Assembly: GCA_934122085.1 (NCBI GenBank)
Contig: CAKOVS010000003.1
Location: 81,734-145,733 of the forward strand
Length of the DNA stretch: 64,000 bases
DNA from: an uncultured Clostridia bacterium
GTDB lineage: Bacteria; Bacillota; Clostridia; TANB77; CAG-508
Direction: 5' to 3'
A program made the translations under genes and the position numbers. The notes beneath the pieces were generated by a model. That model searched no databases, was not told the origin of the DNA, and saw only the letters and a list, made by a program, of their open reading frames with translations. This document shows positions 1-64,000 of the stretch, one piece after another. Every line of letters starts with the position of its first letter. Position 1 is the stretch's first letter.

Positions 1-9086: not shown

Positions 9087-9434
9087 AAATAAGTTCTCCT
9101 TTCAATTTGTTATGAAGAACTTTGAAATTATTGAAATAATTCAAGCAAAATTGCTTTGTTAAAATTTGTTGAAATTTTATAATTTTCTTTGTTGAAATGT
9201 TTGGTTGAAGAAAATAACCGAATTTTATAAAATTTTTCTGAACTCAAAAAAATTATGCTATTCTCAAATTTCTTTGAAAAATAGCATAATTCATAACTTT
9301 TGAATTTTTATAAATTCTCTTAAATTCCCTTGAAAAAGGGGCAAAATATGGTCGAGGCGACGAGAGTTTACCAGCCCAAACTAGCTTATTTTATTGCATT
9401 TTAGAATTTTCTGAATGTAGTTTGAATGCAGTAA

Positions 9435-10421
9435 CTATTCTAAATTTAAAATATCTCCAAGTAATAAATATGTATAAATTACGTAACTTTTTGCTTCATT
9501 TAAATTTATTTTATCGTGTGTTCCCTTACAAGCTGCATTATTTACGGAATCTATTCTATTACCTATATATGATAAATTTGACCCAACAATAGCATTATAT
9601 GTAGAACTCTTGCTTTTACTTTCTATATATTGAATTAATCTATTAACATATTGTTCTTCACCTAATTTTATTTCTTTTTTTCCAATAAAAATTGATTCTG
9701 GTTTGGGTGGATATAAATTGTCTGCAACTTCCTTTAATTTTCTTCTACAAGTATGTACAGCATTAGCCCAATCTTCTGGATTATTAGAATCCATATTAAG
9801 AAATATTGACGAAAACTTTCTAATAGTTTCTGGGCATAAATTTAGCAATTTGACATCTACTATTTTTCTTTTTTCGGTAAATATATCTTCAACTGTATTA
9901 CTATATGTTAACTGATTATATATTTTTAAAGTATAATCATAAATTTTTCCTTTTACGATACCTATTCTTTTTTCATACTTTTTTATTATTGCTACGATAC
10001 CATTTCTTTCAACTACATTTTTTGCACAAGAAATCATATATGGTGTAAAATCTGCCCCATAAGATTGAGGATCTTTTGCTGATTTCATTCTTTCAGTTTG
10101 TATATTTATAGTTTCTAGCATTTCAGCAATTGTTTCTGTATATGCTAACTCTTGTTTTTCTTTTTTGTCATTAGTTTCAATATAGATTCTTCCAGCAATT
10201 TTGCATATTTCCCATGCTCTATTGGTAAGATATCCTTCCTTATCTATCGGATATCCAGAAGATTCATAGCTAAAAAAATCAATTCCTTGTTCATCTCCCA
10301 TTAATCTACAAAGTCGTAATCCTTTTAATATTATATTATCCATTGGTATCTCTGATAATTCTATATTTTTTAAAATTTCTTCTGCTAAAGTTTCACATTC
10401 CTCTATATTTTTTATTTTCAT
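9435..10421 (-). CDS. Hypothetical protein (328 aa), last gene of the cargo operon
   Basis: Long ORF starting 24 nt after the Fic stop on the same strand. No family recognised. Confidence 0.55.
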   Translation of the reverse strand: MKIKNIEECETLAEEILKNIELSEIPMDNIILKGLRLCRLMGDEQGIDFFSYESSGYPIDKEGYLTNRAWEICKIAGRIYIETNDKKEKQELAYTETIAEMLETINIQTERMKSAKDPQSYGADFTPYMISCAKNVVERNGIVAIIKKYEKRIGIVKGKIYDYTLKIYNQLTYSNTVEDIFTEKRKIVDVKLLNLCPETIRKFSSIFLNMDSNNPEDWANAVHTCRRKLKEVADNLYPPKPESIFIGKKEIKLGEEQYVNRLIQYIESKSKSSTYNAIVGSNLSYIGNRIDSVNNAACKGTHDKINLNEAKSYVIYTYLLLGDILNLE

Positions 10422-10445
10422 TTATAATTACTCCTTGCTACAACA

Positions 10446-11129
10446 TTAATTTTTTTCATACCCAAATTTTTTCATTCTTTCTTTTTCTCTAGTAGATAAA
10501 TCTTTTAGCCATTCAGCTAAGCCATTACTATCATTATTTCTCAAAAATTCAAAATACTTTACCCTATCCTCTTTTGCTATAACAACAGGTGGCAAATTAT
10601 TTTTTAAAAATTCATAATTTATAAGTAATCTACCAGTTCTACCATTTCCATCTTCAAAAGGATGTATTCTTTCAAATTCGATATGATATCTAGCAATTTT
10701 AGTAAATATATCTTGCTCGTCGTGATTATAATTGTATATATAATACATCATTAAATTTGGCACTTTTTCAGGTTCAGGTGGAATATGTTCACTACCTTGA
10801 ATGAATACCTGTACAGCTCTATAACCTTCAGTATCTTTAATATCTCTGTTTATAATTTCATTTAATTTCTTTATAAGTCTTTCATCAAATTCTTCATTAT
10901 TTTGTAAATTTTTAAAAACTAATTCTAATGCTTTTTTATGATTGATAGCCTCATATATTTCTCTTGGCTCTTTTCCTTCTATTTTAAAGCTATTGTCATT
11001 ATAAAGAATAGCATAAGTTTCAGCATAAGTAAGTGTACTTCCTTCAATAGCATTTGAATGATAAGTACTTCTTGTAATTAAATCTTCTAAATAATCTTTA
11101 TTATTTAAAATAAATTCTAAAATAGTCAT
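10446..11129 (-). CDS. fic: Fic/Doc-family protein (AMPylation/phosphotransfer toxin-like)
   Basis: Canonical Fic motif HPFEDGNGRTGR. The N-terminal SNAIEG fits the [ST]xxxE[GN] inhibitory-helix motif. Confidence 0.8.
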   Translation of the reverse strand: MTILEFILNNKDYLEDLITRSTYHSNAIEGSTLTYAETYAILYNDNSFKIEGKEPREIYEAINHKKALELVFKNLQNNEEFDERLIKKLNEIINRDIKDTEGYRAVQVFIQGSEHIPPEPEKVPNLMMYYIYNYNHDEQDIFTKIARYHIEFERIHPFEDGNGRTGRLLINYEFLKNNLPPVVIAKEDRVKYFEFLRNNDSNGLAEWLKDLSTREKERMKKFGYEKN

Positions 11130-11143
11130 AGTTTTCCTCTTTT

Positions 11144-11893
11144 CTATAATCTTTTCATTATATCTATATACTCACCAGCAGTTAAAACTGTTTTAGGCAA
11201 ATGTAATTGAGTATAATAAGTATCTTTATTTTTTTGATATATTGCATCAATAATTTTACAATTTTCATCTTTATCAATTGTCATTACTAAACCAAGCACA
11301 TTATATTTTTGTGATAATTTTGTAGTATATAAAGCAATTCTATCAGTAGCATCAAGTGGCATTTCTTCGTCATCAAAAGAATCAATTTCAACAATTATAA
11401 TACTATTTTTTAAATCTTTAATTTTCAACATAATTTGTGGCTTAGGATCATTGCTCTTTACAAAATCATTAAATATATTAGCTATTTTTAGCATAGAAAT
11501 ATTTGTATTTGTTATAGTTTCTCCAAAAGTAGTTTTTCCTACACCACAACATAATTCGTTTATCGCAGTGTTTAGTGTAGTGTCATTTTTGTAGATTTCT
11601 TTAACTTTATTCATTCTCTTTTTTGTGAAGTTGTATTTATCTTTAATACCCGATATATCAAGTGTAGATATATCTGTTTCATCTACAAAAACATCTGGTG
11701 TTCTACCTAATAAATAATCAATTGACACATTAAAAATTGTTGACAATTTTTTTATTGCTTCAATATTGGGTTCTCTCATATCTAATTCATATTTTGATAT
11801 TGCTGCAGGCTCTACTCCTAATTTAGTAGCAATATCTTTTTGTGTAAAGCCATTTTTCTCTCTTAAATACTTTATTCTTTCCCCATTTGTCAT
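11144..11893 (-). CDS. XRE-family HTH regulator fused to a small P-loop NTPase-like domain
   Basis: N-terminal QKDIATKLGVEPAAISKYE HTH. Walker A-like CGVGKTT and Walker B-like IIIVEIDSFDDE in the C-terminal half. It is divergent from the xis-like gene, which is an ImmR-like position. Confidence 0.6.
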   Translation of the reverse strand: MTNGERIKYLREKNGFTQKDIATKLGVEPAAISKYELDMREPNIEAIKKLSTIFNVSIDYLLGRTPDVFVDETDISTLDISGIKDKYNFTKKRMNKVKEIYKNDTTLNTAINELCCGVGKTTFGETITNTNISMLKIANIFNDFVKSNDPKPQIMLKIKDLKNSIIIVEIDSFDDEEMPLDATDRIALYTTKLSQKYNVLGLVMTIDKDENCKIIDAIYQKNKDTYYTQLHLPKTVLTAGEYIDIMKRL

Positions 11894-11931
11894 AGTTTTT
11901 TCTCCTTCTTAATTTATGTATAAATTTTATC

Positions 11932-12160
11932 ATATCCATTTTGGAAAGTCAATGATTACTAAAAATTAAATATTTTTTACATAAAAGTTATAGAAAGTTC
12001 AAAAAATTTTGAAAAATATATTGACATTATATCCATTATGGATTAATATATAAATATCCAAAACGGATATAAATAGACTTGAAAGGAGGAATGCAATAAA
12101 AGTGAATATATAAATAACAATTTATTTTTTTACTCATTAAGTATCCAAAAAGGATAGATA
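11932..12160. promoter_or_regulatory. Divergent promoter region carrying four copies of the palindromic operator TATCCA-N3-5-GGATA
   Basis: atatccattttggaaag (11932-11948), atccattatggat (12031-12043, inside the spacer of TTGACA-N17-TAATAT at 12021-12048), tatccaaaacggata (12055-12069), tatccaaaaaggata (12142-12156). Confidence 0.55.
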
Positions 12161-12165
12161 TAATT

Positions 12166-12429
12166 TTGAAGGAGGACAAAGTTATGAATGAAAGTTTTAG
12201 TGAAGAACTTAAGAAAGAATTAGTAAAACAAGCTGTAAAAAGCTTGGATGACCCATTTAAAATGTTGACTGTAAAAGATGTAGCAAAAGATTTATATATG
12301 GGGGAAAACAAAACAAACGAAATATTTAATCGTGCAGACTTCCCATCTGTTAATATAGGCAAAACTAGAAAAATACAAAAGATAGCCTATATTTTATGGA
12401 AGATGGAAAAAAGGATTGATGTTATATGA
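12166..12429 (+). CDS. xis: Excisionase/MerR-like small HTH DNA-binding protein (Xis-like)
   Basis: KMLTVKDVAKDLYMGENKTNEIFNRADFPSVNIGKTRKI resembles the excisionase-family HTH. The start is likely the ATG at 12184, after the GGAGG. Confidence 0.5.
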   Translation: MKEDKVMNESFSEELKKELVKQAVKSLDDPFKMLTVKDVAKDLYMGENKTNEIFNRADFPSVNIGKTRKIQKIAYILWKMEKRIDVI

Positions 12430-12588
12430 GAAATATAAAAAACATTTATACAAAAGCACACTTTAGCGAGCAGGCTTTTGCACAAATGCTACATAAAGAC
12501 ATTCGTAATCTTTATAAGAATATTATATCATTTTTCCTTACTTCTAACAATAGAAAATTAAGTAGAAATATTAGAAAGTGAGTAGATT

Positions 12589-13386
12589 ATGGAAAAAACA
12601 AAGAGATATTATTGGATAAAGTTAAAAACTGATTTTTTTAATTTAGCTGAGATAGATTTTTTATTATCACAAAAAGATGGTTGTCAATATATAGTTTTAT
12701 ACCAAATGCTATGTTTACAAACTGCTAACAATAATGGTGAACTAGCATCGAGAGTTGGAGAAATGATTATTCCTTATGATCCAGATAAAATAGCAAGAGA
12801 TACTAAATATTTTAGTAAAGATACTGTTATTGTAGCTATGGAATTATTTAAAAAACTAAATTTAATATATACAGATGATGGAATTTGCTTAAAAATAGCA
12901 GGATTTGAAAATATGGTTGGTAGTGAAACTGGTTGGGCAAAACAAAAAAGAGAACAGAGAGAAAAGCAAAAATTATTAAGTGGACAATGTCCACCAAATA
13001 GTCCACAAGAGATAGATAAAGAGTTAGATATAGAGATAGATGAAGATATAGAAACTGATGGATTGAATGATAGATTAAAGTTAATTAATTTAAAATTAAA
13101 TAAAGCAAAACTAGTTCAAGAGGAAACAACAAAATACAATGCGATTTTCAATAAAAAGAAAATATATATTCAAAACGCAGAATATCTACCAGAAAATCTA
13201 TTAACACAAATAAAATTATATCAATCAGCAATCAAAAGATTATATGATAATAAACAAGCTGAATTATTAGAAAAAGTTACTTTACCGATACTAGAGAAAG
13301 TATTTGGTAACATTTTAAAAAGTAAAAAAATTGAAAATATAATAGAATATTACATTTCAAGTTTAATAAATGAACTTGCAAAATAG
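12589..13386 (+). CDS. Phage replisome organizer N-terminal domain protein (replication initiation)
   Basis: N-terminus YYWIKLKTDFF....LYQMLCLQ....GEMIIPYD....ELFKKLNLIY matches the Phage_rep_org_N pattern. Confidence 0.6.
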   Translation: MEKTKRYYWIKLKTDFFNLAEIDFLLSQKDGCQYIVLYQMLCLQTANNNGELASRVGEMIIPYDPDKIARDTKYFSKDTVIVAMELFKKLNLIYTDDGICLKIAGFENMVGSETGWAKQKREQREKQKLLSGQCPPNSPQEIDKELDIEIDEDIETDGLNDRLKLINLKLNKAKLVQEETTKYNAIFNKKKIYIQNAEYLPENLLTQIKLYQSAIKRLYDNKQAELLEKVTLPILEKVFGNILKSKKIENIIEYYISSLINELAK

Positions 13387-13398
13387 GAGGTCAAGATT

Positions 13399-14577
13399 AT
13401 GAAGAAAAAAAGAAGAAGAGGAAATGGCGAAGGTACAATATTTGAAGATAAGAAAAATAAAAGATGGATAGGTCAATACATATCAGGAATATCTTCAGAA
13501 GGAAAAGCTATTAGAAAATCAGTATATGGAAAAACTCAAAAAGAGGTTTTAAATAAATTAAATGAGATTAAATATAAAATGAATAATGATATGTATGTAG
13601 AGAAAAATGGAATTGAATTAGTAAAAATAATGGAAGATATAAGAGAAGAAAAACTTGCGTCAAATACAATTTCTGGTGGTCAATATGCTAGATTAAAATG
13701 GACTATCAATAAAATTAAAAATAGCAAAATTGGAAATATGAAAATACAAGATATAACAAAAGATGATATTCAAGAGTTTTTAAATTCTGTAAAAGATTTA
13801 AGTGATTCATATATTAAGAAACTTTATGAACAATTTGTACAAGCATATCGTAGGGCAGAAATTAAAAAATATATTTCATATAATCCTATGTATGAAGTAA
13901 TAAAACCTAAAAGCAATAAGCAAACTAAAGTCGTTGAAGCATTAGATATTGATGTGCAAAAATCATTTACAGAATATTTAAATAAAATTTCAATAGAAGA
14001 TGAACCATATAAAAATATATTTTTAATACAAATGTATATGGGATTAAGAATAGGAGAAGTACTAGCATTAAGCAAAGAGAGTATTGATTTAGAAAATAAA
14101 GTTTTATATGTTAAGAGAACACTTACAAATGATAAAGAATTTGCGATTATTTTAGGAAATAAGACCAAAACATATTCAGGTAATAGAATTTTACCTATAC
14201 CAGAATTTTTAGTGCCTATTTTTGAAGAACAACTAAAATATACAAATGAAAATTTATACAATTTAATATTTACAAATAATGATAGTTATATAAGAACATC
14301 TGCAATTAATAAAGAGCTAAAAAGAATTTTCAAAGAAGAATTAAATGTAAATTCTAAAAATATTAGCACACATTGTTTAAGACACACTTATGGAACAAGA
14401 TGTATTGAAGCAGGAATGACAGCAGTAGTTTTACAAAGATTAATGGGACACAAAGATGTTACAGTAACTTTAAATACATATACATCTGTGTTCAATAAAT
14501 TTAAAGAAGATGAAATTGAAAAAGTAAATAACTATTTAAATAATAACCAATTAAATTTTGTAAATAGCAGTAATTAG
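13399..14577 (+). CDS. int: Tyrosine-type site-specific recombinase/integrase
   Basis: C-terminus HCLRHTYGTRCIEAGMTAVVLQRLMGHKDVTVTLNTYTSV carries the R...H..R...Y catalytic signature. The N-terminal region is SAM-like. Confidence 0.85.
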   Translation: MKKKRRRGNGEGTIFEDKKNKRWIGQYISGISSEGKAIRKSVYGKTQKEVLNKLNEIKYKMNNDMYVEKNGIELVKIMEDIREEKLASNTISGGQYARLKWTINKIKNSKIGNMKIQDITKDDIQEFLNSVKDLSDSYIKKLYEQFVQAYRRAEIKKYISYNPMYEVIKPKSNKQTKVVEALDIDVQKSFTEYLNKISIEDEPYKNIFLIQMYMGLRIGEVLALSKESIDLENKVLYVKRTLTNDKEFAIILGNKTKTYSGNRILPIPEFLVPIFEEQLKYTNENLYNLIFTNNDSYIRTSAINKELKRIFKEELNVNSKNISTHCLRHTYGTRCIEAGMTAVVLQRLMGHKDVTVTLNTYTSVFNKFKEDEIEKVNNYLNNNQLNFVNSSN

Positions 14578-14595
14578 AATATCAAATATATAGTA

Positions 14596-14644
14596 TTGCA
14601 AGCTTCCTATTTGTAAGTACAAGTACTACAAATAGAGCTTGCAA
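14596..14644 (+). promoter_or_regulatory. Candidate oriT: imperfect 18-20 bp inverted repeat immediately upstream of mobC
   Basis: ttgcaagcttcctatttgta (14596-14615) pairs with tacaaatagagcttgcaa (14627-14644) around a central agtacaagtact. A ccccaacccc tract follows. Confidence 0.4.
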
Positions 14645-14702
14645 AATTGGGAGAACCCCAACCCCTTTAATCTGTTTTAGGGAAAATAAAGGAGGAAGTT
14701 GA

Positions 14703-15011
14703 ATGCAAAAAAATCAGAAGATAAATATACGATTAACTGAAAGTGAAAAGATGAAAATTGAAGAAAAATCAAAAATGTATAATATGACTATTTCTAAATT
14801 TATAATTAGTTCTTGTTTAAAAGATAAAATTATTATTGTAAATGGATTAGATAAAGTAGATAGTGAACTTAGAAGAATAGGAAATAATATTAATCAATTA
14901 ACAAGACTTGCAAATGAAAAAATAATTACAGTAGTTGACTTGAAAGAACTGCGAATGGAAGTGAATAACATATGGCAATTATTGAAGCAATTAGTTCAAA
15001 AGCAAATTTAA
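14703..15011 (+). CDS. mobC: MobC-like relaxosome accessory protein (ribbon-helix-helix)
   Basis: INIRLTESEKMKIEEKSKMYNMTISKFI. Small protein that overlaps the relaxase start. Confidence 0.6.
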   Translation: MQKNQKINIRLTESEKMKIEEKSKMYNMTISKFIISSCLKDKIIIVNGLDKVDSELRRIGNNINQLTRLANEKIITVVDLKELRMEVNNIWQLLKQLVQKQI

Positions 15012-16207
15012 AAACAATTATAAATTATGTTACACAAGACAAGAAAACAAATGCTAATTTGATAACAGGGAAAGACTGCTTAGCTGAAAGTAGTTTAGAA
15101 GAAATGTTATATACAAAAGAATTATATAACAAGAATAATGGCAGACAGTATATTCATATTATTCAATCATTTGACCCAAAAGATAATTTATCTGCAGATC
15201 AAGTTCATAATACAGGTATTAGATTAGCAAAAAAATTCAATGGATACCAGGTATTAGTCGCAACACATATTGATAAAAAACATTTGCATAACCATTTAGT
15301 TGTAAATTCAGTTTCATTTGAAAATGGATATAAAATACAAATGAGTAAAAAGAATTTACAAGATTTAAAAGATTATTCAGACAAGTTGTGTTTGGAAATA
15401 GGAGCTTCAGTTATACCTAAAAAAGAAAACACACAATACATAAAAAGAAATGAATACAGAGTTGCTGAACAAGGTAAGAGTTGGAAATTTAAATTAATGA
15501 ATGCAATTGATTTATCATTAGCAGAAAGTAATACAAAAGAAGAGTTTATAAAAAATATGAATAAATTAGGATATCAAGTTAATTGGACAGATACAAGAAA
15601 ATACATTACATATACAACACCTGAAGGATATAAATGTAGAGATAATAAATTATATGATGAAAAATATTCAAAAGGAGCAATGGAAAATGAATTTAGAAGA
15701 ATTGAAAAAGAACAATCAAATAATACAAGAAAATCAAGTAGTTCCATCAATAGTAAAGATGGATTATTATCTAATAGAGCCAGAGATAATCAAGGATTTA
15801 TATCAAATGGAACAAGCAATAGTAGAAGATATAACAATTATGAAAAAGAAAGTACAAGATACACAGGAAAAGTTATTAAAGGACAATATTCGAATGAACG
15901 AGGAAATGAAAAAATTGGTAGAGGAAAAGTTGAAAGATCAATTTTACAACTTGAAACAAGAATTGAAAGAAACGAAAGAGGAACAGAAAAGCAAGATTTC
16001 CAAAATAAAATGGAAAACAGGTTTAATAACATTCTTGGTGGGATTATTGCTATCAGCAATATGGTTTCTAACTCACAAATAAATCATAGACCTAAAAGAA
16101 AAATTAGAAGATATAAGACTTTATCAAAACAGGCTATGAAAGAATATGCAATGAAGAAAGCTAATTCTAGTGGTTTTGATTGGTTTGAAGATGAGGAAGA
16201 AATGTAA
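14972..16207 (+). CDS. mobA: MOBP-family relaxase (MobA/VirD2-like)
   Basis: Histidine-triad motif HIDKKHLHNHLVVNSV (HxDxxHxHxHxxxN). N-terminus MAIIEAISSKANLKTIINYV is typical of relaxases. Confidence 0.75.
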   Translation: MAIIEAISSKANLKTIINYVTQDKKTNANLITGKDCLAESSLEEMLYTKELYNKNNGRQYIHIIQSFDPKDNLSADQVHNTGIRLAKKFNGYQVLVATHIDKKHLHNHLVVNSVSFENGYKIQMSKKNLQDLKDYSDKLCLEIGASVIPKKENTQYIKRNEYRVAEQGKSWKFKLMNAIDLSLAESNTKEEFIKNMNKLGYQVNWTDTRKYITYTTPEGYKCRDNKLYDEKYSKGAMENEFRRIEKEQSNNTRKSSSSINSKDGLLSNRARDNQGFISNGTSNSRRYNNYEKESTRYTGKVIKGQYSNERGNEKIGRGKVERSILQLETRIERNERGTEKQDFQNKMENRFNNILGGIIAISNMVSNSQINHRPKRKIRRYKTLSKQAMKEYAMKKANSSGFDWFEDEEEM

Positions 16208-16341
16208 ATAGTTAACGAGTTTAGATAATATATTCATACATCGATTATATAATAGTTTAAATTTATAAAATTGTTGTTGACAAAATAATTTATTATGATA
16301 AAATTAAATTAATTATTTTTATTCGAAAGAGAGGGAAAGAT

Positions 16342-16710
16342 ATGGTAGAAAAAAATGAAACAGCTAATTCATATAATAAATATAGAACAATGCTAGAAAA
16401 TATAAAATCTAAATGTTTACCAAAAAATTTAATTAAGACAACTGAAGAAGGAGTAGAATATTATTGTTTTGATGGACTTCATGTTTGCCTTGAAGGTGAT
16501 GAAATTCACGTATTTGATAAAGAACCTCAATTTAATTACGATTATCTTGGTGATACAAAAAAATTAGTAGATTCTAATGTTCATTTTGGATTGAATATTA
16601 ATGATGAAATAAGTTTTGAAATTCTAGAAGGTTTTTATAATGTTGGTTCTGATCAGCTTGAAAATGGAGAATTTATTATGAACATTGACTTTGATCAAGA
16701 ACGGACTTAA
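16342..16710 (+). CDS. Hypothetical protein (122 aa) of the IME
   Basis: ORF with an upstream TTGACA...TAAAAT promoter and a GAGAGGGAAAG RBS. Confidence 0.45.
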   Translation: MVEKNETANSYNKYRTMLENIKSKCLPKNLIKTTEEGVEYYCFDGLHVCLEGDEIHVFDKEPQFNYDYLGDTKKLVDSNVHFGLNINDEISFEILEGFYNVGSDQLENGEFIMNIDFDQERT

Positions 16711-17044
16711 TTACGCTAATATATCTAAAAAATTAGTAAATAATAAATATGAGCTTGATATGAATGCCTTAGAAAATTCACAAGAAGACATTATACCTTT
16801 ATTACTTGCAGATATATCAAATCTTACTTCAAATAAGCAAGAACTCTTGCAATATGTAAATAAATTTTATCAAAAAATACAAGAAGTTTCTCAAGCAAAA
16901 GACTTAAAATCTGTAAGTACACAAGCTCTTGGTAAAGAAACATTAAGTGAGCAAAATGATACACAAGCTAAAGATGCTGTTCAACAAGATATAGAACAAC
17001 AATTAAATCAACAAAAAGATAAAGATAATCTTTCAAAAGAATAG
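16685..17044 (+). CDS. Hypothetical Q/K-rich protein; start uncertain
   Basis: ORF overlapping the previous one. An internal Met at about 16760 is a possible start. Confidence 0.35.
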   Translation: MTLIKNGLNYANISKKLVNNKYELDMNALENSQEDIIPLLLADISNLTSNKQELLQYVNKFYQKIQEVSQAKDLKSVSTQALGKETLSEQNDTQAKDAVQQDIEQQLNQQKDKDNLSKE

Positions 17045-17053
17045 GAGTATATT

Positions 17054-17497
17054 ATGATTAGTATGGAATATGCAAATGCATATACAGAGGTATTAGAAAT
17101 ATTAAAATTTATACCTAAAACAGATTATAATAAAATACCACAAGATATGATTAAAGTTTTTTCCGATAATCAAAATAAAAATTATATATTTAATTATAAT
17201 CCTTTACAATCTCTTGATGACCAAAATGTATCAAAAAAAGCAAAACTAATTATATCGATTTTATTTAGAGATTATTGGGCACAAGATAATCAAAGAGCAA
17301 AAATATTAAATAAAGAAAAAATAGATAGAATGAGATTTGAGGAAGAAAAACAAGAAAAATATAATGTAAATAATTTGTTTAAGAACAAACAAGAAAATTT
17401 GCAAAACTCAGAAAGTAATACTTCATTAATTGAAGTAAAAGAAAAGAATTTTTTACAAAAAATAATTGAAAAAATTATAAATTTATTTAGAAAATAG
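17054..17497 (+). CDS. Hypothetical protein (147 aa) of the IME
   Basis: ORF with a GGAG RBS (aataggagtatattATG). Confidence 0.45.
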   Translation: MISMEYANAYTEVLEILKFIPKTDYNKIPQDMIKVFSDNQNKNYIFNYNPLQSLDDQNVSKKAKLIISILFRDYWAQDNQRAKILNKEKIDRMRFEEEKQEKYNVNNLFKNKQENLQNSESNTSLIEVKEKNFLQKIIEKIINLFRK

Positions 17498-17764
17498 ATA
17501 TATATATCGATAACAAGATGAAATTTTGTATAATTTGCATCTTGTTATCTTTTATTATACTAAAATTTAAAAAATATAATTAAAGATACTTCCTTTATGC
17601 TAAAATAATTTGAATGCAATTATTACATTCAAATTATTTTAGCTGAATGTAGCATTGAATGCAGTAACACAAATATAGAGAAATTTAGAAAAAGTTAGAG
17701 AAAAGAAAAAAGGCTTCAAATAGCCTAAAAACAAATTAAGAGACTTGTAAAAAGTCTCTTTTTC

Positions 17765-17840
17765 TGGTCGAGGCGACAGGGATCGAACCTGCGACCTCAT
17801 GGTCCCAAACCACGCGCGCTACCAACTGCGCTACGCCTCG
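17765..17840 (-). tRNA. tRNA-Pro (anticodon TGG)
   Basis: Reverse complement CGAGGCGTAGCGCAGTTGGTAGCGCGCGTGGTTTGGGACCATGAGGTCGCAGGTTCGATCCCTGTCGCCTCGACCA. 7-bp acceptor stem, anticodon loop TTTGGGA, T-loop TTCGATC, encoded CCA. Confidence 0.9.
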
Positions 17841-18140
17841 ATTTCCAAATGCTTATATATAATATCATAAGTTTTAAAAAAATTCAAGTATTTATTTGAA
17901 TTTTTTTAAATTATTTAATTTTTTTTAATTATTTATTTTTGATTCAATAAAAAAGTAAATACCAAAAAAAACGAATTATTAAAATACATTTACTTTCGAA
18001 ATTTTACATTTAGCTTTTAATTTTATATTAATACTATATTTATTTAAGATTAACAACATTTATTATAGATATTATAGAGTCAAAAAAGAATCTCAGTTAT
18101 TGAAATAATTTATAATCAATATCTAGATTCTTTTTTATCT

Positions 18141-20486
18141 TTATATTATTTCTAAATTTGCAAATTTTGCCATTAACCTTTTATGACCAAATTTATCAAA
18201 ATTAATATCAACTTTTAAATCATCACCTTCAGGTTCAACATAATTTATTGTTCCTTCTCCAAATTTTTTGTGATATACTTTTGTTCCTGCTTGATATTGT
18301 GATAAATCAACACCTTTACTTTGATTCTTTTTATTCAAATTATTTAAGAAACTTTCTGCTGTTCTAAATCCATATCCTGAGTTTTCATTTGTTTTTTCAT
18401 TATTATTTCTTGAACCAAATATATTTGATGCTGATGTTGCATATTGTGGTTCTTGAATTTTATATGATTTAATATTACCATTATTTCTACTTCCATAGCT
18501 CCAAGAATATCCACTATCTCCAAAACTAGATTTTTCATAAGTAATTCCACTTCCCATTGCTTCTTCATATCCATCTACCATTTCAGCTGGAATTTCTTTC
18601 AAAAATCTTGATGGTTGATTAAATGATGTTGATCCAAATGTTGTACGTTGTTTACTTCTTGTTAAAAATAATTTTTCTCTTGCTCTTGTTACTCCTACAT
18701 AACATAAACGTCTTTCTTCTTCAATATCTTTGTCTTCTCCAATTGATTTAAAACCTGGGAATACTCCTTCTTCCATTCCTACTAAAAATACTACCGGGAA
18801 TTCAAGTCCTTTTGCACTATGTAATGTCATTAATGTTACAGAATCTTCTGTTTCTTCTACATTGTCCAAATCACTTGATAATGTTATTCCTTCTAAGAAT
18901 TCACTTAATGTGTTTTCAGCTGATTCTTCTTCAAATTCTGTTGCTACATTTAAAAATTCTTCAAGGTTTGCAATTCTATTTTCTGCTTCTATTGTATTTT
19001 CTGTTTCAAGTGCTTTTGTATAACCTGTATCTTTTAATATTTTTTGTATTAATTCAGATATTTTTAGATTATCTTTTTGAACCATGAATTCTTCCATACA
19101 GTTTATAAATTCTCTTGAATTTGTATAAACTCTGTTTAATCCATAACTTTGTGCATTTTTTATTACTTCATACATAGATGTTCCAGCTTGCTCTGCTGTT
19201 TGTTCAACTGCTTCTAAACTTGTCTTCCCAATTCCTCTTTTGGGTTCATTTATTATTCTATTCAAACTTAAATTGTCTGATGGATTTTGTACTAATCTCA
19301 AATAAGAAATTATGTCTTTAATTTCCTTTCTTTCATAGAATTTTAATCCTCCAACAATTTTATATGGTAATGCTTCTCTTCGTAAAATTTCCTCTATTGC
19401 TCTTGATTGTGTATTCATTCTATATAATACTGCAAAATCTGAATATTTATAATTATTCTTTTTTCTTAATTCTTCTATTTTGTCTACAATATATTTTCCT
19501 TCATCATATTCATTATCTGAACAATATACTTCTGGTAATTCTCCTTCTCCATTTTCTGTCCATAATTTTTTTTCATATTTCACTTCATTGTTTTTTATAA
19601 TTGCATTTGCTATATTTAATATATTTCCTGTACATCTATAGTTTTGCTCTAATTTGATTATTTTAGTTCCAGGAAAGTCTTTTTCAAAATTTAATATATT
19701 AGCAATATCTGCACCTCTAAAACTATATATTCCTTGGTCATTGTCTCCTACGGCTGTAATGTTTCCATTCTTTGATGCCAATAACGTTACAAGTGTGAAT
19801 TGTGATTTGTTTGTATCTTGATACTCATCTACCAATATATATTTGAATTTATCTGAATAATATTGTAATACATCTACATTTTCTAATAAAATTTTAATTG
19901 TATAGTTTATTATATCATCAAAATCTATTGCATTATTTTCTTTTAATCTTTTTTGATACATTTCATATACTTCTGCAATTTTTTCTCTTCTATAATCTCC
20001 ATGTACTTTTGCACTATATGCATCTGGTTCTAACATATCATTTTTAGCATTACTTATTTCTGATAAACATGATCTGTCATTTAATATTTTTTCATCTATA
20101 TCTAATTCTTTTAAGCATCGTTTTACAAGTGTTTTTTGGTCTGATGAGTCAAATATTATGAATGATGAATCAAATCCGATTCTATCTATAAATTTTCTTA
20201 AAATTCGTACACATATTGAATGGAATGTTCCAACCCACATGTCTTTTGCTTTATCTCCAACTAGCAATTCTATTCTTTCTTTCATTTCATTTGCTGCTTT
20301 ATTTGTAAATGTTATTGCTAATATATTCCATGGTAATACATTTTTTTCTTGTAATAAATATGCTATTTTATGTGTTAATACTTTTGTTTTTCCGCTTCCT
20401 GCACCTGCTATTACAAGACATGGTCCTTCTGTATTTACTACTGCTTCATATTGTTTGTCATTTAATCCTTTTAATATATCTTCCAT
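18141..20486 (-). CDS. pcrA: ATP-dependent DNA helicase PcrA/UvrD
   Basis: GPCLVIAGAGSGKTKVLTHKIAYLL Walker A and UvrD-family motifs throughout. The start was set at the internal ATG preceded by AGGAAGG. Confidence 0.85.
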   Translation of the reverse strand: MEDILKGLNDKQYEAVVNTEGPCLVIAGAGSGKTKVLTHKIAYLLQEKNVLPWNILAITFTNKAANEMKERIELLVGDKAKDMWVGTFHSICVRILRKFIDRIGFDSSFIIFDSSDQKTLVKRCLKELDIDEKILNDRSCLSEISNAKNDMLEPDAYSAKVHGDYRREKIAEVYEMYQKRLKENNAIDFDDIINYTIKILLENVDVLQYYSDKFKYILVDEYQDTNKSQFTLVTLLASKNGNITAVGDNDQGIYSFRGADIANILNFEKDFPGTKIIKLEQNYRCTGNILNIANAIIKNNEVKYEKKLWTENGEGELPEVYCSDNEYDEGKYIVDKIEELRKKNNYKYSDFAVLYRMNTQSRAIEEILRREALPYKIVGGLKFYERKEIKDIISYLRLVQNPSDNLSLNRIINEPKRGIGKTSLEAVEQTAEQAGTSMYEVIKNAQSYGLNRVYTNSREFINCMEEFMVQKDNLKISELIQKILKDTGYTKALETENTIEAENRIANLEEFLNVATEFEEESAENTLSEFLEGITLSSDLDNVEETEDSVTLMTLHSAKGLEFPVVFLVGMEEGVFPGFKSIGEDKDIEEERRLCYVGVTRAREKLFLTRSKQRTTFGSTSFNQPSRFLKEIPAEMVDGYEEAMGSGITYEKSSFGDSGYSWSYGSRNNGNIKSYKIQEPQYATSASNIFGSRNNNEKTNENSGYGFRTAESFLNNLNKKNQSKGVDLSQYQAGTKVYHKKFGEGTINYVEPEGDDLKVDINFDKFGHKRLMAKFANLEII

Positions 20487-20614
20487 TATTTTTTCCTTCC
20501 TCATAAGCATAAAATTAAACGGATATTTTTTCGAATATCCGTTTGAATTATACTATATTTTTATTTTTTTTACAAGGCTTTTATTGCAATTATTTTTATT
20601 ACATATTAAGAAGA

Positions 20615-22484
20615 TTACCATGAACCTCCTCCGCCTCCACCAGAGCCTCCTCCAGATGAACCACCACCAGATGAACCTCCATCACTGCTTGTTGGACTAG
20701 AAGACATTGCTGTTGTTGCAACGGCCATTGTTGTAGTCATAAATGTACTAAAGTTATTCATATTAAAATCATCTCTTGAATCGTACCAATCTGGAGCTTT
20801 TAAAGCTATTGTTTCAAATTGTTTCATCCATATTTGTGACACACCTAAAGCATATGTATATGGTAATATATTATAAAAATATTCTGGATTTTGTTCTACT
20901 AAGCCCTCTAGTTGAGGTTTTTCAGCAGTTTCTAGAAATCTTTTAAATCCTTTTACTTTTCCAAATAATTCATTTCCGTACTTCGTTCTTTTTGGCATTA
21001 TTTTTATAAATATACATAAAATCATTATACATATTATTCCAATAAAATATGAAAATAAATATGTGTCATTATTTAATAGTGCTGGCAATACAATTGCAGT
21101 CCAAGGAATTCCTCCAAATCCTAGTCCCCATATTACTCCAAAGATTTTTATTGATATTGATGTATTTCCAAACAGCATTCCAAATAAAACAGAAAAACCT
21201 ATCAATGGAAATAATATTGCAAATATTAAATTTGTCAATTCAGTATATTCTAAAACTGGTTTTATTGTAATTATGCAAAACATAAAAATAGCCAAAACTA
21301 TAAGTATTTTTTCACATATAATTGATTTTGAATCAAACATTTGCTCTTTATTCTCTTTAGTATTCATATTGCTTTTTATTTTATCTACTGTTTTATAAAA
21401 CTTATCATACAACAATGATGATGTTACCGAATCTCTTCCATCTAAAAATAATCCATCCAAAAAAGCTCTTTCATTTTCATTATTTCCATCATAATCTTTA
21501 AGTTTATCAAATTTTAAACTTTTTATTTTTCTAAATACTCCTTGTTCTTCTATTTGCTCAATTTTTAAATATCCTTTATTTGCTAAATAAACAAGTAATG
21601 AAATAATTGATGTATTATTTGCACCTTCTTTATATATATATCCAATTTCAGCTGAATTAAATCCTTCTGGTGGATAAAATTCTACTGTTTCTACTACCTT
21701 ATCACCTTTTCCATATTTCATCCATAATAAAATAGCAATTAAAGACACACATATAGAAATTACTATTATTATAATTGAAAACATGTCCATCTTGAAACCA
21801 GCATTAATAAAATATCCTTCTGGCAAAGTAAGTCTAATTGTTACTCCTTCTCCTACATTTAATGATTTATTTGTAGAACCATTTATAGTATTTCCATCTA
21901 CATTAAAAGAAATATTAGAACTACTGGTTGAACCTTTCCTTTCACTTGAAAAACCTAATAATGTTTGGTCAAATGTTTTCGGCATTTTTATTGTAAATGA
22001 TAATTTTTTTATTGTTGTGTCCCATTCATTTCCAATTAAATTATAATATAGTTCATCCACATCTTTTAAAGAGTCTTTCCCTATATTATAAGTATACTTT
22101 ATTGTATATGAATGCTTCCCTGTTAATGTCTGTCCGCTACTTCCTATTTTTATAACTTTATATCCATTTTCTATATAAGTAGTATAACTTTCACTAACAC
22201 TAATATTAGTTATTTGAGCCTTATTGCTTGATTTTGTTCCATCTGTTCTTGTTATATTATTTGTTATTGGTATCTTTCTGAATATTCCGATGTCTAGCAC
22301 TATCAAAATATGTTGTTATTTCTTCTGTTATGTCAAATGTATTATCTTCATTTACAACCATATTAATATTATAATTATCAATTGTATATCCTCCACTTGA
22401 AGTTATTGCAAAAATTTTATTTGGAATTATACATAATAATAAAATTAAACACAAAATAATATATTTTAAATATTGTTTTTTCAT
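20615..22484 (-). pseudogene. DUF2207-family membrane protein with a C-terminal Gly/Ser-rich tail, interrupted by a frameshift near 22290-22300
   Basis: The signal peptide and N-terminal DUF2207 segment (ORF 22257-22484, ...YFDSARH) continue in another frame into ORF 20615-22306 (GIFRKIPI...). A single extra C in catcggaata explains the shift. C-terminus is SSDGGSSGGGSSGGGSGGGGGGSW. Confidence 0.6.
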
Positions 22485-22555
22485 TTTAAATTTTATTCCT
22501 TTCTATCTTCACTTAAAGACATACATCGTAATGAATGACTTTATTTTCTTTCAAA

Positions 22556-23104
22556 CTATAATTCTACATTTACATTATTTTTTTCTTCTGATTTGGCTTC
22601 AAACATATTAGCTTGTTTAAACCCAAAAATTTTTGCAATTATGTTACTTGGAAACATCTGTATTTGATTATTCAATATTCTAACTGTTCCATTATAATAC
22701 TTTCTACTATTTGCTATATCATCTTCAATTTTGGTCAATTCTTTACTTAATTGTGAAAAATTACTGCTCGCTTTCAATTCTGGATAATTTTCTGAAATAG
22801 CCATAATTTTTGAAATTTCTTGTGTTAATTGTTCATTCATATTAATTTTGTTATTTGTTGTCATTGCATCATAACTATTAGTTCTTAATTTTGTTATTTC
22901 ACTAAATATCTCTTTTTCATATTCAGCATATCCTTTTACACTCTCAACTAAATTTGGCACTAAATCCCATCTTTTCTTTAAATATACATCCATTGTTGAA
23001 AATGCTTCTTTTACTAAGTTGTTTGACTTTACTAAAGAATTATATTGAATAAAAACATATACTAATATTACAATAAGTATTAAAATTACAATTCCTATTT
23101 CCAT
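22556..23104 (-). CDS. lemA: LemA-family membrane protein
   Basis: N-terminal TM followed by the conserved LemA region (VKSNNLVKEAFSTMDVYLKKRWDLVPNLVE...RKYYNGTVRILNNQIQMFPSNIIA). Confidence 0.8.
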   Translation of the reverse strand: MEIGIVILILIVILVYVFIQYNSLVKSNNLVKEAFSTMDVYLKKRWDLVPNLVESVKGYAEYEKEIFSEITKLRTNSYDAMTTNNKINMNEQLTQEISKIMAISENYPELKASSNFSQLSKELTKIEDDIANSRKYYNGTVRILNNQIQMFPSNIIAKIFGFKQANMFEAKSEEKNNVNVEL

Positions 23105-23129
23105 CTTTTCACCTCAAATTAAATTTCTT

Positions 23130-24221
23130 TTACAATTGTTTTAATAAAAAATTCAAAAAATCTTGCATACATAAATCTTCTTTTGAATTATACCAACTAG
23201 GTATTTTTAAGTCCATTTCTTTAAAATATTTCATCCATATTTCATACTCATCTAAAACATATATATATGATAATATATCATAAAAATATTTAGAATCTTG
23301 CATAATTAATCTTTTTAGCTGGGATTTTTCAGTTATCTTAAAAAATCTTCTAAATCCTTTTATTTTTACAAGTAATTCATTTCCATATTGTGTTCTTTTG
23401 TGCATTTTTACCATAAATATTATTAAAATTATTATACATATTATTTCTATAATATATAATAATAAATTATTTTTATTAGCCAATAATGCTGGCCATATTA
23501 TATCAATTAGTGTTGGTATAATACATATGTTTCCAAAAATTGCCAAAACTATTTTCGTTGTCTTTGGTCCATTTCCCCAAATTGATATAAATAAAAAAAC
23601 AAATCCTATAATTGTAATTATCATTTGAAACAGTGTTAATATCCATCCAAATATAATTCCATAAAATTCAATAATTGGCTTTATCGTAATTAAAGCATAC
23701 ATCAATAAAATCATAGCTGTGAGGTTTTTTATAACCTTTTTTGGTCTTGGAAGAAAAAATTTTTCTTTATTCTCCTTATTACCACTTATAATCTTTTTTA
23801 CTTTTTCTGTTGCTTTCTCAAAATTATCTTTCAATTGAAGTCCTGATACTGAATTGTCACTATTAAAAAATAATTCTTCAAGAAATATTTTTTCAATTTC
23901 ATTACTTCCTTCATATTCTTTAATTTTTGTAATTCTAAAGCCTTTATTTTTCTTAAAAATTCCTTGATCTGTAGTTTGTTCAATCTTCAAATATCCTTTA
24001 TTTGCTAAATAAATAATTAATGAAACAATATCTTTTTTTTCTACATATCCTTTATATATATATCCAGCTTCTAATGAATTACATTCCTTAGGAGGGTAAA
24101 ATTCTTCAATTACTTCCATGTCATTATCTTCTTTTCCATATTTCAACCATAAATAAAATGTAATAAAAACAAACATTATTGAAATCGCCATTATCACGAT
24201 TGAATAAATATCTATCTTCAT
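23130..24221 (-). CDS. Truncated DUF2207 paralog: membrane/cytoplasmic part only, with no N-terminal extracellular domain and no Gly-rich tail
   Basis: Aligns with the C-terminal two-thirds of the 20615-22484 protein (LWLKYGKEDN..EEFYPP..GYIYKG....LIIYLANKGYLKIEQ). Confidence 0.55.
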   Translation of the reverse strand: MKIDIYSIVIMAISIMFVFITFYLWLKYGKEDNDMEVIEEFYPPKECNSLEAGYIYKGYVEKKDIVSLIIYLANKGYLKIEQTTDQGIFKKNKGFRITKIKEYEGSNEIEKIFLEELFFNSDNSVSGLQLKDNFEKATEKVKKIISGNKENKEKFFLPRPKKVIKNLTAMILLMYALITIKPIIEFYGIIFGWILTLFQMIITIIGFVFLFISIWGNGPKTTKIVLAIFGNICIIPTLIDIIWPALLANKNNLLLYIIEIICIIILIIFMVKMHKRTQYGNELLVKIKGFRRFFKITEKSQLKRLIMQDSKYFYDILSYIYVLDEYEIWMKYFKEMDLKIPSWYNSKEDLCMQDFLNFLLKQL

Positions 24222-24332
24222 TTTTATAATCCTCCCCCATTTCTTAATAATTTTATTGTATCATATCTCAAATTTTTTTACTAGATATTCATAAAAAAAA
24301 ACACTTCAAATGAAGTGTTTTTCTATAGAATA

Positions 24333-26123
24333 TTAAATATCATCATCTTTAATTACATGATATTCTTTAAGAAGTTTTTCAATATCAGTACCTTTAATTT
24401 GCTTTAAAACTTCTTTTAATGCAATTTTTTCTTTTAATCCCAAATTCATTTCTGTAATAGCTTTTCCGTCTCTTAATTTAACTGTTGCATTTAATAAATC
24501 TCTTATATCATAAGTGCTTCCCCATACTTCTGGTACACCACGATCAACATTTAATAATGTGTAAACAGCAACCATTGCTGTACGTATTGAATATTCTGTT
24601 GTAAATATTGTATCTCTTTCTGTTTCTGCAAATTGACCTAAAAATGCAAAATTTACTGCTTGATTTGGAACTACTTTTGGTCTATCTGTTCCATTTCTTG
24701 GCATAAAGAATGCATCAATATATGGCATCATTACAGGTATTGTATTAGCACTATTTTCAGCTAATTCTTCTATTTGATTTTCTGGTACTCCTAAATGATA
24801 TAACCATTCCATACAAATTTCTTTGCCTGTACAATCCATCATTGGTTTCTTTACATAGTTTCCTGGAACATTACTAAATAAACCATAAATCCATCCAACA
24901 AGTTGTCCCTTTGGTTGGCTTCTAAATTGTGGTTGACGATTAAATGTCCAACTTAATAACCAATTTGAATCTTTTACTGTTACAATTCCTCCTGTAACAA
25001 CTTTTCCACTAAATGGATCTCTCTTACATATTTTTTGAACATATGGTGGAATTCTATCATCTAATGTTGTTACTGTTGCACTCATCCAATTTGTCAATTC
25101 TGGATCATAACAGAATTTGTCTGGATTTCCAAATGAAGAATCTTGTTCAGCAATTTTACGCCATAAATCCCATCCTCCACCTGGTTTTATTTCTGTATTC
25201 ATTACGGCTGGTGTATTTTGACTTCCCATACTTGAGTTTTCAACACATCCACCATTTGTTATAAATACTAAATCATTTTCTGTTAAATCAATACTTGATT
25301 CTTCTCCATCTTTTGTTATTATAATACTTTTTGCTACTTTTTTATAATCTGATATTTCAAATTTTACATTTTCAACTTTTGTGCCATAATGGAATTGAAC
25401 ATCATATTTTTTTAGATATTCTATCATTGGTAAAATCATTGATTCATATTGATTATATTTTGTAAATCTTAATGCTGTAAAATCTGGAAGTCCTCCAATA
25501 TGATGTATAAATCTTTTTATATATAATTTCATTTCTAATGCACTGTGCCAATTTTCAAATGCAAACATTGTTCTCCAATATAGCCAGAAATTTGAGTTTA
25601 ATACTTCATCTGAAAAATAGTCTGTTATTTTTTTGTCATATAAATCTTCATCTGGTGTAAAGAATAATTTCATTATTTCCATTGCACCTTTATCAGATAT
25701 ATCAAATTTTCTATCTGTATGTGCATCTTCTCCTCTATTCATTGTTGCTCTCATTAATGAATAATTTGGATCTTCTTTATTTAACCAATAATATTCATCA
25801 AGAACACTTACTCCTTCTGTTTCTATTGATGGAATTGAATGAAATAAATCCCACATACATTCAAAATGGTTATCCATTTCCCTTCCACCACGCATTACAT
25901 ATCCTAATCCATCATATAAATATCCATCACAAGCTCCTCCTGGTATTTGATCTTTCTCTAAAATATGGATATTTTTTCCTTTCATTTGTCCATCTCTAAC
26001 TAGAAAACAAGCTGCAGATAATGCTGCTAACCCTGATCCTACAATATATGCTGATTTTTTGTCTACATCTACTGGCTTTTTTGGTCTAGCAAATGCTTCA
26101 TAATTTCCACTACTATAATACAT
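24333..26123 (-). CDS. ohyA: Oleate hydratase (MCRA / 67-kDa myosin-cross-reactive antigen family, FAD-dependent)
   Basis: N-terminus MYYSSGNYEAFARPKKP and the FAD-binding YIVGSGLAALSAA motif. Length 596 aa. Confidence 0.8.
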   Translation of the reverse strand: MYYSSGNYEAFARPKKPVDVDKKSAYIVGSGLAALSAACFLVRDGQMKGKNIHILEKDQIPGGACDGYLYDGLGYVMRGGREMDNHFECMWDLFHSIPSIETEGVSVLDEYYWLNKEDPNYSLMRATMNRGEDAHTDRKFDISDKGAMEIMKLFFTPDEDLYDKKITDYFSDEVLNSNFWLYWRTMFAFENWHSALEMKLYIKRFIHHIGGLPDFTALRFTKYNQYESMILPMIEYLKKYDVQFHYGTKVENVKFEISDYKKVAKSIIITKDGEESSIDLTENDLVFITNGGCVENSSMGSQNTPAVMNTEIKPGGGWDLWRKIAEQDSSFGNPDKFCYDPELTNWMSATVTTLDDRIPPYVQKICKRDPFSGKVVTGGIVTVKDSNWLLSWTFNRQPQFRSQPKGQLVGWIYGLFSNVPGNYVKKPMMDCTGKEICMEWLYHLGVPENQIEELAENSANTIPVMMPYIDAFFMPRNGTDRPKVVPNQAVNFAFLGQFAETERDTIFTTEYSIRTAMVAVYTLLNVDRGVPEVWGSTYDIRDLLNATVKLRDGKAITEMNLGLKEKIALKEVLKQIKGTDIEKLLKEYHVIKDDDI

Positions 26124-26256
26124 AGTTTATCAACCTCCTTATTTTTACTATGTGCTTTTATCTTATAGATAATACATAAAGTTTTCAATAAACAAAAAAA
26201 TGGATATGTATAATTTTTTTACATAATCCATTTTTTGTATAATTTAGTTTACATTT

Positions 26257-26811
26257 TTAATTAGACATTTTTCTTACCGCTTCTTCAAAATTTCCAGATA
26301 TTAAAATATCTAATTTTTTTATTATATTTTCAGGGCTTTCTTTCATTTCTGTAACTATCCAGTTTTCTATTACCCCTGCAAATCCGTATTTATAAAAATT
26401 TGCTATAAATATTTTATTTTCTTTAGTAATATTATAATTTTTTGATACATCATTTATGATATCTATAAAAATAGTATTATATTGCTTAAATAAAAAATCC
26501 AATAATGTTTTTCTACTTAGAGAATTATATGTCTTTATAATGAATTTTTTATTTTCTAGCATATAATCTAATACATATTTAAAATTTTCTTGCCAATTTT
26601 TTATTGTTGTTTCTTTTTCTATTTTTTTTACAACTTCATTTGCAAATATCCATTCTAGTAAATCATAGATATCTTTAAAATGATAATAAAATGTTTGTCT
26701 ATTAATTCCACAGTCTTTTGTTATATCACTTATTGTTATTTTATCTAAATCTTTTATTAACAACATCCTCTTTAATGATTGTGCCATTGCTATTTTTGTT
26801 ATATTTGACAT
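26257..26811 (-). CDS. TetR/AcrR-family transcriptional regulator
   Basis: N-terminal HTH ITISDITKDCGINRQTFYYHFKDIYDLLEW. Confidence 0.7.
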   Translation of the reverse strand: MSNITKIAMAQSLKRMLLIKDLDKITISDITKDCGINRQTFYYHFKDIYDLLEWIFANEVVKKIEKETTIKNWQENFKYVLDYMLENKKFIIKTYNSLSRKTLLDFLFKQYNTIFIDIINDVSKNYNITKENKIFIANFYKYGFAGVIENWIVTEMKESPENIIKKLDILISGNFEEAVRKMSN

Positions 26812-26844
26812 TTTATCATCTCTCTTTCATTAGTACATCCCGTT

Positions 26845-28617
26845 TTATCTAAATCCGCCTCCTGAAGATCCTCCTTCTGAGCCTCCTCCAAAAGGATTAC
26901 TTGATCCTCCTACTCCATCAGGATTAGGTCCAAAGCCATCATTATCATGTTTTCTCTCCATTCTTTCAGCTTCTCTTATTCCTTCAAAACAACAATCAAC
27001 AAGGTTATCAATATAACTCGTAGTATTACTCATATCTAATATTGTATATGATTTAAAATTTGGATATAATTTGCTAAATTGTTCTTGTACTTTATCTGCA
27101 ACTCCAAGTAATTGAGCAAATATTAAATATTCTTCCCATATTTGAACTTCTATATATTCTTTTTCAGATATAAGACTATAATCTAAAAGAAATCTCCTTA
27201 ATCCTTTCAATTTTAATGCATCTTCTTTTAATTTTGGACTTACATTTCTAACTGCTATTCCATCTGAATATCCTTTAGTAATTAATCCTTGTTCTAATAA
27301 TTTTCTTTCAGTATAATTTAATATATTATCAAACCAATTTTTCATATTTTCATAATTATATTTACACCAATTTTTTAATTCATTAGGTTCTAAAATTTCA
27401 TTTTTTCCTGCTGCACTTTTTAAAATAGCTATTAATGAATTTTCAACTTCATTTTCCACATAGTCTATTTTACTAAGGTCTATTGAATAATTGTTATCCT
27501 TAAATTCTATTTTCTTATTTTGATTTTTGTTTATTGCAATTTTCCCTTCTTTAAACCACTTTAAAAATATTGCTCCAATAATTCCTCTATTTAATACACT
27601 ATCTGCTGAAACATAATATTGATAACATACCCAATACGCAACATCTAAGTCTTTATTACATGGAATTTCACGATAATATTCAATTTTATCATCTGATGGT
27701 AGCCTTCTATCCTCTTGTAATATGTTTAATGGTTCTTCTATTGATGCCATTCTTTTTACAATTATCTTTCCTTTATTTTTTTGAGACTTAATTATTGCAA
27801 TAGTTATAATTATTATAATTATTACAATTGGATTTGAAATAATATACATTCCAATTATAATAAGATTCATAATAACTTCATCAACACTTCCTGCATTACC
27901 TTTTTCAGCTGATTTTTTTACATCTTCAAAACTCAAATCCGATTTATTATTAGTCGAAAATATATTATTTTCAAATTTTATCAATCCAACCATATATTGT
28001 GATTTTGATAATTTTCCTTTAGAATCTAAAACAATGTCACCATTTTCAAAATTAATTGTTCCTTTATATCCATAAGACCATATTCTAGAATTATTAACAG
28101 ACAATTCATTTGAATTATAATGTATTTTTATTATTACATTATTTACATCTTGATCTAAATTTAAAAAGTTAAAATATATTCCTTGACAATCATCATACTG
28201 TGTAACTAACTTATTTATTTTATATGTTAAAGTATATGTTTTATTTCCATATTGAGATATTCCCCAACATAATTCAACTCCATTACTCTTTTCTTTTATT
28301 CCACATTTATATGCTTTATAATCAAAACTTTCATTCGTATTCCAATCAGATATTGTTTGATATTTTCTTCCACTTTCATCAGTAACTGAAAAATCTAAAA
28401 TTTTTGAATCTTGCAATTTAAAAGATGTTCTATATCCTTCCGTACCTTGTGTCAAATTTGCTTGCCATGTTTCTATTACAGTAGCATCTCCATTTTTATC
28501 TAAGTCAATATCCATCTCAATCTTTTCTATAGAATTCGCTTGTACTTTATTAATAAAAACATAAAACATTAATATAATAGCACACATTACAATTCTTTTT
28601 ATCATTTTATTTTTCAT
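26845..28617 (-). CDS. DUF2207-family membrane protein (third paralog) with a signal peptide and a C-terminal Gly/Ser-rich tail
   Basis: Signal peptide, extracellular domain, TM segment IIIGMYIISNPIVIIIIIITIAII, and C-terminus GGGSEGGSSGGGFR. Confidence 0.55.
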   Translation of the reverse strand: MKNKMIKRIVMCAIILMFYVFINKVQANSIEKIEMDIDLDKNGDATVIETWQANLTQGTEGYRTSFKLQDSKILDFSVTDESGRKYQTISDWNTNESFDYKAYKCGIKEKSNGVELCWGISQYGNKTYTLTYKINKLVTQYDDCQGIYFNFLNLDQDVNNVIIKIHYNSNELSVNNSRIWSYGYKGTINFENGDIVLDSKGKLSKSQYMVGLIKFENNIFSTNNKSDLSFEDVKKSAEKGNAGSVDEVIMNLIIIGMYIISNPIVIIIIIITIAIIKSQKNKGKIIVKRMASIEEPLNILQEDRRLPSDDKIEYYREIPCNKDLDVAYWVCYQYYVSADSVLNRGIIGAIFLKWFKEGKIAINKNQNKKIEFKDNNYSIDLSKIDYVENEVENSLIAILKSAAGKNEILEPNELKNWCKYNYENMKNWFDNILNYTERKLLEQGLITKGYSDGIAVRNVSPKLKEDALKLKGLRRFLLDYSLISEKEYIEVQIWEEYLIFAQLLGVADKVQEQFSKLYPNFKSYTILDMSNTTSYIDNLVDCCFEGIREAERMERKHDNDGFGPNPDGVGGSSNPFGGGSEGGSSGGGFR

Positions 28618-28619
28618 TT

Positions 28620-29525
28620 TTATTCCCCTTTTATAAATTCTAATACATCTTCATAAATTTGTTCATATTCTTTTTCATTTAATATTTCATGTCTTAAATC
28701 AGGATATAATTTGCTTTTTATATTTTTATATCCTAATTTATTCAAAAATTGTTCTAAATTTTTAAATTTTTGTTCACATTGAATTACTGGATCATTTTTA
28801 CCTGCTATTAAAAATATATCTAATTTTTTATTTTTTACTTCATATTTTTGTGGTTCAAATGCTCTTTTTAATAATTTATATAAATTTATAAATCCATTTG
28901 TTGTGAAAATAAATCCACATAATTCATCATCATTATAAATACTTATATTTTCAGGATTTTTAGATAGCCATTCATTTTCTGTATTATATCCTTTATTATA
29001 ACTAGCAAATGTTAATTGATTTAAAATTTTATTTGTCTTTTTTCCCATTCCTATAAGTTTAAATACATATGCCATAAATATTGCAAATGGTGTAAATGGA
29101 TTTTTGGTAGGAGTACCACATAAAATAATTTTTTCTATTTCATTATCATATTTTTGCATATATCCTCTTGCAACTAATGTTCCCATACTGTGGCTAAATA
29201 AATATAATTTTTGATTTGAATATTTTTCCTTTATATATTTCGTTACATCATGTAAATCATCTATTATGAAATTTGTATCCTCTGTATAAAAATATCCCAA
29301 ATCTTTTTTGTCTTTCACACTATTTCCATGTCCTCTATGATCATTTATTACACAAACATATCCATTGTTTGAAAGATATTCCATAAAATTAAAATATCTT
29401 TCTTTGTGTTCTGCCATCCCATGTGAAAATTGCACAATTCCTTTTATCTCCTCTTTTGGAATTGTATATGCTAATTCAATCTTTAGTCCATCACTACTAG
29501 AATTTATAAAGTCATATTTTATCAT
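28620..29525 (-). CDS. Alpha/beta hydrolase (lysophospholipase / monoacylglycerol lipase-like)
   Basis: HGMAEHKERY ... DHRGHGNS ... nucleophile elbow FSHSMGT. Confidence 0.7.
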   Translation of the reverse strand: MIKYDFINSSSDGLKIELAYTIPKEEIKGIVQFSHGMAEHKERYFNFMEYLSNNGYVCVINDHRGHGNSVKDKKDLGYFYTEDTNFIIDDLHDVTKYIKEKYSNQKLYLFSHSMGTLVARGYMQKYDNEIEKIILCGTPTKNPFTPFAIFMAYVFKLIGMGKKTNKILNQLTFASYNKGYNTENEWLSKNPENISIYNDDELCGFIFTTNGFINLYKLLKRAFEPQKYEVKNKKLDIFLIAGKNDPVIQCEQKFKNLEQFLNKLGYKNIKSKLYPDLRHEILNEKEYEQIYEDVLEFIKGE

Positions 29526-29597
29526 TTATTTCCTCACTTTTTATTTTTTCTTTAGTATATACTAATTGACATTTCTTATCAAGCTTTATAAAAAATT

Positions 29598-30341
29598 TTA
29601 TAATTTCGTAACAATAATTCCAATTACAATTCCAAATATATTTCCTAATGCTGTCATTCTGCCATGATATAATTTATTAGATTCTGGAACAAGCTCTCCA
29701 GATACTATATAAAGCATCGCCCCAGCCGCAAAGCTTAGGCATAATGATATTATCTGTTCTGATATTCTTCCTATAATACCTCCTATCAATGCACCAATTC
29801 CTGTTGCAATTCCAGATAATATTACATAAAGCATTACTTTATATACTTTCATTCCACCTGTTTTCATTGGTAATGCCATTGAGATTCCTTCTGGAACATC
29901 ATGAAAACAAATTGCTAATGCTAGGGATAATCCAAGCTTAGTTGATGCTTCAAAACCAGATCCTATTGCAAGTCCTTCTGGAATATTATGTATTGCTAAT
30001 CCTATACTTACTATTATTCCAGTTTTTAATAAATTACTTGCTATATTAGTATCTATTTTTCTGGTGTTAAATTTTTTATCTACAATAACATCACAAAATA
30101 TCATCGCAATTATTCCTAAAATTATTCCGATTATTGTCTGTGTTATATTACTTATTTCTAATGCTTCTGGTATTAAATCAAAACATATTACTGACATCAT
30201 TAATCCTGCCGCAAATGACAAAATAAAACTTAAAAATTTATTTGATGTATTTTTTATTGTACATCCTATAATTCCTCCTACAGTTGTTCCTATAGTTCCA
30301 AAAAACAATCCTAAAATAGTTGTATTTATAATATTTTCCAT
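29598..30341 (-). CDS. zupT: ZIP-family zinc transporter ZupT
   Basis: Multi-TM protein with HNIPEGLAIG and HDVPEGISMA ZIP signature motifs. Confidence 0.8.
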   Translation of the reverse strand: MENIINTTILGLFFGTIGTTVGGIIGCTIKNTSNKFLSFILSFAAGLMMSVICFDLIPEALEISNITQTIIGIILGIIAMIFCDVIVDKKFNTRKIDTNIASNLLKTGIIVSIGLAIHNIPEGLAIGSGFEASTKLGLSLALAICFHDVPEGISMALPMKTGGMKVYKVMLYVILSGIATGIGALIGGIIGRISEQIISLCLSFAAGAMLYIVSGELVPESNKLYHGRMTALGNIFGIVIGIIVTKL

Positions 30342-30411
30342 TAATCAAGCCTTTCTCTTATAACCTTTTTTTAATTTATATTTTCACAATATTTTTTTAT
30401 TACAATTTTCA

Positions 30412-30448
30412 GAAAAAGAGGGTGCAATGCACCCTCTTTACTGAGAAA
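30412..30448 (-). terminator. Rho-independent terminator downstream of the ABC exporter gene
   Basis: aaagagggtgcaatgcaccctcttt hairpin with a U-run in the minus-strand sense. Confidence 0.6.
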
Positions 30449-30457
30449 ACAATTATT

Positions 30458-32281
30458 TTAAATCTCTTTTACTAAATTCATTTCTCCTTCTTTTGCAAAT
30501 TTTAAATTTCTAAAGCTATACTCGTTTTCAAGTTTTTTCTTAAAACCATCAATATTCTGGTGAGTAGAAATAATAACTATTCTTTTCTTATCAGAATTTG
30601 CAAATCTCACAATATACTCTAAAATTCGCTCTGCATCTGCAGAATCTGTTTCAGATTTATCGTCAAGACCAGATGTACATTCGTCAAGCACCAAAACATC
30701 AATTTTTGCATCAAGCCAATAGAGCATTTTTGCAAGAATCAGTCTCTGTTTTTGACCATTTGAAAGAGATTGCTCAAATTGCTTTTGTTTCATCCATTTC
30801 CAAACTTCAAAGCAATTGGCTTTTATTTCACTCCACAAATGAAGATTCTCCAAAATTTCCTGCATTTTTACCAAATCTGGATTTTCACTACAACAAAATA
30901 GTTCATCAAAAATATTCAAACTTCCAAATTTAAGCTTTTCATCATAAAACAAGAATCTGGACGTTGAAGGAATGTCTGTACTCTTTTCAACTCGGATCCG
31001 TTCTGTAAGCATTTTCATAAATGTCGATTTACCAGAACCAGACGGACCATATAAAATAACAATTTCTCCATCTTTAATATTTATTTCATCCTTTGATGTA
31101 AGAGTAAATGGTTTATCATTTTCAGACTCTTCCAAATATCGAATTGCAAATGGTTTAATTCTAAGATTTTCAATTTTGTAAGTTTTTTTTCTTTTTTCCT
31201 CTTCCTCATGATAAACCTTAAGAATCAATTCCATATCTTGCTCTTCTTTATTCATTATGATAACTCTCTCATTATGGTTATTCATAATAACTGCTATTTT
31301 TTGAATTTTATTTAATGCTGTTTCTACGATTATAAGTGTTGCTGTTATTTCAGAAATAGTACCAATATTAATTGTATTCCAATCGACTCCAATCAAATAT
31401 CCTATTATAACACCATATTGAGCAAATACCTGTGTTGCAGAAATAAAAATTCTAGAAAGATTTATTTTTTTGTGATAACTCTTTACATTTTGATTTTTCT
31501 CTGCAATACTCTTCTGAAATTTTCCGATTCTCATCTCCATATCTTTTTCTACAATAGTTGGCACTCTTAGCAAATCATTTACAATTACAGATTGCTCATT
31601 ATTGTACTTTTTATACCTTTGATAATATTGTTCTGTACTTAAAGTTATATATGTTACACTAAAAAATGAAATAACACAAAATCCTAAAACTAATGGAACA
31701 AAAACAGATTGTGAAATTGTTGTATTAGTTGCAATTGCTATAAATAGCATTACAAAAACACTCATAATTTCCAAGAAGTCAAAGAATGTTTGAACTTTTA
31801 ACTTCCAAAGATTTTGTAAATACTGCTTAATAGTATTTAATACAGATTCATTACTCATTGTAGTATATAGCTTACTATTAGAATCAAATTTTAATACTTT
31901 ATTTGCAATTTTTCCAATAATTCTACTTCCTCTCAAAACTATTTCATCTTCGAAAATTAGATCAAACTTTTTATTTTCTGAACTCTCCCAAAGATAAAAT
32001 GCTTCATTTATTACATCTTGACCTCGATATAACATGAATAAGACAATTCCAAATACTATAAATTTATACTCAATCATCATATTGGTTATTTTAAGCATAA
32101 ATGCGAAAATAAGAGAAATAATGCTCATACCAAAGTCCATCAATTCTACTTTAGTTCCCATCCGTTTAATATCAGTTGGAACTTCAAGTAATTCATCTTT
32201 CAAACCATACGGTTTAAAGAATTTAGAAATAAGATCTACCACCTCCCAAATTAATTGTTTGATTCTTAATTGTTTTTTCAT
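30458..32281 (-). CDS. Fused TMD-NBD ABC exporter (permease/ATPase), orphan
   Basis: N-terminal TM helices. C-terminal Walker A GPSGSGKST, ABC signature LSNGQKQR, Walker B VLVLDE. GC is noticeably higher than in neighbouring genes. Confidence 0.75.
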   Translation of the reverse strand: MKKQLRIKQLIWEVVDLISKFFKPYGLKDELLEVPTDIKRMGTKVELMDFGMSIISLIFAFMLKITNMMIEYKFIVFGIVLFMLYRGQDVINEAFYLWESSENKKFDLIFEDEIVLRGSRIIGKIANKVLKFDSNSKLYTTMSNESVLNTIKQYLQNLWKLKVQTFFDFLEIMSVFVMLFIAIATNTTISQSVFVPLVLGFCVISFFSVTYITLSTEQYYQRYKKYNNEQSVIVNDLLRVPTIVEKDMEMRIGKFQKSIAEKNQNVKSYHKKINLSRIFISATQVFAQYGVIIGYLIGVDWNTINIGTISEITATLIIVETALNKIQKIAVIMNNHNERVIIMNKEEQDMELILKVYHEEEEKRKKTYKIENLRIKPFAIRYLEESENDKPFTLTSKDEINIKDGEIVILYGPSGSGKSTFMKMLTERIRVEKSTDIPSTSRFLFYDEKLKFGSLNIFDELFCCSENPDLVKMQEILENLHLWSEIKANCFEVWKWMKQKQFEQSLSNGQKQRLILAKMLYWLDAKIDVLVLDECTSGLDDKSETDSADAERILEYIVRFANSDKKRIVIISTHQNIDGFKKKLENEYSFRNLKFAKEGEMNLVKEI

Positions 32282-32377
32282 TCAATTTTCCTCCTAATTT
32301 TAGCTCGAAAATTTTTATAAGGATTTTCCCTTACAAATTTATTTTACCACATTTACATAATATTTTCCAGTCATAAA

Positions 32378-32507
32378 GAACAAAGCGACGCAGTCGCCCT
32401 TTGTTCTCGCCCGATTTGAGTTTTCGACTAAAAGGAGAAAATCTCAAAGGGCTAGCGATTGTAGCTTTTATATACTAGGAAGTTCGTAGAACTTTCCTAG
32501 TATATAA
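32378..32507. repeat. Copy A of a repeated two-hairpin intergenic element
   Basis: Hairpin agaacaaagcgac/gtcgccctttgttct; imperfect hairpin gcccgatttgagttttc...gaaaatctcaaagggc; perfect 17-bp hairpin tatatactaggaagttc-gta-gaactttcctagtatata followed by tatataaaaaat. It is related to the element at 59144-59253. Confidence 0.5.
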
Positions 32508-32540
32508 AAAATACCACCAATATGTGGTATTTTTTATAAA

Positions 32541-33602
32541 TTATTCTTCTTCACCTTGTAATTTATCTGCTCTATCTGCTGCAATTAAATTATCTATCAT
32601 TTCATCTAAATCACCATTTAAGAAGTTTTCCATTTGGAAAATACTCATACCAATTCTATGGTCTGTAATACGACCTTGTGGATAATTATAAGTACGAATT
32701 TTTTCACTTCTATCTCCACTTCCTACTTGTGATTTTCTTGCATTTGCTATTTCAGAATCTTGTTTTTCTTTTTCTATATTATACAATCTTGAACGTAACA
32801 TTTTCATTGCATATTCTCTATTTTGTAATTGTGATCTTTCTGTTTGACATTCTACAACAATTCCTGATGGTTCATGTATAAGTCTTACGGCTGATGATGT
32901 TTTATTAATATGTTGTCCTCCAGCACCAGATGCTCTAAATACTTCCATTTTAATATCTGCTGGATTTATTTCAATTTCAACATCTTCAACTACTGGTAAT
33001 ACTGCTACTGTTGCTGTTGATGTATGAATTCTTCCACTACTTTCTGTATCTGGAACTCTTTGAACTCTGTGTACACCACTTTCAAATTTTAGTCTACTAT
33101 ATGCACCTTTTCCAACAACCATAAATGATATTTCTTTATATCCACCTAATTCTGTTTCATTCTCATTTAATATTTCTATTTTCCAGTGTTTTCTTTCTGC
33201 ATACATTGAATACATTCTAAATAATGTTGCCGCAAATAATGCTGCTTCTTCTCCTCCAGCACCACCACGGATTTCACAAATAATATTTTTATCATCATTT
33301 GGATCTTTCGGAATTAATAATGCTTTTAATTCATCTTCAATATGTGGTAATTTCTCTTTTGCCTCATAATAATCTGCTTCAGCAAGTTCTTTTAATTCTT
33401 TATCTTCCATCATTTCTTTTGCTTCATCCATACGTTGTTTTTCTTGTTTATATTCTCTATATTTTTGTACAACTTCTTCTATTGAACTATGTTCTTTTAT
33501 TAATTTTTGCCATTCTGCTTGATTTGCTATAATTTCAGGATCACTAATTAATTTAGTTAATTCTTCATATCTAGCTTCAACAGCTTCTAATTTGTCAAAC
33601 AT
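32541..33602 (-). CDS. prfA: Peptide chain release factor 1
   Basis: GGQ motif ([11 protein letters not shown]), RF1-type RVQRVP.TES.GRIHTS region, N-terminus [15 protein letters not shown]. The start was set at the internal ATG with a GGAG RBS. Confidence 0.85.
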
Positions 33603-33706
33603 AAAATTATTCTCCTTTTCTACTCTCCAATTTTTAACATTATTTATTATACTATACATTTAATGGTTTTTCAAGTGTTTTTTATGTCATTTAATTTATT
33701 AAAATT

Positions 33707-35659
33707 TTAAAGTTCAATAAAATTAAATTCAATATTATTATTTTGTAAAATTCTTAATTCCCTAGTTGTACATGTAAATATAATTATTTGTCTATCTTTA
33801 AATTCTTTTGATAAAAATAGCATAATATTTTCCAATCTAATATCATCAAAATATGCAAATGTTTCATCTAATATTATCGGTAATTTTTCATTAGATATTT
33901 CATCTATAATAGCTAACCTTAATGATAAATAAATTTGATCTATTGTTCCTATACTTAACCTATCTGCTGATACATAGTTACCATTTGGCAATTCTACAAT
34001 TAATCCTTGTTCATCATTAAATAAAATATTATTATATTTTCCATTAGTTATTTTTGAAATATTTTCTGATAATTTTTTGTTAAACTCAGGATTAATATTT
34101 TCTTTTAATTTTTCATATGCCTTTTCAATTGTTTCTTTTACTAACTCAATTGCATCATTCTCTTCTTTTAATTCATTTAATTGGTTTCCTAGTATTTCTT
34201 GCTCTTCTTCTAATCTTACAATTTCACTAGATTGTTCTTCAAATTCTTCTTGTTTTATTTCTAATTTTGTTAATTCATTACTTGAATTTTCAATCATTGT
34301 TTGTAATATATTTATTTTTTTTTCAATATCATTTTCATTAAATATTTCATTTATTTTTTCTATATTAAAAATATCTGAATATTTATCAAATATTTTTTTC
34401 TTTTCAATATTTAATAAATATATATTTTTATTTTTTTCTTTTTCAATTTGTTCTTCCATTATTTTTGAATTATTATCTAATAAATTTAATTGATTTTTTA
34501 ATTTATTAATTTCATTTTCATTATTTTCTATATTATTATTATTTTGTTTTTCTAATTCTTTTATTTTTTTATTTATTGTTCTTATTTTTAAATAATAAAT
34601 AATTAAATAAATTGGTATTATAAATATAATTAAATATTTTATTATTTTATTTTTTATCAAATAAATCCAAATTAAATTAATTATTAATATAAATAAAATT
34701 ATATTATATTTTTTTATTTTTTTGTTTTTAAATTGTTTTTTATTTTCAATTAATTTATTATTTTTTATTTTATTATAATTATTATTTTCAAAATTAATAT
34801 TTTTATTTATTATATTTTTATTGTTATTATTTTCTTGAATTATTTTTTCTTTTATTTTTATTTTTTCATTATTAATTTCATTTTTATTAAAAATATTTTT
34901 TACATCTAAAAATAAATTAATTTTATTTTTATTTTCATTTATTTCTTTTTTTAATTGATTTATTTTTTCTTGATTTTCTTCTTTTAAATTTTGTTCAATT
35001 TTTAATCGATTTATTTTTTCTTGATTTTCTTCATATTTTTTATTAATAATATTTATTGGTCTTTCTTTTGTTCTTTCTGTTCCAATTTTCTCTAATTGCA
35101 ATTTATTTAATTTATCTATCGTTTCTTTATATGAAATGTTATCTTGTCCTGTTCCCAACATGTTAGAAATTTTTTGTAGTAACATTTCCTTTATATCTTT
35201 TCCAAATTTTACCTCTTGTTGTAATGATATTGATGTTGCTAAAAACATTTTTGAATCAATATTTGTTTGCTCTTGAAAAAATTCATTTCCATTTTTTTTA
35301 TTTATATTAAATTTATTTGATATTTCTTCTCCTTGTTCATTAAATATATTTGGATTTTTTTTATTAAATTCTCTATATATTTCATATTTATTTTTATTAT
35401 CTAATTCATATGTTATTTTTCCTGAAAATTCATCACTGTCCCATGGTTTATATTTTTCATAATCTGATATTTCTTTTCCATTTTTATTTTTTTGTGTTCC
35501 ATATAATATATTAAAAATAAAATTTAAAATTGTTGATTTTCCACTTTCGTTTTTTCCATAAATAATATTTAAATTATTATTTAATTTTATTTCTTTATTT
35601 TTTATTTTTCCATATGAATTTATTTTTATTTTATTTATTTTCAAAATAAATCCCTCCAT
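33707..35659 (-). CDS. sbcC: SbcC/Rad50-like ATPase (YhaN-like) with a long coiled coil, an N/K/I-rich low-complexity insert and a predicted TM segment
   Basis: Walker A GKNESGKST at the N-terminus; C-terminal LPIILDETFAYFD D-loop/Walker B; coiled-coil repeats in between. Confidence 0.7.
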   Translation of the reverse strand: MEGFILKINKIKINSYGKIKNKEIKLNNNLNIIYGKNESGKSTILNFIFNILYGTQKNKNGKEISDYEKYKPWDSDEFSGKITYELDNKNKYEIYREFNKKNPNIFNEQGEEISNKFNINKKNGNEFFQEQTNIDSKMFLATSISLQQEVKFGKDIKEMLLQKISNMLGTGQDNISYKETIDKLNKLQLEKIGTERTKERPINIINKKYEENQEKINRLKIEQNLKEENQEKINQLKKEINENKNKINLFLDVKNIFNKNEINNEKIKIKEKIIQENNNNKNIINKNINFENNNYNKIKNNKLIENKKQFKNKKIKKYNIILFILIINLIWIYLIKNKIIKYLIIFIIPIYLIIYYLKIRTINKKIKELEKQNNNNIENNENEINKLKNQLNLLDNNSKIMEEQIEKEKNKNIYLLNIEKKKIFDKYSDIFNIEKINEIFNENDIEKKINILQTMIENSSNELTKLEIKQEEFEEQSSEIVRLEEEQEILGNQLNELKEENDAIELVKETIEKAYEKLKENINPEFNKKLSENISKITNGKYNNILFNDEQGLIVELPNGNYVSADRLSIGTIDQIYLSLRLAIIDEISNEKLPIILDETFAYFDDIRLENIMLFLSKEFKDRQIIIFTCTTRELRILQNNNIEFNFIEL

Positions 35660-35664
35660 ATTAT

Positions 35665-36729
35665 TTAACTTAAAATTTCTAGTCCTATTTCTAATGCTTT
35701 TTCTATTATTTTTTCGTTATAATTATTTTTATTGTTTAATAATTCTTTTACAAATAATCCTTTTAAATTATTTTCTTGAATTATTTTTTCTATATTATAA
35801 TTTATTTTTGTATTATTTTTTATTTTTATTATTTTTTCATCTAAATAATATTTATATATTTCATTAATATTTATTTCAAAATTTCTTTTTCCAATTAATA
35901 TTATTTCATATAATTTATTTTCTTCTAAATTAATTGAATTTATTTTTTCGATTATTTCTTCTATTGAATTTAATTCTGTACAATCCAATTCTTGTTTTTT
36001 AAATTCCAATTCATCCAATTTAATAAATTCTAATTTATTTCCTAATTTAGAAATTTCTCCTGTTACCATTCCATGTTCACCCAATTCATCAAATCCCATT
36101 GCTATGGTAGAACCAGAATATATTATTTTTCCATCGTTTTTAAAATTATTTTTGTGTATATGTCCTAAAGCAATATAATCAAAACCTTTTTCTTGCAACA
36201 TTCTTGTACTCATTGAATTATATTGCATATCTTCTAAGTTCGCCCCATCTAGAGTTCCATGAATTACTAATATATTTATTTTGTTTGGATTTGATATTTT
36301 TAAATCTCTAAAATTCAAATTTGAGCAGTAAAAATCATCAAAGCCATATCCATATATATCTATATCATCTGTTTCTATCATTTCAAATTTAGGACCAAAT
36401 ATATGAACATTTTTATTCCAACAAAAATTGCTATAATATGAATTTTTTAATACTGGATCATGATTACCTGGTGAAATAAATATTTGCGTATCATTTATCT
36501 CTGAAAATAATCTATTTATATATTCAATTGTTGAACTTCTTATATATTGATTTTCATACAAATCTCCTGCAATAAAAAAATATTTTATATTATTTTCTTT
36601 TATATAATTAATTATCTTTCTTAATATAACTCTTTGATCATATCTTCTTTGCTCTCCAATTCCTATTTTGTCTGAAAGCATTTTAAATTGCATATCAAAA
36701 TGCATATCTGCTATATGTACAAATCTCAT
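35665..36729 (-). CDS. sbcD: SbcD/Mre11-like metallophosphoesterase nuclease (YhaO-like)
   Basis: MRFVHIADMHFD ... AGDLYE ... GNHD ... GHIH motifs. Confidence 0.75.
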   Translation of the reverse strand: MRFVHIADMHFDMQFKMLSDKIGIGEQRRYDQRVILRKIINYIKENNIKYFFIAGDLYENQYIRSSTIEYINRLFSEINDTQIFISPGNHDPVLKNSYYSNFCWNKNVHIFGPKFEMIETDDIDIYGYGFDDFYCSNLNFRDLKISNPNKINILVIHGTLDGANLEDMQYNSMSTRMLQEKGFDYIALGHIHKNNFKNDGKIIYSGSTIAMGFDELGEHGMVTGEISKLGNKLEFIKLDELEFKKQELDCTELNSIEEIIEKINSINLEENKLYEIILIGKRNFEININEIYKYYLDEKIIKIKNNTKINYNIEKIIQENNLKGLFVKELLNNKNNYNEKIIEKALEIGLEILS

Positions 36730-36882
36730 TATATATTTTCCCTTCTTTCGTTAATTTTTATGTAATTATTTTATTATATTTATTTTGTTTTTTCAATACT
36801 TTTTAGAACTTTTGTTTTCTTTTTGTGTAAAATTCAAAAAGAAAAAATGCCTACCTCTAAGATAGACATTTTAATTCATTTT

Positions 36883-38928
36883 TTATTCTTCATCAATTGG
36901 TCCAAATAATTCATCAAATTTAGCTTCTAACTCTTTTTGTAAATCATATGAATCCTCTTCATCTGTTATTATTGGTGCTTTTTTACTCTTTTCTGCTAGT
37001 TCTAAATTATCCAAGCTAATCATATCATTATTTGTTGTATTTGAATTCTCTGATGTTTGACTTAATTTTGTATTATCTACTGCTTCTTTCTTTGCTGTTT
37101 CATCTTTTTGACTACTAGAATCATCATCAAACAAATCATCTAATGATTCTACCTTTAAATTTTGCGCTTCTTTTTCAGCTTTATCTTCAGTCCATGGATT
37201 ATATGGATTAAATTTTCTCCAATTTCCACGTTGAATTTCGCCAATATCATTATGACTTATTTCTGAATTTTTTAAACTATTAAACATGTTTTTATGTTTA
37301 AAATAATAAAATTTATTTGCTTTAACTGGTTTTATACCTTTTTCAAAAACAATACATAAATCATTATCTAATCTTCTTAATTCATCAGGTGTCATTAATG
37401 CTCTTGCCATAACTTGATCTGAATCACTTGTTCCTGTTCTATGATGTTGCTTATCTCTACTTACAGAAATACTTTCTCTTTCAATTGTCTTTTCCCCTAA
37501 TGCTTTAGAGAAATATTCTACTGTTTTATATGAGTTACTTCCTAAAAATACATGTGTATCACAGTTACCAATAATTGTTTCATATGATTTATCATATATA
37601 GCCTCTAATTGGTCCAAATTCTGTAATATTACACTAAATGATATTTTTCTACTTCTTGAAGTTGATATTTTTTTATCAAAATCTGGTATCTTTCCTATAT
37701 TGGCAAACTCATCTAGTATAAAATATGTTGGCACTTTTAGTCTTCCCCCATTATCATCAGCAAAATTGTACAATTGTTGAATCATTTGTGAGAAAAATAT
37801 TGTTAGTAAGAAATCATATGCAGCATGAGTATCTGATGATATTACATATACTGCCGTTTTTTTACTTCCTATATCTTCAAATTTTATTGTATCTGTTGAA
37901 GTTAATTCTGCAATTTCCTTTGAGTCAAATTTTCCTAGTTTTGATTGTAATGTACTTAATATAGAACTATATGTCTTTTCAGGTGCTATTTCTATTGATT
38001 TATAATTCATTCTTGCTGGATGGTCATATGGTAATTTACTTATCAATTCTGTAAGTAAATTACTACCTCCATTTGAGTTTGCTGCTCTTACAAGTTCTGC
38101 ACAACTTGCTAAGTTTTGTTCTTCTTCTGGTCTTGCTGCCATTAAATAATATATTAATGCTTTTAATAACATTTCTGCAGAGTCATCCCAAAATGGATCT
38201 GACCCTCCTCCGTCTGTTTTTTGCCCTTTTACTATTGTATTTGCTATTACGTCTACATCTATCTCTGAGGATATATGCATTAATGGATTATATCCATCAC
38301 TATATTGTGGTTTTACTAAATTTAATACTTTTATTTCATAACCATGTTGTTTTAAATAACCGGCTGTCCTATCATAAAGTTCTCCTTTGGGGTCTGTAAA
38401 CACATATGACCCTAACATTTGAAACGCATTTGGTATTGAATAAGATGCTGATTTACCAGAACCAGAACCTCCGACTACCAATACATTAACATTTCCTCTT
38501 TTATCAACTGGTAAATAATTGTCTTCTGCTAATATAATTCCTTTTTTATTATTTAAAACAGTATATTGTTCACCATTTCTACTCCAATCACTTGAACCAT
38601 GTTCCATATCTGTATATTCATTTTTTGGAGCTGATTTTATTAATCCTATTATCATTAATATTGCATATAATATTGAAAACAATCCTACATTTTTTAAATA
38701 TTGTCCCCATATTTTTTGCGTTGACAAAATTCCTATTGATTTGCCTAAGTGTTGTATTGAATCAATTATTACTTCAATACCTTTTGTTATATCATGTTGT
38801 ATTTGTGCTTCATGTACCCCAATAGTTAATGGCATGACTAATACTATGGATATAAATACCCATAGTATAGCAAAAATTATATAATATTTCTTTGTTTTTC
38901 TTATTGCTCCCGAAATTTTGTAATTCAT
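36883..38928 (-). CDS. VirD4/TraG-type type IV coupling protein (T4CP) ATPase
   Basis: N-terminal TM helices; LVVGGSGSGKSASYSIPNAFQMLGSYVFTDPKGELYD (T4SS-DNA_transf Walker A region); FILDEFANIG Walker B. 681 aa. Confidence 0.75.
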   Translation of the reverse strand: MNYKISGAIRKTKKYYIIFAILWVFISIVLVMPLTIGVHEAQIQHDITKGIEVIIDSIQHLGKSIGILSTQKIWGQYLKNVGLFSILYAILMIIGLIKSAPKNEYTDMEHGSSDWSRNGEQYTVLNNKKGIILAEDNYLPVDKRGNVNVLVVGGSGSGKSASYSIPNAFQMLGSYVFTDPKGELYDRTAGYLKQHGYEIKVLNLVKPQYSDGYNPLMHISSEIDVDVIANTIVKGQKTDGGGSDPFWDDSAEMLLKALIYYLMAARPEEEQNLASCAELVRAANSNGGSNLLTELISKLPYDHPARMNYKSIEIAPEKTYSSILSTLQSKLGKFDSKEIAELTSTDTIKFEDIGSKKTAVYVISSDTHAAYDFLLTIFFSQMIQQLYNFADDNGGRLKVPTYFILDEFANIGKIPDFDKKISTSRSRKISFSVILQNLDQLEAIYDKSYETIIGNCDTHVFLGSNSYKTVEYFSKALGEKTIERESISVSRDKQHHRTGTSDSDQVMARALMTPDELRRLDNDLCIVFEKGIKPVKANKFYYFKHKNMFNSLKNSEISHNDIGEIQRGNWRKFNPYNPWTEDKAEKEAQNLKVESLDDLFDDDSSSQKDETAKKEAVDNTKLSQTSENSNTTNNDMISLDNLELAEKSKKAPIITDEEDSYDLQKELEAKFDELFGPIDEE

Positions 38929-38952
38929 ATGTAAATCACCTTCTCTTTTGTT

Positions 38953-39159
38953 TTATTTTGATAATTCTTCTGTTGTTTGTTTTTGCTTACTATTATTATA
39001 TGCTGGTATTGTCATATAATTTGTTGTTAACGTTTCTCTAGTTGCTGCTCCTTTTGCTTTAATTTTTATATTTTCTCTTTCTTTACTTATTCCTGCAAAA
39101 CATAAAATTGTCTTATTCATTCCAGCAGCTTCTCTAGTTTCTACTGTGTGATTTCCCAT
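38953..39159 (-). CDS. Small hypothetical protein (68 aa) downstream of the T4CP
   Basis: ORF 24 nt upstream of the T4CP start on the same strand. Confidence 0.35.
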   Translation of the reverse strand: MGNHTVETREAAGMNKTILCFAGISKERENIKIKAKGAATRETLTTNYMTIPAYNNSKQKQTTEELSK

Positions 39160-39178
39160 AGTAAAATATCCTCCTTAA

Positions 39179-39754
39179 TTACTCACCTCTTACTTCAAAT
39201 GCAAAGTAAGACTTATTTGGTTTTAATTTACACTTTCCCTTTACTTTATTTTCATTTTCATCAAAATAAAGTCTAGGTTTTATTTCTTCTGTAGTTTCAG
39301 GATCAATTACACAAATATCTCTTCTCAAATTTGGTGTATAATTAAATTCTTTAAATTCTTGTTCTTCTTCTGAATATAATGTATCAAACCTAAATGCTGA
39401 TGGATTTTTTCCGATTCTCACTTCATCATCGATTAATATTCCAGAATTAATAATAACTTTATCACCTGCAAATGATAAAATTGCTAATTGATTTCCTTGT
39501 GGTTGTGGATCATCAACATAAAAAGTTTTTCTTCTTGATTCTCCTCTAATTTCCTCTGAGCACTCCAATCTTTCAACTGTATACTTTGGATAATCTTTTA
39601 AAAACTCTTTTTTGGTTTTATATATTTGATAAATAACTGTACTTACTCCTTTTGGATCTGTTATACTAAAATGCTTTCCTTGTAACATATCCATTTTATT
39701 TACCTCTCTTTCTATGTTAACCCATAGTCTTATCTTATGTTTACCGACAACCAT
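39179..39754 (-). CDS. Hypothetical protein (191 aa; likely start at internal Met, MDMLQGKH, with an AGAGAGG RBS)
   Basis: ORF in the same operon-like run as the T4CP and the J-domain protein. Confidence 0.45.
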   Translation of the reverse strand: MVVGKHKIRLWVNIEREVNKMDMLQGKHFSITDPKGVSTVIYQIYKTKKEFLKDYPKYTVERLECSEEIRGESRRKTFYVDDPQPQGNQLAILSFAGDKVIINSGILIDDEVRIGKNPSAFRFDTLYSEEEQEFKEFNYTPNLRRDICVIDPETTEEIKPRLYFDENENKVKGKCKLKPNKSYFAFEVRGE

Positions 39755-39812
39755 ATTTTATTATACATCTTATATGCCTATTTGTCAATAGTTTAAAACT
39801 TTTTTCGGTATT

Positions 39813-50186: not shown

Positions 50187-50543
50187 TTAGAAAGCAATTT
50201 TATAATTTATAATTATTAAAAAATATACCAATATTAAATTAACCACCAAAATTATAATTGGAAAAAGCACATCTGTTTTTTTATTATATATTTTTTTGTC
50301 GTACATTTTTCGTATATATATTATTGTTATACACACATTTACTATTAGAAATGGAATCATTCTATACATTGAACTTTTAAATATTTCAATTTCAGGAGAC
50401 AATCTTTCTTCTAAAGGAGGATATGTTGGCATACCATCTGTCCACATTGCAGTATTACCATATATTAAAAATTTCATACTGATATTAAATATTATAAGGA
50501 TTATCCCTGTTAAACAATTATATTTTATTTTATCTTTTTTCAT
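50187..50543 (-). CDS. Hypothetical small membrane protein (118 aa)
   Basis: Three predicted TM segments and an AAGGAAAAG RBS. Confidence 0.45.
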   Translation of the reverse strand: MKKDKIKYNCLTGIILIIFNISMKFLIYGNTAMWTDGMPTYPPLEERLSPEIEIFKSSMYRMIPFLIVNVCITIIYIRKMYDKKIYNKKTDVLFPIIILVVNLILVYFLIIINYKIAF

Positions 50544-50563
50544 CTTTATCTTTTCCTTAAATT

Positions 50564-50589
50564 TTTATTGGTGTTCCTAGGCGGACTCG
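50564..50589. repeat. 26-bp direct repeat duplicating the tRNA-Arg 3' end (tttattggtgttcctaggcggactcg); the second copy is at 50665-50690
   Basis: Exact 26/26 match, 101 bp apart. The first copy lacks the rest of the tRNA. Confidence 0.7.
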
Positions 50590-50669
50590 GCAAGCCACGT
50601 CGGGAAAATGGTCTACCAGACCATTTTCTGTTCCTCCTTTTCGAGTCCATTCTAGAAAAATATATTTAT

Positions 50670-50745
<76 letters not shown>

Positions 50746-50865
50746 ATTTCTTTTACATTATACTTCATTGCTTTTATTTTGTAAACCTTTTTTTGTCTCT
50801 TTATTGATTAATTGTGAAAAATGATTTATAATATTTAAGATTTATAAATTGTTCGGAGGTTTTAT

Positions 50866-51588
50866 ATGCAACATATTTTAAGTAAGATGAGAAAAGCCAT
50901 AGAAGACTATAATATGATAGATGAAGGAGATAAAATTGCTGTTTGTTTATCAGGTGGAAAAGATTCAATTACAATGTTAAATGGTTTAAAAGCTTTACAA
51001 AGATTTTATCCAAAACATTTTGATTTAATTGCTATCACAGTTAATCCAGGATTTGAAAATTTTAGTAAAGATATTCTTCAAAAAAATTGTGATGAACTTT
51101 GTGTTCCTCTTTTTATTGAAGATACTCAAATTAAAGAAATTGTTTTTAATGTTAGAAAAGAAAAAAATCCTTGCTCTTTATGTGCTAATTTGCGTAGGGG
51201 TATAATCAATTCAGTTGCCAAAAGAGAAGGATGTAACAAAATTGCTTTAGGTCACAATCTAGATGATGTAATTGAGACTTTTATAATGAATTTAAAATAT
51301 GCTGGAAATATTTCAACTTTTTCACCAAAAAGTTATATGGACAGAAGTGGTATTACAATGATTAGACCTTTGATTTTATTAACTGAAAAAGATACAAATC
51401 ACTTTGTAAAAAAATACAACAAACAAGTTATGCCTAAAGTTTGTCCAATGGATGAAAATACAAAAAGAGAAGATATAAAAGCTGAAATTTTTGCTTGGCA
51501 AAAAGAAATTCCTACAATTAAGGCTAATTTATTTGGTGCTATTTCTAGAAATATTGATGGTTGGAAAATGGATATAAAAAATGAGTGA
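50866..51588 (+). CDS. ttcA: PP-loop ATPase, tRNA 2-thiocytidine biosynthesis TtcA-like
   Basis: SGGKDS PP-loop and the conserved cysteines PCSLCANLRRG. Confidence 0.65.
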   Translation: MQHILSKMRKAIEDYNMIDEGDKIAVCLSGGKDSITMLNGLKALQRFYPKHFDLIAITVNPGFENFSKDILQKNCDELCVPLFIEDTQIKEIVFNVRKEKNPCSLCANLRRGIINSVAKREGCNKIALGHNLDDVIETFIMNLKYAGNISTFSPKSYMDRSGITMIRPLILLTEKDTNHFVKKYNKQVMPKVCPMDENTKREDIKAEIFAWQKEIPTIKANLFGAISRNIDGWKMDIKNE

Positions 51589-51607
51589 AAAATTGATCAC
51601 TCATTTT

Positions 51608-54600
51608 TTATTTTAGAAATAAATTATATTTTATTTTTTTCTCATAAAATATTTTCCAACCAATTATTATAGCGATTATTAATATGATTCCACAAATAGT
51701 TATTATATAATTTGGCATTGCCCATCCTGTAAATGGAAGAAAAGTTGGTTTTTCTTCTTTTTTATCTCCATTGTCTTTTGGATTTTCAATATTATTATTT
51801 TTGTCATCTTCTTTCGGCTTATCACTTGGTCTATCTGTTATATCATTTTTAGAGTCATCTTTTGGTTTATCACTTGGATCCTCTAATGTATCATCTTTTG
51901 AATCATCCTTTGATTCATCATTTGGTTTATTGTTTGGTTTGTCTGGTGTATCGTCTTTAGGTTCATTTATCTCTGGATCCTTTTTATCAATTTTTTTATT
52001 AAAAACTTCAATAATTTTTTCGATATTTATAATTTTCCCATCTTTTTCCTCATAGCTTTCATTATTTATTGAAAATTTTATTTCTTCATCTTTTTTCTCA
52101 TACCCATCTAATGTCTCAATTTCTCTAATAATATAATCTCCATAAGGAAGATTAATTATAGAAATCTTTCCATTTTCATTTGTTTCTAAATTTTCTTCTC
52201 CTTTCTCATTATCTATAAAATATTCATTTTCATCATTTTTCAATAATTTTATAGCATTTCCATTTGAATCTAATAATCTAAATTTTACATTTTTTAATGG
52301 TTCTCCTGTTTCCTCATCTAATTTCAAAATAGTAGCTTTGGCTTGCTCTCTCGGTGAATTTGTAAATACAATTTCAGCATTTTTTTCTTTATCATATCTT
52401 AATGTTACAACATTTCCATTTGTATGAATTCCATCTATACATATATCTGAAAGATACATTGATTTTGTTTGCTTTTCTTTTATAATATATGTCTTTCCAT
52501 TTTGTAAATCTCCATACTCTTTTTCATCATCAAAATATTTTAATTCTAACTCTATTGATTTTCCCGCTTCGATATCTACGGATTTAACCAAATCTTTTCC
52601 ATCATAAATTTCAAATTCATATGTTCCTGAACTATTATCTGATGTCTGTTTACTCAATTTTATTTTTGAAGAAATTTTTACTCCTACTTTTGGTGGCTCT
52701 GCTGTTAATTGAGATTCACCAACATAATATCTATATCCAAATGAATTCCATGCAATTTGTGTTGGTTGAGCATTTTCTGATAGTTTTCCATCAAATTTTA
52801 CTGTTAAATTATAATTTTTTGGTAAAACTGCTCCATTTATAAATATTATTCTAAATGATCTTGTTGTTTCTTTTGGTATATCATACCATTTTTGATTTTC
52901 TACACCATCCCAATCATTATTTGTATATTGAATTTCATCAGTATATTCTATTTTATAATTATCAAAAGATGTCTCTATTAAATTACCATTTTCATCTTTC
53001 ATTATTAATTCAAAGTTTGGATTTTCTGATAATTTTATATCAAATTCTGAATTTCTACTTTCATTTAAATTGACAGTACCTGAATCACCTACAAATGGTA
53101 GCTTATCAATTATAACTAATTTTTCAAAATTTTTTTCTGATTTATTTGAAACATTTAGACTATATCTTACAAAATTCTTTTTTGAATTTATTGATATATA
53201 ATTGTAATTTCCATTTTTATAATCATCTTCTTTTCCATAATAACTATATCCGTAATTTGAATCATTACCTTTTTCTTGTATTCTTTGGTATGATGCAGAT
53301 ATATGTTTATCTGTACCGAATTGATATTCTGGATTTTTTACATTTACTTGAACTGGATTGCAATAACTATCTGTTTTTATTTCAAATTCAATTTTATCTT
53401 CAATTGGTGTATATCCACTTGGTGCCACGATTTCTTTTAAATAATACTTTCCAATTGGTAAATTTGATATATTTATCTTTCCATTTAATGTAGTAAGTCT
53501 TGTATGTGTATTTTCACTATTATCTTCAGATAAATAATATTCTCTTGCTGTATTTTCTTCATTTTCATTATAAACTAATTTTATTTCTTCATCTTGTTCA
53601 TTATATAATTTAAATACAACAGCATTGCTTTCTATTAATTCTCCATCTAAATTTGTTTTTTGTATACTTACATTTCCTCTGTCTTTTCCATTTTGAACTG
53701 TATATTGATATTCTTTATTTTCTGCAATATTCATTATTGTTTCTTCGCTACTTGCTACATATCCTTCTGGTGCTTCTATTTCTTTTAATGTATAATTTTT
53801 TCCGACTGTTATTCCTTTTAATCTAATTTTTCCATTATAAGTTTCAATAATTGTTGTAGCATTTTCATTTGTATCATCTGTTATTTTATAAACAGAATAA
53901 TCTTCTGTATTATCCTTTTTTTCAAAATAAACTTTATTTCCGTTTTCGTCATATACTTCAAATTTTGCACCATCTTCTGTTATTAAATTATTTTCATAAT
54001 CTATTTTGCTAATTATTATATTGTTATTACTGATTGAATTATTCTTGTAATTAAGTATATAATTTGGACTGGTTTTATAAATATATATTGAATTTTCTTT
54101 AGTACTTATTTCATATCCTTCTGGAGCTTCTATTTCACTTATATAATATCTTTGTTCTAAATCAAGTCCTGAAACATTTATTTTTCCTTTATAAGTAGAT
54201 AATTCCTCTACTTTTTCTTCATCTGAATCTTCTTCTGTTGCCATCCTATAATGACTTCCTTCATCATCTTGAATATTTAAATCAATAAATTTATAATTTT
54301 CCATCTTATTCCAACTTATATACTTTTGTACTTTAAACTTAGCTTTTCCTTCAGTTATTAATTCGTTTGTAACTGAATCTATTTTATTTATTTCAAGAGT
54401 CCCTTTTTCATTTATAATATTATCTCTTACTTCTACATTTATTATATTATTATTATCTACATCTTCATTTGTAATAGAAAATTCAATTAGCTCAGGATTT
54501 ATTTCATAATTATTTGGTGCTTGTACTTCTTGTACATAATATGTACCAACTGGTAATTTATAAATAGTTAAACTATCTCCTGTTATAATTTCTTCTACCG

Positions 54601-57600
54601 TATTTTCATCATTCTGTTCAGCATATTCATATTCATTATTTCTCCAAGAATATTTTTTCTTAAAATTAATTTCATTTTTATTTTCATCAAGAATTCTATA
54701 TGTTACATTCGTATTATTAAATGAAATATATTTACCTTCGCTATCTCTTTTATTAATTTTTACTGTTGTATCTGTATAATTTTGAACTTTTACTACTACT
54801 GGAGAGATATCCTCTGTTATTGTCGTATTTTCATCCAAATTTGATATTAAATCATATTTATATCCCATTATATTTCCATATTCCAGTGCTTTTTTATCTT
54901 CTCTAGTATTGGCTGTATATTTTATGAATAACATATCTCCATTTTCTAATTGTACATTTTCATTGAATTTTACTCTAAAAGCTCTCATATCTTTTGTATA
55001 TTCATCTTGCCATATATTTTCATCTTGTGCTTCATTAAAATTAACATTATATTTTGTATCATTTACCCCTTGTGTATATTCTAACCTGTTTGTTGTTCTA
55101 AGTGAATTTAATGTGTATTTTATATTATAATTATCTCTAACAATTTCTTCTTTATTTCCATTTGTTTTTAAAATATATACTGACAAACTATCAGGATTTA
55201 ATACATATCCACCTCCAACATCTGTATCATTTTCTTTATCACCATTTATACCTGGTAAAAGATCATAGATTTCTATATTTTTTATCTTACCTCTTGTGTA
55301 TTTTTCATCCTGATACAAATGTGATTCTAATTTTAATGTAAAATCTAATTCATTTTCTTTATTTATACTTATATTATATTTCTCTTCTTTTTTAGAATTT
55401 ACCTCTCTTAAAGTTCCTTTATCTATATATTTTACAGCATCAATTTTATTATTTGAAATCCAATCATCACTTTTTATGCCAGAATACCCGTTAATATTTG
55501 AATCTACTTGTGGTATTTTAAATTCCCATTCTTCTTCTTTTTCATCTTGATCAATCTTCATTATTGTTGTATCATAAAAATCTCCTATTGTTTTTTCTTG
55601 CATTTCTGTAGCAAAATATATCTCTACTCTATAACCTAGAATTATTTTATTATATTGCAAGTTATAATTTATTTCATATACATTTCTTTCTTTATCTCCT
55701 TCATTTTTAACAGTTGTCGCATTGGAATTCATTCCTCCTCCAATACTTAATGATTGTCCATTCATGTCAAAATATTTAAATCCTACCATTTTTAATTCAA
55801 ATGGTTTATCTATAATTTCGTATATAGTAGATGGTGATATTCCACATTCTCCATCATTTGTTATAGTTACTTTCCAAATAACACTATCATAATTATTATC
55901 TAAATTATGTACCCCATCATTAGAATTTATAGAATCTCCATATATTTTAGTATTAAAAATACTTTCATCAAATGTTGAATTCCCATTTTCTTTGTTATTT
56001 TTATCATATGCAAAAATTGCTTGTTTTTTTATCTGTGCTGATTTTATTATGCTTGGTTCAATTTTTACTGCAGACCAAACTGAATTATTTAAACTATCTG
56101 AATATGGCCTAGCTATATTTTTTTCTGAATCATATGAAATTTTTGAGCTATAACACTTTCCATCATTTACTTTTTTTGCTCCATTTGATGTGTATTTTCC
56201 AAAAAATCCAACAGTTTCATATGAATCTGATTTAATAATATCATTTGCTGTATGTATTACCCATTTAACATAATTTGTACTATTAACTGTTGAATTTTTA
56301 TAGTAATCTTCTGAACAATTCGAATTTGCTTGACAACTATATATAATATAGCAACCTTGCCCTGGTTTTAATATTCCATTAGCACCAATAGAAAACTCTC
56401 CATAATATCCACTCGAACATGACCAATAAATATCACCGTTTTCATTTAAATAATTAGAATAATATGAATTCATTTGATATCTATTATAATCATTTCTATA
56501 TGGAGAAGTTGCTCTAAAATCGTTTACATATATTGCCTCATAATTTGAGGAATTTCTATTAAATCTTGTATATGTTAATGGTGAAGATATTCTTGTTGCT
56601 GGCCCATTTCTGGTTTTATTCGTCTCATGACTTTCAAGAGTATTAAATCCCAAAAACTTAAATCCATATGGTATCCTCAAAACAATTGTTGAATCAGACA
56701 TATCCAAATCATTTATTGAATCATTAATAAAATATGCATAATATGTTATAATTTCATTATCACTTACTGCAAACTTTGAAAGATCAGTATTATACATATC
56801 TATCATTGCATTTCCATCCATCATATCTTGATAAGTATTTCTTGCCAACACTCCTGTTTGAACATAATATCTAGTTTCTACCTTATGATATACTAAAGCA
56901 TTTATTTCTGGATGATCATACACATATATATAATTATATGGTATTTTATAATTAGGTTTATTATTAGGATTATTCATATATCCTGAATTATATCTTACTG
57001 CATCTAAAAATGCATCATAACTATAATTATATTCTTCTCCATTTTGCACAGCTTTTGGCACAACTAAGATATATGTTTGTTTTAACTCACTATTTGCAGG
57101 AATTTCAACTTCACAATATATTGAAGCACCAATTGGACCTCTATCTTCTATATTTTTACTGTTAGATGCAAAACCATTATATTGATTTGTCATATATTTA
57201 TAATCATCTACATAATGATATGAGTTCTTAGTATATCCAATCATTCCAAATTTCATTGTATTTCCACAAAAATTTCCTGGATAATAAAAATCTAATCTAG
57301 ATGATGAATTAGCCATCGGAGAAATATCCATAAGACCTACTATTTTACTTTCAGATGTATTATTAGTTAATGTTACAGTATATTCAATAATATCTCCATC
57401 ACTAATTAAATTCAACTCATCTCCCTCTGTAATTTTTTTAGAACTATTATAATTTAAGTAATTAGCATATCTTGAAGTTATTTTCTTCTCTAAAGAAATA
57501 TCCTCTATTTCTATCATTGTAGAAGCTGAAGAAGTTAAATCTCCAAATTTAACAGTATTAGTAATTGTTTTTGCCTTTTTTGTATCAACTATACAATTCA

Positions 57601-58999
57601 ATAATAATTCTATAGTCTCTTCTCCACCAATTTCAATCTCTTTTGAAATTATATATGGTTCGTTCTCAGAAACTGAATATCCATTTTTTTTCAATTCCTC
57701 TATACATGTATCTGTTAACGTTACTTCTACTGGTAAATTATCAGTAAAAGTTTTTGTTATAGCAAATCTACTATTATTTTTCATTGTTATTGTGTAAATA
57801 ATATCTTTATTCTTTGAATTTACTTTTGTTTTGTTAACTTTTTTACTAATAGAAAGTTCTTCTTTATCTTCAGCAATAGTAATATCTTTTTCTGCATTAA
57901 GGACAATCTCACTTGTAGTCTTATTTGCAGGATACATTGTTGCTTCTATAATATTTGAAATTTTATCATTTCCATTTGATACATATCCTTGAGCTATATT
58001 TAATTTATCGGAATATAATGTTGTTGTAATATCAGAAAACGGATTAAAATTGCCATTTACTTTTCCATTTTCAATATTAGGATTTAATATTATAATTTCA
58101 AATATAATATTCTTTCCTTCTGCCTTAATATCACTAATATTATATCTGCCAATATAACTTTCTGGCATATTAATACTAAATAATAACTCATCATTAGAAT
58201 AAATATTATTTCCATTATATGTAATATTATCTGGTAAAGAAATACAATCTGGCAATGTTAATGTATCTTTTACTTTTACAGAATAAGTATATATACATCC
58301 AACATCTAAGCTAAAATTTTCAGCTGAAAAATTATATTCTATATTTTTAGATAATTTATTTTCAGTATTAATTTTTACAGAATCTATATTAGCTCCTTTT
58401 ATTAAATTACTCCAATTAAATTGTGCAACCCATTTAACACTCAATTCTTCATCTATTTTATTATTACTAGATTTTCCTCTTTCATCAACTCTTTCCGGTT
58501 TCAAAACAATTGTTTCTTCTTCATTACACATACCATTTGGGACAAGCATTTGTAATTCAATCTGCGTAGTAGTTCCTGGTGATAAACTATAATCCAAATA
58601 ATAATCTGATATTTTTCCATTTTCATCTAATTCTTTTTTCAATTCCACTGTTACTGTTTCTTGATGTTCACCATTAGATTGAAATATCATTTTATTATCA
58701 ATCATTCCAAGAATTTGTCCATTTGTATTTGGATTACCATTTTCATCTGTTATATGAACTTTTATGTGAGCATTTTCCTTAGCATTTGGAGTAGAGTATG
58801 AATTCTTTATAGTTATTTTATGTTCCTCACCTGCTTTTACAATTTCTTTTTCACTCTTTAGCCTTATTAAGACTTCATAATTAACAATTTCATCACCAAT
58901 CTCACTAGCAATAGACATTACATTCGTCGTAGTAAGTAATAAAATTATTAACATAATCGTTACAAAAGTTTTTTTCAAACATCCCTTCATAATAATCAC
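51608..58999 (-). CDS. Giant LPXTG-anchored cell-wall surface protein / adhesin (2463 aa) with repeated SpaA/CnaB-like Ig-fold domains and an acidic D/K/P-rich stalk
   Basis: N-terminal signal peptide. Repeated modules of the GKINVSGLDLEQRYYISEIEAPEGYEIS / GKIRLKGITVGKNYTLKEIEAPEGY type. The C-terminal LPFTG sorting motif is followed by a hydrophobic segment and a basic tail. Confidence 0.75.
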   Translation of the reverse strand: MIIMKGCLKKTFVTIMLIILLLTTTNVMSIASEIGDEIVNYEVLIRLKSEKEIVKAGEEHKITIKNSYSTPNAKENAHIKVHITDENGNPNTNGQILGMIDNKMIFQSNGEHQETVTVELKKELDENGKISDYYLDYSLSPGTTTQIELQMLVPNGMCNEEETIVLKPERVDERGKSSNNKIDEELSVKWVAQFNWSNLIKGANIDSVKINTENKLSKNIEYNFSAENFSLDVGCIYTYSVKVKDTLTLPDCISLPDNITYNGNNIYSNDELLFSINMPESYIGRYNISDIKAEGKNIIFEIIILNPNIENGKVNGNFNPFSDITTTLYSDKLNIAQGYVSNGNDKISNIIEATMYPANKTTSEIVLNAEKDITIAEDKEELSISKKVNKTKVNSKNKDIIYTITMKNNSRFAITKTFTDNLPVEVTLTDTCIEELKKNGYSVSENEPYIISKEIEIGGEETIELLLNCIVDTKKAKTITNTVKFGDLTSSASTMIEIEDISLEKKITSRYANYLNYNSSKKITEGDELNLISDGDIIEYTVTLTNNTSESKIVGLMDISPMANSSSRLDFYYPGNFCGNTMKFGMIGYTKNSYHYVDDYKYMTNQYNGFASNSKNIEDRGPIGASIYCEVEIPANSELKQTYILVVPKAVQNGEEYNYSYDAFLDAVRYNSGYMNNPNNKPNYKIPYNYIYVYDHPEINALVYHKVETRYYVQTGVLARNTYQDMMDGNAMIDMYNTDLSKFAVSDNEIITYYAYFINDSINDLDMSDSTIVLRIPYGFKFLGFNTLESHETNKTRNGPATRISSPLTYTRFNRNSSNYEAIYVNDFRATSPYRNDYNRYQMNSYYSNYLNENGDIYWSCSSGYYGEFSIGANGILKPGQGCYIIYSCQANSNCSEDYYKNSTVNSTNYVKWVIHTANDIIKSDSYETVGFFGKYTSNGAKKVNDGKCYSSKISYDSEKNIARPYSDSLNNSVWSAVKIEPSIIKSAQIKKQAIFAYDKNNKENGNSTFDESIFNTKIYGDSINSNDGVHNLDNNYDSVIWKVTITNDGECGISPSTIYEIIDKPFELKMVGFKYFDMNGQSLSIGGGMNSNATTVKNEGDKERNVYEINYNLQYNKIILGYRVEIYFATEMQEKTIGDFYDTTIMKIDQDEKEEEWEFKIPQVDSNINGYSGIKSDDWISNNKIDAVKYIDKGTLREVNSKKEEKYNISINKENELDFTLKLESHLYQDEKYTRGKIKNIEIYDLLPGINGDKENDTDVGGGYVLNPDSLSVYILKTNGNKEEIVRDNYNIKYTLNSLRTTNRLEYTQGVNDTKYNVNFNEAQDENIWQDEYTKDMRAFRVKFNENVQLENGDMLFIKYTANTREDKKALEYGNIMGYKYDLISNLDENTTITEDISPVVVKVQNYTDTTVKINKRDSEGKYISFNNTNVTYRILDENKNEINFKKKYSWRNNEYEYAEQNDENTVEEIITGDSLTIYKLPVGTYYVQEVQAPNNYEINPELIEFSITNEDVDNNNIINVEVRDNIINEKGTLEINKIDSVTNELITEGKAKFKVQKYISWNKMENYKFIDLNIQDDEGSHYRMATEEDSDEEKVEELSTYKGKINVSGLDLEQRYYISEIEAPEGYEISTKENSIYIYKTSPNYILNYKNNSISNNNIIISKIDYENNLITEDGAKFEVYDENGNKVYFEKKDNTEDYSVYKITDDTNENATTIIETYNGKIRLKGITVGKNYTLKEIEAPEGYVASSEETIMNIAENKEYQYTVQNGKDRGNVSIQKTNLDGELIESNAVVFKLYNEQDEEIKLVYNENEENTAREYYLSEDNSENTHTRLTTLNGKINISNLPIGKYYLKEIVAPSGYTPIEDKIEFEIKTDSYCNPVQVNVKNPEYQFGTDKHISASYQRIQEKGNDSNYGYSYYGKEDDYKNGNYNYISINSKKNFVRYSLNVSNKSEKNFEKLVIIDKLPFVGDSGTVNLNESRNSEFDIKLSENPNFELIMKDENGNLIETSFDNYKIEYTDEIQYTNNDWDGVENQKWYDIPKETTRSFRIIFINGAVLPKNYNLTVKFDGKLSENAQPTQIAWNSFGYRYYVGESQLTAEPPKVGVKISSKIKLSKQTSDNSSGTYEFEIYDGKDLVKSVDIEAGKSIELELKYFDDEKEYGDLQNGKTYIIKEKQTKSMYLSDICIDGIHTNGNVVTLRYDKEKNAEIVFTNSPREQAKATILKLDEETGEPLKNVKFRLLDSNGNAIKLLKNDENEYFIDNEKGEENLETNENGKISIINLPYGDYIIREIETLDGYEKKDEEIKFSINNESYEEKDGKIINIEKIIEVFNKKIDKKDPEINEPKDDTPDKPNNKPNDESKDDSKDDTLEDPSDKPKDDSKNDITDRPSDKPKEDDKNNNIENPKDNGDKKEEKPTFLPFTGWAMPNYIITICGIILIIAIIIGWKIFYEKKIKYNLFLK

Positions 59000-59143
59000 C
59001 TCAAAATTATTTTATTTCTATTTTACTATATATAATATAGATATTACTGTCAAGATACCGATTTTATCATGTTTAGCTTTCTCTTTAGGGATATTCATTT
59101 TATAGATTTTTTTACATTTATATTACATTTTTATAATAAAAAA

Positions 59144-59253
59144 GCGAGTCTAAGATTTTCTATCAAATAGAAATTTTAAGAAAATCTAAGACTCGCCATA
59201 TTTATCTAGCACAGAAAGTTCTCCTACAAGGAGAACTTTCCTAATATATAAAA
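59144..59253. repeat. Copy B of the repeated two-hairpin intergenic element (downstream of pgcA)
   Basis: Perfect 17-bp hairpin gcgagtctaagattttc...gaaaatctaagactcgc after an A-run (terminator in the minus sense). Perfect 11-bp hairpin gaaagttctcc-tacaa-ggagaactttc followed by ctaatatataaaaaat. Confidence 0.5.
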
Positions 59254-59305
59254 AATTCTTATCAATGTCAGAACACATCTGATATTAATAAGAATTCTTA
59301 ATAAA

Positions 59306-61054
59306 TTATTTTACTAATTTTACCATTGCATCTTTTAATTCTTCTAAGTCTTTTTCTGCAGATTCCATACTATCTGCTTTTACACCCATATACAATTTTA
59401 TTTTTGGTTCTGTTCCAGAAGGTCTTACACAACACCAAGCATTGTTTTCTAATTCATAATATAAAACATTTGATTTTGGTAATCCTGTTTTTCTTTGTTC
59501 TCCTGTCACTAAGTTTTTAATTTCATCAAGTTCAACATCTTTAAATTCAATTACTTTATATTTTCCTATCTTTTCTGGTAAATTATTTCTCATATTTGTC
59601 ATCATAGACTTTATTTTTTCAGCTCCATCAGCACCTTCTAATACTATTGAAACTTGATCTTCTTTATAGAATCCATATTTTTCATAAATTTTCATCATTT
59701 GATCCCATAAAGTCATTCCTTTTGATTTATAGTATGCAGCAGCCTCGCACAATGACATTACTGCAGAAATACCATCTTTATCTCTTGCATAATCTCCAAT
59801 TAAGCATCCATAACTTTCTTCAAATCCAAACACATAAGTTTTATCTTTCTTTTCTTCTGCTTTTTTTATAACTGCTCCTATATTTTTAAATCCTGTTAAA
59901 ACTTCAATACACTCTAATCCGTAGTTTTTTGCAATTGCTTTAGCTAGTTCAGATGATACAATTGTAGTTATAAACATTCCATCTGCTGGTAATAATCCTT
60001 TTTCTTTCATTTGAGAAATTCTATATTCTGCAATCAATAATGCTGACATATTTCCTGTATATGTCATATATTCTCCTGTTTTAGTATCTTTAGCATATAT
60101 TCCAAGTCTATCAGCATCAGGATCATTTGCAAGAACAACATCAGCATCTACTTTTTTAGCTAACTCTAATGCTAATTTAAATGCTTTTTTGTTTTCAGGG
60201 TTAGGGTAATCTACTGTTGGGAAATTTCCATCTGGTTTTTCTTGTTCTGGAACTACATATACATTTTCAAATCCTAATTCTTTTAATAATCTTGATGTTA
60301 CTGTATTTCCAGTTCCATGTAATGGTGTATAAACTATTTTTAGCTTTTTTCCTTCTTCTTTTACAATTTCAGGATTTAATACTAAACTTTTTAAAGTATT
60401 TATATATTTATCATCCATTTCTGTTCCAACAACATTAAATAATCCTTTATTTACAGCTTCTTCTTTGCTTATAGTTTTTATTTCTTTAAAATCTGAAATA
60501 GCTCTTACTTTTGCTATTATATCTTTATCTCTTGGTGCAACAATTTGTGAACCATCATCCCAGTAAACCTTATATCCGTTGTATTTTGGAGGATTATGAC
60601 TTGCTGTTATCATTATTCCAGCTGTACATCCCAATTGTCTTACAGCAAATGATAATTCTGGAACTGGTCTTAATTTTTCAAATAAATATGTTTTTATTCC
60701 ATTTGCATTTAAAATTAAAGCTGTTTGTAAACTAAATTCATCTGACATTCTTCTTGAGTCATAACTAATTGCAACACCTTTGTCTTGTGTTCCTTGTTCT
60801 ATTATGTAATTAGCTAATCCTTGTGTTGCTTTTCCAACTGTATATTTATTCATTCTGTTTGTTCCCATTCCTATTACACCACGTAAACCTGCTGTACCAA
60901 ATTCAAGTTCTTTATAAAATCTATCTTTTATTTCCTCATCATTTCCCTTTATCTCTAGTAATTCTTTTTTTGTTTCTTCATCAAATGCTGGTTCTGTACA
61001 CCATCTTTCATATTCTTTTAAATAATCCATTTTTTCTTTCCCTTTCTTTATCAA
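59306..61054 (-). CDS. pgcA: Alpha-phosphoglucomutase / phosphomannomutase (PgcA-like phosphohexomutase)
   Basis: Active-site TASHNPPKYNGYKV and a roughly 580-aa PgcA-like architecture. Confidence 0.8.
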   Translation of the reverse strand: MIKKGKEKMDYLKEYERWCTEPAFDEETKKELLEIKGNDEEIKDRFYKELEFGTAGLRGVIGMGTNRMNKYTVGKATQGLANYIIEQGTQDKGVAISYDSRRMSDEFSLQTALILNANGIKTYLFEKLRPVPELSFAVRQLGCTAGIMITASHNPPKYNGYKVYWDDGSQIVAPRDKDIIAKVRAISDFKEIKTISKEEAVNKGLFNVVGTEMDDKYINTLKSLVLNPEIVKEEGKKLKIVYTPLHGTGNTVTSRLLKELGFENVYVVPEQEKPDGNFPTVDYPNPENKKAFKLALELAKKVDADVVLANDPDADRLGIYAKDTKTGEYMTYTGNMSALLIAEYRISQMKEKGLLPADGMFITTIVSSELAKAIAKNYGLECIEVLTGFKNIGAVIKKAEEKKDKTYVFGFEESYGCLIGDYARDKDGISAVMSLCEAAAYYKSKGMTLWDQMMKIYEKYGFYKEDQVSIVLEGADGAEKIKSMMTNMRNNLPEKIGKYKVIEFKDVELDEIKNLVTGEQRKTGLPKSNVLYYELENNAWCCVRPSGTEPKIKLYMGVKADSMESAEKDLEELKDAMVKLVK

Positions 61055-61114
61055 TATTTATTTTATTTTTTAATATAAAAGGCTACTGTTTCTAAGCAGT
61101 AGCCTTTTTATATA

Positions 61115-64000: not shown

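What the first reader, a model, noticed from the sequence alone, without database searches (positions are those of the whole stretch)
9349..17840. 8.4-kb integrative mobilizable element at tRNA-Pro with defined 13-bp att core
tggtcgaggcgac occurs at 9349-9361 and again as the 3' end of tRNA-Pro (17765-17777). The interval encodes a tyrosine integrase, an Xis-like HTH, a replisome organizer, MobC plus a MOBP relaxase, and a candidate oriT. It has no T4SS genes. That is the architecture of an IME that hijacks a conjugative element's mating pore.
Basis: partly seen in the sequence, partly recalled or inferred. Interest (0 to 1): 0.55.

Follow-up and report, generated by a model that had tools for sequence, protein, structure and literature searches.

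The report
Mobilizable island inserted at tRNA-Pro
This is a real 8.4-kb hitch-hiking mobile element inserted at the end of a proline tRNA gene in an uncultured gut Clostridium; it belongs to a family found in more than 20 related species, and it is an ordinary member of a well-known kind.

Summary
TGGTCGAGGCGAC occurs exactly twice in 64 kb (9349-9361 and 17765-17777), and the second copy is the 3' end of tRNA-Pro(tgg).

The interval encodes a tyrosine integrase, an HTH_17-like putative excisionase, a replisome organizer, a NikA/MobC accessory protein and a PF03432 relaxase. It also carries an XRE repressor, Fic and AbiTii. It has no T4SS or coupling-protein gene.

Comparative data settle the boundaries. 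Relatives in over 20 uncultured gut Clostridia species lose homology to the window exactly at the core on both sides, next to unrelated left flanks. Copies 98-99.5% identical sit in three other genomic contexts. Two contigs show tandem copies with attP-like junctions. Empty tRNA-Pro sites exist in sister species.

The ends share more than the core: TGAATGYA motifs at fixed offsets, probably integrase arm sites. A covarying bidirectional terminator hairpin lies just inside the tRNA-proximal end. A nearly invariant hairpin between int and mobC is the likely oriT.

The flank outside the left repeat is a decayed RepA_N/TnpV mobilizable element, so this is tandem accretion at a hot spot.

Excision and mobilization are inferred, not shown, and no helper was identified.

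Verdict: a canonical integrative mobilizable element, a new member of a known kind, of low-to-moderate interest.

The parts
9349..9361 (+). Distal direct repeat (att core copy, tRNA-distal junction)
   Evidence: Exact 13-mer, 2 copies in the window, 0 expected. Homology with family members in other species begins here.
9412..9430 (+). Two TGAATGYA motifs: candidate integrase arm-type sites on the left (P') arm
   Evidence: They lie at +62/+73 from the left core in 14 family members.
9435..10421 (-). AbiTii-domain protein (variable cargo, candidate abortive-infection defence)
   Evidence: PF18864, 3e-12; PADLOC AbiTii, 2e-18. Present only in the window-type copies (the window, L013 and L065) and replaced in L014, L015 and L064.
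10446..11129 (-). Fic-domain protein (semi-conserved cargo)
   Evidence: PF02661, 2e-21; PADLOC PDC-S04, 4e-66, and SoFic. Conserved in many but not all relatives.
11144..11893 (-). XRE/cI-like HTH repressor (249 aa), conserved backbone gene
   Evidence: PF01381, 4.5e-16; NCBIfam RstR-family repressor, 3e-17; PHROG transcriptional regulators. Backbone homology in relatives starts at about 11130.
12031..12156 (.). Divergent control region with TATCC-N5-GGATA palindromes (candidate operators): exact at 12055-12069 and 12142-12156, degenerate at about 12032-12046
   Evidence: 2 exact matches, both in this intergenic region, against 0.05 expected. Sequence read. TTGACA-17-TAATAT promoter-like site at 12021-12049.
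12184..12429 (+). 81-aa HTH_17-like protein, putative excisionase/RDF
   Evidence: No Pfam or NCBIfam hit. PHROG 'HTH DNA binding protein', 7e-4. 43-44% identical over 40 aa to HTH_17-type proteins beside other tRNA-Pro integrases.
12426..12581 (+). 51-aa ORF, unknown, conserved position
   Evidence: Called in all copies. No family hit.
12589..13386 (+). Replisome organizer / DnaD-like loader (maintenance of the excised form, inferred)
   Evidence: PF09681, 2.6e-11; PHROG replisome organizer, 5.8e-36.
13399..14577 (+). Tyrosine integrase (392 aa)
   Evidence: PF00589, 2.2e-23. Residues R217, H325-x-x-R328, H351 and Y361 present. Homologues 85-100% identical lie next to tRNA-Pro in more than 20 species.
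14596..14672 (+). Candidate oriT: imperfect 18-20-bp inverted repeat (14596-14644) followed by a GC-rich stretch
   Evidence: DNA hairpin of -19.6 kcal/mol, z = -6.7. Nearly invariant in 23 family members. Bin 14600-14639 is 97.3% conserved, against 80% and 63% in neighbouring non-coding bins.
14703..15011 (+). Relaxosome accessory protein (NikA-like RHH + MobC)
   Evidence: PF21983, 1.9e-19; PF05713, 1.7e-11.
14972..16207 (+). Relaxase (411 aa), MobA/VirD2-like nuclease domain
   Evidence: PF03432, 1.9e-33. NCBIfam SAG1250-family (1e-20) and TraI_MobP (1.4e-9), both below cut-off. Y19 and H99xD101..H104xH106xH108 present. 47-49% identical to relaxases of 10-16-kb C. botulinum MobC+relaxase plasmids.
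16342..17497 (+). Three small ORFs of unknown function (122, 94 and 147 aa) in the right-hand variable region
   Evidence: No significant family hits. This region is replaced in many relatives. The 147-aa protein is on record in 203 collection blocks.
17611..17663 (.). Four TGAATGYA motifs (one inverted): candidate arm-type sites on the right (P) arm
   Evidence: Fixed offsets of -109/-121/-141/-154 from the right core in the family.
17738..17760 (.). Bidirectional terminator-like hairpin just inside the element. It follows the reconstituted tRNA 3' end on the minus strand and ends the element's rightward genes on the plus strand.
   Evidence: Detected on both strands. 6 of 9 pairs covary and 96% of cells are paired across 9 family variants.
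17765..17777 (+). tRNA-proximal direct repeat (att core), identical to the 3' end of tRNA-Pro
17765..17840 (-). tRNA-Pro(tgg), the integration target (host gene, left intact)
   Evidence: ARAGORN.
8081..9086 (-). Outside the element: truncated TnpV (8081-8260) and RepA_N (8541-9086). This is the remnant of a different mobilizable element accreted at the same tRNA.
   Evidence: PF14198, 9e-14; PF06970, 1.6e-22. The full version in L064/L068 has RepA_N (297 aa), Mob_Pre (407 aa), TnpV and DUF6664. It is only 67-90% identical between loci whose IMEs are 97-99% identical.

Best explanation
The interval 9349-17764 is a canonical integrative mobilizable element (IME). One further copy of the 13-bp core follows at 17765-17777.

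Integration (boundaries shown, mechanism inferred). The tyrosine integrase recombined a circular form of the element with the 3' end of tRNA-Pro(tgg). The element's own core rebuilds the tRNA end, so the gene stays intact, and the core ends up duplicated. Strand exchange most probably lies in the first 9-10 bp (TGGTCGAGG). The TGAATGYA repeats on both arms are the likely arm-type binding sites.

Control (inferred). The XRE/cI-like repressor and the divergent operon (xis-like, 51-aa ORF, replisome organizer, int, mobC, relaxase) meet at a region with TATCC-N5-GGATA operators. They probably form a switch that keeps the element quiescent.

Transfer (inferred). On derepression the integrase and the HTH_17-like protein would excise the element. 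The replisome organizer may keep the circle replicating. NikA/MobC and the PF03432 relaxase would nick the invariant hairpin region between int and mobC (oriT). The relaxase-DNA complex would then pass through the coupling protein and mating pore of a co-resident conjugative element, because the element encodes neither.

Other features. The left and right ends carry swappable cargo, here AbiTii and Fic, which are candidate anti-phage genes. A hairpin at the tRNA-proximal end gives the tRNA a terminator and insulates it from element transcription.

Basis. Shown by sequence and comparison: the boundaries, gene content, family distribution, near-identical copies in several contexts, tandem arrays and the conserved sites. 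Inferred: excision, the roles of the sites, mobilization and the identity of the helper.
For: - Exact core repeat at the tRNA 3' end.
- Protein families of all the recombination and mobilization genes, with catalytic residues present.
- Homologous elements in 41 loci from GTDB species representatives. Where both ends are visible, the element (7.7-10.4 kb) is bounded by TGGTCGAGG[C/T]GA[C/G], with tRNA-Pro on the right and unrelated sequences on the left.
- Copies 98.3-99.5% identical to the window lie beside tRNA-Pro-Bax1-I-RadA instead of PcrA (L064, L065), or beside other elements (L013, L068).
- Tandem copies in L026 and L031 have right end-core-left end junctions, the sequence expected of attP.
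- Empty tRNA-Pro sites occur in sister species and strains.
- Arm motifs sit at fixed offsets.
- The terminator hairpin covaries.
- The oriT hairpin is stable and nearly invariant.
- No T4SS or coupling-protein gene lies inside the element.
- The architecture matches the published definition of canonical IMEs (PMC5704250).
Against: - No circular or attP junction of a single copy was seen. Pattern scans of viral and JGI metagenome contigs were empty. The JGI set holds no member of the family at all, so that null result says little.
- In the window's own lineage, every contig that carries the left flank also carries the element. There is therefore no isogenic empty site for this copy.
- No helper T4SS was found in the 64-kb window among ORFs of 150 aa or more.
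- The RDF assignment rests on weak homology.
- The relaxase scores below the NCBIfam cut-offs for named families.
Confidence: 0.86

Rival explanations
1. A real integrated element that is now an immobile relic. The repeats mark a past integration, but the copy no longer excises or transfers.
For: No attP junction was found. The element is present in every sampled contig of this lineage that has the left flank. No helper T4SS lies in the window. Decay does occur in the family: L067 and L070 lack window 13645-16098, that is int, mobC and the relaxase.
Against: All backbone ORFs are full length, with catalytic residues present. Copies 98-99.5% identical sit in different hosts and contexts, which implies recent transfer. 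The att, arm and oriT sites are intact and match the family consensus.
Confidence: 0.07
2. A phage satellite (PICI-like island) rather than a conjugatively mobilized element. The integrase, cI-like repressor, small HTH protein and replisome organizer would serve induction by a helper phage and packaging into its capsids.
For: The left half has a phage-like layout: a repressor, a divergent operon and a replisome organizer with strong PHROG hits. The integrase is phage-type.
Against: The element carries NikA/MobC, a relaxase and a highly conserved oriT-like hairpin. No terminase, capsid-remodelling or packaging gene was found, and the three unknown ORFs have no PHROG hit. There is no nucleotide match in 50,697 phage records. 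Replisome organizers are common in IMEs (PMC5704250, PMC5357655).
Confidence: 0.03
3. The unit of mobility is a larger composite, made of the RepA_N/TnpV segment plus the IME or an even larger island reaching toward maf. On this view 9349-9361 is only an internal att site.
For: RepA_N/TnpV modules lie immediately left of the distal core in at least 11 fetched loci (L013, L014, L016, L018, L028, L029, L030, L037, L064, L065, L067), some of them the same element in one species. Relatives L004/6/7 lack everything left of window 18131, tRNA-Pro included. Composite transfer of accreted elements is documented (PMC5704250).
Against: The neighbouring modules are only 67-90% identical where the IMEs are 97-99.5% identical, and they differ in content: L064 has Mob_Pre and the window does not. 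Seven species have unrelated left flanks that start exactly at the core. No further core copy lies to the left in the window. The window's RepA_N and TnpV genes are truncated (one search compared).
Confidence: 0.04

Closest known systems
NBU1 / NBU2 (Bacteroides canonical IMEs)
   Same: About 10 kb in size. They have a tyrosine integrase and insert at the 3' end of a tRNA gene with a short duplicated core. They encode a MobP-type relaxase and an internal oriT, have no T4SS or coupling protein, and are mobilized in trans by ICEs (PMC5704250, tables 1-2 and section 3.1).
   Different: The host is in a different phylum (Bacteroidota rather than Clostridia) and the target is tRNA-Leu or tRNA-Ser rather than tRNA-Pro. 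Sequence homology to IntN1 or MobN1 was not tested. This element also has a separate NikA/MobC accessory protein, a replisome organizer and a cI-like switch.
Tn6031 (Sphingobacterium)
   Same: Listed as an IME with a tyrosine integrase inserted at the 3' end of a tRNA-Pro gene (PMC5704250, table 1).
   Different: It comes from the Bacteroidota. The shared target is probably convergent.
Streptococcal IMEs with canonical relaxases (e.g. IME_Class_9: Rel_PF03432/MobP plus replisome organizer)
   Same: They come from the Firmicutes, have a PF03432 relaxase and no coupling protein, and carry replisome-organizer-type maintenance genes (PMC5357655).
   Different: In that survey every IME with a canonical MobP, MobQ or MobV relaxase used a serine integrase (PMC5357655). 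This family pairs a PF03432 relaxase with a tyrosine integrase that targets a tRNA.
Small MobC+relaxase mobilizable plasmids of Clostridium botulinum (e.g. NC_009496.1, 16,344 bp; NZ_CP013708.1)
   Same: These are the closest relaxase relatives in PLSDB, 47-49% identical over the N-terminal 242-264 aa, with the same mobC-relaxase gene pair. Most matching plasmids are predicted to be mobilizable.
   Different: They are free replicons without an integrase or att sites. The C-terminal third of the relaxase does not align.

Membership tests
Canonical IME (definition in PMC5704250) | Encodes its own site-specific recombinase | tested here: met
   PF00589, 2.2e-23. R217, H325, R328, H351 and Y361 present.
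Canonical IME (definition in PMC5704250) | [quoted passage not shown] | tested here: met
   The 13-bp repeat equals the tRNA-Pro 3' end. Family-wide homology stops at the repeats.
Canonical IME (definition in PMC5704250) | Encodes a canonical relaxase, with or without relaxosome accessory proteins | tested here: met
   PF03432, 1.9e-33, and NikA-like/MobC.
Canonical IME (definition in PMC5704250) | Carries an oriT | tested here: inconclusive
   A strong candidate lies at 14596-14672. The nick site was not identified and no known oriT consensus was matched.
Canonical IME (definition in PMC5704250) | Encodes no T4SS or coupling-protein gene | tested here: met
   All 14 ORFs of the element were scanned and none hit a T4SS or T4CP family.
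Canonical IME (definition in PMC5704250) | Excises as a circle and is mobilized by a helper conjugative element | not testable with these tools
   The evidence is indirect: near-identical copies in different hosts, tandem junctions, and no single-copy attP in the collections scanned.
MOBP relaxase superfamily | PF03432 relaxase domain with an N-terminal catalytic Tyr and a histidine triad | tested here: met
   PF03432 covers residues 19-144. Y19 and HxDxxHxHxH at residues 99-108. PF03432 corresponds to MobP by CONJscan according to PMC5357655.
MOBP relaxase superfamily | Scores as a member of a curated MobP family model (NCBIfam TraI_MobP_relax) | tested here: not met
   37.5 bits against a cut-off of 250. 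The SAG1250-family model gives 73.8 bits against 575. The relaxase is a distant member, not an equivalog.
Phage satellite / PICI | Genes that redirect helper-phage packaging (terS, capsid-size or packaging-interference genes) | tested here: not met
   No PHROG, Pfam or NCBIfam hit of that kind. No phage DNA match.
Recombination directionality factor (HTH_17 excisionase type) | Matches PF12728 | tested here: inconclusive
   There is no direct Pfam hit. The link is transitive: 43% identity over 40 aa to a PF12728-annotated neighbour of another tRNA-Pro integrase.

The most novel reading that the evidence does not exclude
The family may be more than a passive hitch-hiker. It would be the tRNA-proximal tenant of a shared landing pad at tRNA-Pro, where at least four unrelated element families stack in tandem in small-genome gut Clostridia. 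Its transfer might also depend on the host's own orphan VirD4-type coupling protein (window 36883-38928, fixed in a housekeeping context) together with a pore supplied in trans. That would be a conjugation apparatus split between chromosome, helper and IME.
Probability: 0.05. Interest if true: 0.6.

Novelty: new member of a known kind. Interest (0 to 1): 0.27.

Why it matters
The finding defines a widespread IME lineage with base-pair-exact ends in uncultured, low-GC gut Clostridia of humans (including the Hadza), goats, rabbits and chickens. Annotation of mobile elements in these bacteria is poor.

The family carries swappable anti-phage cargo (AbiTii, Fic and others). It moves between species, since 98-99.5% identical copies sit in different contexts. 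It pairs a tyrosine integrase with a PF03432 relaxase, a combination not seen in the streptococcal IME survey.

The core, arm motifs and invariant oriT given here could serve as search signatures for annotating the family in metagenomes.

It does not change how such elements are thought to work.

Tried and rejected
- The PcrA lookup with the 789-aa ORF found nothing, because the gene is called from a later ATG. The 781-aa form worked.
- I looked for an isogenic empty site in the window's lineage. All contigs with the Maf or RepA_N flank carry the element.
- Contigs with the identical PcrA but no element (L004/6/7) are not empty sites. They lack tRNA-Pro altogether and diverge 10 bp after the PcrA stop.
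- attP-junction patterns gave no match in viral contigs or JGI metagenome contigs. A control pattern (right end plus core) also found nothing in JGI. That collection simply lacks the family, so the null result is uninformative.
- A possible third, degenerate core at 8494-8506 (3 mismatches) is at chance level and has no comparative support.
- I asked whether the RepA_N/TnpV segment belongs to the element. It does not: it is much more diverged than the IME between loci and is absent from seven species.
- The relaxase has no meaningful relative among PDB sequences.
- There is no phage DNA match.
- Generic repeat finding in this 25% GC DNA returns mostly AT-rich noise.
- The promoter-like count is not above the shuffled expectation, so individual promoter calls are weak.

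Full report
**1. The observation**

TGGTCGAGGCGAC occurs at 9349-9361 and 17765-17777 and nowhere else in the window, even with one mismatch. None of 100 shuffles gave a match. With three mismatches, two unrelated chance-level hits are added. ARAGORN places tRNA-Pro(tgg) at 17765-17840 on the minus strand. The right copy is therefore the tRNA's 3' end, CCA included, and it faces into the interval (sequence). The distance between the two copies is 8416 bp. That is the size of the putative excised circle.

**2. Gene content**

From left to right:
- 9435-10421 (-): AbiTii.
- 10446-11129 (-): Fic.
- 11144-11893 (-): a 249-aa XRE/cI-like repressor.
- 11894-12183: a divergent control region.
- 12184-12429 (+): an 81-aa protein.
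- 12426-12581 (+): a 51-aa ORF.
- 12589-13386 (+): a replisome organizer.
- 13399-14577 (+): a tyrosine integrase.
- 14578-14702: a 125-bp gap.
- 14703-15011 (+): NikA-like/MobC.
- 14972-16207 (+): a PF03432 relaxase.
- 16342-17497 (+): three unknown ORFs of 122, 94 and 147 aa.

The integrase keeps R217, H325-x-x-R328, H351 and Y361. The relaxase keeps Y19 and an H99xD101..H104xH106xH108 motif.

The 81-aa protein has no Pfam hit. It is 43-44% identical over 40 residues to small proteins that sit beside other tRNA-Pro integrases, and one of those carries a PF12728 (HTH_17) hit. "Xis-like" is therefore a reasonable but indirect call.

Nothing in the interval resembles a T4SS component or a coupling protein. 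The element's GC content (25.0%) matches the rest of the window (25.7%).

**3. Boundaries from comparative genomics**

A scan of one genome per GTDB species returned 41 loci, all MAGs of uncultured gut Clostridia. Twenty-odd have integrases 85-100% identical to the window's.

BLAST against the window shows three features:
- a conserved backbone from the repressor to the relaxase, about 11130-16210;
- two variable cargo regions, 9440-11130 and 16210-17600;
- conserved ends at 9349-9437 and 17600-17777.

Projecting the ends onto each locus gives the following:
- The right end abuts tRNA-Pro(tgg) in most loci.
- A second copy of TGGTCGAGG[C/T]GA[C/G] lies 7.7-10.4 kb to the left.
- The sequence left of that copy is unrelated between species (L015, L019, L020, L021, L027, L034, L038).

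Homology therefore ends exactly at the core on both sides.

**4. Evidence of mobility**

- L013 is the representative genome of a different GTDB species. It carries the element at 98.8% identity, with a different neighbour on the right, and homology to the window ends inside the core at 17775.
- L064 and L065 carry copies 99.2% and 98.3% identical. There tRNA-Pro is followed by Bax1-I, RadA and DisA instead of PcrA. Homology to the window ends 60 bp beyond the tRNA.
- L068 and L071 match L064 in both flanks and in the IME, but they have a further 9-kb element (resolvase plus a 421-aa integrase) between the IME and the tRNA.
- L026 and L031 hold tandem copies joined as right end-core-left end. 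That is the sequence an attP would have.
- L067 and L070 hold a deletion derivative that lacks window 13645-16098, that is int, mobC and the relaxase.

**5. Empty sites**

Every contig of the window's own lineage that carries the left flank also carries the element.

Contigs with an identical PcrA protein but no element (L004/6/7) are about 94-96% identical relatives. They lack tRNA-Pro at this position and diverge 10 bp after the PcrA stop. They are a different arrangement, not an empty site.

True empty sites were found elsewhere:
- L055 and L056 are 91% identical to both flanks of the occupied L019 site. Their tRNA-Pro directly follows the left-flank gene and its native terminator hairpin.
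- In the same species, L054/58/60/62 have a different element at the same core: a 454-aa integrase on the minus strand and an HTH_17 gene.
- In the Bax1-I species group, L073/76/78/79 are empty. L072/74/75/77/80/81 are occupied by other elements, bounded distally by CTCACCTCGACCA.
- In L072 a RepA_N remnant 71% identical to window 8738-9361 abuts the intact tRNA-Pro. That is the window's arrangement without the IME.

The tRNA-Pro 3' end is thus a hot spot used by at least four element families that stack in tandem. This is the accretion pattern described for IMEs (PMC5704250).

**6. The left neighbour**

Window 8081-9086 encodes a truncated TnpV and a 181-aa RepA_N protein. The intact counterpart in L064/L068 has RepA_N (297 aa), a Mob_Pre relaxase (407 aa), TnpV and DUF6664.

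Such modules flank the IME in at least eleven of the fetched loci (some are the same element in one species). They are only 67-90% identical where the IMEs are 97-99.5% identical, and they differ in gene content. I read this segment as a decayed resident element onto which the IME accreted, not as part of the IME.

**7. Sites inside the element**

*(a) Arm motifs.* TGAATGYA occurs ten times in the 64-kb window, about the chance number. Six of the ten lie in 9412-9430 and 17611-17663. In 14 family members the motifs sit at the same offsets: +62 and +73 from the left core, and -109, -121, -141 and -154 from the right core. These are the expected positions of arm-type integrase sites on P' and P (inference).

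*(b) Terminator hairpin.* A hairpin at 17738-17760 scores as a terminator on both strands. Across nine sequence variants, 6 of 9 pairs change on both sides while 96% of cells stay paired. Slid controls reach at most 70%. It would terminate the rebuilt tRNA and also stop element transcription from running antisense into the tRNA (inference).

*(c) Candidate oriT.* The int-mobC gap holds an imperfect inverted repeat (14596-14644) that folds at -19.6 kcal/mol, z = -6.7. It is nearly invariant in 23 relatives. The 14600-14639 bin is 97.3% conserved, more than the adjacent coding sequence, against 80% and 63% for the neighbouring non-coding bins. This is the candidate oriT. The nick site is unknown.

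*(d) Operators.* TATCC-N5-GGATA occurs twice in the window, both times in the divergent control region, against 0.05 expected. A degenerate third copy overlaps a TTGACA-17-TAATAT promoter-like site. These are candidate operators for the repressor (inference).

**8. Where the crossover lies (inference)**

The two core copies of a given element often differ at position 10 (C or T) or position 13 (C or G). They never differ in positions 1-9. In the distal copy, positions 10-13 follow the element and not the host tRNA: L015, L019 and L064 differ at position 13, and L018 differs at position 10. This places strand exchange within TGGTCGAGG.

**9. Comparison with known systems**

The architecture meets the published definition of a canonical IME: an oriT, a canonical relaxase with accessory protein, its own integrase, and no T4SS or coupling protein (PMC5704250).

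PF03432 relaxases are classed as MobP (PMC5357655). This one is a distant member, below the NCBIfam cut-offs. Its closest relatives in PLSDB are the relaxases of small MobC+relaxase plasmids of C. botulinum, at 47-49% identity.

NBU1 and NBU2 are the closest functional analogues: a tyrosine integrase, insertion at a tRNA 3' end, MobP, and a helper ICE. Tn6031 shares the tRNA-Pro target (PMC5704250). Replisome organizers are common in IMEs of Firmicutes (PMC5704250, PMC5357655). In the streptococcal survey, IMEs with canonical relaxases always used serine integrases (PMC5357655). The pairing seen here is therefore less usual for Firmicutes, but it is not new in kind.

**10. Rivals**

- A phage satellite is unlikely. 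There are no packaging genes, no PHROG hits for the unknown ORFs and no phage DNA match.
- An immobile relic is possible for this particular copy. Intact genes and sites, and near-identical copies in other contexts, argue against it.
- A larger composite unit is not supported (section 6).
- A chance repeat is excluded.

**11. Verdict**

The element is a new member of a known kind, namely a canonical IME at a tRNA gene. The helper element, excision and the oriT nick site remain untested.

Noticed in passing
window 36883-38928 (-): A 681-aa VirD4/TraG-type coupling protein (PF02534, 9e-89; TraG-D_C; TrwB_AAD_bind) stands alone between SbcC/SbcD-like genes and a DnaJ-like gene. No other T4SS gene appears among the window's ORFs of 150 aa or more. 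All 22 contigs read show the same housekeeping context. It is an orphan coupling protein 19 kb from an IME that has none.
   Followed up: partly
window 18131 and leftwards; L004, L006, L007: Relatives about 94-96% identical, with an identical PcrA protein, diverge 10 bp after the PcrA stop. They have no tRNA-Pro there. CoatF, M23 peptidase, MecA, RadC and MreBCD follow instead. Everything from tRNA-Pro leftwards, to beyond the window's start, is therefore lineage-specific or rearranged. The far boundary was not found.
   Followed up: partly
window 1-6051 and L009 16069-20579 (left of the window): The window's left end continues an island that starts beyond it. Outside the window it has a split tyrosine integrase (240 + 110 aa), AAA_21, DUF6602 and SMODS/AGS_C (CBASS-like) genes. 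Inside the window it has a 530-aa HNH protein, a Cu/Zn SOD fragment, and metallophosphatase, NUDIX and Maf genes.
   Followed up: no
window 17054-17497; L013 3921-4370; L027 2300-2752; L072 12342-12788: The 147-aa protein of unknown function is on record in 203 collection blocks, against 38 for the integrase. Homologues of 148-150 aa with the same C-terminal KEKNF[LI]Q[KR]I..KI motif occur in other elements stacked at tRNA-Pro. No family hit was found.
   Followed up: no
L067 5507-10724; L070: A deletion derivative of the IME lacks window 13645-16098, that is most of int, mobC and the relaxase. It keeps both ends and cores and sits next to a 444-aa integrase element. It looks like a non-autonomous, CIME-like form.
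   Followed up: partly
L068 10712-19700; L071: A 9-kb element (resolvase, N6/N4 methyltransferase, DUF3102, 421-aa integrase) is inserted between the IME and tRNA-Pro in contigs that otherwise match L064. Its internal junction keeps about 23 bp of the tRNA 3' end (window-equivalent 17765-17787), so its duplicated core is longer.
   Followed up: partly
L073 10854-10899 compared with window 9300-9348 (reverse complement): The 'empty' tRNA-Pro flank in L073 (tatttatagctgttttcaagaaaatttgaaagaactt) resembles the terminal sequence of the RepA_N-type elements (window: tattttgcccctttttcaagggaatttaagagaatt). It may be a footprint of that element family or a shared functional site.
   Followed up: no
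window about 7360-8080 and 14972-16207; L002, L010, L012, L003, L008: Independent metagenome assemblies break repeatedly near the 154-aa ORF/TnpV remnant and inside the relaxase gene. This suggests repeated or strain-variable sequence there.
   Followed up: no
L039-L051: More distant integrase relatives (40-50% identity) sit directly beside other tRNA genes (Glu-ctc, Leu-taa, Gln/His, Cys/Gly). Their int gene abuts the tRNA, whereas in this family mob and cargo genes lie between int and the tRNA.
   Followed up: no
window 51608-58999 (-) and 50670-50745 (-): A 2463-aa ORF and a tRNA-Arg(cct) lie here. Neither was examined.
   Followed up: no

What the first reader, a model, noticed from the sequence alone, without database searches (positions are those of the whole stretch)
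9435..11893. Three-gene IME cargo operon (XRE-HTH/P-loop protein, Fic, 328-aa unknown): candidate toxin or defense module
These three same-strand genes have 14- and 24-nt gaps and read divergently from the xis/rep/int module. The first fuses an XRE HTH to a small domain with Walker A (GVGKTT) and Walker B (IVEIDSFDDE) motifs. The second is a Fic protein with an intact HPFEDGNGRTGR active site and an N-terminal SxxxEG inhibitory-type motif. The third is a 328-aa protein with no recognisable family. Fic/Doc toxins on mobile elements often act in addiction or abortive infection. The ImmR-like position of the HTH-ATPase suggests it could couple element regulation to Fic activity. The unknown third protein could be a sensor, effector or antitoxin.
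Basis: partly seen in the sequence, partly recalled or inferred. Interest (0 to 1): 0.65.

Follow-up and report, generated by a model that had tools for sequence, protein, structure and literature searches.

The report
Mobile-element repressor plus two defence passengers
The three adjacent genes sit at one end of a small mobile element in an uncultured gut Clostridium: the first is the element's own repressor, and the other two are independent, swappable passengers (a Fic enzyme and an AbiTii/HEPN-type abortive-infection protein), so this is not a new three-part toxin system.

Summary
The three minus-strand ORFs, the 14- and 24-nt gaps and both Fic motifs are real.

**P-loop.** The "Walker A" GVGKTT is not a P-loop. 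It does not fit GxxxxGK[ST], the lysine varies among homologues, it lies in a predicted β-hairpin, and the domain is an orphan.

**328-aa protein.** It does have a family: an AbiTii domain fused to a c2405-type HEPN-like domain. That architecture was described in 2013.

**Context.** The genes form the cargo arm of an 8.4-kb integrative mobilizable element. The element is bounded by a 13-nt repeat at the tRNA-Pro 3' end (9349-9361 and 17765-17777).

- Gene 1 is the element's conserved ImmR-like repressor. Four TATCC-N5-GGATA palindromes lie in its divergent promoter region.
- The slot downstream of gene 1 varies between related elements: Fic in about half, otherwise Schlafen-like, PDC-M59 or DUF3800 genes.
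- The gene after Fic also varies: AbiTii-long, AbiTii-short, AIPR/AbiU or unknown proteins.
- Fic usually occurs without this repressor.
- AbiTii-c2405 homologues stand alone in Bacillus prophage regions, other Clostridia contigs and Acinetobacter and Streptomyces plasmids.

**Verdict.** A repressor plus two autonomous candidate defence passengers, which is an ordinary new member of a known kind. The anti-phage function is inferred, not shown.

The parts
9349..9361 (.). attL: distal copy of the 13-nt direct repeat TGGTCGAGGCGAC. It marks the left boundary of the element, 74 nt beyond the stop codon of gene 3.
   Evidence: There are only two copies in 64 kb, against 0.00 expected by chance. A 99%-identical element in L006 loses homology near here, at window 9290. 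In related loci the distal repeat always lies downstream of the cargo.
9435..10421 (-). Gene 3, 328 aa: AbiTii N-terminal domain (residues 12-188, about 9858-10388) fused to a c2405-type HEPN-like C-terminal domain (residues ~151-325, about 9447-9971). Invariant residues are EDWANAxHxCRR (216-227) and KGTH (299-302). It is a predicted single-gene abortive-infection protein.
   Evidence: Pfam and PADLOC AbiTii hits. A 43-sequence family alignment gives the invariant residues. The AF2 model has pLDDT 84 and an all-helical C-terminal domain. BLASTP gives 34% identity and E 5e-32, and hhalign gives 99.7% probability, to CFT073 WP_001120270.1. The architecture is described in PMC3710099.
10446..11129 (-). 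Gene 2, 227 aa: class II Fic (FICD/CdFic-like) AMP-transferase. The catalytic motif HPFEDGNGRTGR is at residues 156-167 (10629-10664). The inhibitory motif SNAIEG is at residues 25-30 (11040-11057).
   Evidence: PF02661 at 77 bits. Full-length match to PADLOC PDC-S04, E 4e-66. Motif positions. The sequence aligns to FICD, with SNAIEG over TVAIEG, and to CdFic and BtFic.
11144..11893 (-). Gene 1, 249 aa: ImmR-like XRE repressor. The HTH is at residues 1-67 (11693-11893). An orphan α/β C-terminal domain covers residues 68-249 (11147-11692). It is conserved with the element backbone.
   Evidence: HTH_3 hit. The best solved match is the ICEBs1 ImmR DNA-binding domain: 47% identity, profile E 9e-18. 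The AF2 model has pLDDT 90.6. The C-terminal domain has only 28 relatives among 1.84e9 representative proteins. Synteny with xis/rep/int/mob is seen.
11933..12156 (.). Divergent control region with four copies of the palindrome TATCC-N5-GGATA (11933-11947, 12030-12044, 12055-12069, 12142-12156). These are the inferred operators of the gene 1 repressor.
   Evidence: All four window matches (1 mismatch or fewer) fall in this 224-bp stretch. Only 7 of 100 shuffles gave 4 or more matches anywhere in the window. The exact palindrome is present in 34 of the 64 loci then held, and in the HTH-anchored loci it lies just upstream of the HTH gene.
11924..11952 (-). Promoter-like site for the gene 1-2-3 transcript (TTGACT-17-TAAAAT with an extended TG). 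It overlaps the operator at 11933-11947.
   Evidence: This is a consensus match only, and promoter-like sites are not enriched over shuffles in this AT-rich DNA.
12021..12049 (+). Promoter-like site for the xis/rep/int/mob operon (TTGACA-17-TAATAT). It overlaps the operator at 12030-12044.
   Evidence: consensus match only.
12166..16207 (+). Element backbone: xis-like gene (12166-12429), 51-aa ORF, replisome organiser (12589-13386), tyrosine integrase (13399-14577), NikA/MobC (14703-15011) and MobA/VirD2 relaxase (14972-16207).
   Evidence: The xis assignment rests on position only, because it has no Pfam hit.
17765..17840 (-). tRNA-Pro(UGG). Its 3' terminal 13 nt (17765-17777) form attR.

Best explanation
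The region is the repressor-plus-cargo arm of an 8.4-kb integrative mobilizable element (window 9349-17777). The element is inserted in the 3' end of tRNA-Pro in an uncultured human-gut Clostridia bacterium.

**Gene 1.** It is the element's ImmR-like XRE repressor. I infer that it binds the four TATCC-N5-GGATA palindromes between the divergent promoters. This would shut off the xis-rep-int-mob operon and autoregulate its own transcript. Its orphan C-terminal α/β domain is most likely an oligomerisation or signal-sensing domain, not an ATPase.

**Genes 2 and 3.** They are passengers, probably co-transcribed from the repressor promoter. They would then be expressed while the element is quiescent, as λ rexAB is with cI. 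Each is an autonomous single-gene module.
- Gene 2 is an auto-inhibited class II Fic AMP-transferase of the PADLOC candidate type PDC-S04. If activated it would AMPylate a host target and arrest growth.
- Gene 3 is an AbiTii-sensor / c2405-type HEPN-like effector protein of the abortive-infection kind.

**The slot.** The segment between the repressor's stop codon and attL is a cargo slot that is exchanged between related elements.

**Shown here:** the ORFs, domains, motifs, att repeats, conserved palindromes, and the variable synteny.

**Inferred:** repressor binding, co-transcription, and the enzymatic and anti-phage activities.
For: **Element and boundaries**
- tRNA-Pro gene.
- 13-nt repeat at both ends.
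- A 99%-identical element shares window 9290-17775.
- The distal att always lies beyond the cargo.

**Repressor**
- The ImmR DNA-binding domain is the best solved match.
- The palindromes are confined to the divergent region. The exact palindrome recurs in 34 of the 64 loci then held.
- The gene is conserved with the backbone in dozens of loci, whatever the cargo.

**Cargo slot**
- In L007, homology to the window stops at 11130 and resumes at 9432, so exactly Fic plus gene 3 are replaced.
- Alternative occupants are Schlafen-AlbA_2/HATPase_c_4 proteins, PDC-M59A/B and DUF3800. After Fic the options are AbiTii-short, AIPR/AbiU, DUF4238 or unknown proteins.

**Autonomy of Fic**
- 46 of 67 metagenome loci with a Fic of at least 87% identity lack the repressor. 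Only 3 of 63 have AbiTii-long downstream.
- A solitary Fic lies next to a different integrase.
- A solitary Fic lies about 135 nt after tRNA-Pro, with DNA homology limited to the ORF.

**Autonomy of gene 3**
- Homologues have no Fic and no conserved partner in Bacillus prophage-like regions, two other Clostridia contexts, and Acinetobacter and Streptomyces plasmids.
- One contig has an in-frame stop in Fic but an intact gene 3.

**Domain identities:**
Against: - No experiment supports a defence role. The one published test of a PDC-S04 gene found no anti-phage activity in its native host (bioRxiv 10.1101/2024.12.20.629700).
- The c2405 family lacks the canonical HEPN arginine, so RNase activity is uncertain. 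HMMER found no DUF4145 or other HEPN Pfam hit for the C-terminal domain. Foldseek found no PDB match.
- Fic followed within 12-60 nt by some Abi-like gene recurs in many elements. This could reflect function rather than mere slot geometry.
- Operator binding and co-transcription are inferred from sequence only.
- No ImmA-like anti-repressor is present, so how the element is induced is unknown.
Confidence: 0.75

Rival explanations
1. One integrated three-component toxin or defence system in which an HTH-ATPase senses or regulates, Fic is the toxin, and the 328-aa protein is a sensor, effector or antitoxin.
For: - Tight spacing on the same strand, with ribosome-binding sites and no internal terminator.
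- The same trio recurs at 83-99% identity in several contigs (L006, L050-53, L072, L119).
Against: - The P-loop claim is refuted.
- The trio is rare. AbiTii-long follows Fic in 1 of 17 Fic-bearing species-representative loci and in 3 of 63 metagenome loci.
- Each gene occurs without the others.
Confidence: 0.04
2. Genes 1 and 2 form an XRE-antitoxin / Fic-toxin pair, of the 'mobile mystery protein A/B' or Doc-like kind. The HTH protein would neutralise or transcriptionally restrain Fic, giving the element an addiction module.
For: - The repressor is directly upstream of Fic, with a 14-20 nt gap, in about half of the elements.
- XRE-plus-Fic pairs exist as families. Fic gives a weak hit to TIGR02613 mob_myst_B (E 0.0018).
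- Mini-elements retain only HTH plus Fic between the att sites (L032).
- Transcriptional control of Fic by gene 1 is part of my own model.
Against: - The TIGR02613 score of 18 is far below its cut-off of 124, and gene 1 gives no mob_myst_A hit.
- Fic carries its own intramolecular inhibitory motif.
- 46 of 67 near-identical Fic genes have no such partner.
- The repressor is equally conserved in the 16 of 33 loci that carry other cargo.
- Its operators sit in the divergent xis promoter region.
Confidence: 0.1
3. Fic and the gene downstream of it form a two-gene unit. Fic AMPylates and silences the adjacent HEPN/Abi-type effector, as MNT does for HEPN toxins, or it acts as the effector's sensor.
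For: - Within these elements Fic is followed at 12-60 nt by a series of different Abi-like proteins: AbiTii-long, AbiTii-short, AIPR/AbiU, and proteins with RNxxxH motifs.
- AMPylation of HEPN toxins by MNT antitoxins is established (my own knowledge, not checked here).
Against: - AbiTii-c2405 homologues are solo genes in every unrelated context examined.
- Most Fic copies have none of these cargo genes downstream (45 of 63).
- L050 has a nonsense codon in Fic but an intact gene 3.
- The pattern is explained by cargo exchange between the conserved Fic and attL anchors.
Confidence: 0.06
4. The passengers are not anti-phage genes. Fic serves the element or the host in another way, for example post-segregational stabilisation, growth control or modulation of translation. 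Gene 3 is an inactive or regulatory HEPN-like protein.
For: - PDC-S04 gave no defence in the one published test.
- The c2405 family lacks the catalytic Arg.
- SoFic reversibly AMPylates EF-Tu and binds its own promoter, which suggests regulatory roles for this kind of Fic.
- Fic is retained as a solitary gene at tRNA-Pro where the backbone is absent.
Against: - The same slot in sister elements holds proteins that match PADLOC models of known or candidate defence systems (AbiU, PDC-M59A/B) or carry Schlafen/AlbA_2 domains.
- The AbiTii domain comes from a proven Lactococcus Abi system.
- Class II Fic (SoFic) is reported to protect against phage.
Confidence: 0.2

Closest known systems
ImmR repressor of ICEBs1, and phage cI-type repressors that carry co-transcribed passenger genes such as λ rexAB
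   Same: - The XRE HTH is 47% identical to the ImmR DNA-binding domain.
- The gene is transcribed divergently from the xis/int operon.
- Repeated palindromic sites lie in the divergent promoter region.
- Passenger genes sit downstream in the same transcription unit. The λ rexAB analogy is from my own knowledge.
   Different: - At 249 aa it has a 180-residue orphan α/β C-terminal domain with no match in Pfam, PDB or BFVD.
- No ImmA-type protease gene is present in the element.
- DNA binding has not been tested.
Class II Fic AMP-transferases: human FICD/HYPE, C. difficile CdFic (4x2e), and SoFic, the single-gene 'SoFic' defence system
   Same: - The catalytic motif HxFx(D/E)GNGRxxR is intact.
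- The N-terminal (S/T)xxxE(G/N) inhibitory motif aligns to FICD TVAIEG.
- Its size is close to that of CdFic.
- The PADLOC SoFic model is hit at E 3.5e-33.
   Different: - It lacks the SoFic C-terminal domain: 227 aa against about 370. The NCBIfam SoFic score is 42 against a cut-off of 550.
- It fits the unvalidated candidate family PDC-S04 over its full length.
- No downstream small anti-Sofic (AS1-like) gene was identified.
- The target is unknown.
AbiTii-NTD + c2405-family HEPN proteins (Anantharaman et al. 2013), and Lactococcus AbiT (AbiTi + AbiTii)
   Same: - The AbiTii domain scores above the Pfam cut-off.
- The C-terminal domain is 34% identical (E 5e-32) to the CFT073 protein that is very probably c2405.
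- It has the family's hallmark of a conserved His without Arg.
- The published description matches.
   Different: - There is no AbiTi partner, and it is a single polypeptide unlike the two-gene AbiT.
[quoted passage not shown]
- No member of this fusion family has been tested experimentally, as far as the papers read here show.
Defence-gene hotspots of mobile elements (P2/P4 prophage hotspots, SXT ICE hotspot 5, PICI cargo). Recalled from my own knowledge.
   Same: A slot bounded by conserved element genes (the repressor's stop codon and attL) holds different single- or two-gene defence-type cassettes in sister elements.
   Different: - The host is an uncultured low-GC gut Clostridia lineage.
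- The carrier is a small 8-kb mobilizable element.
- The slot lies directly downstream of the repressor.
- No cargo has been tested.
Mobile mystery proteins A/B (TIGR02612 XRE HTH + TIGR02613 Fic)
   Same: An XRE HTH gene lies immediately upstream of a Fic gene on a mobile element.
   Different: - Fic scores 18 against a cut-off of 124 for TIGR02613.
- Gene 1 does not hit TIGR02612.
- The two genes are not co-inherited.

Membership tests
   The regex does not match; the sequence is LCCGVGKT. K120 is replaced by R/S/N/I/F/T/D/Y/G in homologues.
   The motif lies in the β-hairpin E119-121/E124-128 of the AF2 model, pLDDT 90.6. There is no NTPase hit in Pfam, NCBIfam, PDB sequences, PDB folds or BFVD. 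Only 28 relatives were found in 1.84e9 proteins.
ImmR-type element repressor | XRE HTH related to ImmR, encoded divergently from the excision/integration operon | tested here: met
   7t8i ImmR DNA-binding domain: 47% identity and E 4e-5 by Foldseek, profile E 9e-18. Divergent from the xis-like gene and int.
ImmR-type element repressor | Operator sites in the divergent promoter region | tested here: inconclusive
   Four TATCC-N5-GGATA palindromes are confined to 11933-12156, and the exact palindrome recurs in 34 of the 64 loci then held. Binding itself has not been tested.
ImmR-type element repressor | Adjacent ImmA-type metalloprotease anti-repressor | tested here: not met
   No peptidase hit in any ORF of the element.
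Fic/Fido class II AMP-transferase | Catalytic motif HxFx(D/E)GNGRxxR, and the Pfam Fic domain above its cut-off | tested here: met
   HPFEDGNGRTGR at residues 156-167. PF02661 scores 77.2 bits against a cut-off of 24.
Fic/Fido class II AMP-transferase | Inhibitory (S/T)xxxE(G/N) helix N-terminal to the core in the same chain | tested here: met
   SNAIEG at residues 25-30 aligns with FICD TVAIEG.
Fic/Fido class II AMP-transferase | AMPylation activity and its target | not testable with these tools
   This needs biochemistry.
SoFic defence system (NCBIfam NF046030 / PADLOC SoFic) | Full-length match, including the C-terminal domain, above the curated cut-off | tested here: not met
   NF046030 scores 42 bits against a cut-off of 550. 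The PADLOC SoFic match covers only profile positions 49-252 of 361. The protein is 227 aa.
PADLOC candidate PDC-S04 | Full-length HMM match | tested here: met
   PDLC04840 E 4.3e-66, profile positions 4-223 of 227. The family itself is unvalidated, and one negative test has been published.
Lactococcus AbiT two-gene system | AbiTii domain | tested here: met
   PF18864 scores 47.5 bits against a cut-off of 27.6. PADLOC AbiTii E 2e-18.
Lactococcus AbiT two-gene system | AbiTi partner gene | tested here: not met
   No AbiTi hit among the neighbouring proteins in PADLOC.
c2405-family HEPN (DUF4145-like clade, Anantharaman 2013) | Sequence homology to c2405 | tested here: met
   Residues 151-325 are 34% identical (E 5e-32) and hhalign gives 99.7% probability to CFT073 WP_001120270.1. 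That this protein is c2405 is inferred: it is the 7th gene after tcpC, which is c2398, and it has the C-terminal HhH domain noted for the family.
c2405-family HEPN (DUF4145-like clade, Anantharaman 2013) | Conserved His at the start of the last helix, with no Arg 4-6 residues upstream | tested here: met
   H302 is invariant in KGTH and no Rx4-6H is present. H302 lies between helices 283-298 and 307-325.
c2405-family HEPN (DUF4145-like clade, Anantharaman 2013) | HEPN fold and RNase activity | tested here: inconclusive
Mobile mystery protein A/B pair | TIGR02612 and TIGR02613 matches above their cut-offs | tested here: not met
   Fic scores 18.2 against a cut-off of 124.4 for TIGR02613. Gene 1 gives no TIGR02612 hit.

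The most novel reading that the evidence does not exclude
Fic is not just a neighbour. It could be a general AMPylating "safety catch" or sensor for whichever HEPN/Abi-type effector sits downstream of it in these elements. This would be analogous to MNT antitoxins that AMPylate HEPN toxins, making Fic + X a new modular two-gene immune architecture.

A related variant is also not excluded. The repressor's orphan C-terminal domain could sense infection or cargo activation, so that the element excises and escapes from a doomed cell.
Probability: 0.06. Interest if true: 0.7.

Novelty: new member of a known kind. Interest (0 to 1): 0.3.

Why it matters
**Limits.** By itself the locus adds little.
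- A class II Fic and an AbiTii-HEPN fusion are already catalogued as candidate or predicted defence genes.
- Defence cargo on mobile elements is a familiar theme.

**What is useful.**
- The analysis defines a widespread family of small tRNA-Pro-integrating mobilizable elements in uncultured human-gut Clostridia.
- These elements have a sharply bounded cargo slot just downstream of their repressor.
- Sister elements hold unannotated proteins in that slot, for example 441-aa, 455-aa and 279-aa proteins, some with RNxxxH motifs. These are reasonable candidates for new defence genes in a poorly studied lineage.
- The repressor is ImmR-like but has an orphan C-terminal domain and no ImmA partner. 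How these elements are induced is therefore a small open question.

Tried and rejected
**Readings tested and rejected**
- P-loop ATPase for gene 1: rejected.
- Three-part system: rejected by synteny.
- SoFic membership, the AbiT two-gene system and mobile mystery A/B: each fails a defining feature.

**Searches that found nothing**
- A conserved partner upstream of AbiTii-c2405 homologues. The upstream ORFs in L046, L063 and L064 are unrelated to each other and to Fic.
- Pfam scan of ten isolated C-terminal domains at E ≤ 10. It gave only noise (MukF_M, and one pP_pnuc_1 hit at E 0.047) and no DUF4145 or HEPN model.
- Profile search of PDB sequences with the gene 3 family: 0 hits at E ≤ 10. Foldseek against the PDB gave nothing below E 0.1.
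- Foldseek of the gene 1 model against the PDB and BFVD matched only the 60-residue HTH.
- Megablast of the whole element, and tblastn of gene 3, against the phage collection: no match. Megablast of the element against plasmids: no match.

**Unavailable or mistaken**
- The supplement of the HEPN paper does not hold the c2405 alignment.
- A first operator pattern with N6 spacing was wrong. N5 is correct.
- A general repeat search did not reveal the att site. It was found by comparing the element ends with L006.


Full report
**Observation.** The window holds three minus-strand ORFs at 11893..11144 (249 aa), 11129..10446 (227 aa) and 10421..9435 (328 aa). The gaps are 14 and 24 nt. Shine-Dalgarno-like sequences precede genes 2 and 3, and no terminator-like site lies between the genes. 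The ORFs face an xis-like gene, a replisome-organiser gene, a tyrosine integrase, NikA/MobC and a MobA/VirD2 relaxase on the plus strand. Gene 1 has an XRE HTH at residues 7-61. Gene 2 is a Fic protein (PF02661, 77 bits) with HPFEDGNGRTGR at 156-167 and SNAIEG at 25-30.

**The P-loop claim fails.**
- GVGKTT (117-122) does not fit GxxxxGK[ST].
- In an alignment of 37 family members, only G119 of that stretch is invariant. The "Walker lysine" is K, R, S, N, I, F, T, D, Y or G.
- The AlphaFold model (pLDDT 90.6, pTM 0.84) places the stretch in a β-hairpin rather than a strand-loop-helix.
- Pfam, NCBIfam, PHROGs and PADLOC match only the HTH. Profile search of PDB sequences and Foldseek against the PDB and BFVD also match only the first ~60-100 residues.
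- An exhaustive phmmer search with residues 68-249 against 1.84 billion representative proteins found just 28 relatives. All are ~250-aa proteins of the same architecture, or fragments.

The C-terminal domain is therefore an orphan α/β domain, not an NTPase.

**The 328-aa protein has a family.**
- Residues 12-188 match Pfam AbiTii (PF18864, 47.5 bits against a cut-off of 27.6) and PADLOC AbiTii.
- Full-length homologues at 45-60% identity are common in Bacillus, Paenibacillus, Lysinibacillus and Clostridia.
- The alignment shows an invariant C-terminal signature, EDWANAxHxCRR ... NR ... KGTH.
- Anantharaman et al. [quoted passage not shown]
- I fetched the CFT073 island around tcpC, which is c2398. 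The seventh gene downstream is a 390-aa protein with a C-terminal HHH_3 domain.
- That protein matches residues 151-325 of gene 3 at 34% identity (BLASTP E 5e-32) and hhalign probability 99.7%.
- Gene 3 has no Rx4-6H motif, and H302 is invariant. In the AF2 model (pLDDT 84), H302 lies between the last two helices of an all-helical domain.

**The element.**
- A tRNA-Pro(UGG) gene lies at 17765-17840 on the minus strand.
- Its 3'-terminal 13 nt, TGGTCGAGGCGAC, recur once more in the window at 9349-9361, which is 74 nt beyond the stop codon of gene 3. The chance expectation is 0.00.
- A 99%-identical element in another MAG shares window 9290-17775 and then diverges.
- In related loci the distal copy always lies downstream of the cargo.

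The three genes are therefore the left arm of an 8.4-kb integrative mobilizable element. RepA_N (8541-9086) and a TnpV fragment (8081-8260) lie outside it.

**Gene 1 is the element's repressor.**
- Its HTH is closest to the ICEBs1 ImmR DNA-binding domain (47% identity; profile E 9e-18).
- A palindrome, TATCC-N5-GGATA, occurs four times in the window with at most one mismatch. All four copies lie in the 224-bp divergent region at 11933-12156.
- Two copies overlap the best promoter-like sites for the two divergent transcripts.
- The exact palindrome is present in 34 of the 64 loci held at the time. In the HTH-anchored loci it lies just upstream of the HTH gene.
- Binding is inferred. No ImmA-like protease is encoded in the element.

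**Synteny shows independent modules.**
- *Around gene 1.* A scan of species-representative genomes found 40 loci, all from uncultured gut Clostridia MAGs. The repressor is kept with the xis/rep/int/mob backbone.
  - What follows it varies. In 33 loci with downstream sequence, Fic is adjacent in 17.
  - The other 16 mostly carry Schlafen-AlbA_2/HATPase_c_4 proteins or the candidate pair PDC-M59A/B. DUF3800 fills the slot in L001, a locus outside this set.
  - After Fic the next gene is AbiTii-long (1 of 17), a distinct 222-aa AbiTii protein with only marginal similarity to gene 3, AIPR/AbiU, DUF4238, or unannotated proteins.
  - In L007, homology to the window stops at 11130 and resumes at 9432. 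Exactly Fic plus gene 3 are replaced.
- *Around Fic.* The Fic family is very large, with 7674 hits. I examined 80 metagenome loci with a Fic of at least 87% identity.
  - Only 14 of the 67 with upstream sequence have the intact repressor. Seven have a remnant and 46 have none.
  - Only 3 of 63 have AbiTii-long downstream.
  - Fic also sits alone beside a different integrase.
  - In at least 12 loci it sits alone; in the eight checked with ARAGORN it lies about 135 nt downstream of tRNA-Pro. In the three compared by BLASTN, homology to the window is limited to the Fic ORF.
- *Around gene 3.* AbiTii-c2405 homologues have no Fic and no shared neighbour in Bacillus prophage-like regions, two other Clostridia contexts, an Acinetobacter plasmid and a Streptomyces plasmid. 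One contig carries an in-frame stop in Fic but an intact gene 3.

**Fic class.** The closest solved relatives are FICD/HYPE, CdFic and BtFic. SNAIEG aligns on the FICD inhibitory TVAIEG, so this is a class II, intramolecularly inhibited enzyme.
- It matches the PADLOC candidate PDC-S04 over its full length (E 4e-66). It matches SoFic only over the core.
- It fails the NCBIfam SoFic cut-off, scoring 42 against 550.
- SoFic-type proteins are reported to cause abortive infection by AMPylation (PMC12249575; PMC11514479) and to AMPylate EF-Tu reversibly.
- PDC-S04 itself showed no defence in the one native-host test.

**Most likely mechanism (confidence about 0.75 for the architecture).** The repressor binds the palindromes, silences excision, replication and transfer, and autoregulates its own transcript. 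Fic and the AbiTii-c2405 protein ride on that transcript, so they are made while the element is dormant. Each acts alone.
- Fic is held off by E29. An unknown trigger would release it, and it would then AMPylate a host target.
- In the AbiTii protein, the N-terminal domain is the presumed sensor and the HEPN-like domain the presumed effector.

That either gene protects against phage is an inference from family and from the other occupants of the slot. I would put it at roughly 50-60%.

**Rivals.** I rate four rivals: an integrated three-part system at 0.04, an HTH-Fic toxin-antitoxin pair at 0.1, a Fic-effector two-gene unit at 0.06, and non-defence roles for the passengers at 0.2. Each is discussed in its own section.

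**Novelty and interest.** This is a new member of known kinds: an ImmR-like repressor, a class II Fic, an AbiTii-HEPN fusion, and a defence cargo slot on a mobile element. The modest value lies in two things. The element family provides a well-bounded cargo slot in uncultured gut Clostridia, and its repressor has an orphan domain and no ImmA partner. Interest is 0.3.

Noticed in passing
L083, L088, L092, L096, L102, L105, L130, L131 (tRNA-Pro then Fic; e.g. L092 5790-5865 and 6001-6675): A near-identical Fic ORF sits alone about 135 nt downstream of tRNA-Pro(UGG), which is the element's integration site, in loci with no element backbone. In the three loci compared by BLASTN (L083, L092, L130), DNA homology to the window begins at the Fic start codon; it ends at the stop codon in L092 and L130 and about 50 nt beyond it in L083. 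This suggests that Fic was either captured from, or left behind at, the attachment site.
   Followed up: partly
window 9412-9435 and 17644-17668: A second sub-terminal direct repeat, TGAATGTAG(N1-2)TTGAATGCAGTAAC, lies just inside both ends of the element. It may be an integrase or excisionase arm site. The left copy overlaps the stop codon of gene 3.
   Followed up: partly
window 6100-9348 (RepA_N 8541-9086, TnpV fragment 8081-8260, ORFs 6198-6727 and 7360-7824): A RepA_N/TnpV module lies outside attL. Divergent versions of it follow the distal att in many related loci. It looks like a second, decayed element accreted in tandem at the same tRNA-Pro site.
   Followed up: partly
window 8641-8719: Three tandem ~23-nt repeats (TGTAAAATTTCCAGTTCTTGAAC-like) lie inside the 3' part of the RepA_N gene. 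They could be iterons.
   Followed up: no
L017 9454-10779, L011 3875-5242, L009 9463-10302, L008 2538-4409, L034 9470-10519: Unannotated proteins occupy the same cargo slot in sister elements. They are 441, 455, 279, 623 and 349 aa long, and three carry RNxxxH-type motifs (RNEVAH, RNLHLH, RNDIVH). They are candidate new defence genes.
   Followed up: partly
L019/L020 (contig CAMMMI010000001.1): The backbone genes (replisome organiser, integrase, NikA, relaxase) recur about 9.6 kb apart on one contig, and a second HTH match on the same contig was fetched as L020. This looks like two copies of the element in tandem.
   Followed up: no
L032 247-2352 and L115 5082-7662: These are mini-elements flanked by both att repeats. 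L032 retains only the repressor, Fic and a 78-aa ORF; L115 retains a repressor remnant plus Fic and one cargo gene. The backbone is deleted while the cargo arm is kept.
   Followed up: partly
L050 5305-5988: Fic is interrupted by an in-frame stop (82-aa and 101-aa ORFs), while the adjacent AbiTii-long gene is intact. This rests on a single metagenome contig, so it could be an assembly error.
   Followed up: no
window 33707-36729: The GC content dips to 12-16% between 34 and 36 kb. This corresponds to a 650-aa N/K/I-rich coiled-coil SbcC/Rad50-like ATPase gene next to a 354-aa ORF that looks like an SbcD/Mre11-type phosphoesterase (judged from the sequence only). It is ordinary housekeeping with extreme composition.
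   Followed up: partly
L054-L059 5694-6571 and L025 9457-10125: A short AbiTii protein (221-222 aa) has an abutting or overlapping 70-aa ORF directly downstream. This cassette follows Fic in a widely sampled variant of the element, and it may be an AbiT-like two-gene cassette.
   Followed up: no
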